Shown piece after piece: positions 1 to 64,000 of a stretch of 64,000 bases of DNA (positions are counted from its first letter, which is position 1; every line of letters starts with the position of its first letter). The notes below the pieces were generated by a model. The model had not been told where the DNA came from. It did not search any database and saw nothing but the letters and a program-made list of their open reading frames with translations. The stretch is from an uncultured Candidatus Binatia bacterium (GTDB lineage: Bacteria > Desulfobacterota > Binatia > UBA9968 > JAJDTQ01), in contig OZ219754.1 in assembly GCA_964291295.2 (NCBI GenBank), positions 128,001-192,000 on the forward strand, read 5' to 3'. The translations under genes and the position numbers were made by a program.

Positions 1-646
1 GACGAATCTCGACGATCCCGTGGACATGGACGAATGGCTGCGCTACGGCGGCTGGCGATATCGGGAACTGGCGCTGCGCTACCGGCCCACCGGACACGCC
101 GACCGGTTCCTCCGCGGCTGGCTTGCGTTGTCCACCGCTCCGACCGCCGCCGGCACGGCGCTCTTCGAGGCGCTCACCGACGACGAGGCCCCGTCCGCGA
201 CCTGCGCCCGATGTCACCGGTCCCGTGAAGCGGCGGACGCCGGAGACGGCCGGGAAGGCCCGCCGCGTGTCCACTGGCTGGCTCGGGGAACACGTGCGGC
301 TGCGCCCGTGTCCATGGCTCGATCCTTCAGGGCTGTGGCCGACGCACCGGCGCAACCCGCGTCCGGGCCATCGTTTCACCTGCGGACCTTCTCGCACCGC
401 TCCCACCACCACGCCGTGGCCACGGGCGGTTGCGCTTCGTGCCACCGCATGGCGGAAGGCAAGGAGCCGCGGCAGGGCCCCGCCGGCTTCGCCCCGGTAT
501 CGCCCGCCGCCTGCGCCGCCTGCCACGATCGGGAGACGGCGTTGGCCAGTTGTACGACCTGCCACCGCTACCATTTCGGCAACGGCGACCCCAGGCTGCT
601 GCACACCGGCGACCACGCCGCCGGCCCCCGTCCCTTCGGAGAATGA
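1..646 (+). CDS. Multiheme c-type cytochrome, C-terminal part (gene begins before the window)
   Basis: Frame is open from the window start; four CxxCH heme motifs (CARCH, CASCH, CAACH, CTTCH) and an FSHxxH segment typical of cytochrome c3/c7-like modules. Confidence 0.8.
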   Translation, partial: TNLDDPVDMDEWLRYGGWRYRELALRYRPTGHADRFLRGWLALSTAPTAAGTALFEALTDDEAPSATCARCHRSREAADAGDGREGPPRVHWLARGTRAAAPVSMARSFRAVADAPAQPASGPSFHLRTFSHRSHHHAVATGGCASCHRMAEGKEPRQGPAGFAPVSPAACAACHDRETALASCTTCHRYHFGNGDPRLLHTGDHAAGPRPFGE

Positions 647-1021
647 ACCCACGCCTCGACGCCCGCAGCGCTTCCCGGGTCACCCGCATCGTCCGACGCG
701 CAGTCCTCCGGGTAGCCGCGATGCCGGGAATCGCGTGTCTCGCCTCGGGTGACGCCGGCATGCATCCGTGCGGCGCTGGCTCCACGAACCGCTGCGACCG
801 TACCGCCGTCATGGCGTCCACGGCCGCTTGGTGAACCGGCCTCAAGAAGCCCGCGTCGTCAAACCGCGGGATGATCTGCAGGGCCGCGGCACAGGCCGCG
901 TTCGTCAGGTTGCGGATGGCGGCGCAGACCCGAGCACCCCGGCTGCCAGGATCCGGACAAGGACAGCCGGCGAGCTTTCATCCGCTGCCAACGGCAGGCA
1001 GCCATCGCCGCGTCCAAGAAC

Positions 1022-1759
1022 TCACGCGTTCAGCAAGCTGCGAGAGAAATGACCTCGAAAGTGAACAACTCCGGGATTGACCCCGATGCGGGCCACGACT
1101 CCTTCACGACCCATCTTGCTTTCCTGTACTTTCGCCTGCCACGGCGGCGGCTTGCTGATCGTCGTTCCGGGAATCGGGTCCGGCAACTGCGAACCTTGCA
1201 GCGCGTTCGTCCGGATATGCCTCGCGAAATCGGCGTGCGCCATGAGTTGGCGCGACGGCCTGCCGGTCCCGGGGGTCACCAGCCCAATCCTCTTGCCATG
1301 ATGTTGCCTCACGAGGCGCATCGCCTCGGCGATGTCACTGTCATTGCTTACGACGACCGCACAATCGTAGGCATCCAGCCACGCATCGTTCAGCAGATGC
1401 ACCGCAAGATTGACGTCGGAGCCCTTTTCCTCGGTGCGGATCACTTCCGTCGTGCGCCGGTTTCCGACTGGCTGTACAAGAGGCGCCCGGACCCTGTGGC
1501 TGAGAAAGTGCCCGAAATAAACCGCGACCTCGGGCCGGTGGTGCCGCAGCGCACGGAGGTAGACGTCCTGCCGCTGCGGCTTCGACGGATCGGCAAGGGT
1601 CCCCGACACTCTCGCCGTGAAGTACTTGACCTTCAGGATATGGTGATGGGGCTGGAGAACTTTCGCGAACAGTGCCGGCAGGTCCAGCCATTTCCAGACC
1701 GTCCCCTTGAGTGCTCCGTAATAGAGATTGAAGCCGTCGACATGGACGTAGGTGCGCAT
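1022..1759 (-). CDS. NYN-domain (LabA/DUF88, PIN-like) ribonuclease
   Basis: Likely start MRTYVHVDGFNLYYG at 1759; acidic motifs DGFN, EEKGSDVNLA and SNDSD are intact. The tail after KPPPW looks like an extension past a lost stop (TGG CAG). Confidence 0.85.
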   Translation of the reverse strand: MRTYVHVDGFNLYYGALKGTVWKWLDLPALFAKVLQPHHHILKVKYFTARVSGTLADPSKPQRQDVYLRALRHHRPEVAVYFGHFLSHRVRAPLVQPVGNRRTTEVIRTEEKGSDVNLAVHLLNDAWLDAYDCAVVVSNDSDIAEAMRLVRQHHGKRIGLVTPGTGRPSRQLMAHADFARHIRTNALQGSQLPDPIPGTTISKPPPWQAKVQESKMGREGVVARIGVNPGVVHFRGHFSRSLLNA

Positions 1760-1771
1760 CAATGTCCGCCC

Positions 1772-1803
1772 AAAAAAAGCAGGGGCCTCCGAAGAGGCCC
1801 CGC
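1772..1803 (-). terminator. Intrinsic terminator ending about 12 nt before the NYN start codon
   Basis: 8-bp GC-rich stem with C(UUCG)G loop followed by a T7 tract on the minus strand (A-run at 1772-1778 on +). Confidence 0.75.
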
Positions 1804-1832
1804 GCCCTGCAGTCGAAACCGCAGGGGGTATC
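1772..1832 (-). ncRNA. Putative ~60-nt two-hairpin leader/small RNA upstream of the NYN gene
   Basis: Minus strand reads CCCUGCGGU-UUCG-ACUGCAGGG, then GGGGCCUC-UUCG-GAGGCCCC followed by U7. Both stems are capped by UUCG tetraloops and lie between a promoter and the NYN start. Confidence 0.55.
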
Positions 1833-1838
1833 GGCAAC

Positions 1839-1867
1839 AGCTTAGGTGCTCGAGCCATGGAAATCAA
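1839..1867 (-). promoter_or_regulatory. Sigma70-type promoter for the RNA/NYN unit
   Basis: TTGATT (1867-1862) - 17 nt - TAAGCT (1844-1839) on the minus strand. Confidence 0.6.
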
Positions 1868-2218
1868 GTGGCCCCAGGCCGGCCCCATCGTCCTTCACGC
1901 CCTCCGGTTCCATCGCTTCGAGCATGTGGACCTGCTCTCCGAGGGAAGGTCCGGAATCCCGGGAAGTCGCGCCGCAAGTTCCTGAGCGCCCCCAAGGCCA
2001 AGTCGCGCCGGACCATGAAGCGGTTCGGGGGCAGTCACCGGCGTGACCTCATCCGGCACACGCTCGACAACCGGGCCGGGTTCCGTCCCGATGGCCTCTT
2101 TTCGCCGCCGGGTCCGGACCTCGTTGACACGGTTCAGCCGGTCTGATATCGGCGGGGCGTGGGCCGAAACGGGTCCTGCCGCAGGGCGCCGGGCCTGCCG
2201 GCCCGGGGGAGGTGAACG

Positions 2219-3250
2219 ATGGACCGACACGAACCGCGCGGCGTGGTGCACTGGATCGATCATTTCATCGTGGGCACCAATGACATGGTCACTTGGGTCG
2301 ACTGGGCCGTGAACGCCACCGGCATCACCCGGCGGCCGATTCGCGGCATTACCACCACGGCGCGAAAGAAGGATGTCCCGATCATGTGTTTCCTGTGGTG
2401 GGACAGCGAGTCCTGCCGCATCGGCGCCTTCCTGCAGCCCGAGGTCTACCCGGCCGCCAAGCCCCTGGGCGAGGACACGCCACGATGCGGATTCTACATC
2501 CGGCCCGAGGATGTGAACAGACACGTCAAGCGGCTCGAGCGCCACGCCATCCCGCACACCGGCCCGGTACGGACGGCGGACTGCGGCGAGGAGGGCACGG
2601 TGATCCACTTCGCCGACCCCGACGGCAACCAGTTCGAGTTCTGGGCGCCCGACCACATGCCGGAAGGGGCCATGGAGATATGCACGGCCGAGGGCGTCGG
2701 CCGCATCAGCCACGCGGTGTACGGCTCCCGGGATCTGGGCCGGACCGCCAGCTTTTTCGAACAGTACTGCGCCCTCAAGCCGGAGGTCGGCCCCAACGTC
2801 GCCGAGGGCAATCTGGTCCTGCGTCTGCACGCCGGCGGGCGGCTCATCTACAAGCTCGCCAACCAGGTCGACGAGCGCGTGGCCGGACACGGACCTTGGT
2901 GGGACATGCACACGGCGTTGACGGTGCGGGCGGAGGAGTTCATGCCCAACTACCGCCGGATGTGGGAAACTCTGCCAGAGGAGCGGCGGGCCAAGGAAGA
3001 GGACAACCTCTCGCTGGAGCAGGAGGACGCCCTGCCGGCCCGCACCGGTCTGCACCGGAGTCCGGTGGGTTACCGCTGGAAGGCCATGTTCGAGCGCGGC
3101 GACGAATTCTACGACTGGGACGGCCACGCCTTCCACTTCTTCGGCGGCAGGCCCGTCAAGGACGACGGTTCACTGGCCCTCTACACCATCGTGGAACAGG
3201 AAGACTATCTCACCGACGTCGCCGCGGAGGCGGAGAAGGCCCGCGCCTGA
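2219..3250 (+). CDS. Two-domain VOC/glyoxalase-family protein
   Basis: IDHF motif, FADPDGNQFEFW, ISHAVY and FYDWDGHAFHF motifs; GGAGG RBS upstream; high-GC3 codon usage. Confidence 0.8.
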   Translation: MDRHEPRGVVHWIDHFIVGTNDMVTWVDWAVNATGITRRPIRGITTTARKKDVPIMCFLWWDSESCRIGAFLQPEVYPAAKPLGEDTPRCGFYIRPEDVNRHVKRLERHAIPHTGPVRTADCGEEGTVIHFADPDGNQFEFWAPDHMPEGAMEICTAEGVGRISHAVYGSRDLGRTASFFEQYCALKPEVGPNVAEGNLVLRLHAGGRLIYKLANQVDERVAGHGPWWDMHTALTVRAEEFMPNYRRMWETLPEERRAKEEDNLSLEQEDALPARTGLHRSPVGYRWKAMFERGDEFYDWDGHAFHFFGGRPVKDDGSLALYTIVEQEDYLTDVAAEAEKARA

Positions 3251-3568
3251 GCCGCCGTCCTCCCACCACACCGTCACGGCCGCCGGTCACGCCCAGCGTG
3301 GCCCGGAGCGGTTCGCGAGCACCCGGAACGACCCGGTCCATCGGCCTGCGCTCCAGGCGCCGCTCGCAGGGCTGTCCCACCCTGTTTGCCGGGCCGACCT
3401 TCATTCCCTTGAAACAAGACAACTTCCATGGGCAATGGCCGTCACGCACGGACAGGCGTATGATGGCTGATTGAAACCTTCGGCTACAGCCGCAGCGGAC
3501 TCGGGGTTGTGCAGGCGCCGCTTCGCACGCCGTCACCGGGTGTACGCGGCCCGTGAAAGGACAGGGAC

Positions 3569-4213
3569 GTGACCGACCGGCACAGTCTCTCCGCGCTTCT
3601 CGACGGTGCCCGCGCCTTCCGGACGACCGAATACCGCGGCGCCGATTCCCTCATGGCCCGCCTGTCCATGGGCCAGGAGCCGGATGTCCTGGTGATCGCG
3701 TGCAGCGACTCCCGGGTGGATCCGGCGCTGGTTCTCGGCGCCCGGCCCGGGGACCTTTTCGTGGTACGCGTGGTGGCGAATCTGGTGCCGGCACGGCGCG
3801 CGGACGACACGATGGCCCACGGTGTGATGGCGGCGGTGGAATACGGGTCAAAGCGCTCGGGGTCTCGCATCTGGTGGTGTGCGGCCATTCCCACTGCGGC
3901 GGAATCAAGGCCGCGACGGACGCGGCGCGGGGAAGGGAACTGCCGCCGTTCGAGTGCCTGGGGCCGTGGCCGGCGCGTCGTTCCGGGAGGTGCTGGCGGA
4001 GAGCCCGGGGCCGGCCGCCCGGATGAGGAAGTGGCGGCCGCGGCGGAGCAGCGGTCGGTGCTCAAGTCTCTTGCCAACCTGCGGTCATACGGGTGGATTC
4101 AGGATCGGGTGGAAGGAAGCCGGCTCGCCCTGCACGGCTGGTGGTTCGATATCGATACCGGCCATCTGTGGATCGCGGACACCGCGATGGGGCTCTTCCG
4201 GCCGCTGGATTGA
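3569..4213 (+). pseudogene. Beta-class carbonic anhydrase with internal compensating frameshifts
   Basis: CSDSR and GDLFVVRxVANLV are in the main frame, but the zinc-ligand motif VVCGHSHCGG is in another frame after GAATACGGGTC (~3847). The frame is restored near 4010, giving the LHGWWFDIDTG C-terminus. Confidence 0.75.
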
Positions 4214-4289
4214 CGGCGCCCGCACCACGTCGATCCGGCGGATGCGGGCGGCCGGGAGGAGCCCGGGCCGCGTCCCCGGTTGAGGCCGT

Positions 4290-4766
4290 TCAGTCTCCTG
4301 CCTGCCGCTCCCGTTCGTGAAGCCCGGCGTGTTGCCGGGGGGTCTCGGGCCGCGTGTCCCTGCCCTTCCCCCGGGTGAGCCGCAGCGTGCCGACGAACTT
4401 GACGTTGGCGCAGGCGTCGGCCCCGCCGGTGGCGCACCCTTCGTCGTCGGGGATGAGGAAGCGCAACGGTCCGCCCTTGTCCCGGGGCAAGGGGTCTTCG
4501 CCGACGCGGTAGACGATGAACGCGCGGCGTAGCGCCTCCAGAGGCACGCTGGCGGCAAAGCCGCCGTCGGTGAACTCCACGGTGAGGTAGTCCAGGTCCG
4601 GTGCGGGTTGAAGATGGTCGAGGATGGCCTGAAGCGTCACCGCGCCGCCGACCCGGCCGGGGATCAGCGTGCCGACGTCGGCGACTTGGCCGTCCAGTGC
4701 CGCAAGCCGCCGGAAGTCGAGTTCCAGCGCGGGCTTCCCTTCCTGTTCGATGCGCAGACCGCTCAT
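4290..4766 (-). CDS. Stand-alone molybdopterin-oxidoreductase-like (Oxidored_molyb) domain protein
   Basis: DGGFAASVPL...PLPRDKGGPLRFLIP...CANVK resembles the MsrP/sulfite-oxidase Mo-binding domain; GGAGG RBS. Confidence 0.65.
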   Translation of the reverse strand: MSGLRIEQEGKPALELDFRRLAALDGQVADVGTLIPGRVGGAVTLQAILDHLQPAPDLDYLTVEFTDGGFAASVPLEALRRAFIVYRVGEDPLPRDKGGPLRFLIPDDEGCATGGADACANVKFVGTLRLTRGKGRDTRPETPRQHAGLHERERQAGD

Positions 4767-5768
4767 GGTTCCCTCCTGCGGCCAGCGTACCGCCGCCCGC
4801 CCGTCTCCTCAAGCATCCGTTCCGGTTCGGCGGCGAAGGCCGTTTCTCTTGGCGGCAGACCGGCGCTGGCGAAGGACGCGAGGATGACGACCTCGGCCGT
4901 CATCCTCAGCGAGGTGCTGGGCGGGGACAGCCAGATGGCGCTGACGGGCGACGAGCAGTGCGAACTTCACGACCGGATGCTCCGCTTGGCCGTGCCTTGC
5001 CGCGCCACAGGCTGGGCTTCAGGCCGCCTGCCGACAGCGCCGATCAAGCGCGCCGGACCCCGGCAGACGGACAACCGCGACCGAACGGATGCGCCGTTCC
5101 GCCCTCGCTCGAAAATCAACCACCCCCTCGCCTCAACACGCCGGAACACAAGACCGACCGGACCTGGACCACCCTCTCCTGCGGCCGAACAGGCACCACG
5201 GCGCAAATTTTGCTTGCTTGACAGGGGGGGGATGGTAAGCGTCCGTGACAGGCCCACATGCAACCACATGAATGCAACCACATGACCAGATCAGGAGGGT
5301 TTTACCATGGCTATTGAGCGGACCGGCGGTGCTGGCAACGAATGGCTTTGGGGAGAGAATGGCAATGACAGGTTGGATGGCGGTGCCGGTGACGACATTT
5401 TGACTGGCGGCGCCGGTGACGATACTTTGGCTGGCGGTTCGGGCAATGACCGGATCTGGGGCGGCATTGACGACGACAGGCTGGAAGGCGGCGCTGGAGA
5501 CGACAGACTGACGGGCGGCGTCGGCGCCGACACCTTCGTGTTCCGTACGGGAGACGGCAGCGACACCATTGCCGACTTCAAGGCCGACGATACGATCGAG
5601 ATGGTCGGCGTGTCGGGCGGGTTCGAAGCGTTGGTCATCGAGCAGGATGGCGTCAACGCCGTCATCCGCTACGGCGATCAGGACACGATCACGCTGCTGA
5701 ACGTGACGGCCGCATCGCTGAGCAGGGACGCCTTCCGTTTCGTGACCGCGGAAAGGAAGGTTCTGATG

Positions 5769-6005
5769 GGCGGCAAGGGCGACGACACGCTGAACGGCGG
5801 GGTCGGCGATGACACGCTGAGGGGCAACAAGGGCGACGATACGCTGAACGGCGGGGTCGGCGATGACACGCTGAGGGGCGGCAAGGGCGACGATACGCTG
5901 AACGGCGGGGTCGGCGGCGACACGCTGAGGGGCGGCAAGGGCGACGACACGCTGAACGGCGGGGTCGGCGATGACACGCTGAGGGGCGACAAGGGCGACG
6001 ATACC
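5769..6005 (+). repeat. Coding tandem repeat, ~4.4 x 54 bp ([18 protein letters not shown])
   Basis: Near-identical 54-bp units read directly from the sequence. Confidence 0.85.
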
Positions 6006-6332
6006 TTCGTGTTCGTGGTCGGAGACGGCGACGACACGATCACCGATTTCGAGGCCGGCGACAGGATTCGCCTGGATGGCGTATCCGGCGGGTTCGCGGC
6101 GCTGCGTATCGAACAGGACGGCACCGATACCGTCATCGGCTACAGCGGCGACGATACGATCACCCTGTCGGGCGTGTCAGCGGACAGCCTGGACGCGAAC
6201 GACTTCATCTTGCCCGCCGGCGCTGGCGAAACCACCGAAACACAATCCCGCAACGGCGTTACTCTCAGTGGCGGCGGCTATGACGACGATCTCAGAGGCG
6301 GCGACGGCAACGACGGGCTCTGAGGCGGCGAC

Positions 6333-6597
6333 GGCGACGACACCCTGAACGGCGGCGACGGCAATGACTACCTCTATGGCGGCGACGGTGCCGACACGCT
6401 GAACGGCGGCGAGGGTATTGACCATCTCCACGGCGGCGCTGGCGACGACACCCTGAACGGCGGCGACGGCAACGACTACCTCTATGGCGGCGACGGTGCC
6501 GACACGCTGAACGGCGGCGAGGGTATTGACCATCTCCACGGCGGCGCTGGCGACAACACCCTGAACGGCGGCGACGGCAACGACTACCTCTATGGCA
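6333..6597 (+). repeat. Coding tandem repeat, ~2.5 x 108 bp of RTX nonapeptides
   Basis: 6333-6440 and 6441-6548 are almost identical; a partial third copy follows. Confidence 0.8.
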
Positions 6598-7134
6598 AAG
6601 CTGGCGACGACACGCTGACGGGCGGCTCAGGGGCGGATGCGTTTGTGTTCACGGCCGGTGACGGGGCTGACACGATCACCGATTTCGAGGCAGGCGACAC
6701 AATCGCGATCACCGGTCACCGCGGCGGGTTTTCGGCTTTGCGCATCAAACAGGATGGTGCCGATACCGTTATCGGTTACGGTTCCGACACGATTCGTCTT
6801 GAAGACGTTCAGTCTGCGCAACTGACCGTATCCGATTTCGATTTTCCGTGGTTCTACTTTATGGGCTGATCTTTCCCGGTTTGACCTTTCGGGACGTCCG
6901 GCCTTGGTGGCGCCTGCAACCGCCGTTCCGTGCGCCACCCCGCCGGCAGTGGCAGTGACACATGGGTGCGGTCCCTGCCGGCGCCTGCCCGGGCGCGCCG
7001 CCGACCGAAACACTCAAGAGTCTCGTTCACTCACCCCGTCGACATGGACCTGAGCCTTGGGTTCCGCCGCCCGAGGGCTTGCATGCAAGCGCCGCGCGGT
7101 TGCCCTTGTTGATGGTTGAAGCTTTTGATTGTCG

Positions 7135-7290
7135 GTGTGAAGTTCCAGGGCATGAGGTCGTCGATTGCCGGTCAGGTAGACCTGCGGATGGACGCCGTTG
7201 GGCTTGCGGGTGCCGATCAGGCTGGCGCATCGCGCTTGGGTTCTGTCGCCGTCATGGCTGCCGGCAAGCGGGTGCGCGGGTCCGGACGGG
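7135..7290 (-). mobile_element. IS66-family transposase C-terminal remnant
   Basis: Fragments AGSHDG..ASLIGTRKPNGVHPQVYL and, in another frame, IDDLMPWNF match the IS66 TnpC C-terminal consensus (ASLIETCKLNGVDPxAYL...IDxLLPW). Confidence 0.6.
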
Positions 7291-7526
7291 AGGTGGGGAG
7301 TCCCCACCGGCAACGGGCGGGATGCCGGCGGACCTCCTCTCGCGGCGTCGGGATCTGCGGATACGATGCAGCGAGTCCTCTCCGGTTGCGAAGGAAGCCG
7401 TCCCATACCCCAGACCATCATCCCTTCGTGCAGACAGATGGTCGCAGAAGCCGAAGCGGCGGTACCCGTACTGGACGTGCAGGAAGCGAGATTGCGCTGG
7501 CGGACGGTGCGGGTGTCGCTACGGGC

Positions 7527-7790
7527 TCAGCGCCCGGGTCTGGTGGCCAGCACCTCGTCGAGGCTCGCCGCCACCAGCACCGCCTCCGCCCAAGTCTCCA
7601 GTTCGGCGGCCGAGGCGCCGCGGATCCGCTCGCGGACCACATCCGGCACGTCACCGAAATGCAGTTCCAGAAGACGAAGGACAATTCCAGCCTGGCCCTC
7701 CGCGCGGCCTTCCTCCCGGCCCTCGCTCCGGCCCCGTTCGATTCCCTCAGCTCTTCCCTGTTCGATCCAGGCTTGCGCGACCGTTCCCAT
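7527..7790 (-). CDS. Putative internally initiated small Rpn C-terminal protein (RpnS-like), 87 aa
   Basis: GGAGG at 7800-7796 precedes an in-frame ATG at 7790 (MGTVAQAWIEQG...), the position where Rpn genes carry intragenic starts. Confidence 0.5.
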   Translation of the reverse strand: MGTVAQAWIEQGRAEGIERGRSEGREEGRAEGQAGIVLRLLELHFGDVPDVVRERIRGASAAELETWAEAVLVAASLDEVLATRPGR

Positions 7791-8509
7791 CAGCGCCTCC
7801 CAGCGGTCCGGCTTCGTCCGGCGCAGCGACGCCTCCAGCAAGGGCGGCGTCAGGTTCATGCGCTCGGCAATGTAACGCACGATATGACGCTCGAACGCGC
7901 TCCCCGCAACCGGCCCGCCCGTCATCTCGTCGAGAAGGTCGGGCGGTATCTCCTCGGCATAAACGACCCTGAGCGCCAGAAGCCCGGCCCGCACCTCGGG
8001 CGAGGCCGACAGCCGGCTTGGCGCGATCTCGCGTGCACCACATGGGCGAACTCCCTGACGAACGGCTCCAGCGCCTCGGGCGCGTCGATCATCCCCGGCA
8101 CCGAGCGCGGCGCCGTCCAGCGACCCCGGCCGTGGTAGAAGACCAGCGGGATGATCGCCGGCAGCCTGTCCCCGGCGACGCCATTCTCGATCTCGCGGCG
8201 CCAGATGTTGACCATGTATTTCAGGAGCTGGAGCGGCGTGTCGGCGTCGACCCGGCTCTTGTTCTCCAGGAGTACAGACAGGCGCGCATCGTGGCCGCTC
8301 CTCAGCCTGACCCGGAACAGCGCGTCGCACCGGGTCCGCGCCGCGTCCTCGTCGACGAAACCGCCCTCGACCGCCTCGGGCGGGGCCTCGGGGTCGAGGA
8401 GGGCGGCCACCTCTTGCGGCAGGTATTCCGCGAGCAGCGAAGCGGCGCGGGCCGGCTCGGAGACCAGCGCCCGGAACAGTGCATCGTGCGGCGTCGCCGG
8501 AAGGCTCAC
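7527..8509 (-). pseudogene. Rpn/YhgA-like PD-(D/E)xK nuclease (Transposase_31) with DUF4351-like tail, frameshifted near 8030
   Basis: HDALFRAL, RCDALF, LLENKS and IIPLVFYHG in ORF 7922-8509. The C-terminal EQGRAEGIERG..LLELHFG..LETWAEAVL part is in a different frame. Confidence 0.8.
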
Positions 8510-8679
8510 CGGGAGAGACCCCCGGCATCTCCGGGACGCTCCCGACGGACATCCCGCTCACGGGCTGGAAGAGAAAGGGCGTTCGACATGGCGGTACCCT
8601 ACGCCGGGCACTGTCGTGTCGGCAATCGCCGGCGTCTGCCCCGAGAACAGGCCGGGACCGTCATCACGAGCGGTAGTCC

Positions 8680-9400
8680 CCGAGGATATCGGCGGCAATG
8701 CTGTCGGAGTGACGCGGACGACGGACCCGCGCACCGGGTTCCGCGCCAGATGCGCATACCATGCGGTGGTCTCCACCCGGGTGTGGCCGAGCAGCCGGCC
8801 GATCATCGGCAAACCCTCGCCCGGCGCCAGCGCCCCGCTGGCGACCGACTGGCGGCAATCGTGAAGCCGGGCGTTCCCGATCCCCGCGCGCCGGCAGACC
8901 CGTTCCCACGGGTCATGGAGGTTGTGCATGTGCGTGCCCCTCTTCTTCCCAGGGATCACATGCGGGTTGCACTGGACGCGGGGAATGTTCGCCAGCACGT
9001 CCACTGCCTCCGGCGACACGGCGCGCGCCGGTCTTGGAATCCGCGAGCCGCAACTCGCGTGCATCCAGGTCCACATCCTGCCAGCGCAGCGTCACGATCT
9101 CGTTCCTGCGGCAGCCCATGAGCAGCAGGAGCCGGATCGCGGCAATGGCATGCACCGAGACCCCTTTGCGGTTCTCCGCCTCGGCCAGCGTCCGCCCGAG
9201 GTGGCGGAACTCCTCCTCGCTCAGGAACCGCTCGCGCCCAACGTTCCCGGTTCTTCACAACCAGCCGGCAGGGGTTGCTCGCCTTCGGCAGCTGCCCCTG
9301 GTCCTCCGCCGCGTTTCACAGGCGCGAAAGGGTGCTGACCACTTGGTCCGCCGTCACCGGGGTCGCGCGCAGGGAATGGCGCAGTTCCGTCACCTTGGCA
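8680..9400 (-). pseudogene. Degenerate tyrosine recombinase/integrase
   Basis: RERFLSEEEF, LLLLMGCRRNEIVTLRW, DSKTG, RLHDCR and LLGHTRVETTAWYAH motifs are split across frames. Confidence 0.8.
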
Positions 9401-9741
9401 TGGTCCAATGCCAGTTGGACCAGGAGCCCGGCGAATTTCCAACCGCGGTTTTGTCCAACGCAAAGTGAGCCTGAAGCAGGGGTGTCGGGGATCATCAGGA
9501 GATGATCGTGACACTTCGAACGGAACGCCCGGGGACTATCGAGCCGGTTGCGGCCTTGTTCGAGGCGAACGAGCCTGTAGACTTTCACCCGACCGAGCGA
9601 GCCCCCGCTCACCCCGTCGGCCCACATCTCAACACAACCCCCGGCATGGGAAAGTCCTGGCGCCGCTCGCACATCGTATTGAAAACCCGTCCCTGATCTG
9701 CAAACATTCCGCAGAAATTCCTTCTCAATCGGGAGGCTCTC

Positions 9742-10626
9742 ATGGACGTGGTCAAGGTCGACTTCAGGAACACCAAGGGGATTCCGCCGTCCGGTCTCTG
9801 CGTGGGCGTGCACCGCGCCGGCGCCATGCATCGGAAGATGGTGCAAAAACACGGCAACGGCATCGCGGTGTGGTCGCTGAGGCCGGAGAACGACTTCATC
9901 GCCTTCAAGACGCTGGAAGATGAAGCGGGCATCCGTTCCACCAGCGACATGGAGTCGATCAGGGAGGAAAAGCTCATCTACGGCGTCCGGGGTGCGCCGC
10001 CGGAGGTTCGGCGGCAGGCGAAGGAGCAGGGTCTGGAACTGCTGGCCGACGCCACCTGTCCGTTCGTGGTTCAGCAGGAGGAAGCGGAACTGGAGCTGCT
10101 GGACCAGGGTTGCCACCTGGTCATCCTGAGCAGCCGCACGCACCACGGTATTCCGCGTCTCATGGGTATCGCCGAAGAGAAGGGGCGGGAGGTGTTCATC
10201 GTCGAGAGGGAAACGGATGTCGACGACATCCGACTGACCCGCTTCGAGCCCGTGGGAGTCATCGTCCAGACCACGTTCTGGATGGAGAGCTACACGAAGA
10301 TCATGACCCGGATCCTGGAGCGCTTCGCCAACGTTCGCATTCGCAACACCGCCTGCATCGACTCGCTGCAGCGGCTGCCCAAGGTCGAGGAATTGGCGCG
10401 TGACGTGGAGGCGGTGGTCATCTTCGGCTGGACCGAGGGCATGACCTACCGCATGGAGGAGGTGGCGCGGGCCTTCAATGACAACGTCTACCGTATCGAG
10501 AAGATCGAGGACCTGAACCCCGCGTGGTTCACGGGCAAGTCCCGGATCGGCATTGTCGGCGCCAACGAGACCACCGATGAATTGGTGGACGGGGCGGTGG
10601 AACGCATCAAGTCCATGGCCGCCTGA
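9742..10626 (+). CDS. Divergent IspH/LytB-fold iron-sulfur protein (probably not a canonical HMBPP reductase)
   Basis: GLCVGVHRA, DATCPFV, QTT and NTAC motifs plus the LxPxWF..IG tail align with IspH, but the HN, SHG, HPE, SSN and GAS motifs are altered. Confidence 0.8.
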   Translation: MDVVKVDFRNTKGIPPSGLCVGVHRAGAMHRKMVQKHGNGIAVWSLRPENDFIAFKTLEDEAGIRSTSDMESIREEKLIYGVRGAPPEVRRQAKEQGLELLADATCPFVVQQEEAELELLDQGCHLVILSSRTHHGIPRLMGIAEEKGREVFIVERETDVDDIRLTRFEPVGVIVQTTFWMESYTKIMTRILERFANVRIRNTACIDSLQRLPKVEELARDVEAVVIFGWTEGMTYRMEEVARAFNDNVYRIEKIEDLNPAWFTGKSRIGIVGANETTDELVDGAVERIKSMAA

Positions 10627-10641
10627 GCAGGATCAACACCC

Positions 10642-12120
10642 ATGTCCAAATCCCTGTCCAAGTCCGCCGCCGTGGAAGCCCGACTGCCTTATCACGATCT
10701 CCGCGAATGGATGGCCCGGGCCGATGCCCTGGGCGAACTCCGCACCGTCACCGGGGCCAGCTGGGAAGAAGACATCGGTCTGGCCGCCGACGCCGTGATC
10801 CGGGTCGACGACGGCCCGGCGGTGCTGTTCGACCAGGTTCCCGGCTGCCCCAGGGGGTTCCGCGTCCTGATCAACACGTTCGCCGGCAAGCGCCGGAACA
10901 TGACGCTCGGATTTCCCGGGCACCTCACCAAGCAGGAGTTGAGCCAGGCCTTCTTTGACCATTACATCAAGGTGCAGCGCCGGCTGCCCCATGTGGGGGT
11001 GGATGACGGACCGGTGTTCGAGAACATCCTCACCGGCGATGACATCGACATCACCCGGTTCCCCACGCCCAAGTGGCACGCGGACGACGGCGGCCGCTAC
11101 ATCGGAACGGGTTGCTTCTGCGTGACCATCGACCCCGAGGAGCGCTGGATCAACGTCGGCACCTACCGCGCCATGGTGCAGGACAGGAAATCGGTGAGCC
11201 TCCTGTTCGTCCCCGGCAAGCACGCCTACATGCACCGCAAGAAGTACTTCGACAAGGGCCAGCCCATGCCCGTGGCCCTGGTGGTGGGCAGCGACCCCAT
11301 GTCGTTCTTCGTGGGGGGCACGGAGTTTCCCTACGGCGTCTGCGAGTTCGACGTCGTGGGCGGGCTGCGCGGCACGCCCGTCGAAGTGGTGCGGGGCAAG
11401 GTCACCGGCCTGCCCTTCCCCGCCAACGCCGAGATCGTGCTGGAAGGATTCCTGACCGCGGACCACCGCGCGGTGGAGGGGCCGTTCGGGGAGTGGACCG
11501 GCTACTATGCCGGCGGTGCCAGCGAGCAGCCCACGCTGGACATCCGCGCCGTCTACCACCGCAACGACCCCATCATCCTGGGGGTGCCGCCGCTGGGCGC
11601 GGGCTCCGACGAGATGGCCCGCTACCGCGCCATCATGCGCTCGGCCATGCTGAAGCACGAACTGATCCAGGCCGGCGTCCCGGACGTGACCCAGGTATGG
11701 TGCCACGAGGTGGGCGCCTCGCGCCTGCTGCACGGCATCGGCATCAAGCAGCGTTATCCCGGCCACGCCCGGCAGGCGGGCACTCTGGCCTCCACCTGCG
11801 GCTCGGTGGTGTACGGCTGCAAGTTCGTCATCGTGGTGGACGACGACATCGACGTGTCCAACCTGGACCAGTTGATATGGGCCATGCTCACCCGGTGCGA
11901 TCCGGAGACCTCCATCGAGATCCTGCGCCGGATGCGCACCTCTCCCGCCGACCCGCGGGTGACGCCGGAACAGCGCAGGACCCGCGACATCACCAACTCC
12001 CGCGTCGTCGTGGACGCCTGCCGTCCCTTCGAGTGGTTCGACAGCTATCCCAAGGTCAATGCGCCCGGCCCGGATGTGGTCCGAAAGGCTCACGAAAAAT
12101 TCGGCTACCTGCTGGACTGA
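10642..12120 (+). CDS. UbiD-family (prenyl-FMN-dependent) decarboxylase
   Basis: DLREW, DGGRYIGT, NVGTYR, EGPFGEWTGYY and VVDDDID motifs. Confidence 0.92.
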   Translation: MSKSLSKSAAVEARLPYHDLREWMARADALGELRTVTGASWEEDIGLAADAVIRVDDGPAVLFDQVPGCPRGFRVLINTFAGKRRNMTLGFPGHLTKQELSQAFFDHYIKVQRRLPHVGVDDGPVFENILTGDDIDITRFPTPKWHADDGGRYIGTGCFCVTIDPEERWINVGTYRAMVQDRKSVSLLFVPGKHAYMHRKKYFDKGQPMPVALVVGSDPMSFFVGGTEFPYGVCEFDVVGGLRGTPVEVVRGKVTGLPFPANAEIVLEGFLTADHRAVEGPFGEWTGYYAGGASEQPTLDIRAVYHRNDPIILGVPPLGAGSDEMARYRAIMRSAMLKHELIQAGVPDVTQVWCHEVGASRLLHGIGIKQRYPGHARQAGTLASTCGSVVYGCKFVIVVDDDIDVSNLDQLIWAMLTRCDPETSIEILRRMRTSPADPRVTPEQRRTRDITNSRVVVDACRPFEWFDSYPKVNAPGPDVVRKAHEKFGYLLD

Positions 12121-12138
12121 GCGCACGGGGACCGACAC

Positions 12139-12693
12139 GTGACCCCCGGCGCCGCCCGCTTCGCCCAAGCCGCCCTGGTGGGAGACTCGGACGCATCCGA
12201 ACACAACCTGACGCTGGCCGAGGAGGCCGGCGCGATGCTTGCGCGGCTGGGCGTCACCCTGATCACCGGCGGACGGGGCGGGGTCATGGAGGCGGCTTCC
12301 CGAGGCGCCGCGCGGGCCGGCGGCCTCACCGTGGGAATCACCCCCGGCACCGACACGAGAGCCGCCAACCCCTGGTGTGACGTGATCCTGCCCACTGGCC
12401 TCGGCCATGCCCGCAACGTCCTCACCGCGCTGGCCGGCGACTTTGTCGTGGCGGTGGGCGGCGGTGCCGGCACCCTTTCCGAGCTGTGCTTCGCATGGAT
12501 TCACCGGCGCCCCCTGTACGTCCTGCGCGGTTCGGGCGGTTGGTCCGACCGGCTGGCCGGCGGCCCGCTCGATCACCGCGCCGCATCGGTGATCGTCGAC
12601 TGTGACAGCGTCAACACGCTGGAACGCCAGGTGGTGCGCTTCTGCGCCGCGAGCGGACTGCGGATCCGCGAGCCGGGTGCGGAACGAGGCTGA
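12139..12693 (+). CDS. LOG-like / TIGR00725 family protein
   Basis: TGGRGGVMEAASRGA, ARN and GGGAGTLSE motifs. Confidence 0.85.
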   Translation: MTPGAARFAQAALVGDSDASEHNLTLAEEAGAMLARLGVTLITGGRGGVMEAASRGAARAGGLTVGITPGTDTRAANPWCDVILPTGLGHARNVLTALAGDFVVAVGGGAGTLSELCFAWIHRRPLYVLRGSGGWSDRLAGGPLDHRAASVIVDCDSVNTLERQVVRFCAASGLRIREPGAERG

Positions 12694-12732
12694 GGCGGCG
12701 TTCCGCCCGATGCCCGCGGTGGTGCATGAATC

Positions 12733-13788
12733 ATGAACGCGCGCTCACCGGCACTGTTCTGGCTCCTGGTGCTGGCGGCGGCGCTGCTGCTGGTCTGGCT
12801 TCTGAGCGATGTCCTGTTTCCCTTCGCGCTGGGCATCGCCCTGGCCTACGCCCTGGACCCGGCCGCCTCCTGGCTGGTCCGGCGCGGCTGCACGCGCACG
12901 GCGGCCGCGGTCCTCATTGGCGCCGGCTTTTTCGGCGCCGGATTGCTGCTGCTGTTGCTGCTCCTCCCGCCCGTGCTGGAGCAGGCTTCGGACCTGCTCC
13001 AGCACCTTCCGGGACTGGTCTCCCGAATCGGCGAATCCATCGGACCGCTTCTGGGCCGGGCCCTGCAAGCCGTGGGCGCCGACCCGCCCGAGGGACTGCC
13101 CGAGGCGCTGACCGGCATGGCCCGGCTGGGACGGGACCTGTTCAAGGGACTGGCGAGCGGCGGCGGTGCGGTCATCCACATCGCTTCCCTGCTGACCCTC
13201 ACCCCCCTCACCACTTTCTACGTGCTGCGGCAATGGCCCGGCATCGTCGCCGCCGTGGATGACGGGCTGCCCCGGGACCATGCCGGCACGGTGCGCGGCA
13301 TCATGCGCGACATCGACGTGGTGCTCAAGGGCTTCGTCCACGGCTCGGTCATCATCTGCGCGGTGCTGGGGGCTTTCTACGGCCTTGCGCTGTCGCTGGC
13401 CGGCCTCGACTACGGCCTCACCATCGGACTCGCCACCGGCCTCCTCTCCTTCATCCCCCATGTGGGAACAATCTTCGGGCTGGTGTCGTCCGCGGGCGTC
13501 GCCTTCCTGCAATTCTGGCCGGAATGGTTGCGCATCGCCGTGGTCCTGGGCATCTTCCTCGCGGGCCAACTGCTGGCCGACCACGTCCTGATGCCCCGGG
13601 TCATGGGCCGCCGCATCGCCCTCCACCCCCTGTGGCTGGTCTTCGGCCTGTTCGCCGGCGGCGCCCTCTTCGGCTTCGTCGGCATGCTGCTGTCGGTGCC
13701 CGCCACCGCCGCCGCCGGCGTCCTCACCCGCTTCTTCCTCCGGCGCTACAAGGACTCCCCCCTGTATCGCGGCGCGGGCGGCGCCTGA
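12733..13788 (+). CDS. AI-2E (PerM-like) family transporter
   Basis: Multi-pass hydrophobic protein with PF..LAYALDP, SFIPHVG and LHPLW..GFVGMLLSVP motifs. Confidence 0.88.
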   Translation: MNARSPALFWLLVLAAALLLVWLLSDVLFPFALGIALAYALDPAASWLVRRGCTRTAAAVLIGAGFFGAGLLLLLLLLPPVLEQASDLLQHLPGLVSRIGESIGPLLGRALQAVGADPPEGLPEALTGMARLGRDLFKGLASGGGAVIHIASLLTLTPLTTFYVLRQWPGIVAAVDDGLPRDHAGTVRGIMRDIDVVLKGFVHGSVIICAVLGAFYGLALSLAGLDYGLTIGLATGLLSFIPHVGTIFGLVSSAGVAFLQFWPEWLRIAVVLGIFLAGQLLADHVLMPRVMGRRIALHPLWLVFGLFAGGALFGFVGMLLSVPATAAAGVLTRFFLRRYKDSPLYRGAGGA

Positions 13789-14106
13789 CCCGCGGCCGAC
13801 GCTCCGGAGCCACACGCCGCGCCCGTCTTGCCACGCACACCGGGGTGGGCTTGCATCGCATCCATGGGCATCCTGACCACGCCGCCAGGCTGCTGGACAT
13901 TCGAATTCGTGGGTCATGGCCGCGGGCCGTCGAGGTTCGCGCGCCGACTTCGCACGTCCACGCGCCTGGGATTGATCGGCATGAATTCGCGACTCGCTCC
14001 GCATACCCGCCGCCGGCACGGATGCCGCCTTGGCAAGTGCGGTCCGGCGGTGTTACAGGGTCGGTGGAGTGGTTCAAGGCGCGACCGTCGACGTACGAGG
14101 TGAGGA

Positions 14107-15183
14107 ATGGAACTGGAGCGGGATATCGAGGAAATTCGCGATGCGGCGAGGACCGGTCTCATGGAAACGGCGGCGGACGTTTCCCAGGGCATCGTGCTTC
14201 GATTGCTGCAATCTCTGGGATGGCCAACCTTCGATACGCGAACGGTCCGCCCGCAATACGGTCTTGAAAAGAGCCGGGTCGATTTCGCTCTCTGCCATCC
14301 GCCGGGAAGGCCGGTTGTCTTCATCAAGGTGACGAGGAAGCATATCGGTCAGGGCGGCGGCGCGGAAAGACAACTGTTCGAGCATGCGTTTCACACGGAA
14401 GTGCGGCTGGTGATCCTGACGGATGGTCGGGAGTGGCATTTCTTTCTTCCCTTTCTTCCGGGGCAGCGGCGCGGCTACGAGGAGCGGCGTATCTGCAAAC
14501 TCGATATCGTGGAACGGCAGATTGACGAATGTGCGCAGAGGCTGAGCCGATACCTGAAGTACGACGACATGCGTTCCGGGAGGGCAATCGAAGCTGCACG
14601 GGAGGACTATCGAGATGCCTCCCGCAAACGGCAAATCGAGAAGACCCTGCGGCAGGCATGGATGCAACTGGTGGCGGAAGAGGATGATATCCTGCTGGAG
14701 TTGCTGGCAGACAAGGTGAAAAGTCTCTGCGGATACAAACCGGACCCCGATACGATTGCACGCTTCCTCAAGAAGAGTTCAGCCTCTTTCGTACCGACCC
14801 TACCGCCTCCCACACCTGCGCCACCCGAGGGAGGTGAATCAAAGGCACCCGGATTCACATTCGAGGGGAAACGGCACCCGGCGCACAGTGCCATGGATGT
14901 CCTTGTGAGCCTGCTGGAGAAGCTGACCGAACACGACCCCTCGTTTCCGGAACGATTTGCCCGTCTTCCCACTCATGGTCGCACGCGGCGGTATCTCGCA
15001 CGCGACCGCGAGGCCTTGTACCCGGGTCGTCCCGACCTGGCGCGGGACTGTTCCAGACGATTGGAATCGGGTTGGTGGGTGGGTACAAACTTCAGCCGCG
15101 CAGGCATCCGCCGAATTATCGGGATGGCCTGCGATGTCGCCGGTATTCGGTACGACGACCTGCATGTGGAGTTGGGCGGGTAA
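14107..15183 (+). CDS. HsdR N-terminal-like restriction-nuclease-fold protein with a SeqA-like C-terminal domain
   Basis: LLQSLGW..VRPQY..RVDFAL..ILTDGREWHFF (HsdR_N-like), a Pro-rich linker, then GRTRRYLA...WWVGTN resembling the SeqA C-domain; lower GC3 than neighbours. Confidence 0.65.
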   Translation: MELERDIEEIRDAARTGLMETAADVSQGIVLRLLQSLGWPTFDTRTVRPQYGLEKSRVDFALCHPPGRPVVFIKVTRKHIGQGGGAERQLFEHAFHTEVRLVILTDGREWHFFLPFLPGQRRGYEERRICKLDIVERQIDECAQRLSRYLKYDDMRSGRAIEAAREDYRDASRKRQIEKTLRQAWMQLVAEEDDILLELLADKVKSLCGYKPDPDTIARFLKKSSASFVPTLPPPTPAPPEGGESKAPGFTFEGKRHPAHSAMDVLVSLLEKLTEHDPSFPERFARLPTHGRTRRYLARDREALYPGRPDLARDCSRRLESGWWVGTNFSRAGIRRIIGMACDVAGIRYDDLHVELGG

Positions 15184-15364
15184 CGCGGCCTGTCTCGATG
15201 GCCCGATTCGGGCGGGACGACCGTGACGCGCCAGGACATGGTTGTCCACCTCGATCGTTCTTCGGGCAGAACGGAACGCTGTCACGACTGCAATAACGCC
15301 ACGGGTGTTGCCGCATGGTGTCGCGCGCGGTCTCCGCCGCGGTGCGCACCTTGAGACCGGCGGT

Positions 15365-16576
15365 TCAGCGTCGTCGAAAACTCAGCGGAAACACCATGCA
15401 GGCGCCCGCCAGCAGGCAGACTCCGGGGAAGAAGAAGGCTGCCATGATGCCGAACCGCTCGCTGAGAAATCCCGCCAGCGTGGGCGCGGGCACCACCAGG
15501 ATGTGGGTGCCCAGGGACACCAGACCGAAAGAAGAAGCCTGACTCTCCTTCTCCGCCACATCGAGCGCCACCGTCGTGGTGACGTTGGCCACGGTGTAGA
15601 AGAGAAACCCGATGACGAAGACGACGGCGGCCAGTGCCAGACCCGGCGGCGCCCATTGCAGCAGGAAGTAGGCCAGCCCGAGAGCCACCAGCGAAGGCGC
15701 CAGCACCGCCTTCCGCCCCAGCCGGTCCGACAGCACCCCCATCACCGGCTGGGCCACCAGACCCGACACGGCCATGGGCGTCAGGTAGATCCCCAGTGCG
15801 ATGTCGGACACGCCGAGTTTCTCGACCAGGTAGATGGGCAGGAAGGTAAGGGTCACCTGCCGCGCGATCTGATTGAAGCTTCGCACCAGCATCATCACCA
15901 GGATGACCGGGTTCCGCGCCAGCATCTTGAGATCCCGAAGCGGCTTGGGTTTCTTCGCCGGAACCTCGTCGCCCTCGAAGGTGCGCGCACCGTACATCCA
16001 GACCAGGCCGGCGGCGGCCATGGCCACCAGCAACTGGCTTTCCGCGAATCCCCGCCAAGAGAAGCCCGCCAGCAGGAAGCCGACGGTGACGTAGGTGACG
16101 GTGTTGCCCAGGGTGGCGCCCATGCCGTAGACGGCAACGGCGGTGCCGCGTCGCTCCGGGAAACGGTTCGACAACGAGGCCACCGACGCCGGATGGAACA
16201 GAGTGGTCCCCGTGGCCAGGAGCGCGACGGCCAGCAGTGCCCACCCGTACCCGGACAACGCTCCCAACACCCAGTAGCAGACGCCCATGCACACCAGCGA
16301 CGCGGTGACGATGATCCCGCGCAGCTGCACCCAGGTGTCGGCAAGGATACCCGACGGGACGTCCAGGACGGCCTGGCCGAACATCCGCATGGAGGCCAGG
16401 CCGCCCACCTGCACGTCGTTGAGCCCCATGCCCGCCTTGAGATGCGGATTGAGCATGGTGAGGAGCTGCATGAACCAATGAATGGCCATGTGCGCCGCGG
16501 TGATGAAACCCAGGAACCTGAGGCGTTCCCGGCCCACGTCCGCGGCCAGTGTGCGGACCCGCTCGAGCGTCTTCAT
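15365..16576 (-). CDS. MFS transporter
   Basis: About 12 TM segments with GILADT and GVLSDRLGRK MFS motifs; start taken at MKTLERV. Confidence 0.88.
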   Translation of the reverse strand: MKTLERVRTLAADVGRERLRFLGFITAAHMAIHWFMQLLTMLNPHLKAGMGLNDVQVGGLASMRMFGQAVLDVPSGILADTWVQLRGIIVTASLVCMGVCYWVLGALSGYGWALLAVALLATGTTLFHPASVASLSNRFPERRGTAVAVYGMGATLGNTVTYVTVGFLLAGFSWRGFAESQLLVAMAAAGLVWMYGARTFEGDEVPAKKPKPLRDLKMLARNPVILVMMLVRSFNQIARQVTLTFLPIYLVEKLGVSDIALGIYLTPMAVSGLVAQPVMGVLSDRLGRKAVLAPSLVALGLAYFLLQWAPPGLALAAVVFVIGFLFYTVANVTTTVALDVAEKESQASSFGLVSLGTHILVVPAPTLAGFLSERFGIMAAFFFPGVCLLAGACMVFPLSFRRR

Positions 16577-16641
16577 GAACGTGCTCCGAATCGGAAAAAC
16601 ACGGTCGTGAGGCAATTCGCGGCGCGGCACCGGGACCCCGG

Positions 16642-18120
16642 CTACCCCGCGCCGTTCACCCCGCGGGCCTGCAGCACGAGCCGGGTCTTCATGTCGTGCA
16701 GCCGGGCTTCGAGGCCCACCGGATATTCGTGCGGATTCACCCGGCGTTTGATGCTGTTGTGAAAACCCGCCAGCTCCGCCCGGGCGCGCTCCCGGGCCTC
16801 GTGCACGGAAGGCACTTCGTAGACCGGCTCTCCGTCCCGGAACACCGGCACCAGCAGATCCCGGAACCCGGTGCCGCCGGCAACACGCTTTCTGCGGGTC
16901 ATGTTCATGGGATCGACGATGGTGCAGCCGTCGGCGATGCCCAGGGTCTCGTCATAGATGGCGTCCGCCACGAACCGGCCGCCCTGGTGGAAACGCCGCG
17001 CCTGGAGGATGCCCGGCGTGGACACCTTGACCGCCTGCTCCGAGAGCTTCACCTTGTGGATCCACTCGTTGCCTTCCGACCGGACGCACGAAAGCTTGTA
17101 GACTCCCCCCAGGGCGGGCTGGTCGTAGCCGGTGGCGAGCCGGGTGCCCACGCCCCAGACATTGATGCGAGCGCCTTCCTCCTTGAGCGAGGCGATGACG
17201 TGCTCGTCGAGATCGTTGCTGCCAACGATGACCGCGTCCCGGAAACCGGCTTCGTCCAGGATCTGGCGCGCTTCGATGCTGAGAAACGCCAGGTCGCCGG
17301 AATCCAGCCGGATGCCCACCATCTCGTGGCCGCGTTCCCGCAGCCGGCGCCCGATCTCCACCGCCTTGCGCACGCCGTTCAGGCTGTCGAAGGTGTCCAC
17401 CAGCAGAAGACAGTTGTTGGGCATGGCGTCGGCGTATGTTTCGAAGGCCTCCATCTCGTCGTCGAAGGACAGCACCCAGCTATGGGCGTGGGTTCCCTTG
17501 ACCGGAATGTCGAAGAGCTTTCCGGCCAGGGCGTTGGAGGTCCCGGCGCAGCCGCCCACGTAGGCCGCCCGGCTCGCCGCCAGCGCCCCGTCGAACCCCT
17601 GCGCCCTTCTCAGACCGAACTCCAGCACCGGCTCCCCCCGGGCCGACTGGCACACCCGCGCCGCCTTGGTGGCGATGAGGGTCTGAAAGCAGATGATGTT
17701 GAGCAGCACCGTCTCCAGGATCTGACACTGGAGGATGGGACCCCGGACCCGCACCAGCGGCTCGTGGGGGAACACCACCGTCCCCTCGGGAATGGCATCC
17801 ACGTCGCAGGCGAACGGGCGTTCCCGCAACTCGTCGAGGAAGACGTGTTCGAACAACGGCTCGCCGTCGTTGCCCCGCAGCCCGGACAGATACTCGAGGT
17901 CGCTGGCATCGAACCCGAACCGCCTCAGCACCCCCACCACGTGCCCGAGCCCGCAACACACGGCAAATCCTCCCTGGTAGGGGTTCTCGCGGAAGGAGAG
18001 GTGGAACACCGCCTCCTTTCGGGCGGTCCCGGACTTCCAGTAGGCATACGCCATGGTGAGCTGGTAGAGGTCCGTCAACAGTGCGAGGGAGTTGTTGTAG
18101 AGCTGTTCGAGGGTATGCAT
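16642..18120 (-). CDS. pncB: Nicotinate phosphoribosyltransferase
   Basis: LLTDLYQLTM, EFGLRRAQG, GTHAHSW, LVDT and GIRLDSGD motifs. Confidence 0.95.
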   Translation of the reverse strand: MHTLEQLYNNSLALLTDLYQLTMAYAYWKSGTARKEAVFHLSFRENPYQGGFAVCCGLGHVVGVLRRFGFDASDLEYLSGLRGNDGEPLFEHVFLDELRERPFACDVDAIPEGTVVFPHEPLVRVRGPILQCQILETVLLNIICFQTLIATKAARVCQSARGEPVLEFGLRRAQGFDGALAASRAAYVGGCAGTSNALAGKLFDIPVKGTHAHSWVLSFDDEMEAFETYADAMPNNCLLLVDTFDSLNGVRKAVEIGRRLRERGHEMVGIRLDSGDLAFLSIEARQILDEAGFRDAVIVGSNDLDEHVIASLKEEGARINVWGVGTRLATGYDQPALGGVYKLSCVRSEGNEWIHKVKLSEQAVKVSTPGILQARRFHQGGRFVADAIYDETLGIADGCTIVDPMNMTRRKRVAGGTGFRDLLVPVFRDGEPVYEVPSVHEARERARAELAGFHNSIKRRVNPHEYPVGLEARLHDMKTRLVLQARGVNGAG

Positions 18121-18302
18121 ACCGGAGCCGGAAACGCCAAGCGAGGGTCACGGTCAGTTTAGGTGCCGGCACCCCGGTAATCAAGCGGCCGTACCGGTCC
18201 CCGGCCGGAGCGGTTGCTCCCGCCGCCCGATTCTTGCACAATCGGCGGCACGATCCCGGGCGCGCACGTCACCGGGGACCGGACGAGACAAGGGGGTTCG
18301 GC

Positions 18303-19067
18303 ATGACAGGGAGAAGGGAACCACTCCCGCACGACAGCGAAGCGGCCCGGAAGGCGCGCCTCGACCTCGCCGCCGCCTTCCGCCTCGCGGTCCGCTTCGG
18401 ATTGCATGAGGCCATCGACAACCACTTCAGCCTTCTCCTGCCCGGAAGAGACGACCTGATGTTGTTGAATCCCTATCCACTGCACTGGACGGAGATCACG
18501 GCCAGCAACCTCCTTGTCACCGACTTCCGGGGAAACCGCCTGGAGGGTTCGCACGAGGTGGAGCCCACCGCACTCCACATCCATGGGCCGCTGCACCGGG
18601 CCGATCCGGAAACCTTCCGTTGCCTGCTGCACACCCATATGCCCTACGCCACTGCCCTCGCCTGTCGCCAGGGGGGCCGCCTCGAGATGATTCATCAGAG
18701 CAGTACCCGGTTCGACGGCGATGTCGCCTACCTTGAGGACTACAACGGTCTGGTGCTGGATCCCGCGGAAGGCGGACGCATCGCCCGGGCGATGGCCGGC
18801 AGGAACGTGCTGTTCATGGCGAACCACGGGGTCCTCACCGCCGGCCGGACGGTGGCCGAGGCCTTCGACCGGCTGTATTTCCTGGAACGGGCCTGCCAGG
18901 TGCAGGTGCTCGCGGATGCCGGCGGACACCCGCTCCGGCGACTGTCCCGGGAGACCACCCACCACCTGCGCACACAACGGGCAGGTGCTGGAGACCTGGC
19001 CGCCAAGCGCCATTTCGCCGCGCTGAAACGCATCCTGGACCGCGAAGAGCCCGATTACTCCGACTGA
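18303..19067 (+). CDS. Class II aldolase/adducin family protein
   Basis: EAIDNHFS, EITASNL, IH..LH, HTHMPYA and MANHGVL motifs. Confidence 0.9.
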   Translation: MTGRREPLPHDSEAARKARLDLAAAFRLAVRFGLHEAIDNHFSLLLPGRDDLMLLNPYPLHWTEITASNLLVTDFRGNRLEGSHEVEPTALHIHGPLHRADPETFRCLLHTHMPYATALACRQGGRLEMIHQSSTRFDGDVAYLEDYNGLVLDPAEGGRIARAMAGRNVLFMANHGVLTAGRTVAEAFDRLYFLERACQVQVLADAGGHPLRRLSRETTHHLRTQRAGAGDLAAKRHFAALKRILDREEPDYSD

Positions 19068-19804
19068 CGCGCCGAGTCCGGCGGCTTGCGCCCGAACAGC
19101 CAGGCGATGCCGATGCTGAGAAGATAGAGGCCCATCAGCGGTCCGGCCAGGAGGAGTTGCGACACCACGTCCGGTGGAGTCAGCACCGCGGCCATGACGA
19201 ACATGACCAGCACGGCATACCGGAAATGGTGCCAGAGGAAACGGTGGTTCCAAACCCCCGCTCGGGCCAGGAAAAACGAGAATACCGGCAGTTGAAAGGT
19301 GACCCCGAAGGCACCGACGATACGGAAGAAGAAAGAGAAGTACTCGGCCACCCGGATCTCCGGGTTGACACCGATGGTGTCGTATTGCTCCAGGAAATAG
19401 AGGTACGCCAAAGGCAGCACCGCCTGGTAGCAGAAGAGCGCGCCCGAGAGAAAGAGCATCGAGGTGGTGGCGACGAAGCCCACCCGAGAGGCGGTCTTGC
19501 CCTCGGAGCCGAACAGCGGTGCCAGGAGCCGCCAGACCTGAAGGAAGATGAAGGGGCTGCCGGCCATCACGGCGGCGAGCAGCGCCACCTTGATCTCCAC
19601 GAAGAAGACCTCGGCCACGCCGGTGCCAATGAGAGTCTGCCCCGGTTGAAGCCGGCTTCTCAAGGGCTCGACCAGGACTTCGAACAGTCGCGGAGCGAGG
19701 AGAAAACTCACGGTGAACAGGACCAGCACGACCGCCAGGGATCGCGTCAGGCACGACCTCGCCCGTTCCATCCCGTCGGTGAGTCTCGGCAGAATCGGGG
19801 GCAT
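19055..19804 (-). CDS. tatC: Twin-arginine translocase subunit TatC
   Basis: FGVTFQLP, AAVLTPPDVVSQ and LYxxSI motifs; six TM segments. Confidence 0.92.
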   Translation of the reverse strand: MPPILPRLTDGMERARSCLTRSLAVVLVLFTVSFLLAPRLFEVLVEPLRSRLQPGQTLIGTGVAEVFFVEIKVALLAAVMAGSPFIFLQVWRLLAPLFGSEGKTASRVGFVATTSMLFLSGALFCYQAVLPLAYLYFLEQYDTIGVNPEIRVAEYFSFFFRIVGAFGVTFQLPVFSFFLARAGVWNHRFLWHHFRYAVLVMFVMAAVLTPPDVVSQLLLAGPLMGLYLLSIGIAWLFGRKPPDSARQSE

Positions 19805-19999
19805 GACACCGTTGAGAATAGCATGATCGGCCGGTTTTTCGCCTTCGCGGCATTCAAAGAAGCGGATTCCTGTTGAACTGGCGGATGAATCAGGTTAATA
19901 CTCTGCGTTGGACAGCGTGTTGTCGGCACAATCATCCTCAGCCGAGGACTCAGCCGGCGAATCGGACCCTTGAAACCCTGGATGGAGAAGGAGGCCGTT

Positions 20000-20341
20000 G
20001 TGAACTTTTCAACCCGTTATTTTTCAACCCGATATGCAGGTGTATTCGGCAGGTGCGCCCTATCCCTGGGGGTGCTCGCCCTGCTGGGCAGCGGTTGTGG
20101 AGTGGTCGAACACGATCACCCGGAATACGAGACCAACGTCCAGGCGGTGGAGGCCGCAACCCGCACGTCGCAGGATGCGGCCAACAGCGCACAGGCTGCC
20201 GCCAGGAACGCCGCCGCGGCCGCCGACAAGGCTGAAGCCGCCGCCAGCAGTGCCGCCGACAAGGCCGCAGCCGCCGCCGAGCGGGCGGAACGCGCCGCCG
20301 ACAAGGCGGAGAGCATCTTCGAGAAACTGATGACGAAATAG
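20000..20341 (+). CDS. Lpp/OprI-like alanine-zipper lipoprotein
   Basis: Lipobox LGSGC followed by Ala-rich heptads and a SIFEKLMTK C-terminus; GGAGG RBS before the GTG start. Confidence 0.8.
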   Translation: MNFSTRYFSTRYAGVFGRCALSLGVLALLGSGCGVVEHDHPEYETNVQAVEAATRTSQDAANSAQAAARNAAAAADKAEAAASSAADKAAAAAERAERAADKAESIFEKLMTK

Positions 20342-20343
20342 CG

Positions 20344-22020
20344 TCATGCCTTCGCCCGACCTGGGAGTCGCGCCATGAGGGCGATTCCCAGATCTCGGGC
20401 GATGGGCCAGTCGGGGCTTTGCAACAGCCTTGCAGCCGTAACGTAAAGCGCCATCCCTCCCGCAACCAGAGCGGCAAAGCCCAGGAGTTGCGCCGGCAAG
20501 GTGCCGGCGCTCCACGACATTCGTTCCGCCAACAGCAACAGCGGGCCTGCCATGAATGCCGCCGCGGTGAGGTTGCGCCACAGCGACGAGAGATACGCTC
20601 CCCAGGCCATTCCCCCGAGGCGCCGGACCGCCAGCCACAGGAGCACCGCGAACTGAAAGGTCGCGGACAACGCGTTGGCCAGCGCCAGTCCCGCATAGGA
20701 CAGGTCGAGCACACCCGCACCCTGACTCAGCGCCGCCACCGCCCGCACGAACCCGTTGTCTCCCGGGGCCGCATCCACCGGGCCGATGAGCATCAGGCTC
20801 AGCAACAGATTGAGCACGAATGTCCAGAACGCCACCCTCACCGGCGTTCGCGTATCCATCATGGCGTGAAACAGGGGAACGAGCACACGGCTGGCGGAGA
20901 CGGCCCACAGGCCCATGGCCAGGAACACCAGCGTCCGGGCGCTGGCAAGGACATCCTCGGCCGCGAACGCTCCACGCTGGAACAGCAGCGAGAACACCGG
21001 CACGGCGATCACCATCAACCCGAGGGCGGACGGCAGCGCGATGAAATTCACCATCCTCAACGCGTAACCCAGCGTCGTCTTCAGGCCGGACAGGTCGTTG
21101 CGGGCGGCGAGCGACGAGAAACTCGGCAGAGCGGCGGTTCCCAGCGCGACGGCGAACACCCCGAGGGGAAACTGCAACAGTCGGTCGGCGTAGTAGAGGT
21201 AGGAGACGCTGCCCGGCTCCAGCAGCGAAGCCAGGATGGTGCTGGCCAGGACATTCAGTTGATAGACGGCGGCGCCGATGACCGCCGGTCCCATGAGCCG
21301 CAGGAACCGGAACAACGCCGTGCTGCGGAAGTCCAGGCTGGGTCGCCACGAAAACCCGTACCGGTGAAGAAAGGGAAGCTGCAACAGGAGTTGGGCCACG
21401 CTGCCGAGCAGCACCCCGCAGGCCAGGCTCACGACCGGTTGGGCCAGCAACGGAACGAGCAGGAAAGCCGCCGCGATGATCGACAGGTTCAGCAGCACCG
21501 GCGCCAGCGCCGGTGCCATGAAGTGGCGGAAAGTGTTGAGGTATCCCATGGCCAGGGCGGCGAGACTGACGAAGAGGATGCTCGGGAACATGATCCGCAC
21601 CAACCGCACGGTGAGCGAGAACTGGTCCGGTGCCGCCGCGAAACCGGGCGCGAACAAGCGGGCAAGCAGCGCCGGGAAGAGCAGTCCCGCGACTGTCAGC
21701 AGCAGGAGGCAGAGGATTGCGAAGGTGACGATCACGCGGCTGGCCTCGATGGCCTCCCGCCGGCCCCGGGTGGTCAGGTACTCGGAAAGAACCGGCACGA
21801 AACCGGCGGAAAGGGCTCCTTCCGCGGTAAGGCGCCGCAACAGGTTCGGTATCCGGAACGCGACGAAGAACGCGTCGGCCGCACTCCGCGCCCCAAGCAG
21901 GTAGCCGATGACGACATCCCTGGCGAGCCCTGAAACGCGGCTCAAGAGCGTCAGGGAGCCGACGACGCCCGTCGCCCCGGCCACCCTGCGGAACTCGCCG
22001 GCCGTTGACTCATCACTCAT
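20344..22020 (-). CDS. murJ: Lipid II flippase MurJ (MviN)
   Basis: SRVSGLARD, AFRIPNLLRRLTAEGA and YADRLLQFPLG motifs. Confidence 0.95.
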   Translation of the reverse strand: MSDESTAGEFRRVAGATGVVGSLTLLSRVSGLARDVVIGYLLGARSAADAFFVAFRIPNLLRRLTAEGALSAGFVPVLSEYLTTRGRREAIEASRVIVTFAILCLLLLTVAGLLFPALLARLFAPGFAAAPDQFSLTVRLVRIMFPSILFVSLAALAMGYLNTFRHFMAPALAPVLLNLSIIAAAFLLVPLLAQPVVSLACGVLLGSVAQLLLQLPFLHRYGFSWRPSLDFRSTALFRFLRLMGPAVIGAAVYQLNVLASTILASLLEPGSVSYLYYADRLLQFPLGVFAVALGTAALPSFSSLAARNDLSGLKTTLGYALRMVNFIALPSALGLMVIAVPVFSLLFQRGAFAAEDVLASARTLVFLAMGLWAVSASRVLVPLFHAMMDTRTPVRVAFWTFVLNLLLSLMLIGPVDAAPGDNGFVRAVAALSQGAGVLDLSYAGLALANALSATFQFAVLLWLAVRRLGGMAWGAYLSSLWRNLTAAAFMAGPLLLLAERMSWSAGTLPAQLLGFAALVAGGMALYVTAARLLQSPDWPIARDLGIALMARLPGRAKA

Positions 22021-22056
22021 GCGGTGTTACAAAACGGGACTTTCAGGAGGTAAACT

Positions 22057-22347
22057 TTGGCGAACCACAAATCGGCCGTCAAGCGGCACCAGCAGAGCGT
22101 CCGGCGTCACCAGCGCAACCAGGCGCTTCAATCCAGAATCAAGACCCTGATCAAGAAGGTCCGGTCCACCATCGACAGCAGGAACCCGGAAGAGATCACC
22201 GAGAAGATCCGGGAAGTCAACGGTTTGCTCGACAAGGCCGTGGTCAAGGGAGTTCTCAAGCGCAACACGGCTTCGAGGAAGCTCTCCCGCCTGGCGCGGG
22301 CCGGCCACGAAGCCACGGCCTCCGCCGAAGCGATACCCTTGGCGTAG
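22057..22347 (+). CDS. rpsT: 30S ribosomal protein S20
   Basis: MANHKSAVKR...NTASRKLSRL; TTG start with AGGAGG RBS. Confidence 0.96.
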   Translation: MANHKSAVKRHQQSVRRHQRNQALQSRIKTLIKKVRSTIDSRNPEEITEKIREVNGLLDKAVVKGVLKRNTASRKLSRLARAGHEATASAEAIPLA

Positions 22348-22451
22348 GCATCTTCGCCCCAGGCGCCCTCCGCCCCGGACATATTTCCGACTCGCTTTCG
22401 ACTCGCCGGCATGCGCGTCGCGCACTGCCGGGACGGTCCGCCGCGGTGCCG

Positions 22452-23057
22452 TCAGAATCCCTCCGCCATCCGCTGCCGCAGCCACCGGGCAAAACCTTCC
22501 AGCAGCCGTTGCCTCGCAGCCGCGCGTGAGTCTTCCGCCAGTCTCGCATCGGACAACCGGCCCACGTCTTCCAGGTTCAGGGTATTCCGGAGAGTTCCGG
22601 AGGAACCGGCCGCCACGGCCCCTCTGGCGGCGTCATGAACATCCCGGAGACGGATGGTCCGCGGCGGCCACAGGACCTCGTTGCCCGGCCTGCGCCTGAG
22701 CGTGGCCTCCACCTCCAGCCGCGCTTCCACCTGCAGCACCTGGTCGAACCGGTTGACCGAGACATGCCTGATCCCATAGTGCCGAATGACGCCGGAAAGG
22801 ACCGCGTCGGCGTTCTCGGCGTCGGCCGCCAGGCGTGGACGCGGCTGGCGCCTCAACTCCCGCCGCACCGCCCGCGCCAGGCCGTCCTCCAGACCGACGG
22901 CGCGGGTGCGGTTGTCAAAGGGCGCCACGTAGACGGCGCGGACATCGTCCGGCAGCGCCGCGTCCGGTTCCACGAACCGGTAGCCGCATGCTCCCGCCGA
23001 AAGGGCCGCGCTCAGCCAGACCGCCAGCGGCCGGACGAGTCGGCGAACCGGCCTCAT
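22452..23057 (-). CDS. lptE: LPS assembly lipoprotein LptE
   Basis: Lipobox GACGY, FDNRT motif, located immediately downstream of leuS. Confidence 0.85.
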
Positions 23058-25543
23058 CCTTCGATCACGATGTTGACCAACCGACCGGGAACCTGCACGA
23101 CCCGCCTGACCCCGCGGCCGTCAATGAAGGATGCCACCCGGGGGTCGGTCAGCGCCGCCGTCTCGACATGCTCCGCGCCGGCATCCGCCGGAACCGAGAT
23201 CTTTCCGCGCAGCCTGCCGTTCACCTGCACGACAATGACACGGCTCTCCTGGACCAGGGCCGCGTTGGAGTACTCCGGCCACGCCTTGTCCACCAGGGAG
23301 TCGGTGTGGCCCAGCCGTTCCCACAACTCGCTGGTGATGTGCGGCACGAACGGCGACAGCAGGACAATCTCGGTCTCCAGGGCCGCCTTCGCCAGCGCGG
23401 CTCCGTCTTGCTGCCGTAAATCGTCATCGCTCAACGCGCTCAGGGAGTTGTGAAGTTCCATGATGGCGGCGATGGCGGTGTTGAAATGAAACCGCCGATC
23501 GATATCGTCGGTGACCTTCCTGATGGTCCAGTGGATCCGGCGCCGCAGCTCCCTGAGCCCGCCGGCGGCCGGTATGCGGTCGGCATCCGCCGCCACATCC
23601 GCCAACCGCTCGCGGTGCCGCATGGCGAAGCGCCACAACCGGCTCAGGAACCGGTGGGCGCCCTCGACCCCCTGATCGCTCCAGTCCAGATCCTTCTCGG
23701 GCGGGGACGCGAACAGGGTGAACAGCCGCGCGGTGTCCGCGCCGTAGCGATGGATGAGATCGTCCGGGTCGACGACGTTCATCTTGGACTTGGACATCTT
23801 GGCGCCGTCCTTGATGACCATGCCCTGGGTCAGGAGATTCGTGAACGGCTCGGTCACCGACAGCCAGCCCATGTCCCGCAGAACCCGGGTAAAGAAGCGG
23901 GCGTAAAGCAGGTGCAGCACGGCGTGCTCGACCCCGCCCACGTACTGGTCCACGGCCATCCAGTAGGCGGTGCGCTGGCGGTCGAGGGGCTGACGGTCCT
24001 CGTCCGGGCAGGCGTAGCGCGCGAAGTACCACGACGACTCCACGAACGTGTCCATGGTATCGGTCTCCCGGCGGGCAGGCCGGCGGCACGTCGGACACGG
24101 GGTCTCGTAGAATTCCGGAAGCCGGGCCAGCGGCGAGCCGTCCACTCCCGTGAACTCCACGTGGGTCGGAAGCCGCACCGGCAGCTGGTCCACGGGAACC
24201 GGCACCATGCCGCAGTCGTCGCAGTAGACCACGGGGATGGGCGCGCCCCAGTAACGCTGCCGGGAAATGCCCCAGTCCCGCAGCCGGTAGCGGACGGTGC
24301 CCTTGCCCCAGCCGCGCTCCTCAAGGAACGCGGCGATGCGGCTGCGGCCCTCCTCGCTGCCCAAGCCGCTGAACTCCCCGCTGTCGGCCATCACCCCGTC
24401 GGCGGTGTAGGCCTCGGTCATCTCGTCGGCCACCAGGGTGGTCCCGCGCGGGTGGATCACCGGCCGCACCGGCAGACCGTACTTCCTGGCGAACTCGAAG
24501 TCTCTCTGGTCGTGGGCCGGAACCGCCATGACCGCACCGGTGCCGTATTCCATCAAGACGAAGTTGGCCACATAGATGGGGATATTCTCCCCGGTGAAAG
24601 GGTTGAGACAGAACGAGCCGGTGAAGAGGCCCTCCTTCTCCATCTCGACGTCATCGCGCCGGGAATGGCTGAGGCGCTTCACCCTCCGGGCGAATTCCTC
24701 CACCGCGCCCTGTTGCGGCGTGCCGCCGGAGAGTTCCAGGGCCATGGGGTGTTCGGCGGCGAGGGAGACGAACGTCGCGCCATGGACGGTGTCCTGACGG
24801 GTGGTGAAGACGGTGAGGTGACCCTCCCGCCCCACCATCGGAAAGCGGATCTCCGCGCCGATGGACTTGCCGATCCAGTTGCGCTGCATGGTGAGCACCT
24901 TGTCCGGCCATCCCGGGAGTCCGTCGCATGCTGCCAGCAGGTCCTCGGCGTAGGCGGTGATGCGGAAGAACCACTGGGGCAACTCGCGCAGGACCACCTC
25001 GTGCTCGCAGCGCCAGCAGCGGCCGTCCACCACCTGCTCGTTGGCCAGGACGGTCCCGCAACCGCCGCACCAGTTGACCGCCGCGTTGCGCTTGTAGGCC
25101 AGGCCGCGCTCCAGCATCTCCAGGAAGAACACCTGCTCCCAGCGATAGTAGCTGGCATCGGAGGTGGCCAGCTCGCGCGCCCAATCGTAGCTGAACCCCA
25201 TCTTCTTGAGTTGTGCCCGCATGTAGTCGATGTTGTCCACGGTCCAGCGGGCGGGGTGGACCTTGTGGGCGAGGGCGGCGTTCTCCGCCGGCAGCCCGAA
25301 GGCGTCCCAGCCCATGGGGTGCAGCACGTTGAAACCGCGCATGCGCTTGTAGCGCGCGATGACATCGCCGATGGAGTAGTTGCGCACGTGCCCCATGTGG
25401 ATCCGGCCCGACGGATAGGGAAACATCTCCAGCAGATAGTACTTCGGCAGGTCCGAGGTCTCGTCCACTCGAAAGCTCCCGGCCCGCTCCCATTCGGCCT
25501 GCCAGCGCTCTTCGATCTTCCAGAACTCGTACTTTTCGATCAT
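23054..25543 (-). CDS. leuS: Leucine--tRNA ligase
   Basis: [18 protein letters not shown] and VQVNGRLR motifs; start MIEKYEF at 25543. Confidence 0.97.
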
Positions 25544-25974
25544 GGTTCCGGCCGCTCGCTCTCCTTGAGTCCGTTGGCGTGCGCGACGTGGTCGAGCACG
25601 CCGTTGATGAACGCGGAGGAGCCGTCCGACCCGTAGCGGTCGCCGATCTCGATCGCTTCGTCGATGCTCACGTGCAACGGGATGTCCGGGCAATAGACCA
25701 ACTCGTAGGTGGCGAACCGAAGGATGATCAGGTCCACCTTCGACAGGCGCCCGAGCTTCCAGTTCTCCAACGCCTGCTCGAGCCACCCGTCGATTTCGTC
25801 ACGGTGCTCCACGGTCCCGGCGATCAGGCGTTGGGCGAAATCCCTGGCTGCGGCATGCGACGGAAAATGCCCCCAGAAAATGGCCGGACCGGCGGGAGAA
25901 GGGTCTCCGGTGATCTCCATCTGATAGAGCACCTGCAACGCCAGCTCCCGAGCCTTGCGGCGAATACCTGTCAT
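25540..25974 (-). CDS. nusB: Transcription antitermination factor NusB
   Basis: [10 protein letters not shown]..., DEAIEI and FINGVLD motifs. Confidence 0.95.
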
Positions 25975-26031
25975 CGGAAATCTGCGGTTGGAACCGGGAC
26001 GCGGGGAGAGGGGACGCGGGGGCCGGGGAGG

Positions 26032-26514
26032 TCAGGAAAGTTCCTTGCTCAAACTCGCCATCTCGATGGCGGTGACCGCGGCCTCGTACCCCTTGTTGCC
26101 CATCTTCGCCCCGGCGCGGTCGACCGCCTGCTCCACCGTGTGGGTGGTCAAGAGGCCGAAGGCGATGGGGATGCCGTACCGGTCCATGGCATGGCCCACG
26201 CCGCGCGCGGCTTCCCCGCAAATATAGTCGAAGTGGGGCGTCTCCCCGCGAATGACCGCCCCGACGCATATCAAGGCGTCGTACTTGCCGCTCTCCGCCA
26301 TCTTGTGGGCGCAGAAGGAGATCTCGAACGCACCGGGCACCCACGCGACATCCACGTTCTCGTCGGAGTTCGCACCATGCCGCCTCAGGGCGCGCACCGC
26401 GCCGTCGAGAAGCCGCTCGGTTATGAAGCCGTTGAACCGGCTGGCGATGATGCCGAACCGCATCGCCGTCGCATCCAGTTTTCCTTCGATCACTCGCATG
26501 GCCGCCACCTTCAA
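26032..26514 (-). CDS. ribH: 6,7-dimethyl-8-ribityllumazine synthase
   Basis: SRFN, VPGAFE, VIRGETPHFDY and GNKG motifs; the start may be 26499. Confidence 0.96.
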   Translation of the reverse strand: MKVAAMRVIEGKLDATAMRFGIIASRFNGFITERLLDGAVRALRRHGANSDENVDVAWVPGAFEISFCAHKMAESGKYDALICVGAVIRGETPHFDYICGEAARGVGHAMDRYGIPIAFGLLTTHTVEQAVDRAGAKMGNKGYEAAVTAIEMASLSKELS

Positions 26515-26518
26515 CGCA

Positions 26519-27724
26519 TCAGTGCCGGGTCAGAAGATGCCCGAGCTTGTCGCGCTTGGTCTGCAGGTATCCCGCGTTGCGGTCGTGGGGTTCGATCTCC
26601 AGCGGAATCCGTTCGCTCACCGACAAGCCGTAGCCTTCCAGGCTGACGATCTTGCGCGGATTGTTGGTCATGAGGCGCAGCCGCCGAATGCCCAGGTGGC
26701 GCAGGATCTCCGCGGCGACCCCGTAATCCCTCAGATCCACGTCGAACCCCAGCTCCAGGTTCGCCTCCACCGTGTCACGCCCCTCGTCCTGCAGCGCGTA
26801 CGCCCTGATCTTGTTGGTCAGACCGATCCCGCGGCCTTCCTGATGCAGGTACACGATGACGCCGCACTCTTCCTGACCGATGATGCGGATGGCCGCACGG
26901 AGTTGCTCGCCGCAGTCACACCGCTCCGACGAGAACACGTCGCCGGTAAGGCATTCCGAATGCACTCGCACCGTGACCGCGTCGCTTCGGCTCACGTCGC
27001 CCTTCACCAGGGCCATGTGCTCGAACGGGTCCAGGCTGGTGCGGTACAGGATCGCCTTGAACGACTTGTCGTGAATGCTCGGGAAATCTCCCTCCCAGAC
27101 CTGCCGGATGCTGGCTTCGTTGCGAAGGCGGAATCCGATGAGTTCGACGATGGAGAGCATCCGCAGATCGTGCCGAGCGGCAAAGGCGTGGAGCGCCGCT
27201 CCCGTGGCGACGGAGCCGTCGTCGTCCAGAATCTGGCAGATGACCGCCACCGGTTGCAGGCCGCAGAGGGCGGCAAGGTCCGTTGCGGCTTCCGCCGGAC
27301 CGGCCTTGACCAAGACTCCTCCCGGAGTGGCCTGCATCGGCAACACGTTGCCGGGGGTGATGAAGTCCCGGGAGCCCGCATCCGGCATGGCGGCCGCGCG
27401 GATGGTATGCGCCCTGCCCGCCGCCGACACCTCAAGGCCCAGGGACGAATGGGCGCCTACCGGCGCGCCCACCGGCCGCTGACCCGGAACCGGGATGGCC
27501 GCCGAATCCACGTCGAGCCCCAGCTTTTCCAGACGCGACGGTTCCATGACCAGATAGGGGACGCCCCGCACATGCCGCAGCATGAAGTTGACATGCTCCG
27601 GGGTCACCTTTTCGGCGACCATGCAGACGTGGCCCTTGCCCTGGTCGCTTTCCTGGTCCACCAGAACGATCGGCCGACCTTGGCGCAACTCGTCCCGGAT
27701 GGTCTCAATCGAGGTCGGTGACAT
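26519..27724 (-). CDS. ribBA: RibBA fusion: degenerate DHBP-synthase domain plus intact GTP cyclohydrolase II
   Basis: C-terminal RVHSECLTGD..RCDC, QEGRGIG and TNNP motifs are intact; N-terminal RibB catalytic motifs are substituted. Confidence 0.9.
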   Translation of the reverse strand: MSPTSIETIRDELRQGRPIVLVDQESDQGKGHVCMVAEKVTPEHVNFMLRHVRGVPYLVMEPSRLEKLGLDVDSAAIPVPGQRPVGAPVGAHSSLGLEVSAAGRAHTIRAAAMPDAGSRDFITPGNVLPMQATPGGVLVKAGPAEAATDLAALCGLQPVAVICQILDDDGSVATGAALHAFAARHDLRMLSIVELIGFRLRNEASIRQVWEGDFPSIHDKSFKAILYRTSLDPFEHMALVKGDVSRSDAVTVRVHSECLTGDVFSSERCDCGEQLRAAIRIIGQEECGVIVYLHQEGRGIGLTNKIRAYALQDEGRDTVEANLELGFDVDLRDYGVAAEILRHLGIRRLRLMTNNPRKIVSLEGYGLSVSERIPLEIEPHDRNAGYLQTKRDKLGHLLTRH

Positions 27725-28331
27725 GTCTCGCGTCGGGCGTTCGGAAGGATTTCACGAATCGGAGAACGTATTTTCCGATGATGTCCGCTTCGAGGTTGAC
27801 TCTATCACCAACACCACGGCTCTGCAAATTCGTATTCGCCAGCGTGAAGGGGATGGTGGCCACCGAAAAGGACCGCGAGGTGCAGTCGTTGACGGTCAGG
27901 CTGATGCCGTCCACGGCAATGGAACCCTTGGGGACCAGAAGACGGGTGACCGCCGCCGGCGCGCGGAAGCGAAAGAACGTGAACTCGCCGCTCTTGTGAA
28001 TGCGCGCGACCTGCCCCACGGCATCCACGTGGCCGGTGACCATGTGCCCGCCCAGCCGCCCGCCCAGCTTGAGCGGCCGCTCCAGATTGAGGCGGTGGTC
28101 CTCGCGCACATCGTCGAGGTTCGTGCGCTTCAGGGTCTCGGGCGAAACGTCCACGGTGAGCCGCCGCCGGGCCTTCCGCACCACCGTCAGGCAACACCCG
28201 TTCACCGCGATGCTGTCCCCCGGGGAAATCTCGCGGCCGGGCAGCCCGGTCTCGAAGGTCAGTTCGCCCCCGCCGGTGCCGGCGCGCCAGCGGGAGACCC
28301 GGCCAACCTCTTCAATCAGTCCGGTAAACAT
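27705..28331 (-). CDS. ribE: Riboflavin synthase alpha chain
   Basis: MFTGLIEE, NGCCLTV, GGHMVTGHVD and DGISLTV motifs. Confidence 0.95.
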   Translation of the reverse strand: MFTGLIEEVGRVSRWRAGTGGGELTFETGLPGREISPGDSIAVNGCCLTVVRKARRRLTVDVSPETLKRTNLDDVREDHRLNLERPLKLGGRLGGHMVTGHVDAVGQVARIHKSGEFTFFRFRAPAAVTRLLVPKGSIAVDGISLTVNDCTSRSFSVATIPFTLANTNLQSRGVGDRVNLEADIIGKYVLRFVKSFRTPDARHVTDLD

Positions 28332-29449
28332 GAGCCTCCGCGCTTCGTGGGCGACAGGTAGGCGGTGATCAGTATATCGTCGCCGAGCCGCCTCACGACC
28401 GTTTCCGCAAGCCGCGGGGAGCCGCGCATGCGCGTGACGCCGAGATCCCCCATCATGGGCAGCCCGTCGCCGCCAATGAACTTCGGCGCATAGAAGCACA
28501 ACACCTTGTCCACAACCTTTTCCGCGATGGCCCGGCTCGCCGTCACGCCGCCTCCCTCCATCATGACGCTGAGCACTCCGGCGCGGGCCAGCTTCCGGAA
28601 CACCCGCCTGAACGAGATGCGGCCGTGCCGCACGGGGAAACTCCACACCTGGACTCCCAGATCCTCGAGGCGCTTCCTCCGGACCGCGGGAGCGGCGTCT
28701 CCCGTGACCACCACGGTCTTCTCGGGCTGCCGCTGCCGGACCAGCCTGGCGGTGACCGGCGTGCGCAACCTTCCATCCAGCACGATGCGCCAAGGATCCC
28801 GTCCTCCCGGCAGCCGACAGGTGAGCTGGGGATCGTCGGCCAGCACCGTGCCCGAGCCCACCAGCACGGCGTCGAGTTCGTTGCGCAGCCGGTGCACGTA
28901 TTTCCGGGCGGCGGGCCCTGTCACCCACCTGGAATCACCGGTCGCGGTGGCGATCCTGCCGTCCAGGGACGCGGCCAGCTTGAGGGTCACGAAGGGCAGC
29001 CCGCGTGTGACGTGCTTGACGAAGCCCTCGTTCAGGCGGCGGCATTCCTCTTCGCGCAGCGGCGCTTCGACCCGGATGCCGGCTTTCCTCAGGGCCTCCA
29101 GCCCGCGGCCGGCCACCATGGGATTGGGGTCCACCATGCCCGCCACGACGCGCCCGACGCCCGCCTCGATCACCGCCCGGGTGCACGGCGGCGTACGGCC
29201 GAAGTGGCCGCAGGGTTCCAGGTTGACATAGAGCGTGGCGCCGCGGGCCGCCCCGCCCGCCTGCCGGAGCGCCACCACCTCGGCATGGTCGCCGCCGGCC
29301 CGGGCATGATAGCCCCGCCCCACGATTCGCCCGTCCCGCACCACCACCGCCCCCACCATGGGGTTGGGACTGGTCCTGCCGGCGCCCCGGCGCGCCAGCC
29401 CGAGGGCCGCCCGCATGTACCGGCGGTCGCTGTCCCGGGAAACGTCCAC
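28316..29449 (-). CDS. ribD: Riboflavin deaminase/reductase RibD
   Basis: PNPMVG, HAE, LEPCxHxGRTPPC, SLDG and EGG motifs; start uncertain (GTG at 29449 used). Confidence 0.94.
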   Translation of the reverse strand: MDVSRDSDRRYMRAALGLARRGAGRTSPNPMVGAVVVRDGRIVGRGYHARAGGDHAEVVALRQAGGAARGATLYVNLEPCGHFGRTPPCTRAVIEAGVGRVVAGMVDPNPMVAGRGLEALRKAGIRVEAPLREEECRRLNEGFVKHVTRGLPFVTLKLAASLDGRIATATGDSRWVTGPAARKYVHRLRNELDAVLVGSGTVLADDPQLTCRLPGGRDPWRIVLDGRLRTPVTARLVRQRQPEKTVVVTGDAAPAVRRKRLEDLGVQVWSFPVRHGRISFRRVFRKLARAGVLSVMMEGGGVTASRAIAEKVVDKVLCFYAPKFIGGDGLPMMGDLGVTRMRGSPRLAETVVRRLGDDILITAYLSPTKRGGSCLPD

Positions 29450-29521
29450 CAAACGTCCAGCCCCTTTCCAAGGGAAGCCGCTGGCGGCAAGTCCAACACC
29501 GTTCGCGCCAGCGCCCACCCG

Positions 29522-30073
29522 CTATTCTTTACCGGAGGGGACGGGCGTGCCCGCGCGCGGGGTCTTCCTTCGTGTCCTCTTGCGGGGGGTCCCCGCGCCC
29601 GTTCCCGCGGCCCCGTGTCCGCGGCCGTTCAGCAGCTCCTCCAGTTCCGCCCTGAATTCGTTGAGATCCCTGAAGGAGCGGTAGACCGACGCGAACCGTA
29701 CATAGGCCACCGGATCGGTGTCATGAAGCTCGCGCATCGCCGCCTCGCCGATGATCGCGCCCGGTATCTCCTTCTCGCCTCGTTCCTGGATCCCGCGCTC
29801 GATACGGTCGGTGATGGCCTCGATGGCAGCCATGCTGACGGGGCGTTTCTGACAGGCGCGCTTCAGGCCGTTGATGATCTTGAGCCGGTCGAAGGCCTCG
29901 CGGCGCCCGTCCTTCTTCACCACCATGGGCATGGTCTCTTCCACCCGCTCGTAGGTGGTGAAGCGGCGCGCGCACGAGAGGCACTCCCTGCGCCGCCGGA
30001 TCATCTCGCCGTCTTTCCCGAGACGGGAATCGATGACGTGGTTGCTGGCCTGGCGGCAAAAGGGGCATTTCAT
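29522..30073 (-). CDS. nrdR: Transcriptional repressor NrdR
   Basis: MKCPFC..DSR..RRRREC..RFTTYE and AYVRFASVY. Confidence 0.96.
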
Positions 30074-30112
30074 GGGATGCCCGACGCTTCCGGGACACGG
30101 CGGTCCGAGTTG

Positions 30113-31372
30113 TCAGGCCGCTGCCGTGTTCCTTCGATAGACGGGAAAGCACTCGCACAGCGCCCGCACTTCGGCGGCCACGGCGGCGAGGCCGGCGTCG
30201 TCCCCGACCCGGGCGAGGGCGCGCTGAATCAACTCGGCGATGGCGCGCATCTCCGGTTCGTTCATGCCGCGGGTGGTAACGGCCGGGGTTCCGATGCGCA
30301 CCCCGCTGGTGACGAACGGAGAGCGGGTCTCGAACGGCACGGTGTTGCGGTTCGCGGTGATCCCCGCCTGCTCCAGCGTCTCCTGGGCAAGTTTTCCGGT
30401 GAGCTCCGAGTTCCGCAGGTCCATGAGCAGAAGGTGGTTGTCGGTACCGCCCGAGACCAGGCGGAACCCCCGATCCGCCAGCGCGCCCGCCAGGGCCCCG
30501 GCATTGGCCACGACCTGCCGCTGATAGGCGGCGAACTCCGGCGCCGCCGCTTCCTTCAACGCCACCGCCTTGGCCGCGACGACATGCATGAGCGGGCCTC
30601 CCTGCATGCCGGGGAACACCCGGCTGTTGAGGGTCTTGGCATGCTCCTGGCGACAGAGGATCATTCCCCCGCGAGGCCCGCGCAGCGTCTTGTGCGTCGT
30701 CGTCGTGACATAGTCCGCGAAGGGGACCGGGCTCGGGTGGCAGCCGGCGGCCACCAGACCGGCGATGTGGGCCATGTCCACCATCAGCAGGGCTCCCACC
30801 TCGTCGGCGATGGCGCGAAACCGTTCATAGTCAAGAGTTCTCGGGTAGGCGCTGGCGCCGGCGACGATGAGCCGCGGGCGATGCTCCCGGGCCAGCTCCG
30901 CCAGGGCATCGTAGTCGATGGTCTCGGTTTCCGCCGACACGCCGTAGGGCACCACGTTGTACAGCCGGCCGGAGAAGTTCGCGGGGCTCCCCATGGAAAG
31001 GTGGCCGCCGTGGGAGAGGTCCATGCCGAGATAGGTGTCTCCGGGGTTCAGAACCGCGAAGTAGACCGCCATGTTGGCCTGGGTCCCGGAGTGGGGCTGG
31101 ACGTTCGCATGCTCCGCCCCGAACAGTTCCCGGGCCCGCTCCATGGCCAGGCGCTCCACCACGTCCACATGCTCGCACCCGCCGTAGTAGCGCCGTCCGG
31201 GATAGCCCTCGGCGTACTTGTTGGTCATGAGGCAACCCTGCGCCTCGAGAACCGCTTCGCTCACCACATTCTCGGAAGCGATCAGCTCCAGGTTGCACTC
31301 CAGGCGCTCGCCCTCCTTGTGGATCGCCTCGAAAACCTCCGGGTCGACGTGTTCCAGGCCTGCGGTGATCAT
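30113..31372 (-). CDS. glyA: Serine hydroxymethyltransferase
   Basis: [21 protein letters not shown] and [14 protein letters not shown]. Confidence 0.97.
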
Positions 31373-31605
31373 CGGTGGCTTTCGATGTACTCGATCACGT
31401 CCTGAACCGTCTTGATCTTTTCGGCGTCCTCGTCGGATATCTCCATCTCGTACTCTTCCTCCAACGCCATGACCAACTCGACGATATCCAGCGAATCGGC
31501 TCCCAGATCCTCGATGAACGACGCGTCCGGACTGACCTCCGTGTCGCTCACTCCCAGTTGTTCGCAGATGATCTGCTTGACCCGCGCATCAATGTCTGTT
31601 GCCAT
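31369..31605 (-). CDS. acpP: Acyl carrier protein
   Basis: [18 protein letters not shown]; ATG at 31605 with an AAGGA RBS. Confidence 0.96.
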
Positions 31606-31788
31606 GTGTACTTCCTTTCTCGTCTCTCCCCCGGTGCTGCGTTCCGAAGACCCGGGACATCTGAAGGCAGCGCCATGTGTCGATCCCCGAACCGTCGATC
31701 CCCGAACCATTCCCCGGCCGGGCACTCCCCGGCGGGGAGGGCGTCGGAGGGCTGTTGAACCCACCTCCACGACAACTCCACCGTGAAG

Positions 31789-32547
31789 TCACATGTACAG
31801 GCCGCCATTGACGGCGATGGTCTGTCCCGTGATGTAGCGGCCCCCCGGACCTGCCAGAAACGCCACCGCCCCGGCTACGTCGTCGCTGCCGCCGAACCGT
31901 CCCAAGGGAATCAGGTCAAGATACTTGCTCCGGGTGTCCTCGTCCAGAGCGGCGGTCATGTCCGTTTCGATGAAGCCGGGAGCCACGGCATTGACCGTGA
32001 TCCCGCGCGGGGCCAACTCCCGGGCCATGGACTTGGTAAATCCCACGATGCCCGCCTTGGTGGCGGCATAAACGGACTGTCCCGCGTTTCCCGTTTGTCC
32101 GGCCACCGAGGTCAGATTGACGATTCGGCCGCGGCGCTGCCGAATCATCCTCCTGCTGGCCGCCCGGGTGCAGTGGAACATGCCCCGGAGGTTGACGTCG
32201 ATTATCCTGTCCCAGTCGGAAGCCGGTTGGCGCAACAGCAGACCGTCGATGGCGATCCCCGCATTGTTCACTAAAATATCAATTCTCCCGTGTTGGTCAA
32301 CGACCGTCCGGAACGTCTCCTCGACCTGGTCCTGCCGCGCGACATCGAACGGCGCCAGCTCGGCGCGTCCGTTGCCGGCCAGGATCTGTTCCCGCACCTC
32401 TTCCGCAGCTTCCCGGCTCTCCCGGTAGTTGATGATGACGCTGGCTCCCAGACGAGCCAGACAGAAGACGATTTCCCGGCCGATGCCCCTGCTGCCGCCC
32501 GTCACCAGCGCAATCCTGTCCTCCAGCGGTCCCGCTACCCGGGTCAT
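31789..32547 (-). CDS. fabG: 3-oxoacyl-ACP reductase
   Basis: TGGSRGIG, NNAG, YAATK and PGFIETDM. Confidence 0.94.
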   Translation of the reverse strand: MTRVAGPLEDRIALVTGGSRGIGREIVFCLARLGASVIINYRESREAAEEVREQILAGNGRAELAPFDVARQDQVEETFRTVVDQHGRIDILVNNAGIAIDGLLLRQPASDWDRIIDVNLRGMFHCTRAASRRMIRQRRGRIVNLTSVAGQTGNAGQSVYAATKAGIVGFTKSMARELAPRGITVNAVAPGFIETDMTAALDEDTRSKYLDLIPLGRFGGSDDVAGAVAFLAGPGGRYITGQTIAVNGGLYM

Positions 32548-33491
32548 GCCCTCACCTTTGCCATCAGCTTCTCCAGGTCCTCGGGCTTCTCCAGATTCGA
32601 TGTGTCGATTCCCCGGTCGATGCGTCGAATGAGCCCGGACAGAACCCTCCTCGGACCCAGTTCGATCACCCGCCGGCAACCAAGCCCGGCCAGCGTCTTC
32701 ACCGACTCCTCCCACCGGACCGGGGCCACCACCTGTTGGACCAGAAGAGACTTGACACGCTCGGCGTCGGTGTTCAGCGCCGCCTCGACGTTGGTGACGA
32801 CTCCCACCCGGAGCGGCCGTACCCTGATGCCTTCCAGCACCTCCCGAAGCCCCTCCGCCGCCGGTGTCATCAGCGCGCAGTGGAACGGCGCGCTGAGGGT
32901 CAGCTCCACCACCTTCCGCGCACCCCGATCCCGGGCCAGTCGCGCCGCGCGCCGGACCGCTTCGCAGGCGCCCGAGACGACCACCTGCCTGCCGCCGTTC
33001 AGATTGGCCGGTGCCACCACTTCGCCCTGCCCGGCCTCCTGGCAGATCTCCCGGACCACCGCCTCCTCGAACCCCAGCACCGCGGCCATGCCCCCCTTGC
33101 CTTCGGGCACCGCCTGCTGCATCAGGCGGCCCCGCTCCCGCACCACCCGGACCGCATCCGGCAACGCCAGCGCCCCCGCGCACACCAGCGCACCGTATTC
33201 GCCCAGGCTGTGTCCGGCCACCCAGGCGGGCTCGACGCCGACCTTACTTTCCAGTACCCGCAAGGCGGCCACCGACACCGCCAGGATCGCCGGCTGCGTG
33301 TATTCCGTCCGGTTCAGTCGGGATTCCGGACCATCAAAACACAGCCCGCGAAGGCTCACGCCCAGCGCTTCGTCCGCCTCGTCGAACGTTGCCCTGGCCT
33401 CCGGAAAACGGTCGCACAACGCCCGTCCCATGCCCACGTACTGCGAACCCTGGCCGGGAAAGACGAACGCGGCGCGGCCGGTATCCGTCAT
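32544..33491 (-). CDS. fabD: Malonyl-CoA:ACP transacylase
   Basis: FPGQGSQ, GHSLGEY and SAPFH. Confidence 0.96.
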   Translation of the reverse strand: MTDTGRAAFVFPGQGSQYVGMGRALCDRFPEARATFDEADEALGVSLRGLCFDGPESRLNRTEYTQPAILAVSVAALRVLESKVGVEPAWVAGHSLGEYGALVCAGALALPDAVRVVRERGRLMQQAVPEGKGGMAAVLGFEEAVVREICQEAGQGEVVAPANLNGGRQVVVSGACEAVRRAARLARDRGARKVVELTLSAPFHCALMTPAAEGLREVLEGIRVRPLRVGVVTNVEAALNTDAERVKSLLVQQVVAPVRWEESVKTLAGLGCRRVIELGPRRVLSGLIRRIDRGIDTSNLEKPEDLEKLMAKVRA

Positions 33492-34483
33492 TCGCCCTGG
33501 TCCTCCAGCGCATTCACGATGTATCCGTTGATGTCCTGCGAAACGGCCTCGGACGCCACCCGGACGGCGTTCTTGATGGCCTCGGCCGAGGAGCCTCCGT
33601 GGGCGACGATGGCGACGCCGTTCAACCCCATCAGGGGAGCCCCTCCGTAGTGTGCATAATCAAGGCGGTCATAGGCCCGACCCAGGGCGCCCCGGCACAA
33701 CAGGTAGCCCAGGCGGCTGGACAGGCTGCTCCGGAACGCATCCTTCAGCACCGAGGAAACAAACTGTCCAATCCCTTCCATGGTCTTCAGCGCCACGTTG
33801 CCCGTGAACCCGTCACACACCACCACATGGGCCCGGCCATTGGTGATGTCCCGCCCTTCCACGTGGCCCATGAAGTTCAAGCCCGTGGAGCGGAGCTCGC
33901 GGACCGCCTCCCGTGTAAGATCGTTGCCCTTGCCGTCTTCTTCCCCGTTGCTCAGGATACCCACCCGGGGACTCGCGATCCCCAGGATCTTCTCCGCGTA
34001 GATGGCTCCCATGTGCGCGAACTGCACCAGTTGCCGCGGCTTGCAGTCGGTGTTGGCACCACCGTCCAGGAGCACGGTGCCGCCGGACAACGAGGGGCCC
34101 ACCGTCAGGATCGCGGGCCGGTCCACTCCGGGCAGGCGACCCAGCACGAACATGCCGATGGCCAGCATGGCACCGGAGTTGCCCGCGCTCACCAGCGCGT
34201 CCCCCTCGCCGGCCTTGAGCCGTTCGAAGGCCACTCTCATGGAGGCATCCTTCTGCTTCAGGGCGCGGCTGGGCGAGGCGCGCATGTCGATGGAGGAGGC
34301 GGCAGGGACGACGCGTACGACCGACGCATCGAACGAGTGACGCGACAACTCGGACTCCACCGCGTCCGACGCGCTCACCAGGGTTATGGCCACCCCGTAT
34401 TCCTCCGCAGCCCGCAGGGCCCCCCTTACGACAACGCCCGGGCCGTGGTCACCGCCCATCGCGTCAACGATCATCCGCCGCAT
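33488..34483 (-). CDS. plsX: Phosphate acyltransferase PlsX
   Basis: VDAMGGD, SAGNSGA, DGFTGNVALK and HGGS. Confidence 0.95.
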   Translation of the reverse strand: MRRMIVDAMGGDHGPGVVVRGALRAAEEYGVAITLVSASDAVESELSRHSFDASVVRVVPAASSIDMRASPSRALKQKDASMRVAFERLKAGEGDALVSAGNSGAMLAIGMFVLGRLPGVDRPAILTVGPSLSGGTVLLDGGANTDCKPRQLVQFAHMGAIYAEKILGIASPRVGILSNGEEDGKGNDLTREAVRELRSTGLNFMGHVEGRDITNGRAHVVVCDGFTGNVALKTMEGIGQFVSSVLKDAFRSSLSSRLGYLLCRGALGRAYDRLDYAHYGGAPLMGLNGVAIVAHGGSSAEAIKNAVRVASEAVSQDINGYIVNALEDQGE

Positions 34484-34515
34484 CACGGAGTGGACTGGAC
34501 AAGTGCGGCCGGCGT

Positions 34516-34692
34516 CTACTCGCCGGATGTCACGGACCGGGCCCTGTAGTAGCCGCAGCCGGCACAGACTCTGTGCCGCAAGGTGGCTGCACCGCAGCGC
34601 GGACATGTGATCCATCCAGGGGCGGGGACGGCGTCGTGGGACCGGCGCTTGTTGCGCTTGCTGTTGGAGGTTCTTCTTTTCGGTACGGGCAT
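34516..34692 (-). CDS. rpmF: 50S ribosomal protein L32
   Basis: MPVPKRRTS..RRSHD, CPRC..HRVCAGCGYY. Confidence 0.93.
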   Translation of the reverse strand: MPVPKRRTSNSKRNKRRSHDAVPAPGWITCPRCGAATLRHRVCAGCGYYRARSVTSGE

Positions 34693-34757
34693 CGCTTGTA
34701 TCCGTTCTGTCGGCTGGTTTCCGCAGACTCGCCACCCTCCACGGCCACCCTCCGCTG

Positions 34758-35300
34758 CTACCGGTCCAGTCGGAGGTTGCGGAAAATGGCCATGCGGGGA
34801 TCCCCCGAGGACACGCATCCACAGCCGATCCGATTCAACTCGGCACCACAGCCGGGGCACAGGCCGCGACAGCTTTCGCTGCACAGTGGCCGGAGGGGCA
34901 GGGCGAGCAGGGTCTGTTCGCGGACAAAGGGCGAGAGGTCGATGTCTTCTCCGGAGTAGAAGCTCAAACCCAGTTCGTCCGCCGTGAGTTCCATGTTCTT
35001 GTTAGTCGGAAGAGGGTCCGGAGTCAACACGAAGTCGAACGTTTTTTCAATGACGAACCGGAAGCTCTCCAGACAGCGGCTGCAATCCCCCTCCACCTCT
35101 CCCTCCAGCCCGCCGCGAAAAAAGATCTCCCGGCCCGACCGGTAGCAGGTCACCTGAACGTGGATCGGCGACGGGAAGCGTACCACCGAGACTCCATCGT
35201 CACCGATCTCGGGGATCTCGGAGAACCGGCTCTCCCGGGGAACGGTGTCGATCCGGTTGAGGGGAATGCGCAAGACGACTCCAGTTGCCGCGATCTTCAT
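34758..35300 (-). CDS. DUF177/YceD family protein
   Basis: CSRCL and PLCSESCRGLCPGCG..DPR motifs, upstream of rpmF; the real start may be the TTG at 35273. Confidence 0.9.
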   Translation of the reverse strand: MKIAATGVVLRIPLNRIDTVPRESRFSEIPEIGDDGVSVVRFPSPIHVQVTCYRSGREIFFRGGLEGEVEGDCSRCLESFRFVIEKTFDFVLTPDPLPTNKNMELTADELGLSFYSGEDIDLSPFVREQTLLALPLRPLCSESCRGLCPGCGAELNRIGCGCVSSGDPRMAIFRNLRLDR

Positions 35301-35439
35301 AGCGGGGAGACGGCACCCTTGTCAATTCGGAGTCCCGGGCGGGGCCGCCGGCAAGGCTGTCCCACGCTGCGTGTTTGTGCGAGGGGGTGAGGTTTGGGTC
35401 AGGCACGGACGGTCTCGCGCCGGGGCAGTCCTGCCTGGG

Positions 35440-36168
35440 GGATGTTGGAACGCATCGAACGGCAGCAAGGACATCTATCTTCTGCGCACCGGAACGAGCG
35501 GGACCGACAACTTCACCTACCGGCAGATTTTCGTCTACGATGTGCCGGATTTCCCGGAGGCGAGGCCCTATGAGCACATGAACTACGGGATGTGGCACAC
35601 GCAGAAGTCAGGCAGGACCAACCTTGGCATCTCATTCGTCACGGTGCTGCCCGATGGCGAGGGCATGACCCCGGCGGCCAACATGCCAAGCTTCGGCAGT
35701 GCCACCTACAGGGGTAATGCAATTTGGCAACACCGCGCACAGCACGCTCAGGGCGAAGGAGGTATCGGCGGTTGGGATGGAACCTCCACCACGACGGTGA
35801 ATTTCGGGAAAAGCACCATCAAGACCGATATTTTTAACGGGCACGTCATTTTGCAGGGCGGATATAACGGGATCATAGCCACATTCCACGGCACCATCGA
35901 CGGGAACGGGTTCTCGGGCAGCAAAGTGACCAATGTCAACGCCGAAGGCGCCGGCTACGATACGCCGGGATTTTTGGCCGGCTATCAGAGCCAGCATCGT
36001 GGCGCAGTGAACTTGGCCACGAGCGTGGACGGCAGCCTGTACGAGGTGAGAGAGTACAGCGGCCATTTCTTCGGGCCGGACGCCGAAGAGGTGGGCGGCG
36101 TGTTCGACATCACGTCCAAGGACAAGAAGAACGGCGAGTTGCGCGGCTCCTTCGGCGGCCGCAGGTAG
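35440..36168 (+). pseudogene. TbpB-like (Slam-substrate) surface protein, C-terminal beta-barrel only
   Basis: MPSFGSATYRG...GHFFGPDAEEVGGVF...GSFGGRR is the TbpB_B_D barrel signature; no signal peptide or credible start. Confidence 0.7.
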
Positions 36169-36205
36169 TAAACCGGTCGCCGTCACTGGCGGTGGTTCAC
36201 GGAGC

Positions 36206-36248
36206 GGGGCGCCCGATCCATCTCCGGATCGGGCGCCCTTTTCTTTTT
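36206..36248 (+). terminator. Intrinsic terminator after the TbpB-like gene
   Basis: GGGCGCCCGATCC-loop-GGATCGGGCGCCC followed by TTTTCTTTTT. Confidence 0.75.
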
Positions 36249-36268
36249 CGACAGCCGCCGGGGAGGCT

Positions 36269-36841
36269 GTGGATGCGCCGTTACACGAGTTTCGTTGGCA
36301 TTTCGTTGTCACAATGCTGCTCGCGTTGATTCTGGCGACCGCGCCGGCGGAGGGCCAGCAGCCGCCTCCGGAGCTGTCCGCCGAGGCGCTGATCGATGCC
36401 GCGCGGGCGGCCTTGGCAAAGGGCGAGCCGGAAGACGCCGCGTTCCTGCTCGACGGTGTGAAACCGGGCGAGGGGAACCCCGACGATCTCGATTTCCTGC
36501 GCGGCTCCATCGCGATGCAGCGCGGGGAGTGGCAGAAGGCGATGGCACGGTTCCGGGCGATGCTGGCGCGCAATCCCGATCTGCCCCGGGTGCGGCTCGC
36601 GCTTATTTTCAGGCGGAGGATGACGGCAATGCGGCCTGTCACTTCCGCCTGGCGCTGGGCGCGAAGGACCTGCCCGAGACGGTGCGCGCCTCGGCGCTCG
36701 CCTTCCTCCCCCGCATCCGGCGGCGCAAGCGATGGTCGGTTACCGGCTCGGTGGCGCTTGTGCCTTGTTCCCGACACCAACATCAACGCCAGAACCGATG
36801 CCCGGGAGATCCTCCTGGGCCGCCGGCCCGGCACCTTGTGA
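36269..36841 (+). pseudogene. Slam (surface lipoprotein assembly modulator, TPR + DUF560) N-terminal fragment
   Basis: Signal peptide, TPR-like helices, NPDLPRVRL, a frameshift near 36600, PDTNIN motif, then truncation; the beta-barrel is missing. Confidence 0.7.
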
Positions 36842-36955
36842 AGGCGCACCGTTTCTGCTAACGCAAGAGGCCGTGAGTCTGCTGGATCATCCCGGGCCGC
36901 CGAATGGTCGCCGGCGCACCGGCCGCCGGCCGGACGAACCGGCGGGAGGCGGGAC

Positions 36956-37870
36956 GTGAACGCGCGAGTGGGTTTGCTGCACGCCGTCGTGCTGGCCACG
37001 GTCGACTTGGCCACCAAGGTGCCGTCCGACCATCCCTCCGCCCGCAACCTGGGCACCGAGCGCATGGGTTCCGGCACCCTCATTGATCCCGCGGGCCTGA
37101 TCCTGACCGTCAACTACGTCGTCAACGGAGCCGAGGCCATCACCGTGACGCTGTCGGACGGGAAACAATACCCGGGCCGCCTGACGGCCCAGGACTTCGA
37201 CAGCGGCCTTGCCCTGGTCCACATCGACGCCGCCGATCTGCCTTTCCTCCGGCCGGCCGAAACCGTCACCGTCGGCCAGCCGGTGTTCATGGTGGCCAGC
37301 AATGGACAGCAACAGCGGCGGGTCAGCGACGGCAGCCTCACCTCCGTCGAAGGCTACGATGGGCAGTGGGAGTACCTGCTGGAACGGTCCATTCGGGTGA
37401 GCGCCTTCAATCCGGGATTCGGCGGCGGCACGCTGGCCGACTCCCGGGGCCGTCTCATGGGGGTGATCTCCCTCAACCTGAACGATGTCGGCAAGTTCAC
37501 GCTGGCCATCCCGGTGGAGTACTACCTTCGGGACGCGGAGGAGCTGAGACGGTTCGGAAGGGTGCGCAACCGGCCGCCGCGCGCTTGGCTCGGCCTCTAT
37601 TCACAGGCTCTGGAGGGCCATCTCCTGGTCACCGGCGTGACGCCGTCGGGACCCGCCGAGAAGTCCGGCCTGAAACAGGGCGACATCATCCTCGCGGTGG
37701 AGGGCCAGGAGGTGCAGACGCGGCCCCAACTCTACCGCGAGATCTGGAAGAAGCGTGCCGGGGACGCGGTCACCTTCCACGTGATCCGGGGCGACGGTTC
37801 GCAGGACGTTCAGGTGGCCAGCCGTGACCGCTGGGACTTCAACCAAGCCGGCGGGAAAGCCGGCGGCTGA
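36956..37870 (+). CDS. Trypsin-like (S1C/HtrA-like) + PDZ protein lacking the catalytic triad
   Basis: GSG..ILTVNYVV, DSGLALV and NPGFGGG occupy the triad positions; C-terminal PDZ (AWLGL..GPAEKSGLKQGD). Confidence 0.8.
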   Translation: MNARVGLLHAVVLATVDLATKVPSDHPSARNLGTERMGSGTLIDPAGLILTVNYVVNGAEAITVTLSDGKQYPGRLTAQDFDSGLALVHIDAADLPFLRPAETVTVGQPVFMVASNGQQQRRVSDGSLTSVEGYDGQWEYLLERSIRVSAFNPGFGGGTLADSRGRLMGVISLNLNDVGKFTLAIPVEYYLRDAEELRRFGRVRNRPPRAWLGLYSQALEGHLLVTGVTPSGPAEKSGLKQGDIILAVEGQEVQTRPQLYREIWKKRAGDAVTFHVIRGDGSQDVQVASRDRWDFNQAGGKAGG

Positions 37871-37880
37871 CCCGCGGCCC

Positions 37881-38366
37881 GTGAAAAATGCAACCCTCTG
37901 TCGTGTCATCTACGGCGACACGGACCAGATGGGGGTGGTCTACTACGCCAACTATCTCCGGTGGTTCGAGATCGGCAGAACGGAACTCCTGCGTCAGGCC
38001 GGGATTCCCTACGAGCGGGCGGAACGGGACGGCATCTTCTTCCCGGTCACCGAAGTGCAGTGCCGCTACCGCAAACCGGCCCGCTACGACGACCTGCTGA
38101 GGATCGAGACAACCGTCGAATCCCTCAGCCGTGTGGCGCTGAGATTCAACTACCGGATCGGCCTGGAAACCGGCCAAGTCACCCTCGCGTCGGGCTGGAC
38201 CAAGCATGCCTGCCTCAACCGCGACCACAAGCTGACCCGGCTGCCGGCCCGGTACGCCCGCGAGCTGGGACTCGGCACCCACCGGGACTCGGCACCGAGT
38301 AGCCGCCACCGTCAGGAAGACGGCGGAGACGCCTCCGCGGCAGGGTCGGACTCCGGACGGCAGTAG
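37881..38366 (+). CDS. YbgC/FadM-family acyl-CoA thioesterase
   Basis: RVIYGDTDQMGVVYYANYLRWFEIGRTE. Confidence 0.9.
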   Translation: MKNATLCRVIYGDTDQMGVVYYANYLRWFEIGRTELLRQAGIPYERAERDGIFFPVTEVQCRYRKPARYDDLLRIETTVESLSRVALRFNYRIGLETGQVTLASGWTKHACLNRDHKLTRLPARYARELGLGTHRDSAPSSRHRQEDGGDASAAGSDSGRQ

Positions 38367-39667
38367 ACCTCCGCCACCTGACGCAACAGCGCGATATTGT
38401 CGGCATGACCCGTCATCTTCGCGGTCACGCGGCCGCGCAGGGGGCGGCCGATGAGGGAAAAGTCCCCCATGATGTCCAGGATCTTGTGGCGGGCGAACTC
38501 GTCCTCGAACCGCAACTCGGTATTGAGGATCCTCTCATCGTCCACCAGGATGCAGTTGCCGAGGCGGCCGCCCTTGATCAGGCCCATCCGTTCGAGCTTC
38601 TCGAAGTCACGCAGGAAGCCGAAAGTCCGCGCCGGCGCGATCTCGTCGCGGAACGAGTCCGCGCCCTTGTGGACGTACGTATACTCCTGGGTTCCCACGG
38701 GGCTCGGATACTGCAGGCGATAGTGCACGGTGAAGCCCTCCGCCGGCTCGATGAGAATCTCTTTCGCCCCCTCCCCGACCATTCGAAGGGTCCGGTCGAT
38801 GACGATCTCCGCCCCTTGCCCATCCTGTACCTCCACGCCGGCCTCCTCCATCAACCCGCAGAACTCGATGGCAGAACCGTCCATGATGGGAATCTCGCCA
38901 TACATCTTTATCAACAGGTTGGTGATGCCGTACGCGTGAAGCACCGCCAGCAGATGCTCCACCGTACCCACCACCACGCCGTCGCGCTGCAACGACGTGG
39001 CGAAATCGGTGGAACGCACGTAGTCCAGATGGGCAGGCACGGTGACGTCGCCGGAGATCCCGCCGAAATGGATACCGCTGTTCTCGGGCAACGGATGCAG
39101 GATGACACCCGTGCTGACACCCGAATGCAGCCCCAGACCGCAGGCCACCACGCTTTTCCCCAGGGTCTTCTGCGGCACGCCGCTTCCGGCGCCGTGGCCG
39201 CCGAAACGCCGGGACGCTGCCACGACGCCGCCGGCCGACGCCCGACGCCCGTCGTCGCTCCCGGAAGCCTCGCGCCGCATGTCGCCGCAGCCGCGCTTGA
39301 CGGCGGCCAGCAGGCCGTCCAGCGAAAGCGGCTTCTCGATAAAGTCGAACGCACCGAGCTTGGTGGCCGTCACCGCGGTGTGGACACTGCCGTGGCCGGA
39401 GATCATGATGACGCGGGCCTCGGGGTGCTCTCGCCGGATCTGCTTGAGCAGTCCGATCCCGTCCCGCTCGGGCATCCACACGTCCAGGAGAATGACGTCG
39501 GGCTCTTCCCTGGCGACGATGCCCATGACCTCCGATCCATCCAGGGCGGAGACCACCCGGTAGCCCTCGTCGGTGAGAACCTCCCGCACGGTCTCCCGGA
39601 TGACGTCCTCGTCATCCACCACCAGCACGGTCCGTTGCGCCGCCTGCGCGTTCGATGAATCTTCCAT
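38312..39667 (-). CDS. lpxC: Response-regulator receiver domain fused to UDP-3-O-acyl-GlcNAc deacetylase (REC-LpxC)
   Basis: N-terminal VVDD..LLDVWMP..ISGHG..DFIEKP receiver domain, a ~40-aa linker, then QKTL..GLGLHSG, TVEHLL, EIPIMDGSA, IAPARTFGF, HKILD and GH LpxC motifs, all in one frame. Confidence 0.9.
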   Translation of the reverse strand: MEDSSNAQAAQRTVLVVDDEDVIRETVREVLTDEGYRVVSALDGSEVMGIVAREEPDVILLDVWMPERDGIGLLKQIRREHPEARVIMISGHGSVHTAVTATKLGAFDFIEKPLSLDGLLAAVKRGCGDMRREASGSDDGRRASAGGVVAASRRFGGHGAGSGVPQKTLGKSVVACGLGLHSGVSTGVILHPLPENSGIHFGGISGDVTVPAHLDYVRSTDFATSLQRDGVVVGTVEHLLAVLHAYGITNLLIKMYGEIPIMDGSAIEFCGLMEEAGVEVQDGQGAEIVIDRTLRMVGEGAKEILIEPAEGFTVHYRLQYPSPVGTQEYTYVHKGADSFRDEIAPARTFGFLRDFEKLERMGLIKGGRLGNCILVDDERILNTELRFEDEFARHKILDIMGDFSLIGRPLRGRVTAKMTGHADNIALLRQVAEVYCRPESDPAAEASPPSS

Positions 39668-39717
39668 GGTTCCTCTTCGTTCGGCGCCGCGCCCGGACAA
39701 GGGCACACCGGCGCCCT

Positions 39718-41973
39718 TCAGGACGCCTCGCTGGCGCGGACAGCCAGCGGCTCCGCCACCGGGAACTCCATGATGAAGCGGGTGCCGTGGGGCTGATTCG
39801 GACGCACGCGAACGTAGCCCCGGTGGTCGGCCACGATGGTCCCGACGATGGACAGGCCGAGTCCGGTGCCGTCTTTCTTGGTGGAGTAGTAGGGTTCGAA
39901 GACCCGGCCCCGGTTTTCCCGGGCGATGCCTTCCCCTTCGTCCGCCACCTCCAGGCGGACCATGCCGAAGGTCTCGTCGAACCGGATGGCGATCTCTATG
40001 CGCCCCTTGCCGTTGACGGAGGCGACGGCGTTGTCCAGCAGGTTGAACAGGGCGCGCTTGATCTGTTCCCGATCCAGCTCGACGGGTGGAATCGACGACT
40101 GTTCCGAGAAGTCGAAATCCACCTCCCGGTGCCCCTCCTTGAACAGAAACAGCGCTTCCCGGACCACTTCGTTGAGATCCTGCGGTGCGAGTTCCACGGT
40201 GGGCAGCCGCGCAAAGTTCGAAAACTCGTTCACCAGGTTCTTGAGCTCGTCCACCTGCCGGACGATGGTGGAGGTGCACTTGTCGAGTACCGCCCCGTCC
40301 CCGTCCAGGACATTCTCATAACGTTTGCGCAGGCGCTGCGCCGAGAGCTTGATGGGCGTCAGCGGATTCTTGATCTCGTGGGCGATGCGCCGCGCGGCTT
40401 CCCGCCACGCCTCCACGCGCTGGACCTTCTGGATCTCCGTGATATCCTCCATGAAGACCATGATGCCGAGCGTGCGGCCGTCGTCGTCCCGCAGGCTCGC
40501 GGCCACGGTCACCAGCGTCCGGTCGCCGTCCGGACCTCCGAGGCGGACACCCCGTTCCACTCCCGCACCGTCCTTCACCCGTTCGATGACTTCCAGCAGG
40601 GGCCGAAGCCCGGGTGTCCGCAACGCTTCCTCGTAGTGCCGGTGAAGCACGTCCGAAGCCCGTACGCCCAGAGTCTGTTCGGCGGCCTTGTTGACGATGG
40701 TCACCACGCCGGACCGGTCCACCGAGATGACCCCGGCCGTGATGTTGGCCAGCAGCGTCTCCATGTACCGCCGCCGCTGCTCCAATTCGGAGTTGGTACG
40801 CTTGAGATCCGCGGTCATCTGGTTGAAGGATGCCACCAGCGTGCTGATCTCGTCGCCGCCGCTGGCGTCGATGCGATAGTCCAGGTTGCCGTGCGAGACT
40901 TCGTGGGTCCCCTCCGCCAACTGCTGGATGGGCACGGTGATACCCTTGGCCAGGGCAAGCCCGAACCACGTCGCCGCAAAGATCATGACCAGCGTGATCA
41001 GCAGCAGAGTCAGCATGTAGGTCTGCTTCACCGGCTCCTTGAGAAGGGCCAGATGCTTGTGCTCCTCGTACGACCGGGATATCTGCTGCGCCTGCTTGCG
41101 GATGCTCTTGGGCACGAAATAGTCCACTACCACCGCGCCGATGATCCTGCGGCCGTCGCCGTGGACCGGCACCGCCCCCCGCAGCACGTCCCCCTCGCCC
41201 AGCGGCTGGGTCCGGGTCACCTCCAGTCCCCGCAGGGCGCTGTTCAGGAAATCCGCCTGCGGGCGGACCGTGACTCCGGTGGGCACCTGGTCGTTGAAGG
41301 CCTTCACCAGCGCGGCGCCGTCGGGCTTGTAGATCTCCACCGTGCCGAGATTGTATTCCCGCTGCTTGTCCTCCACCAGGCGCTTCAGGCCGTCGGACTT
41401 CTTCGGGTCGAACAGATCCTCGTCGCCGATGCGCTGGCTGAGCTGCCGGGCGAAGAAGAGCGCGTTGTCGGCGGAGTTCTGATAGTAGGTCCGGCTGATG
41501 TCGAGGGAGCCCTTGAGCGCGTTCACGACCTGCGAGTCGAACCACTTGTCGACGGAGCGCGTCACCAGGCTCTCGGCGATCAGGAACAGCATCACGGTGG
41601 GCACCAGCGAGATGCCGATGAAAGCCATCACCAGCCGGCTCTGAAGACGCGAGCCGAGGATGCGCCGGTGGCGGTCCAGCACCAGCTTCAGCAGGTTCCG
41701 CGACACCAGGAAGACCAGCAGCACCAGCAGAATGATGTTGATGTTGACCAGCAGGAAGAACGCGACGTTGCCGGTGAAGGCGTAGTCCGCCGAGACGTCG
41801 GGCAGAAGCTCCTCGAAGAACGCGAACAGCAGGATCATCAGGGCGGCGATGAGAATCACCCACCCTTCGCGCTTGCGCCGCTTCCGTTCCTGGGAGCGCA
41901 GCGTCTCCGCCCGCTCGTCGTTGCGCTTGACTGCGTTCGTCGGAGTGGACAAGACGGCATCCCCCCGCAACAC
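39718..41973 (-). CDS. ntrY: NtrY-like membrane sensor histidine kinase (HAMP-PAS-HisKA-HATPase)
   Basis: Three N-terminal TMs, RSVDKWF, HAMP, AWREAARRIAHEIKNPLTPI, NLLDNA and GTGLGL. Confidence 0.9.
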   Translation of the reverse strand: MLRGDAVLSTPTNAVKRNDERAETLRSQERKRRKREGWVILIAALMILLFAFFEELLPDVSADYAFTGNVAFFLLVNINIILLVLLVFLVSRNLLKLVLDRHRRILGSRLQSRLVMAFIGISLVPTVMLFLIAESLVTRSVDKWFDSQVVNALKGSLDISRTYYQNSADNALFFARQLSQRIGDEDLFDPKKSDGLKRLVEDKQREYNLGTVEIYKPDGAALVKAFNDQVPTGVTVRPQADFLNSALRGLEVTRTQPLGEGDVLRGAVPVHGDGRRIIGAVVVDYFVPKSIRKQAQQISRSYEEHKHLALLKEPVKQTYMLTLLLITLVMIFAATWFGLALAKGITVPIQQLAEGTHEVSHGNLDYRIDASGGDEISTLVASFNQMTADLKRTNSELEQRRRYMETLLANITAGVISVDRSGVVTIVNKAAEQTLGVRASDVLHRHYEEALRTPGLRPLLEVIERVKDGAGVERGVRLGGPDGDRTLVTVAASLRDDDGRTLGIMVFMEDITEIQKVQRVEAWREAARRIAHEIKNPLTPIKLSAQRLRKRYENVLDGDGAVLDKCTSTIVRQVDELKNLVNEFSNFARLPTVELAPQDLNEVVREALFLFKEGHREVDFDFSEQSSIPPVELDREQIKRALFNLLDNAVASVNGKGRIEIAIRFDETFGMVRLEVADEGEGIARENRGRVFEPYYSTKKDGTGLGLSIVGTIVADHRGYVRVRPNQPHGTRFIMEFPVAEPLAVRASEAS

Positions 41974-42047
41974 GTTCTATCGCTTCCACCGGTGAATCAC
42001 AAAGGCAATGAGACCCCTCGCCGGGTGAGGCCGCCGGATCTCGGCGC

Positions 42048-43085
42048 TTACAACAACCGTTTCTGCCGCTTCTCCCGCTCCATGCGCGTGGCGGACTGGG
42101 AGCGTCCCAGGTGTCGATAGGCCACGGGCGTGGCGACGCGGCCCTGCGGCCGGCGTTCGAGAAAGCCGGCCTGGATGAGGTACGGCTCGTAAGCGTCCTC
42201 CACGGTGCCTCGCTCCTCGCCGATGGCGGCCGCCAAGGTATCCAGCCCTACCGGCCCGCCGTCGAACTTGTCGATGATGGTGGTGAGGATGAGCGTATCC
42301 ATCTTGTCGCAGCCCTGCTCGTCCACCTCCAGCATTTCGAGAGCCCGGCACGCCACCGGACGGGTGATCCGGCCCTCGCCGTGGACCTCGGCATAGTCCC
42401 GAACCCGCCGCAGCAGGCGGTTGGCGATGCGCGGGGTTCCGCGGGAGCGGCGCGCGATCTCCATGAAACCCGTTTCTTCGCCGCCCACGCCCAGCAGCGA
42501 CGCGGACCGGGCCAGCAGCCGCACCAGCACCTCCGGCTCGTAGAAGTCGAGCCGGAACACGGCGCCGAACCGGTTGCGCAACGCCGGGGTCAGCAGGCCG
42601 GAACGGGTGGTGGCACCAATGAGCGTGAACCGCTTGACATCGAGCTTGATGGACTTGGCGCCGGGACCCTGCCCGATCATCACGTCCACCTGAAAGTCCT
42701 CCATGGCCGGGTACAGCACCTCCTCCACCACATGGTTGAGGCGGTGGATCTCGTCAATGAAGAGCACGTCTCCGGGGTCGAGATTGGTGAGCAGTGCGGC
42801 CAGATCGCCGGGGCGCTCGATGACCGGCCCGGAGGTGGGACGAATGTCCACGTCCATCTCCCGGGAGATGAGATGCGCCAGGGAGGTCTTGCCCAGACCC
42901 GGAGGGCCGTGGAACAGCAGATGGTCCAGCACGTCGCCGCGGCGTCGGGCCGCGGTGATGGCCACCTCCAGATTGGCCTTGACCCTGTCCTGTCCGAAGT
43001 ATTCGCTGAACCGCCGGGGCCGGAGGCTGGAGTCGTAGAGGACATCCTCCTCGGTGCCCGCGGGCGTTATGGTCCTGTCTTCCAT
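42048..43085 (-). CDS. ruvB: Holliday junction helicase RuvB
   Basis: [15 protein letters not shown] and [16 protein letters not shown]. Confidence 0.97.
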
Positions 43086-43098
43086 GAACCCGGTATGC

Positions 43099-43686
43099 CT
43101 AGCCGCTCAGCAGGCGCAAGGCGCCCTTGAGCACGGTCTCCAACTCGGCGGCGCCCTCCGCCAACACCTCGCGCACCGCCCGTTCCGCCTCCTGGCGGCG
43201 GTAGCCGAGATTCACCAGCGCCGACAACGCGTCGCCGCGCACCCCGGAACCGACCGCCACCGCCGGAGCGGTTTCCGCAGCCGTGTCGATCCGGTCGCGC
43301 AACTCCACGATCATGCGGTCGGCCAAGCGCCTGCCCACCCCGGGAATCGACACCAGCCGGGCGACGTCGCCCTGCCTCAGGGCGGCCAGCACTTCCCCGG
43401 CCGCCATGCCCGACAGGATGTTGAGCGCCAGCCGGGGGCCGATGCCCGACACCCCGATGAGCAGCGTGAAGGCCTGCTTCTCCGCAGGGTCGAAGAAGCC
43501 GAACAGCTGGAGCACGTCTTCCCGGACGTGGGTGTAGGCCAGCAGCGTCACGGGTTCCCCCACCTCGGGCAGCCGGTAGAAGACGCTGAGGGCGGTATGC
43601 AGGTGATAGCCGACGCCGCCGACGTCCACGACGACCTCGCCCGGCGCCTTGTGGTCCAGTGTTCCGCGAACCTTGGCGATCACCAC
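43099..43686 (-). CDS. ruvA: Holliday junction protein RuvA
   Basis: [24 protein letters not shown] and ALVNLGY. Confidence 0.95.
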
Positions 43687-43739
43687 GGGCCTCCCCCCGA
43701 CCCGGTGGCCGGAGCGGGCCGCTCGACGACCGGCATCCG

Positions 43740-44310
43740 TCAGCCCTTGCCGGCGGGAAGAGCATCGGCCTGCCAATGCAGCCCCCTCCCCCGCCGACCC
43801 GTTCCAGCCATGGCGCGGTACCCGTACAGGTGGCCGTGGCAGATGGCGGCCGCCAGGGCGTCCGAAGCATCCTCCTCGGGCTCGTCCGGCAACCCCAGGA
43901 TGGCCGTCACCATCTGCTGCATCTGACCCTTGCCCGCGTGCCCGTAACCGGTCAACGCCTTCTTGACCTGGACGGCGTTGTACTCCGAGACGGCGATGTC
44001 GCATGCCGCCGCGGCCACAAGAGCCACCCCGCGAACCTGCCCGAGCTTGAGCGCGCTCTGGACGTTGCGCGCCAGAAAGACCTTCTCAAGACTGACGTGT
44101 TCGGGCTCGTGCTCTTGTATGACCTTGGCCAGTTCCGTGAATATCCGGTGGAGGCGCCGGTCCTGGGATTGGCGGGTGGCGGTGCGCACGGTGCCGTGGG
44201 CGACATGTTGCAAGCGGACGCCGTCCGCCCGGATCACGCCCCAGCCGGTCTTGAGGGTTCCGGGGTCTATGCCCAGAATGGTTTCGATCTTTCCTTCTCC
44301 GGCGACGTCA
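43740..44310 (-). CDS. ruvC: Crossover junction endodeoxyribonuclease RuvC (start uncertain)
   Basis: ILGIDPG, EKVF, VKKALTGYG.A.K.Q and DASDALAAAICH. Confidence 0.93.
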
Positions 44311-45054
44311 ACCAGCCTGCTCGAGAATGTCGTCCGGGATGTCGAAGTTCGCCGCGACGCTTTGCACATCGTCGTGGTCCTCGAGGTCCTCGGTGAGGCT
44401 GAGGGTCTGCTCGGCCTCCTTCCCGCCCAGCGTCGTGGTGCTCCTGGGAATCCGGGTCACCTCGGCCGACACCACCGGGATTTTCCCGTTCTCCAGACTC
44501 TCCCGGACCGCAGCGAAGTCCTCGGGCCGGGTCACGATCTCGAACACGTCGCCGCTCTCGGTGACGTCCTCGGCGCCGGCCTCCAGGGCGAGCCCCAGGA
44601 GCGCCTCTTCCTCCGCAGCCTCCCGGGACACGACAAACAGGCCCTTGCTGTCGAACATCCAGGCCACGCAGCCCGTCTCTCCCAGGTTGCCGCCGTGCTT
44701 GTGGAACAGCCGCCGGATGTCCGACACCGTGCGGTTCCGGTTGTCGGTCAGAACCTGCACCATGAAGGCCACACCGCCGGGACCGTAGCCCTCGTAGCTG
44801 ACCTCTTCGTAGGAGACGCCCTCAAGCTCGCCGGTGCCCTTCTTGATGGCGCGCTCGATGTTGTCGTTGGGCATGCTGTTGTCACGGGCCGTCTGGACGG
44901 CGGTGCGCAGGCGCGGATTGGCCGCGAGATCTCCTCCCCCCATGCGGGCGGCCACGGTGATCTCCTTGATGAACTTGCTGAAGAGCTTGCCGCGCCGAGC
45001 GTCCTTGACAGCCTTCTTGTGCTTGATGGAACTCCATTTCGAATGTCCGGACAT
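44308..45054 (-). CDS. YebC/PmpR family protein
   Basis: [22 protein letters not shown] and TDNRNRT. Confidence 0.96.
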
Positions 45055-45669
45055 GACGCGACACGCTCCTCGAACAGGACTGGACCCATGGCCGGCGGGA
45101 CCGCCGAAAAACGGGACCGACCGGCGGGACCGCCGGCAAAACGGCCGCCCCGACTCGGTTCCCCGGCAATTCGGCTCCCGGAACCCGGGATCCTTGCACC
45201 TGGCTCATCGGCGCACACGGGAAAAATACCACAATTCGCGCCGCCCCGTAAACGAAACCGTCCGGCAGCCCGGGCTGAAGACGCGTATGGCGGCGTCGGG
45301 ATCACGATGACGACCGGGACAGCCGGCGCGCGCCTGCCCATTCGGATTGACGGCGATGCGGTGATCCCGGCCGTGCGGGGGCCGGAGAAAGCGGCCGGGA
45401 AACGGCGAGAACAGGAGATCAAGTCTCGGTGGAAGTAGTACAGATCAAGGAGAGCCCGGCGTCACATCCCGTACAGGCACGAAGCCGGACAGGCACGAAT
45501 GCCCGACAGACACGGAAACCATCCCGGAGCGGTTCGATCAAGGAGGGAGGTCAACATCGTCGAGGATGCCTTGTGTCAGTCGCTCCGCCGCCGGGCTTCG
45601 CTCCGGGAGACCGGAAACGGGAGGCATGAGCCGCCCGTCCGTCCTCATCAGCCATCGCCAGGTTCACGA

Positions 45670-46794
45670 TCAGAAGAAAAAGTCGAAATCGTCCTCTGTC
45701 AGAATGAAGGGAGCTTCCGCGACAATCTCTATCTTCCAGGTCTTGAAGGTCTCGGTTTTTTCGTCCAAGGCGATGATCGCCGCGTTCGCTCCATGGTACG
45801 TGATATAAAGATCGCCGAATTCGGTGATGTCGTCCTTGTCTATCCTGATCCTGTCCCCCGATCCCCAATCCTTGATCGTGTCAAACCCGCTGTCCTCGGC
45901 GAATATGAAAATATCGTTATCGCTCTCGCCGGACATGACGGAGCCGGTCCGGGGGCCGCCGTAAAGGGTGTCGTCGCCCTCGCCGCCTATGATGAAATCA
46001 TCACCATGCCCGCCCCATATCGTATCGTTGCCGACCCCGCCGTGCAGCTCGTCGACGCCCGCACCGCCGTCCATCTCGTCGTCGCCGTTCTGGCCATACA
46101 GGTAGTCGGTGCCATCATCACCGTACATCTCGTCGTCGCCCTCGCCGCCGTACAGGTTGTCACCGCCCGCGCCGCCACGCATCTCGTCGACGCCCTTGCC
46201 GCCCTCCATGATGTCGTCGCCCTCGTTCCCCTCCATCTCGTCGTCGCCCTCGCCGCCGTCCATCTCGTCTTTGTCCGCGCCACCATACATCTTGTCCTTG
46301 CCCTTGCCGCCCTCCATGGTGTCGTCGCCCTCGTTCCCCTCCATCTTGTCGTCGCCCTCGCCACCGTCCATCTCGTCGTCGCCCGCACCACCATACATCT
46401 TGTCCTTGCCCTTGCCGCCCTCCATGATGTCGTCGCCCTCGTTCCCCTCCATCTTGTCGTTGCCGTCATTGCCGTAGACGTGGTCGACGCCCTTGCCGCC
46501 GTAGACCTCGTCGTCTCCCGCGCCGCCATAGACGTGGTCTTTGCCCTCGTCGCCGTAGACCTTGTCGTTGCCATCGTCGCCGTAGACGTGATCGTCGCCC
46601 TCGTCGCCGGATACGGAATCGTCACCCTCATCACCATAAAGGTAATCGCCGTGTCCACCGCCCCGGATTACGTCATTGCCGGCACGACCATATATTATGT
46701 TTCCTCGTTGAGGATCTCCGATCAGGTCGTCGCCTCGGTCGTCGGATCCGGTGAAATCGTCGCCGGGGGTTCCTGACAAGCGCTTGTATGTCAT
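45670..46794 (-). CDS. RTX Ca-binding repeat protein (Met-rich nonapeptides)
   Basis: More than 25 GGxGxDxMx/GxxGxDxVx repeats including ~108-bp internal duplications; ends in DFDFFF; GGAGG RBS. Confidence 0.85.
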   Translation of the reverse strand: MTYKRLSGTPGDDFTGSDDRGDDLIGDPQRGNIIYGRAGNDVIRGGGHGDYLYGDEGDDSVSGDEGDDHVYGDDGNDKVYGDEGKDHVYGGAGDDEVYGGKGVDHVYGNDGNDKMEGNEGDDIMEGGKGKDKMYGGAGDDEMDGGEGDDKMEGNEGDDTMEGGKGKDKMYGGADKDEMDGGEGDDEMEGNEGDDIMEGGKGVDEMRGGAGGDNLYGGEGDDEMYGDDGTDYLYGQNGDDEMDGGAGVDELHGGVGNDTIWGGHGDDFIIGGEGDDTLYGGPRTGSVMSGESDNDIFIFAEDSGFDTIKDWGSGDRIRIDKDDITEFGDLYITYHGANAAIIALDEKTETFKTWKIEIVAEAPFILTEDDFDFFF

Positions 46795-46857
46795 CCTTGC
46801 CTCCGTTCGTGTGGAAGGTTGAGCAGAAGTCTTTTGATTCCGGGTGAAACTCGCGCC

Positions 46858-47843
46858 TCACCCGATGAATTCGAAGTCGGATTCGGTAAAGTCGGATGCG
46901 GTAAAGGGGGATCCCGTTCCCACGACCACGGGCGAGTAAAGCGTGACGCTCCAGTCATCCCCGGGCCCGGTGATCACCACCCATGAGTGCACCCAGACAT
47001 CCCCGCCATCCTTGATGGTCAGATCCGAGAACTGGATGCCGCCCTCGAACACCAGCTTGTCCTTGTTGTCCTCGAAGAAATCTATCCTGTCATGACCGCT
47101 TTCGTTGTCGAACACGAAGCGGTCCTCACCCTCGCCGCCCCGCATCCAGTCGTCGCCCTTGCCGCCGTACAGAACATCGTCGCCCTCTTGGCCGAACAGT
47201 GTGTCGCCGCCGTCGCCACCGTACATGGTATCGTCGCCCTCATGGCCCCATAAAAAGTCGACGCCGCTGCCGCCGTACAGGGTATCGTCGCCCTCACCGC
47301 CACTCAAATTGTCGTGGCCGCCGCCGTACAGAATGTCGTCGCCGTCGCTGCCGCTCATCCTGTCGTCGCCGCTGCCGCCGTACAGGGTATCGTCGCCCTC
47401 ACCGCCCGTCAAAAAGTCGCGGCCCCCGGCCCCGTACAGGGTATCGTCCCTGCGCCGCCGCTCATACTGTCGTCGCCGGGGCCGCCGTACAGAATGTCGT
47501 CGCCGTCGCTGCCGGACATACTGTCGTCGCCGGGGCCGCCTTTCAGAATGTCGTCGCCGTCGGCGCCGTACATAGTGTCGTCGCCGGGGCCGCCTTTCAT
47601 CCGGTCGTCGCCGCCGCCGCCGTTCAGCCTGTCGTCGCCCTCACCCCCTTTCAGAATGTCGTTGCCGTCGGCGCCGTACAGGTTGTCGTCGCCCTTGCCG
47701 CCGAACATCGTTTCTTCGCCACGTCCACCACTCCAATGATCATCATGATCGGTGCCCGTGAACGTGTAGCGGAAATTCTTGTCCGCCCACCAAGCGGTGC
47801 CGTCCTCTCCCAGCAACCTCATGAGCTTGTACCGGACTTTCAC
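46858..47843 (-). pseudogene. RTX Ca-binding repeat protein, frameshifted near 47447
   Basis: Repeats in ORF 47409-48434 stop matching at SMSGGA and resume in the 46858-47412 frame; GTG start at 47843 with a purine-rich RBS. Confidence 0.75.
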
Positions 47844-48277
47844 GATAGTTCCCCCTTTCTCCGTGTTGCCGCCGAACGCTCCCTCGGAACCCGGAGCGAA
47901 GTCAGCGGAAAAGCCTTCGGAACCCTTCCCTTGCTGCGCGTCCCCTTCCCAACTATTGGATACCGTTGTCAAGAGGCAGGAATATCTTTTTTCGCGGTCG
48001 GCGGCGGGCGGCCGCAGCGGAGTAACCGTTCTTGAAGTTGGCGACGCTTGTTGATGGCGCCTTCCCGGAACCGGCGCCGGTACATCGACAACGACATCCG
48101 CTCCCGAATGGACCTCCGGACTTGCCTGAGCCGCCCCTCGCCGGACAAATTCTGAGCCTTGGTCCGGCCGCCCGGCGTCGACCGCACCCCTCCTCTCCGC
48201 CGCCGGCCGGGGCGGCCGGCGGATCCGAGGCCCCGGGCCGCGCACCGCGGCCGGCATTGCGTTATACTCAGATACCG

Positions 48278-48994
48278 ATGGTTCCCGCATCTCCCCGGCG
48301 ACAGACCGCCGACTCCCTGGTCCGGGTCGCGGCCGTCCTGCTGCTCTGCGCCTGCGCCCCCTCAAGGCCGACGGTGCCGCCCCCTGGCGTGACGGCTCCT
48401 TCCGCCGCGCCGCTCTCGCAACAAGGGGTCGCATCCTGGTACGGCCCCGGGTTCCACGGGAAGAAGACCACCAGCGGCGTGACCTACGACCAGTACGCCA
48501 TGACCGCGGCGCACCCGACCCTGCCGCTGGGCTCCCGCGTCGCGGTCACCAACCTCACCAACGGCAAGACGGTTACCCTGCGGATCAACGACCGAGGACC
48601 TTTTGTCAAGGGCAGGATCATCGATCTTTCGTACGCCGCGGCCCGGGCGGTGGACATGATCGGGCCGGGAACAGCGCCGGTGCGCGTGGAAGTCCTGGAC
48701 ACCGCCGGACAGCGGCTCGACGCCATCCCCGACCGCCTCGACTACACCTTGCAGGTGGGAGCGTTCTCGGACCTGGACAAGGCCCGCGCGTTGAAGACCC
48801 GGCTCGAGAGCCACTGCCACCGGCCCGTGGTCATCGAGCCCCACGAAGGCTACTACCGGGTCCGGGTCGGGATCTTCACCGGCGCCGCCGAAGCCCGGCG
48901 GTACGGCGCGCGCCTGTCCCGGGAAGGGCTGCCCGCGGTGCTGGTGGAGAAGTGGCCGCCGGTGACGGATGAACCGCGTCAGCCAGGGAAGTAG
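48278..48994 (+). CDS. rlpA: Septal ring lytic transglycosylase RlpA family lipoprotein (DPBB + SPOR)
   Basis: GVASWYG, MTAAHPTLP, RINDRGPF, RIIDLS and the LQVGAF SPOR domain. Confidence 0.92.
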   Translation: MVPASPRRQTADSLVRVAAVLLLCACAPSRPTVPPPGVTAPSAAPLSQQGVASWYGPGFHGKKTTSGVTYDQYAMTAAHPTLPLGSRVAVTNLTNGKTVTLRINDRGPFVKGRIIDLSYAAARAVDMIGPGTAPVRVEVLDTAGQRLDAIPDRLDYTLQVGAFSDLDKARALKTRLESHCHRPVVIEPHEGYYRVRVGIFTGAAEARRYGARLSREGLPAVLVEKWPPVTDEPRQPGK

Positions 48995-49788
48995 CGGTCG
49001 CCGTCCCGATACACCCGGTCCTCGGCCGTGAGCTTCTGCAGGTGAGCCTCAACGGACGAGCGGGCCACTCGCATCAAGGCCCTCGGGTAGTCCGCGTAGA
49101 TGACGGCCACGAGATCGTCGATGGCATGGCGTCCGTCGCGCAGCCCCTGCAGGATCTGCTCTTCGCGCATGAGGCGGTGATCGATGTACTCCCGGATCCT
49201 GGCCATGGGTTCGGTGACGAACGGACCGTGCCCCGGCAGCAACAGGCGGATGTCCAGGGAGAGGAGCTTTTCCAGGGATTCCATGTAGTGAGCCATGTTT
49301 CCCTCGCCCGCCGGCACCACCGTGGTCCCCTTGCCCAGGATATGGTCCCCGGAGAACAGGATCTTCTTCTCGGGCTCGTAGAAGCAGCAATGCCCCGCCT
49401 CGTGTCCGGGGGTGTATACGACCTCGAGTTCGCCACCGTCATAGGCGATGCGGTCGCCCTCGACATAGGTGAAATCCTCGCCGCCCAGATGGCCCGCGCG
49501 CACCCGCGAAATGCCGACCTGGGCACCGGTCCGCCGCCGGAGCGCCAGGGCGCCGCCGCAGTGATCCACGTGGATATGGGTGAGCAGGATACGGGTGATG
49601 CGCGTCCCGCCCAGCGCCTCCATCTCCGCCAACAGCCCATCGATGTTCTCGTCCGATCCCAGGGCCACGTCGATGACCGTGACGTCCCGGCGGCCCAGCA
49701 GATACTGATTGGTGCCCCGGAGGGTCATGTAGCCGGGGTTGGCTGCGGTGAGGCAACGGAGGCTCCCGGCGTGGTCTACCTTGGGCAT
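48979..49788 (-). CDS. MBL-fold metallo-hydrolase (LACTB2-like)
   Basis: NPGYMTLRGTN, THIHVDH, TPGH, GDHILG and PGHG. Confidence 0.9.
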   Translation of the reverse strand: MPKVDHAGSLRCLTAANPGYMTLRGTNQYLLGRRDVTVIDVALGSDENIDGLLAEMEALGGTRITRILLTHIHVDHCGGALALRRRTGAQVGISRVRAGHLGGEDFTYVEGDRIAYDGGELEVVYTPGHEAGHCCFYEPEKKILFSGDHILGKGTTVVPAGEGNMAHYMESLEKLLSLDIRLLLPGHGPFVTEPMARIREYIDHRLMREEQILQGLRDGRHAIDDLVAVIYADYPRALMRVARSSVEAHLQKLTAEDRVYRDGDRYFPG

Positions 49789-49801
49789 GGAAGGGTGCTC
49801 C

Positions 49802-50704
49802 TCACGCGCGGGAGGTTCTGTCCGCCGCCGGCTCCCGGCCCGCCAGGGTCCGGGCGAGCTCCAGGGTCCGACGCGCCCGCTCGATGATGGGCCGGTCGAT
49901 GAGCTGGCCGCCGAACGCCACCGAACCATCGCCTCGGGCTGCGGCCTCCTCGTAGGCTTCGAGGACCCGGCGGGCGTAGTCGATCTCCTCCGGGCCAGGG
50001 CTGAAGACCGTGTGGATGGGCGCGATCTGGGAGGGATGGATGGAGGCCATGCCGGTGAACCCCAGGCGGCGCGATTGCCGCGCGAAACCCGCCAGTCCGT
50101 CCGGATCCCGCAGATCCACCCAGACCCCGTCCACCGCCTGTACGTGGGCCGAAGCCGCCGCCACCACCAGTGCCGAGCGCGCGTAGAGCAGCTCCTGCGC
50201 CTCCCCCTCCCGGGCGGTGGGCAGCCCCAGCTCCCGGCCGAAATCCTCCGCGCCGAACATCAGTCCGACCACGCGCGGCGAGCAACCGGCAAGGGCCGGA
50301 GCCGCCAGCAACCCCTGGGGGCTCTCGATGGCCACCAGGAGCTTCACGGTGGTGCCGGAGACCGTTTCATGGGCCGTCACCCGCGACTCCACCGCCGCGA
50401 TCTCTTCCGGCGCCTCCACCTTGGGCAACACCAGCCCGTCGAGTCCGGGGCGCAGCACCGCCGCCAGATCATCCTCCATGCGCCGGTGCCCGATGGCGTT
50501 GATGCGCACGTACCGCAACGGCTGCCGTGGCCCCCGTTCCCGGCCCAGGGCCTCGCCGATGAGCTGCCGGGCATGATCCTTCTCCGCCGGCGCCACGCCG
50601 TCCTCGATATCCAGCATGAGAGCGTCGGCGTCCAGCCCCAGGGCCTTGTCGATCATGCGCTGCCGGTGACCCGGCACGAACAGCCAGGAACGTTGCAAGT
50701 CCAT
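49802..50704 (-). CDS. CitE-like CoA-ester lyase (HpcH/HpaI aldolase-citrate lyase family)
   Basis: RSWLFVPG, DIEDGV, VRIN, LPKVE, GAEDF and IHPSQ. Confidence 0.9.
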   Translation of the reverse strand: MDLQRSWLFVPGHRQRMIDKALGLDADALMLDIEDGVAPAEKDHARQLIGEALGRERGPRQPLRYVRINAIGHRRMEDDLAAVLRPGLDGLVLPKVEAPEEIAAVESRVTAHETVSGTTVKLLVAIESPQGLLAAPALAGCSPRVVGLMFGAEDFGRELGLPTAREGEAQELLYARSALVVAAASAHVQAVDGVWVDLRDPDGLAGFARQSRRLGFTGMASIHPSQIAPIHTVFSPGPEEIDYARRVLEAYEEAAARGDGSVAFGGQLIDRPIIERARRTLELARTLAGREPAADRTSRA

Positions 50705-50824
50705 CACGTTCGTCCTGTCGTTGCTTCCGGCAGGTCCGGGTGCGTATCCGGCGGTGCGCATCCGGTGCGCCGGACCTTGCCGCGCGCACCGCGCGACCCT
50801 GCCACGGACCCCGCACGGCTCCCT

Positions 50825-51988
50825 TCAGTACGACCGCGGCATCCCCAGGACGTGCTGGCCCAGGTAGGCCAGCACCAGGTTGTTGCTGACCGGTGCGATG
50901 GTCAGAAGCCGGGTCTCGCGAAACTTGCGCTCGACGTCGTAGTCCACCGACAGTCCGTAGCCGCCGTGGGTGGTCATGCAGGCGTTGGCCGCCTCCCACG
51001 AGGCTTCCGACGCCAGCAGCTTGGCCATGTTGGCCTCGGCGCCGCAGCGCTCGCCCCGGTCGAACTTCGCGGCGGCGTGATAGCGCACCAAGTCTGCCGC
51101 CTCGATGTGGGCGTAGGCTTGGGCGATGGGGAACTGGATCCCCTGGTTGACGCCGATGGGCCGGCCGAACACCACCCGTCCGGCGGCATGGCGGGAAGCC
51201 CGGTCCACGAACCAGCGACCGTCTCCCACCGCCTCGGCCGCGATCAGGATGCGCTCCGCGTTCCAGCCGTCGATGATGTAGCGAAAACCCATACCCTCCT
51301 CGCCGATGAGATTTTCCGCGGGCACCTCCAGATCGGTGAAGAAGAGTGCGTTGGTATGATGATTGATCATCATGTCCAGGGGCTTCACCTCCAGGGCATC
51401 CCCGGCGTCCCTCAAGTCCACCAGAAACGCCGACAGCCCCCGCGTCTTGTCCGAAAGCTCTTCGTAGGGCGTGGTCCGGGCCAGCAACAGCATCACGTCC
51501 GACTGCAACACCCGCGAGATGAAGACCTTCTGCCCGTTGATCACGTAGCGGTCGCCCTTGCGCACGGCGGTGGTGCGGAGGCGCGTGGTCTCCGAGCCGG
51601 AGTCGGGCTCGGTGACGCCGAAGGCCTGGAGCCTGACCTCGCCGCGGGCCACGCCGGGAAGATAGCGCCGCTTCTGCTGTTCGCTGCCGTGCCGCAGCAC
51701 CGTTCCCATGGTGTACATCTGCGCGTGGCACGCGGTGGCGTTGCCGCCCCAGCGGTTGATCTCTTCCAGGATGATACTCGCTTCGGTGATGCCGAGGCCG
51801 ATGCCGCCGTACGCCTCGGGGATCAGCGCCGCCAGCCAGCCCAGTTCCGTGAGCTTGCGCACGAACGCCTCGGGGTAGGCGCCGCTGGCGTCCACCTCCC
51901 GCCAGTAGGCATCCGAATAGTCCTGGCAGACCTTGCGGATCTCGTCCCTGATCTGCGCCTGGTCGTCGGTGAGAGTGAAATCCATCAC
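50825..51988 (-). CDS. Acyl-CoA dehydrogenase
   Basis: HAQMYTMG, FGVTEPDSG, NGQKVFISR, NAER and HGGYG..VERKFRETRL. Confidence 0.93.
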   Translation of the reverse strand: MMDFTLTDDQAQIRDEIRKVCQDYSDAYWREVDASGAYPEAFVRKLTELGWLAALIPEAYGGIGLGITEASIILEEINRWGGNATACHAQMYTMGTVLRHGSEQQKRRYLPGVARGEVRLQAFGVTEPDSGSETTRLRTTAVRKGDRYVINGQKVFISRVLQSDVMLLLARTTPYEELSDKTRGLSAFLVDLRDAGDALEVKPLDMMINHHTNALFFTDLEVPAENLIGEEGMGFRYIIDGWNAERILIAAEAVGDGRWFVDRASRHAAGRVVFGRPIGVNQGIQFPIAQAYAHIEAADLVRYHAAAKFDRGERCGAEANMAKLLASEASWEAANACMTTHGGYGLSVDYDVERKFRETRLLTIAPVSNNLVLAYLGQHVLGMPRSY

Positions 51989-52037
51989 GAGTGTGCGCTA
52001 CACTGAGTGTGCGGTACTATACCGACTGGAGGACCGA

Positions 52038-52799
52038 ATGCCAATTTCGTCAATCTCGTCAATCTCGCCGATTTCGCTGTTCACGACGGCATTCCTGCTG
52101 GTCACGACCCTGGCGGGCCCGGGCGCAACGTCGCCGGCCTCCCTCGACGTGGGTAATTTCTCGACCGCGAAGGCCGGCGGCCCGTTCCCCGATTCCTGGG
52201 AGCCGCTCACCTTCGACAAGATCGAGAAGCACACGGCGTACTCGCTGGTGGAGGACAACGGCACCGTGGTCGTGAAGGCCGCAAGCCGGGGTTCGGCCTC
52301 GGCGCTCGCGCGCACGGTGGACATCGACCCGAAACAACATCCCGTGGTGCGATGGCGCTGGAAGGTCGCGAACATCCTGAAAAAGGGAGACGTCACCCGC
52401 AAGGAGGGCGACGACTACCCCGCCCGCCTCTACATCACGTTCCGGTACGACAGCCGCAAGGCAGGTTTCTTCGAACGGGCCAAGTACGAAGCCATCCGGC
52501 TCGCCCGGGGGGAATACCCGCCCATGGGCGCCATCAACTACATCTGGGGAAGCAAGAGCCCCGTGGGGACCGTCGTCCCCAACCCCTACACCGACCGTGT
52601 CAAGATGATGGTCCTGGAAAGCGGCGGGGAGAAGGTCGGCCGCTGGGTGACGGAATCGCGCAATCTGGTCGAGGACTATCGGGCGGCCTTCGGCGGCGAC
52701 CCGCCGCGGATCTCCGGCGTGGCGCTCATGACCGACACCGACAACACCGGCGAGGCGGCGGTCGCCTACTTCGGCGACATCGTATTCGAGGCACGGTAA
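52038..52799 (+). CDS. DUF3047 family exported protein
   Basis: Signal peptide; WRWKV..GDDYPAR..YIW..MTDTDNTG..YFGDI. Confidence 0.85.
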   Translation: MPISSISSISPISLFTTAFLLVTTLAGPGATSPASLDVGNFSTAKAGGPFPDSWEPLTFDKIEKHTAYSLVEDNGTVVVKAASRGSASALARTVDIDPKQHPVVRWRWKVANILKKGDVTRKEGDDYPARLYITFRYDSRKAGFFERAKYEAIRLARGEYPPMGAINYIWGSKSPVGTVVPNPYTDRVKMMVLESGGEKVGRWVTESRNLVEDYRAAFGGDPPRISGVALMTDTDNTGEAAVAYFGDIVFEAR

Positions 52800-52869
52800 G
52801 CGACGCGCGCCGCCCCGGTCGCCCCGCGACGCCGCCGGGCCGAGGCGCGTGCCCGGAAGGAGATTGTCC

Positions 52870-53376
52870 ATGGCAGTGGTAAAGGGCTGGGAAGGCCGCT
52901 ATTTCCAGGACTTCAACGTCGGCGACGTGTACCGGTGCCGGGTCGGGCGCACGGTGACGGAGAACGACAACATCTGGTTCACGCTGCTCACCAACAACAG
53001 CAACCAGATCCACTTCAACAACGAGTACGGCAGGCGCACGGAATTCGGGAAGTGCCTGATCAACAGTGCCCTGACCTTGGCCATCGTGGCCGGCATGGGG
53101 GTGGCGGATGTGAGCGAGAACGGCTTCGCTCTGGGTTGGGACCGGATCCGGCTGCCCAATCCGCTGTTCGCCGGCGACACCCTCTACTCCGAGTCCGAGG
53201 TGTTGGAGAAGCGCGACTCCAGATCGAAGCCGCAGTGGGGCATCGTCAAGGTCCGCACCCGCGGCGTCCAGCAGGAGGGCAAGGTGGTCATCGACTACAA
53301 TCGCAGTGTCATGGTGTGGCGGCGGGAGTTTGCCCCCCGGCGGGACATCTTCCCGGAGATCGTCGATGGCAAGTAG
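52870..53376 (+). CDS. MaoC-family (R)-specific enoyl-CoA hydratase/dehydratase
   Basis: GRYFQDF..GRTVTENDNIWFTLLTNN..IHF, PLFAGDTLYSESEV. Confidence 0.9.
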   Translation: MAVVKGWEGRYFQDFNVGDVYRCRVGRTVTENDNIWFTLLTNNSNQIHFNNEYGRRTEFGKCLINSALTLAIVAGMGVADVSENGFALGWDRIRLPNPLFAGDTLYSESEVLEKRDSRSKPQWGIVKVRTRGVQQEGKVVIDYNRSVMVWRREFAPRRDIFPEIVDGK

Positions 53377-54556
53377 CGGGCTGGCGCTGAGCGGCGTGCG
53401 GGTCATGGCCTTCGAGCAGGTGCTCGCGGGCCCTTTCGGCACGGGTCTGCTGGCGGAGATGGGGGCCGAGGTCCTCAAGATCGAACGGCCCGGCGTGGGC
53501 GACCTGATCCGTCACTGGGACACGGCCGTGAAGGGGCTGTCCTCGGGCTATGTGTGGCTCAACCGCAACAAGAGAAGCCTCACGGTGGACGTCAAGAAGC
53601 GCGAAGGGCTGGAGATCCTCCACAAGCTGGCGGAGACCACCGACGTGTTCTTCGAGAACTACGCCCCGGGGGTGGCCGAGCGCGTCGGGCTGGGTTGGGA
53701 CACCCTTCGCGAGCTGAACCCCCGGCTTGTCTACTGCTCACTCTCGGGCTACGGGCAGGACGGTCCCTACCGGGACATCAAGGCCTACGACCTGCTCATC
53801 CAGGGGGAAGCCGGCATCATCGCCACCACCGGCTATCCCGACAAGCCGGCCCGCGCCGGGGTGGCCGTTTCCGACATCGCCTCCGGCATGTACGCGGCCC
53901 TGGGCATCGTCCTGGCGCTGTTCCAGCGGGAGAAGACCGGAGCCGGCCAGATCATCGACATTTCGATGTTCGAGAGCATCCTCTCCTGGCTCGGGTACTT
54001 CCCGCACCACTACTGGCACCGGGGCGAGGAGCCCGACCGGGTGGGCATGCGGCACCACTACGTCACCCCCTACGGACCCTATATGGCGGGAGACGGCGAG
54101 TACGTGAATCTCGCGGTGGCAACCCCCAAGGACTGGGAGGTCTTCTGTCTCAAGGTGATGGAACGGCCCTCGCTGATGGAGGATCCCCGCTTCGCCACGG
54201 TGGAGGCACGCAAGCAGAACCGCGGCGTGCTGGAAGAGACTCTCGAGCAACTCTTCCTGGAACACGGCCACGAAACCTGGCTCAAGCGCCTTCAGGACGC
54301 GCAACTGCCCAACGGAAAAGTCCGGGGCATCGCCCAAGTGCTGGCCCACCCCCAGGCTGCCGCCCGGCGGATGGTCCGGGAGGTGGAGTCCCCCGTAGGC
54401 AAGGTGCCGGTCATCGGCAGTCCGCTCCATCTGTCGGACAGCCCGGCGCGCTACGACCCCATCCCCGAACTCGGCAACGCCACCGACTCGATCCTGCAAG
54501 AGTTGGGTTACGACGCCGATGCCATCGCGCGGCTGCATCGGGACAGCGCGGTCTGA
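53366..54556 (+). CDS. Family III CoA-transferase (CaiB/BaiF)
   Basis: AGPFG, GAEVLKIERPG.GD, NRNKRS, SGYGQDGPY and D..SGMY. Confidence 0.93.
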   Translation: MASSGLALSGVRVMAFEQVLAGPFGTGLLAEMGAEVLKIERPGVGDLIRHWDTAVKGLSSGYVWLNRNKRSLTVDVKKREGLEILHKLAETTDVFFENYAPGVAERVGLGWDTLRELNPRLVYCSLSGYGQDGPYRDIKAYDLLIQGEAGIIATTGYPDKPARAGVAVSDIASGMYAALGIVLALFQREKTGAGQIIDISMFESILSWLGYFPHHYWHRGEEPDRVGMRHHYVTPYGPYMAGDGEYVNLAVATPKDWEVFCLKVMERPSLMEDPRFATVEARKQNRGVLEETLEQLFLEHGHETWLKRLQDAQLPNGKVRGIAQVLAHPQAAARRMVREVESPVGKVPVIGSPLHLSDSPARYDPIPELGNATDSILQELGYDADAIARLHRDSAV

Positions 54557-54842
54557 CAGTCGTGCGTCGAAGGTGCCCGGGAGCCTGCGCCGCGGAAGAT
54601 TCTCGCGGGACAGAGATTCACCAGAGTCCCGGAGATCCATCAGAGTCCCACTTGGTGCCCAATTCGTGTCCAGTAGTGGGACAAAGCTACACGTTTCCGG
54701 CATTCTGGACGAAAATCCGGACATGCGTTCCCACCAGTCACCTGCCGGAGCGTCCTGCGGCCCAGACTCCTGGAGCGAGACCCGACCGGTTTTTCCGGCG
54801 ATTTTCGCAAGGGACTTGAGTAGCAAAATCCGCAGAAAGTGC

Positions 54843-54871
54843 TTGACGCCTGTCCCGGAAGCGCATATATA
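54843..54871 (+). promoter_or_regulatory. Sigma70-type promoter of the transposase
   Basis: TTGACG - 17 nt - TATATA, just upstream of the ATG at 54895. Confidence 0.6.
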
Positions 54872-54894
54872 AATCCGCATAGAGTGGAAAGACC

Positions 54895-55805
54895 ATGCCG
54901 ACAGCCAAGAGAACAGCCGAAACGATCAGCATTCCGGAGCTTCTGAGAATGTTCTCCGATCAGGAAACCTGCATTGCGTGGCTTGAGCGGGTGCGCTGGA
55001 AAGGCGAGCCGGTTTGCGCCCATTGCGGAGCCTGCGACAATGTCAGGGAAGCGGGCGCGAGCAAGCCGCATACCTATTGGTGCGGACATTGCCGCAAGTA
55101 TTTCCGGGTCACGACCGGGACCATTATGCATGCGACCAAGACGCCGTTGCAGAACTGGATTATCGCCATTTACAGCGTCATGACGGCCCGCAAGGGCGTC
55201 TCCGCCATGCAGATATCGAAAGAACTTGGCGTCCAGTATCGCACCGCGTGGTATATGCTGCACCGCATCCGGGAGGCTTGCGCCTCTGACGAATTCAAGC
55301 AGATGGACGACGTTGTCGAAATGGACGAGGTCTATATCGGCGACAAGCGCGCCAATATATCGAACGCGAAGCGCAAGGCATTGGCCGACACCGGGCGCGG
55401 CGCGGCGCGGTCGGAAAGCAGCCGTCATGAGTGCACGAGAGCGAGGCGCCAAGACTGTAGCCAAGCCGGTAAAGAACGCGGACGGGAAGACGGCGAGCGA
55501 GTTTGCGACCGAGACAGTGCGGCCGGGCGCGGCGGTCTATACGGACGAGTCCAGCATCTACAACCGGCTGACCTTCAAGCATGAAGCGGTCAATCACAGC
55601 AGCAAAGAAATGGGTTCGCGGCACGGTCCATAACAACGAGATTGAGAGCATGTGGGCGTTGCTGAAGCGGTCGATTACCGGCACTTGGCATCATGTCTCG
55701 TTCAAGCACCTTCACCGCTATGTCAGCGAGGCTTCCGTGCGCCTCGACGACGAGGGGAACTGCGGAGTGGACGCTAATGGACAACCGAGCAGATCACCCA
55801 AATAG
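54895..55805 (+). pseudogene. IS1595-family transposase with two frameshifts
   Basis: Zn ribbon (CAHC..CGHC), HTH, VEMDEVYIG, YTDE and VHNNEIESMW motifs lie in three successive frames (shifts near 55420 and 55610). Confidence 0.85.
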
Positions 55806-56107
55806 CGGTTGATCCGCTGTTCTTCCGGGGATGAGCGGCCATGACGGGGAAGAAATCAAAGCGGAGGTCGGAAAGGCTGCGATTGAGCGCAAGGAGTGTC
55901 TCGACCAGGTTGCCTGCTACAAGAAACGGTGACTGACGCCAATTACGCTCTCCGGGAACTGTTGAACGGCCGCCTGAATCCGATCAAGGAAGAAAATCAG
56001 CGCTCTCTTCACCTTGGGACAGACCCGCACCGTGACGCGCAAGCCTATGTTGAAGCCTTGGCGCGCGCTGAAGAACTGGCGAGCTTCCTCAAGCAACACA
56101 ACGCCCT

Positions 56108-57004
56108 ATGATGATTCCGCATGCCATTCCCTATCAGGGAAGCAAGCGAAAGCTGGCTCCCGCCATAGCGCACTATTTGCCGGACGAGATTGAAACCTTC
56201 TACGAGCCGTTTGCCGGTTCGGCTGCAATGAGCATTTACGCCGCGCATCGTCGCCTTGCGGAGTATTTCGTCATTGCAGACAGCCTTGCGCCGATGATTG
56301 AGCTTCTTCGTGCCATAGTGGAAACATCTCAGGAAACGGCGCGGCAATACCGGGATTTGTGGCATGGGCAGGCGGCCGGAGACGATTGCTATTTCAACCG
56401 CATCCGGAACCGCTACAACGAGACCGGCGATCATGTCGATTTGCTCTATCTGATATGCCGTTGCGTCAAGAACTCAATCCGCTTCAATCGCGCTGGACGC
56501 TTTACGCAAGCCGTCGATAAGCGCCGTCTTGGAATGCGGCCGGACAAGATGCAAGCGGCGGTGCTTGGCGTTTCTTCAATCCTGCGGGGAAGGGTTGAAT
56601 TCCGCATCGGGGATTGGCTTGAAACAACGGTGGACGCGCGACCGGCGGACTTCCTCTACATGGACCCGCCATATCTCGGAACTTCGATTGGCCGCGACCG
56701 GCGGTACCATCAGCAGATGATGCAGGATGAATTGGTCTGCGGCCTTGAAGGGTTGCGAAGGCGCGGAATACCGTTCGCCTTATCCTATGACGGCGCGACC
56801 GGCGGCCGGGAGTATGGGCCGCCTTTGCCGGAGGCGCTTGGCCTTACCCGCCTATGGCTTGATGCTGGCCTATCGTCTCAAGCGACCCTGAACGGGCGCC
56901 GGGAGCAAACGGTCGAAAGTCTATATCTGATGCCCGGACTGGCCGCCGCTCGCCCCGTTGGGCGCGAGCAAGTCAGCCTAGATCTCGCGCCAGCAGCTTC
57001 TTGA
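56108..57004 (+). CDS. DNA N6-adenine methyltransferase (D12/Dam-like class)
   Basis: IPYQGSKRKLA, EPFAGSAA, RFN, YMDPPY and LSYDG. Confidence 0.92.
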   Translation: MMIPHAIPYQGSKRKLAPAIAHYLPDEIETFYEPFAGSAAMSIYAAHRRLAEYFVIADSLAPMIELLRAIVETSQETARQYRDLWHGQAAGDDCYFNRIRNRYNETGDHVDLLYLICRCVKNSIRFNRAGRFTQAVDKRRLGMRPDKMQAAVLGVSSILRGRVEFRIGDWLETTVDARPADFLYMDPPYLGTSIGRDRRYHQQMMQDELVCGLEGLRRRGIPFALSYDGATGGREYGPPLPEALGLTRLWLDAGLSSQATLNGRREQTVESLYLMPGLAAARPVGREQVSLDLAPAAS

Positions 57005-57709
57005 TGAAGGCGGCAACGGTCGTGTCCTCCCTCTCTGCTCGGTCGCGGATTCGCTCAAAGGCTTCCACTTCCGGGCCGCGCCACTCAATATCAACTCGGC
57101 GGACATGCTCCCCCGCGATATGTGTATAGTGTATAGTCCTCTGGGGAAGCCCAGAAGCAGGAGCGGCAGACTGTTTCGTCTCGCCCTTCCTGCCAATTCA
57201 GACATTGCTCGCACGACCATGACTTCGCCCGTTGGCTCGACGCGTCCAGGACGCATATAGGCGTCGGTGTCGTTTTCGTCATGGACCAACTCACCCGCAA
57301 CCTCATACGGGATGCGGTGATCCATCTGGAGGTAGCGCGGCGCACATTGCTCGCCAGTGATTGCGTCACGCGCGCCATAGCGTTCAATCAGCGCGTCCTT
57401 GAATCGCTTCGAGAATGCCTTGCGACCGCCTATGCGACCCCGAACGATCTTGTCCGGGCTGTCGAAGCGGTATGCGGCGATCATGCGCCCCGTCTTGTCA
57501 CTCCGCACCCTGAAGGTCTGGATAGGAATTCCACTCTCGCGCACATCCCGAACCGCACGGGGCGGATGATCGTAGCCGTAGAGCACTTGCAGTTCTTCTG
57601 TCGTGACCGCGCCATGCTCGATGATATGGTCTATGACCGTTCGGGGCCGCTTGGCCGTCACCTTGTCACAAAGCGCAAGGATGCGCAGGTCAATATCTCG
57701 TTTCGGCAT
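56978..57709 (-). pseudogene. SphI-like HNH restriction endonuclease, frameshifted
   Basis: GYDHPPRAVRD and LQMDHRIPY, then in a shifted frame RAKSWSCEQCLNW..CRSCFWASPEDY, as recalled for R.SphI; shifts near 57255 and 57125; convergent with the methyltransferase. Confidence 0.75.
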
Positions 57710-57783
57710 GACGCACGGCAAGGAACGACGATGCGTCGGACTCTACTCTAAACCCGTTCCCGATGACAAGCGGAGATAGCGAC

Positions 57784-57984
57784 ATGGCAGGCAAGCGAGA
57801 GGTAAAGGGCGGTTTCAACCCTGCCGCCTTCGACGAGACTGAGCGCGATCCGGTTACGCGGGCGGATGTTGAAGCCGCTGTGCGGCAAGTCATAGGGCAT
57901 CCCGCCAAGCCGCAGGACGGGAGCGAAAACCGGGAGCCAACGCGGGAGGAACTCAGTCACCGCTGGCGGATGCAGCACCGGTAA
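57784..57984 (+). CDS. Small hypothetical protein at the right end of the IS1595 element
   Basis: 66-aa ORF with a GGAG upstream, ending 9 bp before the right inverted repeat. Confidence 0.45.
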   Translation: MAGKREVKGGFNPAAFDETERDPVTRADVEAAVRQVIGHPAKPQDGSENREPTREELSHRWRMQHR

Positions 57985-58272
57985 TCGGAGGCGCTGCGGA
58001 TTTTGCTATCCAAGTCCCATCGGGTGGCCGCAACGGTGACCGCCGCTCAATGGCCTCGCCACACGCGACCGGCGCCATCGCGCCACTTGTTGAACGAACA
58101 CGGCACCCTGGACAATTCCCGCCTGGATTTGAGGCGTCGTACCTGCCCGCGCTTCTCTCTGACCGAGGGGCTCAGAAACGACGCGCACTTGGCGCGGTCC
58201 CCCGGAGGAGCCGTATCCTGTCGAACCGTCCTCCGGAGGAACCGTCCCCGAAGCCCTTCCCTGGTGCGGGCG

Positions 58273-61200
58273 TCACCAGCGCAGCGAGACCCGCACCTCC
58301 AGGCTGTGATCGGCGGAGTCGCGGTCCTGGCTGCGCTCGCCCTCAAACGAAAGCTCGAATGCCGGAGCGATGGTGTAACGCGTGCCCACGCGCACGCTCC
58401 CTTCACCCCGCTCCGCCAGCGTGAACCCGACATACGGGCTCAGCAACGCCATCGGCCCCGACCCCAACACCCCGAAGCCGTAACCCACCTCCGCATCCAG
58501 CTGACTCTCCGCCTCTGCTCCGCTCCCCGTCAGGAACGACGTGCCCGGCGTGCGGTCGAACAGCCCATCCAGATCCGTCGCGGTGACCCCGTATGCCGGC
58601 GTCAATGTCAGGAACAGCCCGCTCCCGTCCGCTCCCGGATCCAGTTGCACCATGCCGCCCACTCCCCATTCCTCCCGGTCCCGCTCGTGCGCCACCAGCG
58701 CCCGCGTGCGCAACTCCACCGTCAGCCCCATCCCCGGCTCGCGCCAACTCACGCTCGCCCCCACTTCCGCTCCCACCCCTTTTTCCACATCCCCGCTGTC
58801 GTGCCGCATCCCCACCTCCAGCGCCGGCGTCACCGTCCCGCCCCCCTCCAGCGCACGCTCATACGATCCCTCCAGCGCCAGGCGCAGCCGGCGCGCATCC
58901 ACCGAAAGCGCCTCCAGACCCGATCCCGCTTCCGTCTTCACCCGCACCATCGACCCCTCCCCACGTACCGCCACCCGCGTCACCCCGCCCGCAATCCACT
59001 CCCCATCCTCGCTCAGCACGCCGCGCCCGCCCGCCGCCGCACTCGTCAGCTTCATCTCCACTTCACGGTCCGCCCGCTCCGCCTCCTCCACGCCCACCTC
59101 GCCCTCGCCGTACCCCGCGCTCGCCCACAGGTTCGATCCGTCTCCGCTCAGCCACGCCGCATAGGGATGCACCGCCGTCAACTCCGTCTTGTACACTCCC
59201 TTCACACGGTTGCCCCCCGCGTCGTCCACCTCCGTGTCCAACTCCCCGCGGGAATGCGACAACGCCACCCCCGCCAGCACGTCCGCCCGCAGCCGCACAT
59301 CCGTTCCCAGATGCGCCGACCACACCTCCCCGTCCCAGGAAACGTCCTCCTCCGAACCCGACAGCGAGTCCAGGTCACCCCGACCCCACACCGCCACCCT
59401 CGGAACGCTCCCCCCGCTCATCCCGGATGCGCCCATCGGCAGCGCGAACGCCGCCCCGTCCAGCATGTCCCGCAGGTCCGGATTCTCCGCTTCCTTCTCC
59501 AACATCCCGCGCAGGCCCGAACCCCGGCCCGAACCCCACTCATCCTCCAGCATCCCGCGCGGCCACGCTCTCCGCTGCTCCTCCAGCCACACGCCGTCCG
59601 CCCCCTCCCTCGCACCGGGCGCCGCCTGGGCCACGCCGAAATGCAGCGACCGGCCCGCCTTCCCCGACGCCACCGCCTGGATGCGACCCGCCACCGCATC
59701 CAGCGACTGCGACGCCATTGCCGCCGCCACCTGCGGCAGCACCGCTCGGTGGACCTTGTTGGCGTGCGCCGCCATCGTGTCCTCCACCGTCACCGTCACG
59801 CTCCCGCCCGTCACTGCCACCTCCATGTTGCCCATCATGGCCGTGTGCCTCAGCGTCACCGTGTCGTCGTCCGTGTCGTCGTCCGGCACACCCGTCACCG
59901 TCACCGGCTGCGGGGTGTTCCAATTGGCGGTGGTGAAGGTCAGCGGTCCCGAAACCGTCGCAATCGCCGTGTTGTCGCTCGCCGGCGTCACCATGACCGT
60001 ATCCGCCGGCGCCTCGTCCAGAACCACCGTGTAGGTACCGCTCCCCCCCTCGGATATCGTCAGCGCGGTCGGCGTCACCGTCAGACCGACCGTCGTACCG
60101 GTGTCGCCGGTGAAGCCTTGGTAGCCCGTGCCCGGAGGACCATCCAGCAACTTGCCCTGGACCGTCACCTCCTCGCCGATGGCATAGCCGGTGGCATCGT
60201 TCAGCGTGACCGTGTACTTCTCGACGCCTTCCGATGCGTCGGCGTCCACGCTGGTGCGAATCGCAATGGTGCCGGTCCTGCGGCCGCCGAAATTCACGTT
60301 GAATGTCCGCGTCAGCGCCCCCTGAATATCATCCGCCGTGAAGCCGCTCGAATCCCGATCGGACAGCGTCAGGCTCACCGAAAGAACGCCCGGTACCGGC
60401 TTGTCCGAACGGACGGCCAAGGTGATCGGTGTCCCCTCGCTCACCCGGGCGGGATTCGCTCCGAGCGTCAGGGTAGGCGTCGTGTCCCGGACCCAGAGGC
60501 TTCTCGTAAACATGCCGTCTTTCGGGTAGCAATGGCCGCCGCCCTTTGCACGGACCAGAACGGTTATCCCGTGGTCGCTGGTATCCTCATCCGCGTTCAA
60601 CTTCACCCAGATAACCTGCGGCTTGTTCCAATTTGATGGGGTGAACGTGAGATAATTCGGACCTCCCGAATAGATGGTCGCCTTGTCGGTGTATGTCCAC
60701 TCGCCGTTCTTTACAACGAACGGCATGGGAACCAATTCCAACGGCGCCGTGGGCGCTTTCCTGGGGTGGATCCAGTACTCGACCGCATCTCCCTCGGCGG
60801 GGGGAGTGGGGCTCGGGAAGCCCTTGCTCTTTCTGGACGGCCATTCCACCGTCCAGCCCATGTATGACCAATATACGCCCCAGGTGGTCGTATCCCATTT
60901 ACTGGGCACATGGGCTTTCGCTGCCCGTGTGGCCCAGGTCGCCGTCGTCGCTCTGAGTTCGACCTCCTGCGATGGCAGACACTCGTCGGAGGTCAGGACG
61001 TAGCTGGTGGCGGATGCGTCCGGGATGGTGACCCAGTCGTGCCACCTCTCGTACCGGGCCATCGAACCGTTGAAGGTCCGGTACCGGGCCTGCCAGCCGG
61101 TACGGCCCGGATGATCCGGTGCGGTCCAGCTCAGATGCAGCTTGTCGCCCCGTCGATTCACCGTCAGGTCGATGGGAACCCCCGTGTCATCAAGCGGACT

Positions 61201-64000
61201 CACGGTGATCACGGTGATCTTCAGCGTAAAGCTGTCGCTGTTGCCGTGGCCGTCATTCGCCGTCACCCGCATCGTGTAGACACCGTAGTCCGGCACCGTG
61301 AAGAACAGCCGGGCCGAGTTCAGATCGGTGCCTTCCGGCAATGCCGGCGTCGTCTCGCCTTCCTTGCGCCGCCAGGTGTAGTTGATGGTGTCGCCGTCCG
61401 CGTCGGTCGCTGACACCGTGATATCCACAACCCGACCGATCACGGACCGGTCCTCGAAAGGCGCCAGCACCGGCGATGCGTCGTTGTCCTTGATGACCAC
61501 CGTGGTCGCGGCGTTGCCCAGCACGAAGCCGGCCGGCAGCATGCTGCCCTGGGCCAGCGCGAGGGTCACCGTGATGGTCTCATCGGCCTCGTCCCTCCTG
61601 TCGTCGCCAAGCGGAATCGTGATGGTTTTCGTCGTATCGGAGGCGCCCAAGGTCACCGAGGTCACCGCGTCGTTGTCGTAGTCCCCGTTCGCCGGATCGG
61701 CGGCTCCCGTCGCCGTGCCTCCATAGGTGACATCGAAGGTCACCGACCGCCCCAAGGCCTTGGACGCCGTGACCGTCACCACCGCCTTCGTATCCGTCCC
61801 CTCGGTCACTTTCAGCACCGCCGGCACCGAGACCGTGGGTACGCGGTGAATCGTGATCACCATATCCTTGTAGTCGCTGTTGCCGTGGCCGTCATCCGCG
61901 GTCACCCGCATCGAGTAGGTGCCAACCCCCGGCGGCTTGAAGAACAGCCGGTTCGAATTCACATCCGTTCCTTCCGGCAACGCCGGCGTCGTCTCGCCCT
62001 TCTTGCGCACCCAAGTGTAGTTGATTGCATCGCCATCCGCGTCGGTGGCCGACACCGTGACATCCACATTCAAGTCCGGGCCGACCACGGACGTGTTCTG
62101 GACATCCGCCAGCACCGGTGCGGCGTCATCGTTGGCGATGGTGCCGGTGACCACCAGATTCTCTCCGCCCCCGGCCAGGGCGACACGCGGGGCTTCCGTC
62201 TCCAGACCCCCCAGCCGCAGCAGAAAGGTCTCATCCTCCTCCGCGACATGGTCGCCCAGCACCCGGACCCGCACCCTGTTCACCAGCGCGTCCCCGCGCG
62301 CATTGGCGGCGAACACGATGGTCTTGCTGAACGGAACGAAATCGCGTCCGTCCCCGGCTTCCGCGGCGCTGCTCTCCGGCCCGGCCAATGCCGTCACCCG
62401 CACCTTCACGTCGTCCGCCGGCGAGCCGCTCAGCGTGATCGGGAACTCCAGCATCGTCTGGCCCTCGTCCCCCTCGGCCACCCGCGCGTCCGACACCGTC
62501 ACCGTCAGCGCGCCCGTCGGCGTCGCCGACGCGCTCTCCGATTTCTCTCCGGCTCCCGCTCCGTTCAGCGCGCGCAGCCTGTAGGTGTACTTCCGACCAT
62601 TGGTCAGCCCGCTCACCTCATGCGAGACCGTCGCCGCCCCGGAACCCGCAATGGATGACCACGCACTCCACCCGTCGCCGCCCCGAACCTTCCAGCGCAA
62701 CTCATAGCCGGTGATCGAAGCGTCATCCGGGTCGTCCCACGACAGCGACACCGCACCATTGCCGGGCCGGGCCACCAGACCAGTCGGCTTCGCCGGCGGC
62801 GGCGTCGACGCCGCCACCGTGACCACCACCTCTTCGGTGTCCGTATTGCCGTGGCCGTCATCCGCGGTTACCGTCATCGTCATCGTGCCGGCCCGGGTCG
62901 GCGTGAAGACCAGCCGGGCCGCGTTCAGGTCCGTGCCTTCCGGCAACGCCGGCGTCGTCTCCCCCGTCTTGCGGCTCCAGACGTAGCGGAGCGTGTCCCC
63001 GTCCGCATCGGTGGCCGTGGCCGTGACCGACACCTCCTGACCCACCTTCGCCGTCACATCCGCCAACGCCGCCAGCACCGGCGCCGCGTCATCGTCCGTG
63101 ATGGTGCCCGTGGCCGTGACCTTCTCCCCGCCCCCGGCCAGCTCCACGCGGCTGTCCCCCGTCACCAGATTGTCCAGCCGCAGCAGAAAGGTCTCCTCCC
63201 CCTCCGCCACCTCGTCCCCCATCACCTCCACACGCACCGTCTGCATCAGCGCGCTCCCGCGCCCGTACGCATCGAAAAACAGCGTCTTGCTCAACGGCAC
63301 AAAGTCCCGCCCCGCTCCCGCCGTGCTCCCCGCTCCGGCCACCGCCGCCACCCGCACCTTCACCTCCGCCACCGGCTCCCCGCTCAGGGTCACATCAAAC
63401 TCCATCACCCGCCGCCCCGCGTCTCCCTCCACCACGATGGCGTCCTCCACCGCCACCGTCACCCCGCCCATCGGCGTCGCCCCGCGGGCTCGCGAAGACT
63501 TCCCCTCCCCTCCCGCATTCACCGCCCGAACCCGGAAAATGTACTTCTGGCCGTTGGTCAGCCCCGTTACCGTATGAGACGTCGTATTCGCCCCCGAACC
63601 CGCTATCGCCGCCCACGACCCCCACCCCTGCCCCGGACCCGCAAGACGCCATTTCACCTCGTACTTGCGGATCGACCCATCCCCCGATGCCGCCCACGAC
63701 AGCGTCACCGCCTCATCCCCGGGCCGCGCTCGAAACCCCTTCGGCGCCGAAGGCGTTTCCGGCACCGGAGCCGCCGTCACCGTCACCGCCACCCGATCCT
63801 TCGCACCCGAAGCCACCGGCACCGATGCTCCATCCACCCTGAAGGCGTGGCTCACCTCCGCCTCCCCCGCCGTCACTCCCGTCACCGTCACCGTCTGCGG
63901 CGTCTGGGCCGTCGCGTGGGCAAAGTACAGCACCGACGGGCTTACCCGCGCCTTGCCGCTGTCGCTGCTCACCAGCGTCACACTCCCGTCAAACGTCCCG
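58273..64000 (-). CDS. Giant autotransporter-like adhesin (FN3, Calx-beta, Ig/cadherin-like repeats, C-terminal beta-barrel); 5' end lies beyond the window
   Basis: Open frame of more than 1900 aa; FN3 (VTLSW..GLTNG..Y.FRVRA.N), Calx-beta (EGDETF..GTITDDD), three PALPEGTD modules, and an amphipathic barrel ending in LRW. Confidence 0.9.
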   Translation of the reverse strand, partial: GTFDGSVTLVSSDSGKARVSPSVLYFAHATAQTPQTVTVTGVTAGEAEVSHAFRVDGASVPVASGAKDRVAVTVTAAPVPETPSAPKGFRARPGDEAVTLSWAASGDGSIRKYEVKWRLAGPGQGWGSWAAIAGSGANTTSHTVTGLTNGQKYIFRVRAVNAGGEGKSSRARGATPMGGVTVAVEDAIVVEGDAGRRVMEFDVTLSGEPVAEVKVRVAAVAGAGSTAGAGRDFVPLSKTLFFDAYGRGSALMQTVRVEVMGDEVAEGEETFLLRLDNLVTGDSRVELAGGGEKVTATGTITDDDAAPVLAALADVTAKVGQEVSVTATATDADGDTLRYVWSRKTGETTPALPEGTDLNAARLVFTPTRAGTMTMTVTADDGHGNTDTEEVVVTVAASTPPPAKPTGLVARPGNGAVSLSWDDPDDASITGYELRWKVRGGDGWSAWSSIAGSGAATVSHEVSGLTNGRKYTYRLRALNGAGAGEKSESASATPTGALTVTVSDARVAEGDEGQTMLEFPITLSGSPADDVKVRVTALAGPESSAAEAGDGRDFVPFSKTIVFAANARGDALVNRVRVRVLGDHVAEEDETFLLRLGGLETEAPRVALAGGGENLVVTGTIANDDAAPVLADVQNTSVVGPDLNVDVTVSATDADGDAINYTWVRKKGETTPALPEGTDVNSNRLFFKPPGVGTYSMRVTADDGHGNSDYKDMVITIHRVPTVSVPAVLKVTEGTDTKAVVTVTASKALGRSVTFDVTYGGTATGAADPANGDYDNDAVTSVTLGASDTTKTITIPLGDDRRDEADETITVTLALAQGSMLPAGFVLGNAATTVVIKDNDASPVLAPFEDRSVIGRVVDITVSATDADGDTINYTWRRKEGETTPALPEGTDLNSARLFFTVPDYGVYTMRVTANDGHGNSDSFTLKITVITVSPLDDTGVPIDLTVNRRGDKLHLSWTAPDHPGRTGWQARYRTFNGSMARYERWHDWVTIPDASATSYVLTSDECLPSQEVELRATTATWATRAAKAHVPSKWDTTTWGVYWSYMGWTVEWPSRKSKGFPSPTPPAEGDAVEYWIHPRKAPTAPLELVPMPFVVKNGEWTYTDKATIYSGGPNYLTFTPSNWNKPQVIWVKLNADEDTSDHGITVLVRAKGGGHCYPKDGMFTRSLWVRDTTPTLTLGANPARVSEGTPITLAVRSDKPVPGVLSVSLTLSDRDSSGFTADDIQGALTRTFNVNFGGRRTGTIAIRTSVDADASEGVEKYTVTLNDATGYAIGEEVTVQGKLLDGPPGTGYQGFTGDTGTTVGLTVTPTALTISEGGSGTYTVVLDEAPADTVMVTPASDNTAIATVSGPLTFTTANWNTPQPVTVTGVPDDDTDDDTVTLRHTAMMGNMEVAVTGGSVTVTVEDTMAAHANKVHRAVLPQVAAAMASQSLDAVAGRIQAVASGKAGRSLHFGVAQAAPGAREGADGVWLEEQRRAWPRGMLEDEWGSGRGSGLRGMLEKEAENPDLRDMLDGAAFALPMGASGMSGGSVPRVAVWGRGDLDSLSGSEEDVSWDGEVWSAHLGTDVRLRADVLAGVALSHSRGELDTEVDDAGGNRVKGVYKTELTAVHPYAAWLSGDGSNLWASAGYGEGEVGVEEAERADREVEMKLTSAAAGGRGVLSEDGEWIAGGVTRVAVRGEGSMVRVKTEAGSGLEALSVDARRLRLALEGSYERALEGGGTVTPALEVGMRHDSGDVEKGVGAEVGASVSWREPGMGLTVELRTRALVAHERDREEWGVGGMVQLDPGADGSGLFLTLTPAYGVTATDLDGLFDRTPGTSFLTGSGAEAESQLDAEVGYGFGVLGSGPMALLSPYVGFTLAERGEGSVRVGTRYTIAPAFELSFEGERSQDRDSADHSLEVRVSLRW

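Follow-up and report, generated by a model that had tools for sequence, protein, structure and literature searches.

A probable neofunctionalised IspH-fold enzyme and its ferredoxin partner in a Candidatus Binatia genome

An IspH-like gene placed immediately before a UbiD-family decarboxylase gene raises the question of what the IspH-like protein does, and whether it does it together with UbiD. The two genes lie in the window, by which we mean the whole 64,000 nt stretch of DNA that was analysed (C1:128001-192000 of genome G000), and an earlier note on this DNA had read them as part of an operon that joins a repurposed IspH-fold Fe-S protein to UbiD and a LOG-like enzyme.

Layout of the locus

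The IspH-like gene, which encodes a LytB-fold, predicted [4Fe-4S] protein of 294 aa (9742..10626, + strand; PF02401, 139.9 bits), is followed on the same strand by genes for a 492 aa prenyl-FMN (prFMN)-dependent decarboxylase of the UbiD family (10642..12120; TIGR00148, 267.3 bits, above the cut-off of 244.85), a 184 aa TIGR00725/SLOG LDcluster4 protein with a GTG start (12139..12693; TIGR00725, 127.1 bits, above the cut-off of 106.9) and, as gene 4 of a conserved block, a 351 aa AI-2E family transporter (12733..13788; PF01594, 172.3 bits). The ORF coordinates agree with the spacing given in the earlier note, namely 15 bp between the IspH-like gene and UbiD and 18 bp between UbiD and the TIGR00725 gene. 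For comparison we used 132 related loci, 28 of which are at least 86 % identical to the IspH-like protein and 104 of which are 69–77 % identical; the 12 genomes sampled from the genus of the window all fall within the range of at least 86 % as well. More distant relatives (P0124 and P0130) are 39–43 % identical.

A Shine–Dalgarno-like GGGAGG (9731..9736, + strand, read directly from the sequence) stands 5 nt 5' of the IspH-like ATG. Further 5', a conserved 34 nt motif, TTGAAAA-N9/10-GATyTGCrAACATTCCGC (9679..9712, + strand), is present as a single copy, ∼30 nt ahead of the ATG, both in the window and at 16 of the 28 close loci, with no other occurrence across the 132 loci. We read the motif as a possible promoter of the extended −10 type (TTGAAA, 17 nt, TGc, AAACAT), and a consensus promoter scan called no promoter at this site. 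The upstream flank varies among the 28 loci; in 15 of them a gene for a 346 aa VOC-like protein is found upstream of the IspH-like gene (the copy in L014 matches PF00903 at only 23.8 bits), and the window holds a VOC/glyoxalase-like gene of 343 aa (2219..3250, + strand) with 91 % identity to it. The VOC/glyoxalase-like gene probably preceded the block originally and has here come to lie about 6.5 kb further off. Between the two lies mobile-element debris in two parts (7922..9076, − strand), comprising a Transposase_31 ORF (7922-8509; PF04754, 121.2 bits) and a phage-integrase fragment (8558-9076; PF00589, 28.0 bits, C-terminal part of the profile only).

An IspH fold with different pocket residues

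The PF02401 (LYTB) match covers residues 16–289 of 294, and an AlphaFold2 model of the protein (pLDDT 92.0, pTM 0.87) was matched by Foldseek to E. coli IspH chains with a probability of 1.00 and TM-scores of 0.83–0.85, so that profile, model and structural search agree on the three-domain LytB fold. At the same time, identity to solved IspH chains is only 20–25 % in the Foldseek alignments, and the protein falls far under the cut-offs of all seven NCBIfam ispH models (117.7 bits against 187.85 for TIGR00216 and 129.6 against 276 for NF002187, for example). Residues were mapped in two ways, by aligning the protein to the IspH of E. coli and Aquifex with HMMER and in a 104-row alignment. Both bear out the claim that the cluster cysteines and QTT are retained: C20, C106 and C205 (in GLCVG, DATCP and NTAC) align with E. 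coli C12, C96 and C197 and are invariant in 128/128 full-length loci, and the cluster-side residues H124 and Q166-T167-T168 (E. coli IspH numbering) are kept. The three cysteines are predicted to bind a [4Fe-4S] cluster in which one iron is left open. Fold, cysteines, H124 and QTT are all held in common with the IspH/LytB enzymes of E. coli (3ke8/3szu) and Aquifex aeolicus (3dnf), and, as for these, a one-electron donor is likely to be needed.

Where the IspH-like protein departs from these enzymes is in the residues that handle the substrate. The changes first noticed in the window (the His of the HN motif, SHG, HPEV, SSN and GAS) were found again on alignment and proved to be shared by all 10 clade representatives. 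The H41 position of IspH carries an acidic residue (D/E) and H74 is replaced by R (SHG to VRG); HPEV reads HHGI, and the position of E126 is G in one alignment and R in another, never E; SSN reads W-TEGM, with E/Q and M/K at the positions of S225 and N227; and GAS reads GAN, where the HMMER alignment places N opposite S269 and the 104-row alignment places E, V or A. Among canonical representatives, H41 is present in 89/90 and H74 in 88/90, whilst E126, S225, N227 and S269 are each present in 90/90. As all six are replaced, and in the same way, in 10/10 clade representatives, the pattern is not one of chance, and neither the Glu126 proton relay (Gly in all ten clade rows, or Arg in another alignment) nor the diphosphate ligands H41, H74, S225, N227 and S269 are found in the clade. 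An invariant set of its own is found instead, consisting of R47, an acidic residue at 49, R83, H135-G136, R139, D207, W230, E232, M234 and N275; judged from the alignment to IspH, from which we also infer which of them line the pocket, these residues would take the place of the diphosphate pocket for HMBPP and of the proton relay at E126.

A canonical ispH, which the earlier note had suggested looking for, is encoded elsewhere in the same genome (314.6 bits), and, in a sample of 201 genomes of the class, each of the 16 with the IspH-like gene likewise has a second, canonical-type match. In a LytB phylogeny, also proposed there, a branch of length 0.34 (SH-aLRT 100) separates 91 canonical rows from a 13-row group that contains all 10 rows of the clade. 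Nor is there any sign of the random decay that would have spoken against repurposing: an intact IspH-like copy is present in 128 of the 132 loci, 18 of the 19 tabulated residues are invariant among intact loci (position 49 being E or D), and at the loci of at least 86 % identity the protein is 86–93 % identical, compared with 59–81 % for the transporter of the same block. By these measures the IspH-like copy is under strong purifying selection, and together with the canonical ispH and the separate clade this supports the idea of a repurposed IspH-fold Fe-S protein.

A second HMBPP reductase isozyme with a differently built phosphate pocket would also account for the retained fold, three cysteines, H124 and T167, and the invariant R47, R83 and R139 could in principle bind phosphate or diphosphate; moreover, relatives are named 4-hydroxy-3-methylbut-2-enyl diphosphate reductase in several sources, presumably through automatic annotation. 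We nevertheless regard such an isozyme as highly improbable, given that E126, present in all 90 canonical representatives, is absent from the clade, that all seven ispH models score far under their cut-offs, and that every carrier genome has a canonical copy alongside. Two LytB homologues in one genome are also described for Mycobacterium tuberculosis, where LytB1 and LytB2 are both reported as IspH homologues of the MEP pathway (PMC4550268); going by that description, the present protein is set apart by the loss of activity-defining residues. A full-text literature search returned nothing on such an IspH-like clade within the collection that it covered.

A Cys3-Asp ferredoxin as the conserved partner

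The conserved partner of the IspH-like family is a small Cys3-Asp [2Fe-2S] ferredoxin, and not UbiD. Amongst the 93 loci at 69–77 % identity whose downstream flank is 420 bp or longer, a gene for a 93 aa PF00111 ferredoxin (38.8 bits) lies directly 3' of the IspH-like gene and on the same strand in 91, with a median gap of 7 bp, and in L060, one of the two misses, it comes right after a frameshifted IspH-like copy. At the 28 loci of ≥ 86 % identity, and in the window, the gene directly downstream is not that of the ferredoxin. Orthologues (≥ 67 % identity) are present in 15 of the 201 class genomes, all among the 16 with the IspH-like gene, and in 0/185 genomes without it (the unpublished genomes G329 and G233 enter the count as negative rows only), a co-occurrence that, as related genomes do not count independently, rests on about four lineages: the genus of the window, two genera in family f77, and family f78. 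Within the window's genus the ferredoxin is present in 11/12 genomes, at a distance of 0.38–1.5 Mb from the IspH-like gene in the six that have both on one contig. The copy of the window's own genome (G000:C1:539033-539305) is about 400 kb away; lying outside the window, it had not featured in the earlier note.

The ferredoxin keeps C36, C41 and C79, and Asp44 aligns with the third Cys of solved [2Fe-2S] ferredoxins; this position is Asp (CTEAICGTD) in 91/91 aligned copies. The Fer2 fold and three of the four ligand cysteines are common to ISC- and plant-type [2Fe-2S] ferredoxins (9i2a, 1i7h), from which the Asp distinguishes it. Similarity to 9i2a is 46 bits, and the score against the fdx_isc model (40.8 bits) is far below the cut-off of 132.1. 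Canonical IspH takes its electrons from ferredoxin or flavodoxin, so a ferredoxin partner supports redox chemistry and says nothing about the substrate.

The reading that we favour, and that we consider probable with appreciable room for doubt, is that the protein is a ferredoxin-dependent, neofunctionalised IspH-fold enzyme that acts on a substrate other than HMBPP. HMBPP reduction would be left to the canonical ispH, and a different substrate, probably anionic and bearing a hydroxyl or oxo group, would be bound at the open iron of the cluster and undergo reductive dehydroxylation or a related redox-linked dehydration. The electrons would be delivered by the dedicated 93 aa [2Fe-2S] ferredoxin with Asp as its third ligand in place of Cys. 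In the sister families its gene comes directly 3' of the IspH-like gene; in the window's genus the two have become separated, and the IspH-like gene heads the UbiD/TIGR00725/AI-2E block.

A non-catalytic redox-sensing or electron-transfer protein, in which only the cluster has been kept, would fit the loss of the catalytic Glu, a constant partner that is itself a small Fe-S protein, and neighbours that vary widely beyond the ferredoxin pair. Such a role appears very unlikely, however, as R47, R83, H134, H135, R139, D207 and E232 are invariant polar residues at former pocket positions, a pattern more in keeping with a specific ligand than with an empty site, and as PF02401 takes up residues 16–289 of 294, with no DNA-binding or signalling domain. 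In other lineages, the varied neighbours are frequently members of protein families with roles in redox metabolism or in that of aromatics and xenobiotics: the loci encode, for example, VOC proteins, glutathione S-transferases, a nitroreductase, a protein similar to reductive dehalogenases, an FAD-dependent oxidoreductase (PF01494) and a bicupin similar to gentisate or 5-aminosalicylate dioxygenase.

UbiD and TIGR00725 as neighbours of limited depth

The UbiD protein exceeds the cut-offs for its N-terminal, central and C-terminal domains (PF20695, PF01977 and PF20696), and is one of 27 UbiD-family matches over cut-off in the genome. Against the models for phenylphosphate carboxylase beta and VdcC it stays below cut-off. 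N171, R176, H194, E235, E279 and E284 do not vary across 18 aligned rows of orthologues and paralogues; presumably the Arg, both Glu in the E-x4-E segment and the metal ligands correspond to the catalytic and cofactor residues of Fdc1. The best solved relative is 7pda (367.9 bits over residues 18–474), identified as PhdA, the phenazine-1-carboxylate decarboxylase of Mycobacterium fortuitum (PMC10850782). PhdA also has the EGPFGEWTGY segment and the TYR arginine; the window's UbiD differs from it in being one of 27 paralogues in its genome.

The operon proposed in the earlier note stood up at close range and not beyond it. The IspH-like, UbiD and TIGR00725 genes stand in a row in 28/28 loci at ≥ 86 % identity, the gap between the first two being 7–139 bp in 26 of them, and the AI-2E transporter gene follows in 23; the row is tightly spaced and has the conserved motif ahead of it, and the four-gene block is probably co-transcribed in the window's genus. 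In the other two loci an unrelated segment of 1.3–1.5 kb parts the IspH-like gene from UbiD (in L012 it contains a 383 aa ORF on the opposite strand), and a full UbiD gene adjoins the IspH-like gene in 0/104 loci at 69–77 % identity. The adjacency is roughly one genus deep, and UbiD does not define the family.

Co-occurrence of the clade with ubiD, another check raised in the earlier note, was not borne out. Among genomes with an orthologue of this UbiD (70–71 % identity), G345 and G307 have the IspH-like gene and G157 and G251 lack it; in G345 the orthologue stands alone, and in G193 and G259, which have both the IspH-like gene and the ferredoxin, the best UbiD match is only 48 % identical. 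Expansions of 21–59 UbiD copies are found with or without the IspH-like gene, five sister-family genomes without it having 31–59 matches each, and at such numbers some adjacency by chance is to be expected.

These results weigh on two further readings. In the first, the protein would serve prFMN, either by making dimethylallyl phosphate for UbiX (from a monophosphate analogue of HMBPP, for example) or by maturing the cofactor oxidatively. The adjoining UbiD gene fits this reading, as do the retained H124 and T167, which hold the hydroxymethylbutenyl group in IspH, and with 27 UbiD-family genes to a single ubiX the demand for the cofactor should be high. The sole ubiX match, however (TIGR00421, 232.7 bits), is at C1:3252830-3253375, about 3.1 Mb from the locus and, as the earlier note had it, not in the window, and no ubiX was found in any of the 132 loci. 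Since genomes that lack the IspH-like gene can still have UbiD orthologues and large UbiD families, and since the partner seen across the family is a ferredoxin rather than UbiD or UbiX, a general prFMN role is unlikely, and to supply or maturation of the cofactor as put forward in the earlier note we give scarcely any credence.

In the second, the block would encode one pathway in the window's genus, the IspH-like enzyme removing or rearranging a hydroxyl on a (hetero)aromatic acid that the PhdA-like UbiD decarboxylates, or in the reverse order, with the TIGR00725 and AI-2E proteins handling cofactor or product. Pointing this way are the gene order and short gaps kept amongst close loci in spite of a variable upstream flank, the shared 5' motif, the aromatic-, xenobiotic- or redox-type neighbours of other lineages and, in one soil lineage (L073, L074 and L076), a 53 aa N-terminal remnant of a second, different UbiD paralogue immediately 3' of the ferredoxin gene. 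Against it stand the one-genus depth of the adjacency, the two interrupted loci, the genomes in which either protein occurs without the other, and the adjacency expected by chance, and we consider a single pathway possible but doubtful. It would add to the ferredoxin-dependent enzyme proposed above rather than exclude it. Outside the window's genus, nothing requires that the IspH-like protein and UbiD act on the same substrate.

To our knowledge, the IspH fold has so far been associated with one reaction only, and IspH has been studied as a one-reaction enzyme and drug target. A conserved clade that keeps the open-iron site within a rebuilt pocket would show further scope for its organometallic chemistry. 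Rather speculatively, we suggest a second natural activity of the fold, in which the protein and its Cys3-Asp ferredoxin would carry out reductive dehydroxylation or redox-triggered dehydration of a substrate that is no isoprenoid and is probably an intermediate, with a carboxylate group, in the breakdown of aromatic, heteroaromatic or xenobiotic compounds; its recruitment ahead of a PhdA-like UbiD in the window's genus would then constitute an unpublished dehydroxylation–decarboxylation route. With an electron donor of its own, the clade's function would be directly testable using both genes. The locus also carries a warning about context, in that a tight three-gene row resembling an operon-encoded pathway is about one genus deep, and the informative partner sits 400 kb off in this genome rather than in the row.

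The third gene of the row is the only copy over the TIGR00725 cut-off in the genome. The label of LOG-like enzyme holds for its product at the level of the superfamily and not for LOG itself, the scores being 47.1 bits against LOG TIGR00730 (cut-off 96.35) and 33.3 bits against the cytokinin phosphoribohydrolase equivalog (cut-off 300). The segments GGRGGVMEA and GGGAGTLSE resemble the glycine-rich motifs of LOG. Its nearest solved chains, at about 81 bits, are TM1055 (1rcu) and the Moco carrier proteins (6y01 and 2iz5), with which it shares the SLOG Rossmann fold, compared with only 28–44 bits for LOG phosphoribohydrolases; the protein may be concerned with nucleotide hydrolysis, cofactor carriage or something else.

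An IspH fold with lost HMBPP residues

The IspH-like gene (9742–10626) specifies a 294 aa protein and stands first in a block of four forward-strand genes with intergenic gaps of 15, 18 and 39 bp. Its product matches the LytB profile PF02401 at 139.9 bits (cut-off 24.5) and falls below the cut-offs of both ispH profiles, TIGR00216 (117.7 bits, cut-off 187.85) and NF002187 (129.6 bits, cut-off 276). It is followed by a UbiD gene (10642–12120; 492 aa; UbiD family TIGR00148, 267.3 bits, cut-off 244.85) with all three UbiD domains present, a TIGR00725 gene (12139–12693; 184 aa; 127.1 bits, cut-off 106.9) and an AI-2E transporter gene (12733–13788; 351 aa; PF01594, 172.3 bits, cut-off 34.3). A GGGAGG box is located 5 nt 5′ of the ATG of the IspH-like gene. 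Further upstream, a 34 nt motif at 9679–9712, ∼30 nt 5′ of the start codon, recurs in 16 of 28 related loci with an IspH-like protein at least 86 % identical, is absent elsewhere among the 132 loci fetched, and is read as a candidate extended −10 promoter. A promoter and terminator scan of 9000–14200 returned no promoter-like sites, and two terminator-like sites against 2.4 expected.

In order to map residues, we used an HMMER alignment to solved IspH chains together with a 104-row alignment that included 90 canonical representatives and 10 rows of close relatives (the clade). Using Escherichia coli IspH numbering, the cluster cysteines C12, C96 and C197 are kept in both alignments, as are H124 and Q166-T167-T168. 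H41 is replaced by an acidic residue and H74 by Arg, again in both; E126 has become Gly (Arg in a separate 12-row alignment, Glu in none), S225, S226 and N227 have become E, G and M, and the GAS motif reads GAN. In the canonical rows these columns are nearly fixed (H41 in 89 of 90, H74 in 88; N42, H124, E126, S225, N227 and S269 in all 90). A single replacement pattern is common to all 10 clade rows, and, judging from the alignment, the replacements are not due to chance. The fold itself is retained: an AlphaFold2 model built from a 40-row alignment (mean pLDDT 92.0, pTM 0.87) superimposes on E. coli IspH chains with TM-scores of 0.83–0.85 at 20–21 % identity. Furthermore, a canonical ispH lies elsewhere in the source genome (C1:1159654–1160493; 314.6 bits, above cut-off).

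A whole-library search with the IspH-like protein returned 3207 LytB proteins at E ≤ 0.001, 24 of them at E ≤ 1e-30. Below the close relatives, a few full-length proteins were found at 43, 39, 35 and 34 % identity, followed by ordinary IspH at 26–33 %. An ESM Atlas search returned LytB clusters alone, and a search with the distant relative P0124 found 15 metagenome proteins. A quick tree of the 104 rows, built by maximum likelihood (LG+G4, SH-aLRT), placed 13 rows apart from the 91 canonical ones across a branch 0.34 long (support 100). These 13 are the ten clade rows together with P0141, P0143 and P0203; the ten clade rows are in turn set off by a branch with a support of 92. One metagenome member of the clade, P0083 (370 aa), was considered as a fusion and rejected, as it carries an exact internal duplication of ∼75 residues that is most likely an assembly artefact.

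Part of the 132 loci came from a metagenome scan that retained the 80 best of 247 relatives, with identities of 70–90 %. An uninterrupted, full-length IspH-like protein is encoded at 128 of the 132; two more copies run into a contig end, and the last two are truncated or carry a frameshift. In clade numbering, C20, R47, R83, C106, Q112, H134, H135, G136 and R139 in the first half, and Q176, T177, T178, C205, D207, W230, E232, M234 and N275 in the second, are invariant in all 128 copies. The gene, as read from these copies, is under strong constraint, the opposite of random decay. The residue changes described in the earlier note were borne out in both alignments, and its proposal of a repurposed IspH-fold protein is supported by the lost HMBPP residues, the constrained copy and the coexisting canonical gene. 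A full-text literature search of a limited collection found no account of such an IspH-like clade or of a link between it and UbiD.

Six contigs bearing the clade gene (L043, L045, L051, L053, L061 and L062) have been assigned to Udaeobacter, Verrucomicrobiia or Gaiellaceae bins, and their proteins are 71–75 % identical to Binatia ones; this may reflect mis-binning or transfer.

Genus-level depth of the UbiD neighbourhood

All 28 loci at ≥86 % identity have the IspH-like gene, the UbiD gene and the TIGR00725 gene in this order on the same strand, and the AI-2E gene is also present in 23 of them. The distance from the IspH-like gene to UbiD is 7–139 bp in 26 loci; in L012 and L020 the two are split by a 1.3–1.5 kb segment, which in L012 holds an opposite-strand ORF of 383 aa. 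Across a class-wide sample of 201 genomes (in which the unpublished G329 and G233 were counted as negative rows only), clade proteins of at least 70 % identity were found in 16: all 12 of the window's genus (86–100 % identity), both genomes of sister family f78, and two of 13 in sister family f77. As the identity range of the 28 syntenic loci matches that of the window's genus, we infer that they represent approximately one genus.

Outside this group, a full UbiD gene adjoined the IspH-like gene in none of the 104 loci at 69–77 % identity; in L123 and L127 a UbiD gene at 40 % identity lies 5.7 kb upstream. UbiD adjacency therefore has genus-level depth. A 53 aa UbiD N-terminal remnant was found ∼55 bp 3′ of a ferredoxin gene, with a bicupin gene following it, at L073:2755–2913, L074:3812–3970 and L076:6227–6385, loci that are identical in this region and so constitute one lineage. 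We rejected it as an ortholog of the window's UbiD, since another paralog of the source genome is closer (63 %, 62 bits vs 49 %, 40.6 bits); neither a bicupin nor an AAA gene lies beside that paralog. A general link between TIGR00725 and UbiD was likewise rejected: TIGR00725 homologs occur in 72 of 151 genomes of the phylum, and UbiD was within 1.5 kb in none of the 29 foreign TIGR00725 loci fetched.

Orthologs of the window's UbiD were found both with and without the IspH-like gene. In f77, G345 and G307 carry both (UbiD ortholog at 71 % identity), that of G345 being flanked by aldo-keto-reductase-like and peptidase-like ORFs (identities read from translations by eye), and G157 and G251 carry an ortholog at 70–71 % and no IspH-like gene; in f78, G193 and G259 have the IspH-like gene and a best UbiD match of only 48 %. 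The source genome (3.70 Mb) has 27 UbiD-family matches above cut-off and one ubiX, and five f77 genomes that lack the IspH-like gene have 31–59 UbiD-family matches each. No ubiX was present in any of the 132 loci. Because the UbiD expansion is order-wide and the IspH-like gene patchy, a general role in prFMN supply or maturation, one of the possibilities raised in the earlier note, does not fit. Nor did the co-occurrence of the clade with ubiD hold beyond the genus, and of the proposed operon pathway with UbiD and TIGR00725, the conserved order stands in all 28 close loci and the pathway, like the prFMN role, would be local to one genus at best. A complex prediction for UbiD with the IspH-like protein scored 0.00, which counts neither for nor against an interaction.

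The expansion itself is very large, with nine relatives of the same order (G152, G157, G166, G184, G193, G251, G259, G307 and G345) having 21–59 matches each; counts for G193, G259, G345 and G307 derive from a protein search at E ≤ 1e-60. A full-text search on Binatota or Binatia and UbiD in a limited collection found no paper mentioning UbiD.

The window's UbiD looks active from its sequence. Across 18 orthologs and paralogs there is no variation at N171, R176, H194, E235, E279 and E284, positions that work on Fdc1 leads us to assign to the metal, the cofactor and catalysis. The TIGR00725 protein has its nearest relatives of solved structure in TM1055 (1rcu) and the Moco carrier proteins 6y01 and 2iz5, at ∼81 bits, as against only 28–44 bits for LOG enzymes, and it scores 47.1 bits with the LOG family profile TIGR00730 (cut-off 96.35); by these scores its earlier label of LOG-like holds at superfamily level only. 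The best solved relative of the window's UbiD is 7pda (367.9 bits), identified in a passage of PMC10850782 as the phenazine-1-carboxylate decarboxylase PhdA of Mycobacterium fortuitum.

A ferredoxin partner of the IspH-like protein

At 69–77 % identity, 93 loci extend 420 bp or more beyond the IspH-like gene on its 3′ side, and 91 of these carry a 93 aa gene directly after it on the same strand, with a median gap of 7 bp; of the two misses, L060 has the gene after a frameshifted IspH-like copy and L039 is without it. The product is a Fer2 ferredoxin (PF00111, 38.8 bits; ferredoxin 9i2a, 46 bits) with the conserved segment LRHDCTEAICGTDRVK. C36, C41 and C79 are kept in 90–91 of the 91 copies, and Asp44 aligns with the third ligand cysteine of [2Fe-2S] ferredoxins.

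In the 28 loci at ≥86 % identity the ferredoxin gene never adjoins the IspH-like gene. The source genome has a copy at C1:539033–539305 (67 % identical), followed by a gene of the methylisocitrate lyase/PEP mutase family (311 aa; C1:538050–538985, equivalent to L186:7050–7985, minus strand) that scores 272.2 bits with TIGR02317, short of its cut-off of 354.4. Six genomes of the window's genus have the IspH-like and ferredoxin genes on a single contig, at distances of 0.38–1.5 Mb from each other. In the 201 genomes, a ferredoxin of at least 67 % identity occurs in 15, all of them among the 16 with the IspH-like gene; the exception, G275, is 93 % complete in 100 contigs, and the remaining 17 ferredoxin matches are weak (34–45 % identity). 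As the lineages are related, this co-occurrence amounts to approximately four independent observations, not sixteen. Judged by adjacency and co-occurrence, the ferredoxin is the partner of the IspH-like protein. Moreover, the ferredoxin-adjacent order is probably ancestral and the window order derived, since f77 and f78 both have the former and, in the tree, the soil sequences fall outside the group to which the window belongs.

With its cluster ligands kept, the IspH-like protein would bind a [4Fe-4S] cluster with an open iron and turn over a substrate other than HMBPP, driven by the ferredoxin. By analogy with IspH, reductive dehydroxylation or a related dehydration would be the most likely reaction, and its three invariant arginines point to a substrate that is anionic. 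Together, the IspH-like enzyme and Cys3-Asp ferredoxin form a conserved module, which is a candidate second activity of the IspH fold and directly testable.

Clustering of 612 neighbouring ORFs from the 104 loci, called with a crude GC3-based gene caller, returned the ferredoxin (87 loci) as the only constant neighbour. The others vary: ornithine-cyclodeaminase/mu-crystallin family (27 loci), AhpD/CMD-like (24), reductive-dehalogenase-like (22; TIGR02486, 113.2 bits, below 160.35), GntR regulator (17), three types of GST (16, 11 and 6), nitroreductase (15), NMT1-type binding protein (14), small cupin (13) and bicupin (10), as well as VOC proteins, an FAD-dependent oxidoreductase and PrdB-like pieces. 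These lean towards redox, detoxification and aromatic or imino-acid metabolism, a hint at the substrate and nothing more.

One reductive-dehalogenase-like example (L123:8357–9271; 304 aa) has a 4Fe-4S dicluster domain, the order there being the IspH-like/ferredoxin pair, an ornithine-cyclodeaminase-family gene and the reductive-dehalogenase-like gene. ORFs of PrdB-like (D-proline reductase) and AhpD/peroxidase-related type occur as adjoining short pieces that match successive parts of their family profiles (L057:10124–10615 and the next ORF; L054:8620–9090 and 9109–9501; L123:4473–5903); these may be either selenoproteins with TGA readthrough or genes that are broken.

The upstream stretch and other features of the window

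Fifteen of the 28 loci at ≥86 % identity have a 346 aa VOC-like gene upstream of the IspH-like gene; its window counterpart (2219–3250, 91 % identity) lies ∼6.5 kb from the block. The intervening 3251–9741 looks like inserted or degraded DNA, and contains a short molybdopterin-oxidoreductase fragment (4290–4766, minus strand), a 338 aa RTX calcium-binding repeat protein (5307–6323), a Transposase_31 ORF and an integrase fragment. Elsewhere in the window, a second RTX-repeat protein is encoded at 46858–47412, and a 1902 aa protein with fn3, PKD, Calx-beta and Ig-like domains at 58273–63981 (minus strand).

Follow-up and report, generated by a model that had tools for sequence, protein, structure and literature searches.

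In the window examined here, a stretch of 64,000 nucleotides of DNA from an uncultured Candidatus Binatia bacterium (GCA_964291295.2, OZ219754.1:128001–192000), the gene directly behind an NtrY-like sensor histidine kinase encodes a receiver domain joined in frame to a complete LpxC, and this protein is the only LpxC of the genome. LpxC, which catalyses the lipid A pathway's committed step, is the control point of LPS synthesis and a long-standing antibiotic target. Taken together, the findings strongly suggest that the LpxC enzyme is controlled by phosphorylation. No publication describing a receiver–LpxC fusion was found in a literature search.

The fusion gene (38312..39667, minus strand, including the stop codon at 38312–38314) was delimited by ORF and start calls together with Pfam and TIGR00325 matches. 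It is a single open frame with an ATG at 39667 and a GAGGA sequence 6 nt upstream, and in its 451-aa product a receiver (REC) domain is connected to a complete LpxC by a linker of 39 aa that is not conserved; a Pfam scan detected no AAA+ or HTH domain in the protein. The spacer between the stop codon of the kinase and the start of the fusion (39668..39717, minus strand, 50 bp) includes the GAGGA ribosome-binding site and no terminator-like site was found in it. The initial sequence-only reading had described a one-frame fusion lying 50 bp behind an NtrY-like kinase, lacking AAA+ and HTH domains and occupying the slot normally held by NtrX; the ORF and Pfam data agreed with this description, and the placement in the NtrX slot was borne out by synteny with unfused relatives. 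In the AlphaFold2 model of the fusion (pTM 0.76) the linker was disordered.

The receiver domain (residues 14–124; 39296..39628, minus strand) matched Pfam Response_reg with an E-value of 3.4e-32 (111.3 bits against PF00072, cut-off 30.2). The phospho-site residues noted before as intact, namely the acid pocket D18/D19, the phospho-acceptor D62 (39482–39484), S90 and K112, proved invariant in 51 fusions of 49–83% identity, and so did the aromatic switch F109. The residues of phospho-chemistry were also kept in the long fused forms described below. The closest solved receivers were 4d6x and 5m7n, and the top receiver-only NCBIfam match was NtrX (NF051870), which scored 120 bits (cut-off 600) and aligned in its receiver part only, at positions 3–126 of the 452-position profile. 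Lacking AAA+ and HTH domains, the fusion protein is derived from the NtrX/NtrC family of regulators but is not a member of it.

The LpxC domain (residues 166–432; 38372..39172, minus strand) covered positions 1–267 of the 268-position Pfam profile (E 3.7e-80; 269.7 bits against PF03331, cut-off 27) and scored 254.2 bits against TIGR00325 (cut-off 187.25). It aligned end to end with the solved Pseudomonas and E. coli enzymes (approximately 1e-51), and the EH, HKxxD and GH motifs of the Pseudomonas LpxC lined up with residues of the fusion, so the full-length LpxC with intact zinc and catalytic motifs that had been recognized by eye is indeed present. E237-H238, T348-F349, H394-K395-x-x-D398, D402 and H421 were invariant in the 51 fusions; E237-H238, T348, H394, D398, D402 and H421 correspond to the zinc ligands (His, His, Asp) and the catalytic Glu, His, Asp and Thr. 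The C-terminal tail of the protein was disordered in the AlphaFold2 model and unconserved. A second lpxC, whose presence it had been advised to check, was found neither by the PF03331 profile search, in which the fusion was the sole match in the 99.1%-complete genome, nor by tblastn. LpxB, LpxD and LpxK are present in the genome. To judge from these matches, the fusion is the housekeeping LpxC of the cell, a predicted deacetylase acting on UDP-3-O-acyl-GlcNAc.

The low-complexity linker (residues 127–165; 39173..39289, minus strand), delimited by the conservation profile, contains an in-frame GTG at 39178. Among the 51 fusions it varied from 30 to 62 aa in length and from −6 to +10 in net charge, and since neither its sequence nor its charge is conserved, there is no conserved coupling element to name, a point against the control by phosphorylation proposed below. 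It has a high content of A, G, R, S and P throughout the family, which agrees roughly with the Gly/Ala/Arg linker of about 40 aa perceived at first, the length in the window being 39 aa; residues 130–161 had pLDDT values below 50.

The fusion is fixed across the whole bacterial class and occurs also in other lineages. The best 120 protein clusters all carried both Pfam domains, and matches were obtained in 40 of 40 relatives from the same order, 39 of them in one full-length frame, whereas in G031 the match falls into two pieces, which lie on two contigs. Of the 151 genomes sampled from the class, 146 matched, 138 of the 151 with one full-length frame; an architecture combining Response_reg and LpxC is thus widespread and not a peculiarity of one assembly, the point for which a domain-architecture search had been proposed. 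The other eight matching genomes gave partial rows, six of which (G170, G080, G148, G134, G120 and G057) were pieces due to a frameshift or contig end that spanned or adjoined the junction, while G097 turned out to be fused when the locus was fetched and G147 was cut by a contig end. No free LpxC was found among the rows of the 151 class genomes. Seventeen clusters of the Atlas combined REC with LpxC, about one quarter of the sampled phylum carried some fused form, and fused forms occurred in Nitrospinota relatives as well. Since G212 and G372 have a free LpxC in addition to the fused one, the fusion need not always be the sole source of activity.

The kinase (39718..41973, minus strand, 751 aa) has all five domains of the NtrY type (NtrY_N, HAMP, PAS, HisKA and HATPase_c) above the Pfam cut-offs, with 33 bits for NtrY_N (cut-off 23), and also matched sCache_3_2 (30 bits, cut-off 28). 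No NtrY equivalog was among its best 25 NCBIfam matches, the top ones being the LIC_11548-family and AtoS models, both far below cut-off. In its predicted topology, three membrane helices at the N-terminus are separated from a fourth by a Cache-like loop of approximately 180 aa outside the cytoplasm, after which HAMP, PAS, HisKA and HATPase_c follow in this order. The proposed linkage of the fusion to an ntrY-like gene was confirmed: in 20 of 20 class genomes, which represent 16 families, as well as in L002–L010, the gene immediately upstream of the fusion and on its strand is that of the kinase. The gene preceding the kinase in the window, ruvB (42048..43085, minus strand, assigned by Pfam), serves as a synteny anchor: it is found at the same place in L002–L009, and in unfused relatives it precedes a group of free lpxC, kinase and regulator. 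The own genome encodes only five HisKA kinases and seven receivers; three of the other four kinases adjoin a receiver and the fourth has one approximately 3.5 kb away. In all five genomes that lack a kinase gene next to the fusion, exactly one NtrY-like kinase is encoded elsewhere, and this lone kinase has no receiver within 1.5 kb. As part of the overall explanation given below, and with the same degree of confidence, the kinase located 50 bp upstream is probably the cognate partner of the fusion.

Comparison with related loci revealed an evolutionary series leading from free lpxC with a regulator through a long fusion to the short one, which the sequence-only reading did not contain. In 22 of 80 related loci the genes after a free lpxC encode the orthologous kinase and a regulator, which consists of REC, AAA+ and HTH_8 in the three of these 22 that were scanned and in two kinase–regulator loci without lpxC. 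The long fused forms unite REC, AAA+, the AAA+ lid and LpxC in one protein, and in three cases the kinase is their immediate neighbour upstream. They retain Walker A, the lid and a stretch aligning with the helix-turn-helix, but both the GAFTGA motif and the Walker-B glutamate are missing. In a tree with 11 free LpxC domains, the 33 fused ones formed one clade (SH-aLRT 99). The unfused loci, the long forms with a decayed AAA+ domain and the single fused clade together suggest that an NtrC-type regulator that had probably governed the transcription of lpxC became joined in frame to LpxC, after which its AAA+ domain would have decayed and then been deleted. Since GAFTGA and the Walker-B glutamate are gone in the long forms and the whole AAA+/HTH module is lost in the window's protein, this form is unable to act on sigma-54. 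The view that the fusion inherited the role of an earlier transcriptional control of lpxC finds its best support in this series.

Considering these results, we think it reasonably probable that the housekeeping LpxC carries a phosphorylatable NtrX/NtrC-type receiver, that the upstream kinase is its cognate partner and that the phospho-state of the receiver sets LpxC activity. The kinase would probably sense an envelope or redox cue via its extracytoplasmic Cache-like or cytoplasmic PAS domain and then phosphorylate D62, and the state of the receiver would determine how much LpxC activity the cell has. Since the linker is a long, disordered and unconserved tether, the most likely routes are docking of the receiver on the enzyme in the manner of CheB, where phosphorylation would alter docking, or phosphorylation-driven dimerisation of the receiver via its alpha4-beta5-alpha5 face, while a rigid allosteric relay is unlikely. 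To our knowledge, solved LpxC structures are monomers, which counts against receiver dimerisation as a route to altered catalysis. As a tentative guess, phosphorylation may activate LpxC, because the ancestral enhancer-binding protein is an activator; against this guess stands the observation that NtrYX lowers lpxC expression in alphaproteobacteria. Taking signal and history together, we lean narrowly towards a fuller reading, in which an NtrY-like envelope or redox sensor phosphorylates the receiver of the sole LpxC and so sets the LPS flux in a matter of seconds, with neither transcription nor proteolysis involved. Such wiring would have arisen when the enhancer-binding regulator of lpxC was fused to its target, lost GAFTGA and the Walker-B glutamate and then, at least twice, the AAA+/HTH module, with living intermediates of each step persisting.

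Several other explanations were weighed. That an assembly error or frameshift joined a receiver gene to lpxC can be regarded as refuted for practical purposes. The genome is of the metagenomic type of data, in which such errors occur, and the receiver of L100 is frameshifted; no support for an artefact was found, however, and the junction at 39180–39300, for which read coverage had been recommended, is crossed without any indel by assembly contigs from two runs. The contig of one run is identical to the window across the junction and may be its own source, and that of the other differs by one substitution, at 39305. Moreover, the architecture recurs in all of the best 120 protein clusters, in one frame in 138 of 151 class genomes and at 80 loci from many independent assemblies. 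It is very improbable, though less so than an artefact, that free LpxC is translated from the GTG at 39178 with the fused form being minor or a separate species, a caveat raised at the outset. The codon exists, aligns with residue 2 of Pseudomonas LpxC and has a weak GGAAG 4 nt upstream, but a start codon at most three codons from the QKTL motif was present in only 3 of 13 fused genes (GTG in the window, ATG in L005 and TTG in L012), whereas the others have CTG, ATA, CTC, ATC, CTT or TTA there, none with a Shine–Dalgarno sequence; thus the start is not conserved. In addition, the frame stays open through the variable linker in every genome examined.

The most serious competitor, unlikely as it appears, is that the receiver governs the amount or location of LpxC and not its catalysis, as a phospho-dependent degron or an adaptor- or membrane-binding surface replacing proteolysis of the FtsH/LapB type. 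According to the part of the 2025 review consulted (PMC12444477), LpxC in the organisms studied so far is controlled mainly by its level or by binding partners. The disordered linker and C-terminal tail would suit protease access, but both are unconserved and therefore no conserved degron is visible, nor is any adaptor gene conserved beside the fusion. PF18073 (LapB zinc-ribbon) had no match in the 99%-complete genome; this silence is weak evidence, since the 28-position model also matches Gram-positive control genomes. Pseudo-receivers are known in other proteins, and the clearly decayed AAA+ module of the long forms demonstrates that loss of function in parts of this protein does happen. Even so, there is little probability that the receiver is a non-signalling leftover that serves only folding, solubility or constitutive dimerisation, with LpxC regulated elsewhere: the residues of phospho-chemistry do not vary among 51 fusions, whose identity goes down to 49%, and persist in the long forms, and the kinase was kept immediately upstream of the fusion in each of the 20 class genomes compared and as a single orphan in all five genomes where the fusion had moved. 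Control of LpxC activity by the phospho-state of its receiver remains the preferred explanation.

The fusion of the only LpxC to a receiver, directly behind a sensor kinase, suggests that across a whole class signals are passed to the enzyme itself to control the synthesis of outer-membrane lipid. LpxC regulation outside Enterobacteriaceae and Pseudomonas is called an open question in the part of the 2025 review consulted, and neither "receiver" nor "fusion" occurs as a word in its text (PMC12444477). If true, the proposed control would add to the modes of LpxC regulation, as the first to carry a two-component signal to the enzyme as such. The passage from free lpxC to long and short fusions would represent a rare, well-sampled case of a transcriptional circuit rewired to a post-translational one, and it further backs the notion that kinases of the NtrY type act as sensors of envelope homeostasis.

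Among known systems, the enhancer-binding proteins of the NtrC family (REC, AAA+, HTH_8) represent the ancestral scaffold, and the unfused neighbours of the kinase have the same build, but the fusion of the window is devoid of the whole AAA+/HTH module. The NtrY–NtrX pair of alphaproteobacteria shares the kinase layout of NtrY_N, HAMP, PAS, HisKA and HATPase, and the receiver is most like those of NtrX. In the accessible parts of two reports, NtrYX is described as having an effect on the expression of lpxC and on the level of LPS in R. sphaeroides and C. crescentus and as repressing lpxC transcription in two alphaproteobacteria (PMC7240162, PMC12444477). However, NtrX is a DNA-binding protein whose regulon comprises dozens of genes and which controls lpxC at the level of transcription, indirectly so in R. 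sphaeroides, whereas here, without AAA+ and HTH, the enzyme itself bears the receiver. A two-component system dedicated to lpxC is found in the same broad bacterial group: as far as the consulted part of PMC3333781 states, lpxC is the single target of the D. vulgaris regulator DVU2934, and in S. fumaroxidans it stands immediately upstream of the operon of the orthologous regulator, an order matching that of the 22 of 80 loci mentioned above. The putative orthology of the kinase–regulator pair to DVU2931/DVU2934 rests on a synteny remark in that source, and control there is transcriptional, by a DNA-binding regulator. Post-translational controls listed in the same part of the review, namely FtsH/LapB/YejM proteolysis in E. 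coli, MurA binding in P. aeruginosa and Ght in N. meningitidis (PMC12444477), have the same target and likewise set lipid A flux at LpxC, but they act through separate partner proteins, while the fusion has a built-in module connected with a histidine kinase. The other natural fusion known for LpxC is the bifunctional LpxC–FabZ/FabA, which a preprint mentions (bioRxiv 10.1101/2025.10.16.682753). It differs in combining two enzymes with a common substrate pool and no signalling domain, and its model NF009667 matched only the LpxC part of our protein. The best mechanistic template is the methylesterase CheB, in which a receiver connected to the enzyme by a flexible linker blocks the active site until it is phosphorylated. 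CheB and the fusion have in common an N-terminal receiver, a disordered tether, a hydrolytic enzyme and a dedicated kinase; they differ in that the output of the fusion is a zinc deacetylase of lipid A synthesis and its receiver is of NtrC/NtrX and not of CheY/CheB ancestry, and the docking of this receiver on LpxC is putative.

The REC::LpxC gene lies on the reverse strand of the window (38312–39667), where a frame of 451 aa extends from the ATG at 39667, with GAGGA 6 nt 5′ of it, to the stop codon at 38312–38314. The Pfam search of the 451-aa protein gave two domains only, a receiver at residues 14–124 (E 3.4e-32) followed by a complete LpxC domain (residues 166–432, E 3.7e-80, profile positions 1–267 of 268), and detected neither AAA+ nor helix-turn-helix. 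TIGR00325, the NCBI equivalog model of LpxC, matched with 254 bits (cut-off 187), and the top receiver-only NCBI model was NtrX (120 bits, cut-off 600). The LpxC part could be aligned end to end with the solved Pseudomonas and E. coli enzymes (~1e-51), and the closest solved structures of the receiver part were 4d6x and 5m7n, which we take to be Brucella NtrX. Alignment of 51 fusions (49–83% identity) revealed invariant residues in both the receiver (D18, D19, D62, S90, F109, and K112) and the LpxC part (E237-H238, T348-F349, H394-K395, D398, D402, and H421), and the α4-β5-α5 face of the receiver (residues 95–120) was also strongly conserved. The stop codon of an NtrY-like kinase gene (39718–41973, reverse strand, 751 aa) is located 50 bp upstream. 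The sequence-only reading had described just this arrangement, that is, an NtrY-like kinase followed at 50 bp by a receiver with intact phospho-site residues, joined in frame to a complete LpxC with its zinc and catalytic motifs and devoid of AAA+ or HTH domains, and the observation was confirmed in every detail. Within the reach of sequence analysis, its interpretation is supported as well.

The two domains are connected by a tether (residues 127–165 in the window), which is unconserved, varies between 30 and 62 aa among the 51 fusions and is rich in A, G, R, S, and P. In the AlphaFold2 model of the protein (overall pLDDT 81.5, pTM 0.76), residues 130–161 had pLDDT values below 50, and the tether is thus predicted to be disordered. 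Only 36 of the 51 tethers carry a positive net charge (range −6 to +10), which rules out a conserved basic membrane-binding segment as a general feature.

The sequence-only reading had also called for read support over the junction, a search for a second lpxC and a survey of the Response_reg + LpxC architecture and its linkage to ntrY. The fusion junction is crossed by Logan contigs of two runs, both belonging to a single study: one is identical over 38200–40100 and may be the window's own source, and the other, spanning 38200–39956, carries one substitution at 39305 and no indel. The fusion is real and not an artefact. The own genome (3.70 Mb in three contigs, 99.1% complete) gave exactly one match to PF03331 in the profile search, namely the fusion, in agreement with tblastn. 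Since this match is the sole one and LpxB, LpxK, and LpxD were all found in the same genome, the fused protein is the cell's own LpxC, a housekeeping enzyme. LapB (PF18073) gave no match in this genome; since this short model has matches in Gram-positive controls too, the result is only weakly informative.

Both Pfam domains were present in all of the best 120 protein clusters (59–84% identity), which, where named, were called plain "LpxC", and the protein Atlas listed 17 clusters with both domains, their commonest source being Candidatus Binatota. All 40 relatives from the same order (three families, 10 genera) matched, 39 of them with one full-length frame and G031 with two pieces on two contigs. 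From an even sample of 151 genomes of the class Binatia, 146 were matched by the fusion query (including G117, flagged as unpublished, on which no result rests), and in 138 the match was a single frame covering approximately residues 10–433. Partial rows only were obtained from eight genomes: in six (G170, G080, G148, G134, G120, and G057) these were frameshifted or contig-end-cut pieces spanning or adjoining the junction, that of G147 was truncated by the contig end, and that of G097 proved to be fused once the sequence was fetched. Free LpxC of ~300 aa was not found among the rows of these 151 genomes, and the five unmatched genomes are 78–99% complete. The "LpxC-only" rows of this sample were ruled out as free paralogues by the two that were fetched, since G097 has an in-frame receiver and G057 a receiver split by a frameshift. 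At the latter locus (L100, G057:C17) the fusion receiver is split over two frames, and at that of G097 (L101, G097:C19), which belongs to the same genus, the kinase is split likewise; such frames could stem from frameshift errors of the assembly or from a system that is decaying in this genus.

An even sample of 201 genomes of the phylum Desulfobacterota was searched at E 1e-40. LpxC of the fused clade occurred in 48 of them, with 26 full-length rows and 22 rows covering the LpxC part. Thirteen of the latter were fetched, and a receiver was found upstream in the same frame in all 13, which excludes free paralogues of the fused clade; seven were short forms (REC and LpxC only) and six were long forms (REC, AAA+, AAA+ lid, and LpxC). 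The other nine were counted as fused-clade without fetching. Free LpxC alone was detected in approximately 133 genomes, no match was obtained at this threshold in 20, and fused and free LpxC occurred together in two (G212 and G372). The free copies of these two (G212:C33:20147-20965 and G372:C232:4643-5455) show 40–41% identity, and the double set might reflect a transitional state or a paralogue, or else contamination. Judged from these samples, the fusion is fixed in the whole class and is present beyond it as well.

The kinase encoded upstream comprises NtrY_N, a weak single-Cache match, HAMP, PAS, HisKA, and HATPase_c domains according to Pfam, and its sequence suggests four membrane helices, the last of them in front of HAMP and separated from the first three by an outside loop of ~180 aa, which holds the Cache-like domain (about residues 138–318). 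In a promoter/terminator scan of 37800–45600, the single promoter-like site was on the strand opposite to these genes, and terminators were absent from the whole region, including the gap between kinase and fusion. In all 20 class genomes examined (16 families), an orthologue of the kinase (41–52% identity, nearly full length) was located immediately upstream of the fusion in the same orientation, and one also precedes the fusion at the related loci L002–L010. The own genome encodes five HisKA kinases and seven receivers (repertoire sites at C1: 167296, 1293526, 1569358, 1852717, 2053732, 2997093, and 3340668); of the four remaining kinases, three are adjacent to a receiver and the fourth lies ~3.5 kb from one. 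It is worth noting that this is a very small set for a 3.7-Mb genome, one-fifth of its kinases being devoted to LpxC. Fusions without an adjacent kinase were found at L011–L014 (titles Syntrophorhabdus and Thermodesulfobacteriota) and at the Nitrospinota loci L019 and L066. In five of the five genomes tested from this group, exactly one NtrY-like kinase was encoded elsewhere, and no receiver was found within 1.5 kb of it. A conserved pair that had become unlinked would leave just such an orphan kinase and an orphan receiver-LpxC, and the NtrY-like kinase is the predicted partner of the fused receiver.

Upstream of the kinase lies ruvB (reverse strand, Pfam), and the translations of further upstream ORFs on the same strand point to ruvA, ruvC, and a YebC-family gene. 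A 4HBT-family thioesterase gene (37824–38366, forward strand) is convergent on the fusion gene and overlaps by 47 bp with a gene for an HtrA-like protease with Trypsin_2 and PDZ domains (36956–37870, forward strand); such a thioesterase gene recurs ~2 kb downstream of the fusion at L003, L004, and L006. By eye, the translations of the reverse-strand segment 33488–35300 suggest a plsX-like gene, a small ORF similar to ribosomal protein L32 and a DUF177-like ORF, which would make up a cluster for lipid synthesis within a few kb of the fusion. A 374-aa ORF (45670–46794, reverse strand) consists almost entirely of repeated GGxGxD and GDDxxxG units and resembles calcium-binding repeat proteins of the RTX type, and the opposite strand also contains a long repetitive open frame. 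In one short-form lineage (L012:669-1676 + 3242-4048 and L014:3215-5863 + 7330-8223), the orphan fusion adjoins genes for a ~340-aa sigma-70-family factor and Hsp20; the gene after it is convergent and encodes an Asp/Glu racemase, perhaps the peptidoglycan enzyme MurI.

The evolutionary path of the fusion is unusually clear. In 22 of 80 related loci (species genomes), a free lpxC (36–41% identity to that of the window) is followed by the orthologous kinase (38–46%) and then by a regulator, whose receiver shows 46–54% identity to the fused one, against only 43% for the next-best receiver of the own genome. These loci derive from Syntrophales, Desulfobacterales, Geobacteraceae, Desulfuromonas, and others, and ruvB stands in front of 10 of them. 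The regulators scanned (L017, L030, and L041 from the 22, plus L033 and L016) consist of REC, Sigma54_activat (222–250 bits), AAA+ lid, and HTH_8. Long forms of 668–837 aa, composed of REC, a weak Sigma54_activat match (60–97 bits), AAA+ lid, and LpxC, occur in Nitrospinota (L019:1278-3281 and L066:4630-6828) and in six genomes of the window's phylum (L087–L092, e.g. L087:2207-4393, L090:2042-4552, L091:2022-4283, and L092:496-2622), in three of which an NtrY-like kinase is directly upstream. Aligned with true enhancer-binding proteins, they have kept Walker A (GExGTGKE) and lack GAFTGA and the Walker-B glutamate; long forms may be ATP-binding but inactive oligomerisation scaffolds bearing LpxC. 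Just before LpxC, four of them retain a segment alignable with the HTH_8 helix-turn-helix that is no longer detected by Pfam. In the short forms L012 and L014, the linker opens with a heptad-like segment, LEHRKLRQESKRLQRLLKENEK, at the expected site of the REC–AAA+ linker helix. In the LpxC-domain tree (an earlier version had 39 rows), the 33 fused sequences formed one clade against 11 free ones (SH-aLRT 99), with the long forms at its unresolved base and the short forms in two groups (support 91 and 89). The simplest reading is that a complete regulator was fused to LpxC once, that its ATPase then decayed and that the AAA+/HTH module was later deleted, tentatively at least twice.

The GTG at 39178 had been raised as a possible start for separate translation of LpxC. 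The codon is indeed present: it specifies V164, which aligns with residue 2 of classical LpxC, therefore its position corresponds to the start of the ancestral gene. The start codon itself is not conserved, as reading the DNA of 13 fused genes identified one within three codons of the QKTL motif in only three (the window, L005, and L012), none of which has a ribosome-binding site near it. Separate translation is not a conserved feature of the fusions, and in the window's organism it would be an unlikely exception.

Taken together, a receiver of NtrX/NtrC ancestry, phosphorylatable by its residues, forms part of the sole LpxC and has been kept together with one particular membrane kinase. We infer that this kinase would phosphorylate D62 and that phosphorylation would alter LpxC output. 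Because the tether is long, disordered, and unconserved, a rigid relay between the domains is unlikely, and two other routes are favored: CheB-like docking of the receiver on the catalytic domain and its release, or phosphorylation-driven dimerisation of the receiver via the α4-β5-α5 face. Complex prediction with the LpxC part (160–440) and the receiver (8–130) gave a score of 0.00, which speaks neither for nor against docking. By analogy with its activator ancestry, we lean toward phosphorylation being activating. The main rival to this control of output is that the receiver controls the stability or localisation of LpxC.

The literature search, which covered sources other than subscription journals and supplements, found no publication on a receiver-LpxC protein; thus the architecture is present in databases, but a study of it was not found. 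A 2025 review in JBC on the regulation of lipid A (PMC12444477), in which the words "receiver" and "fusion" are absent, lists FtsH/LapB/YejM, MurA, Ght, Lon, NtrYX, and ChvGI. As a response regulator, the fused protein has an enzymatic output of a new kind, and it offers a candidate mode of LpxC control that is likewise new. In two alphaproteobacteria, NtrYX is described as lowering lpxC transcription (Lemmer et al., 2020, PMC7240162; 2025 JBC review), and the D. vulgaris regulator DVU2934 is reported with a single target, lpxC (Rajeev et al., 2011, PMC3333781). The fusion took the place of a regulator that once stood beside lpxC, and where this family has been studied, the regulator controls lpxC. 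In S. fumaroxidans, lpxC is placed directly upstream of the orthologous operon (Rajeev et al., 2011), and in gene arrangement this matches the unfused loci described here.
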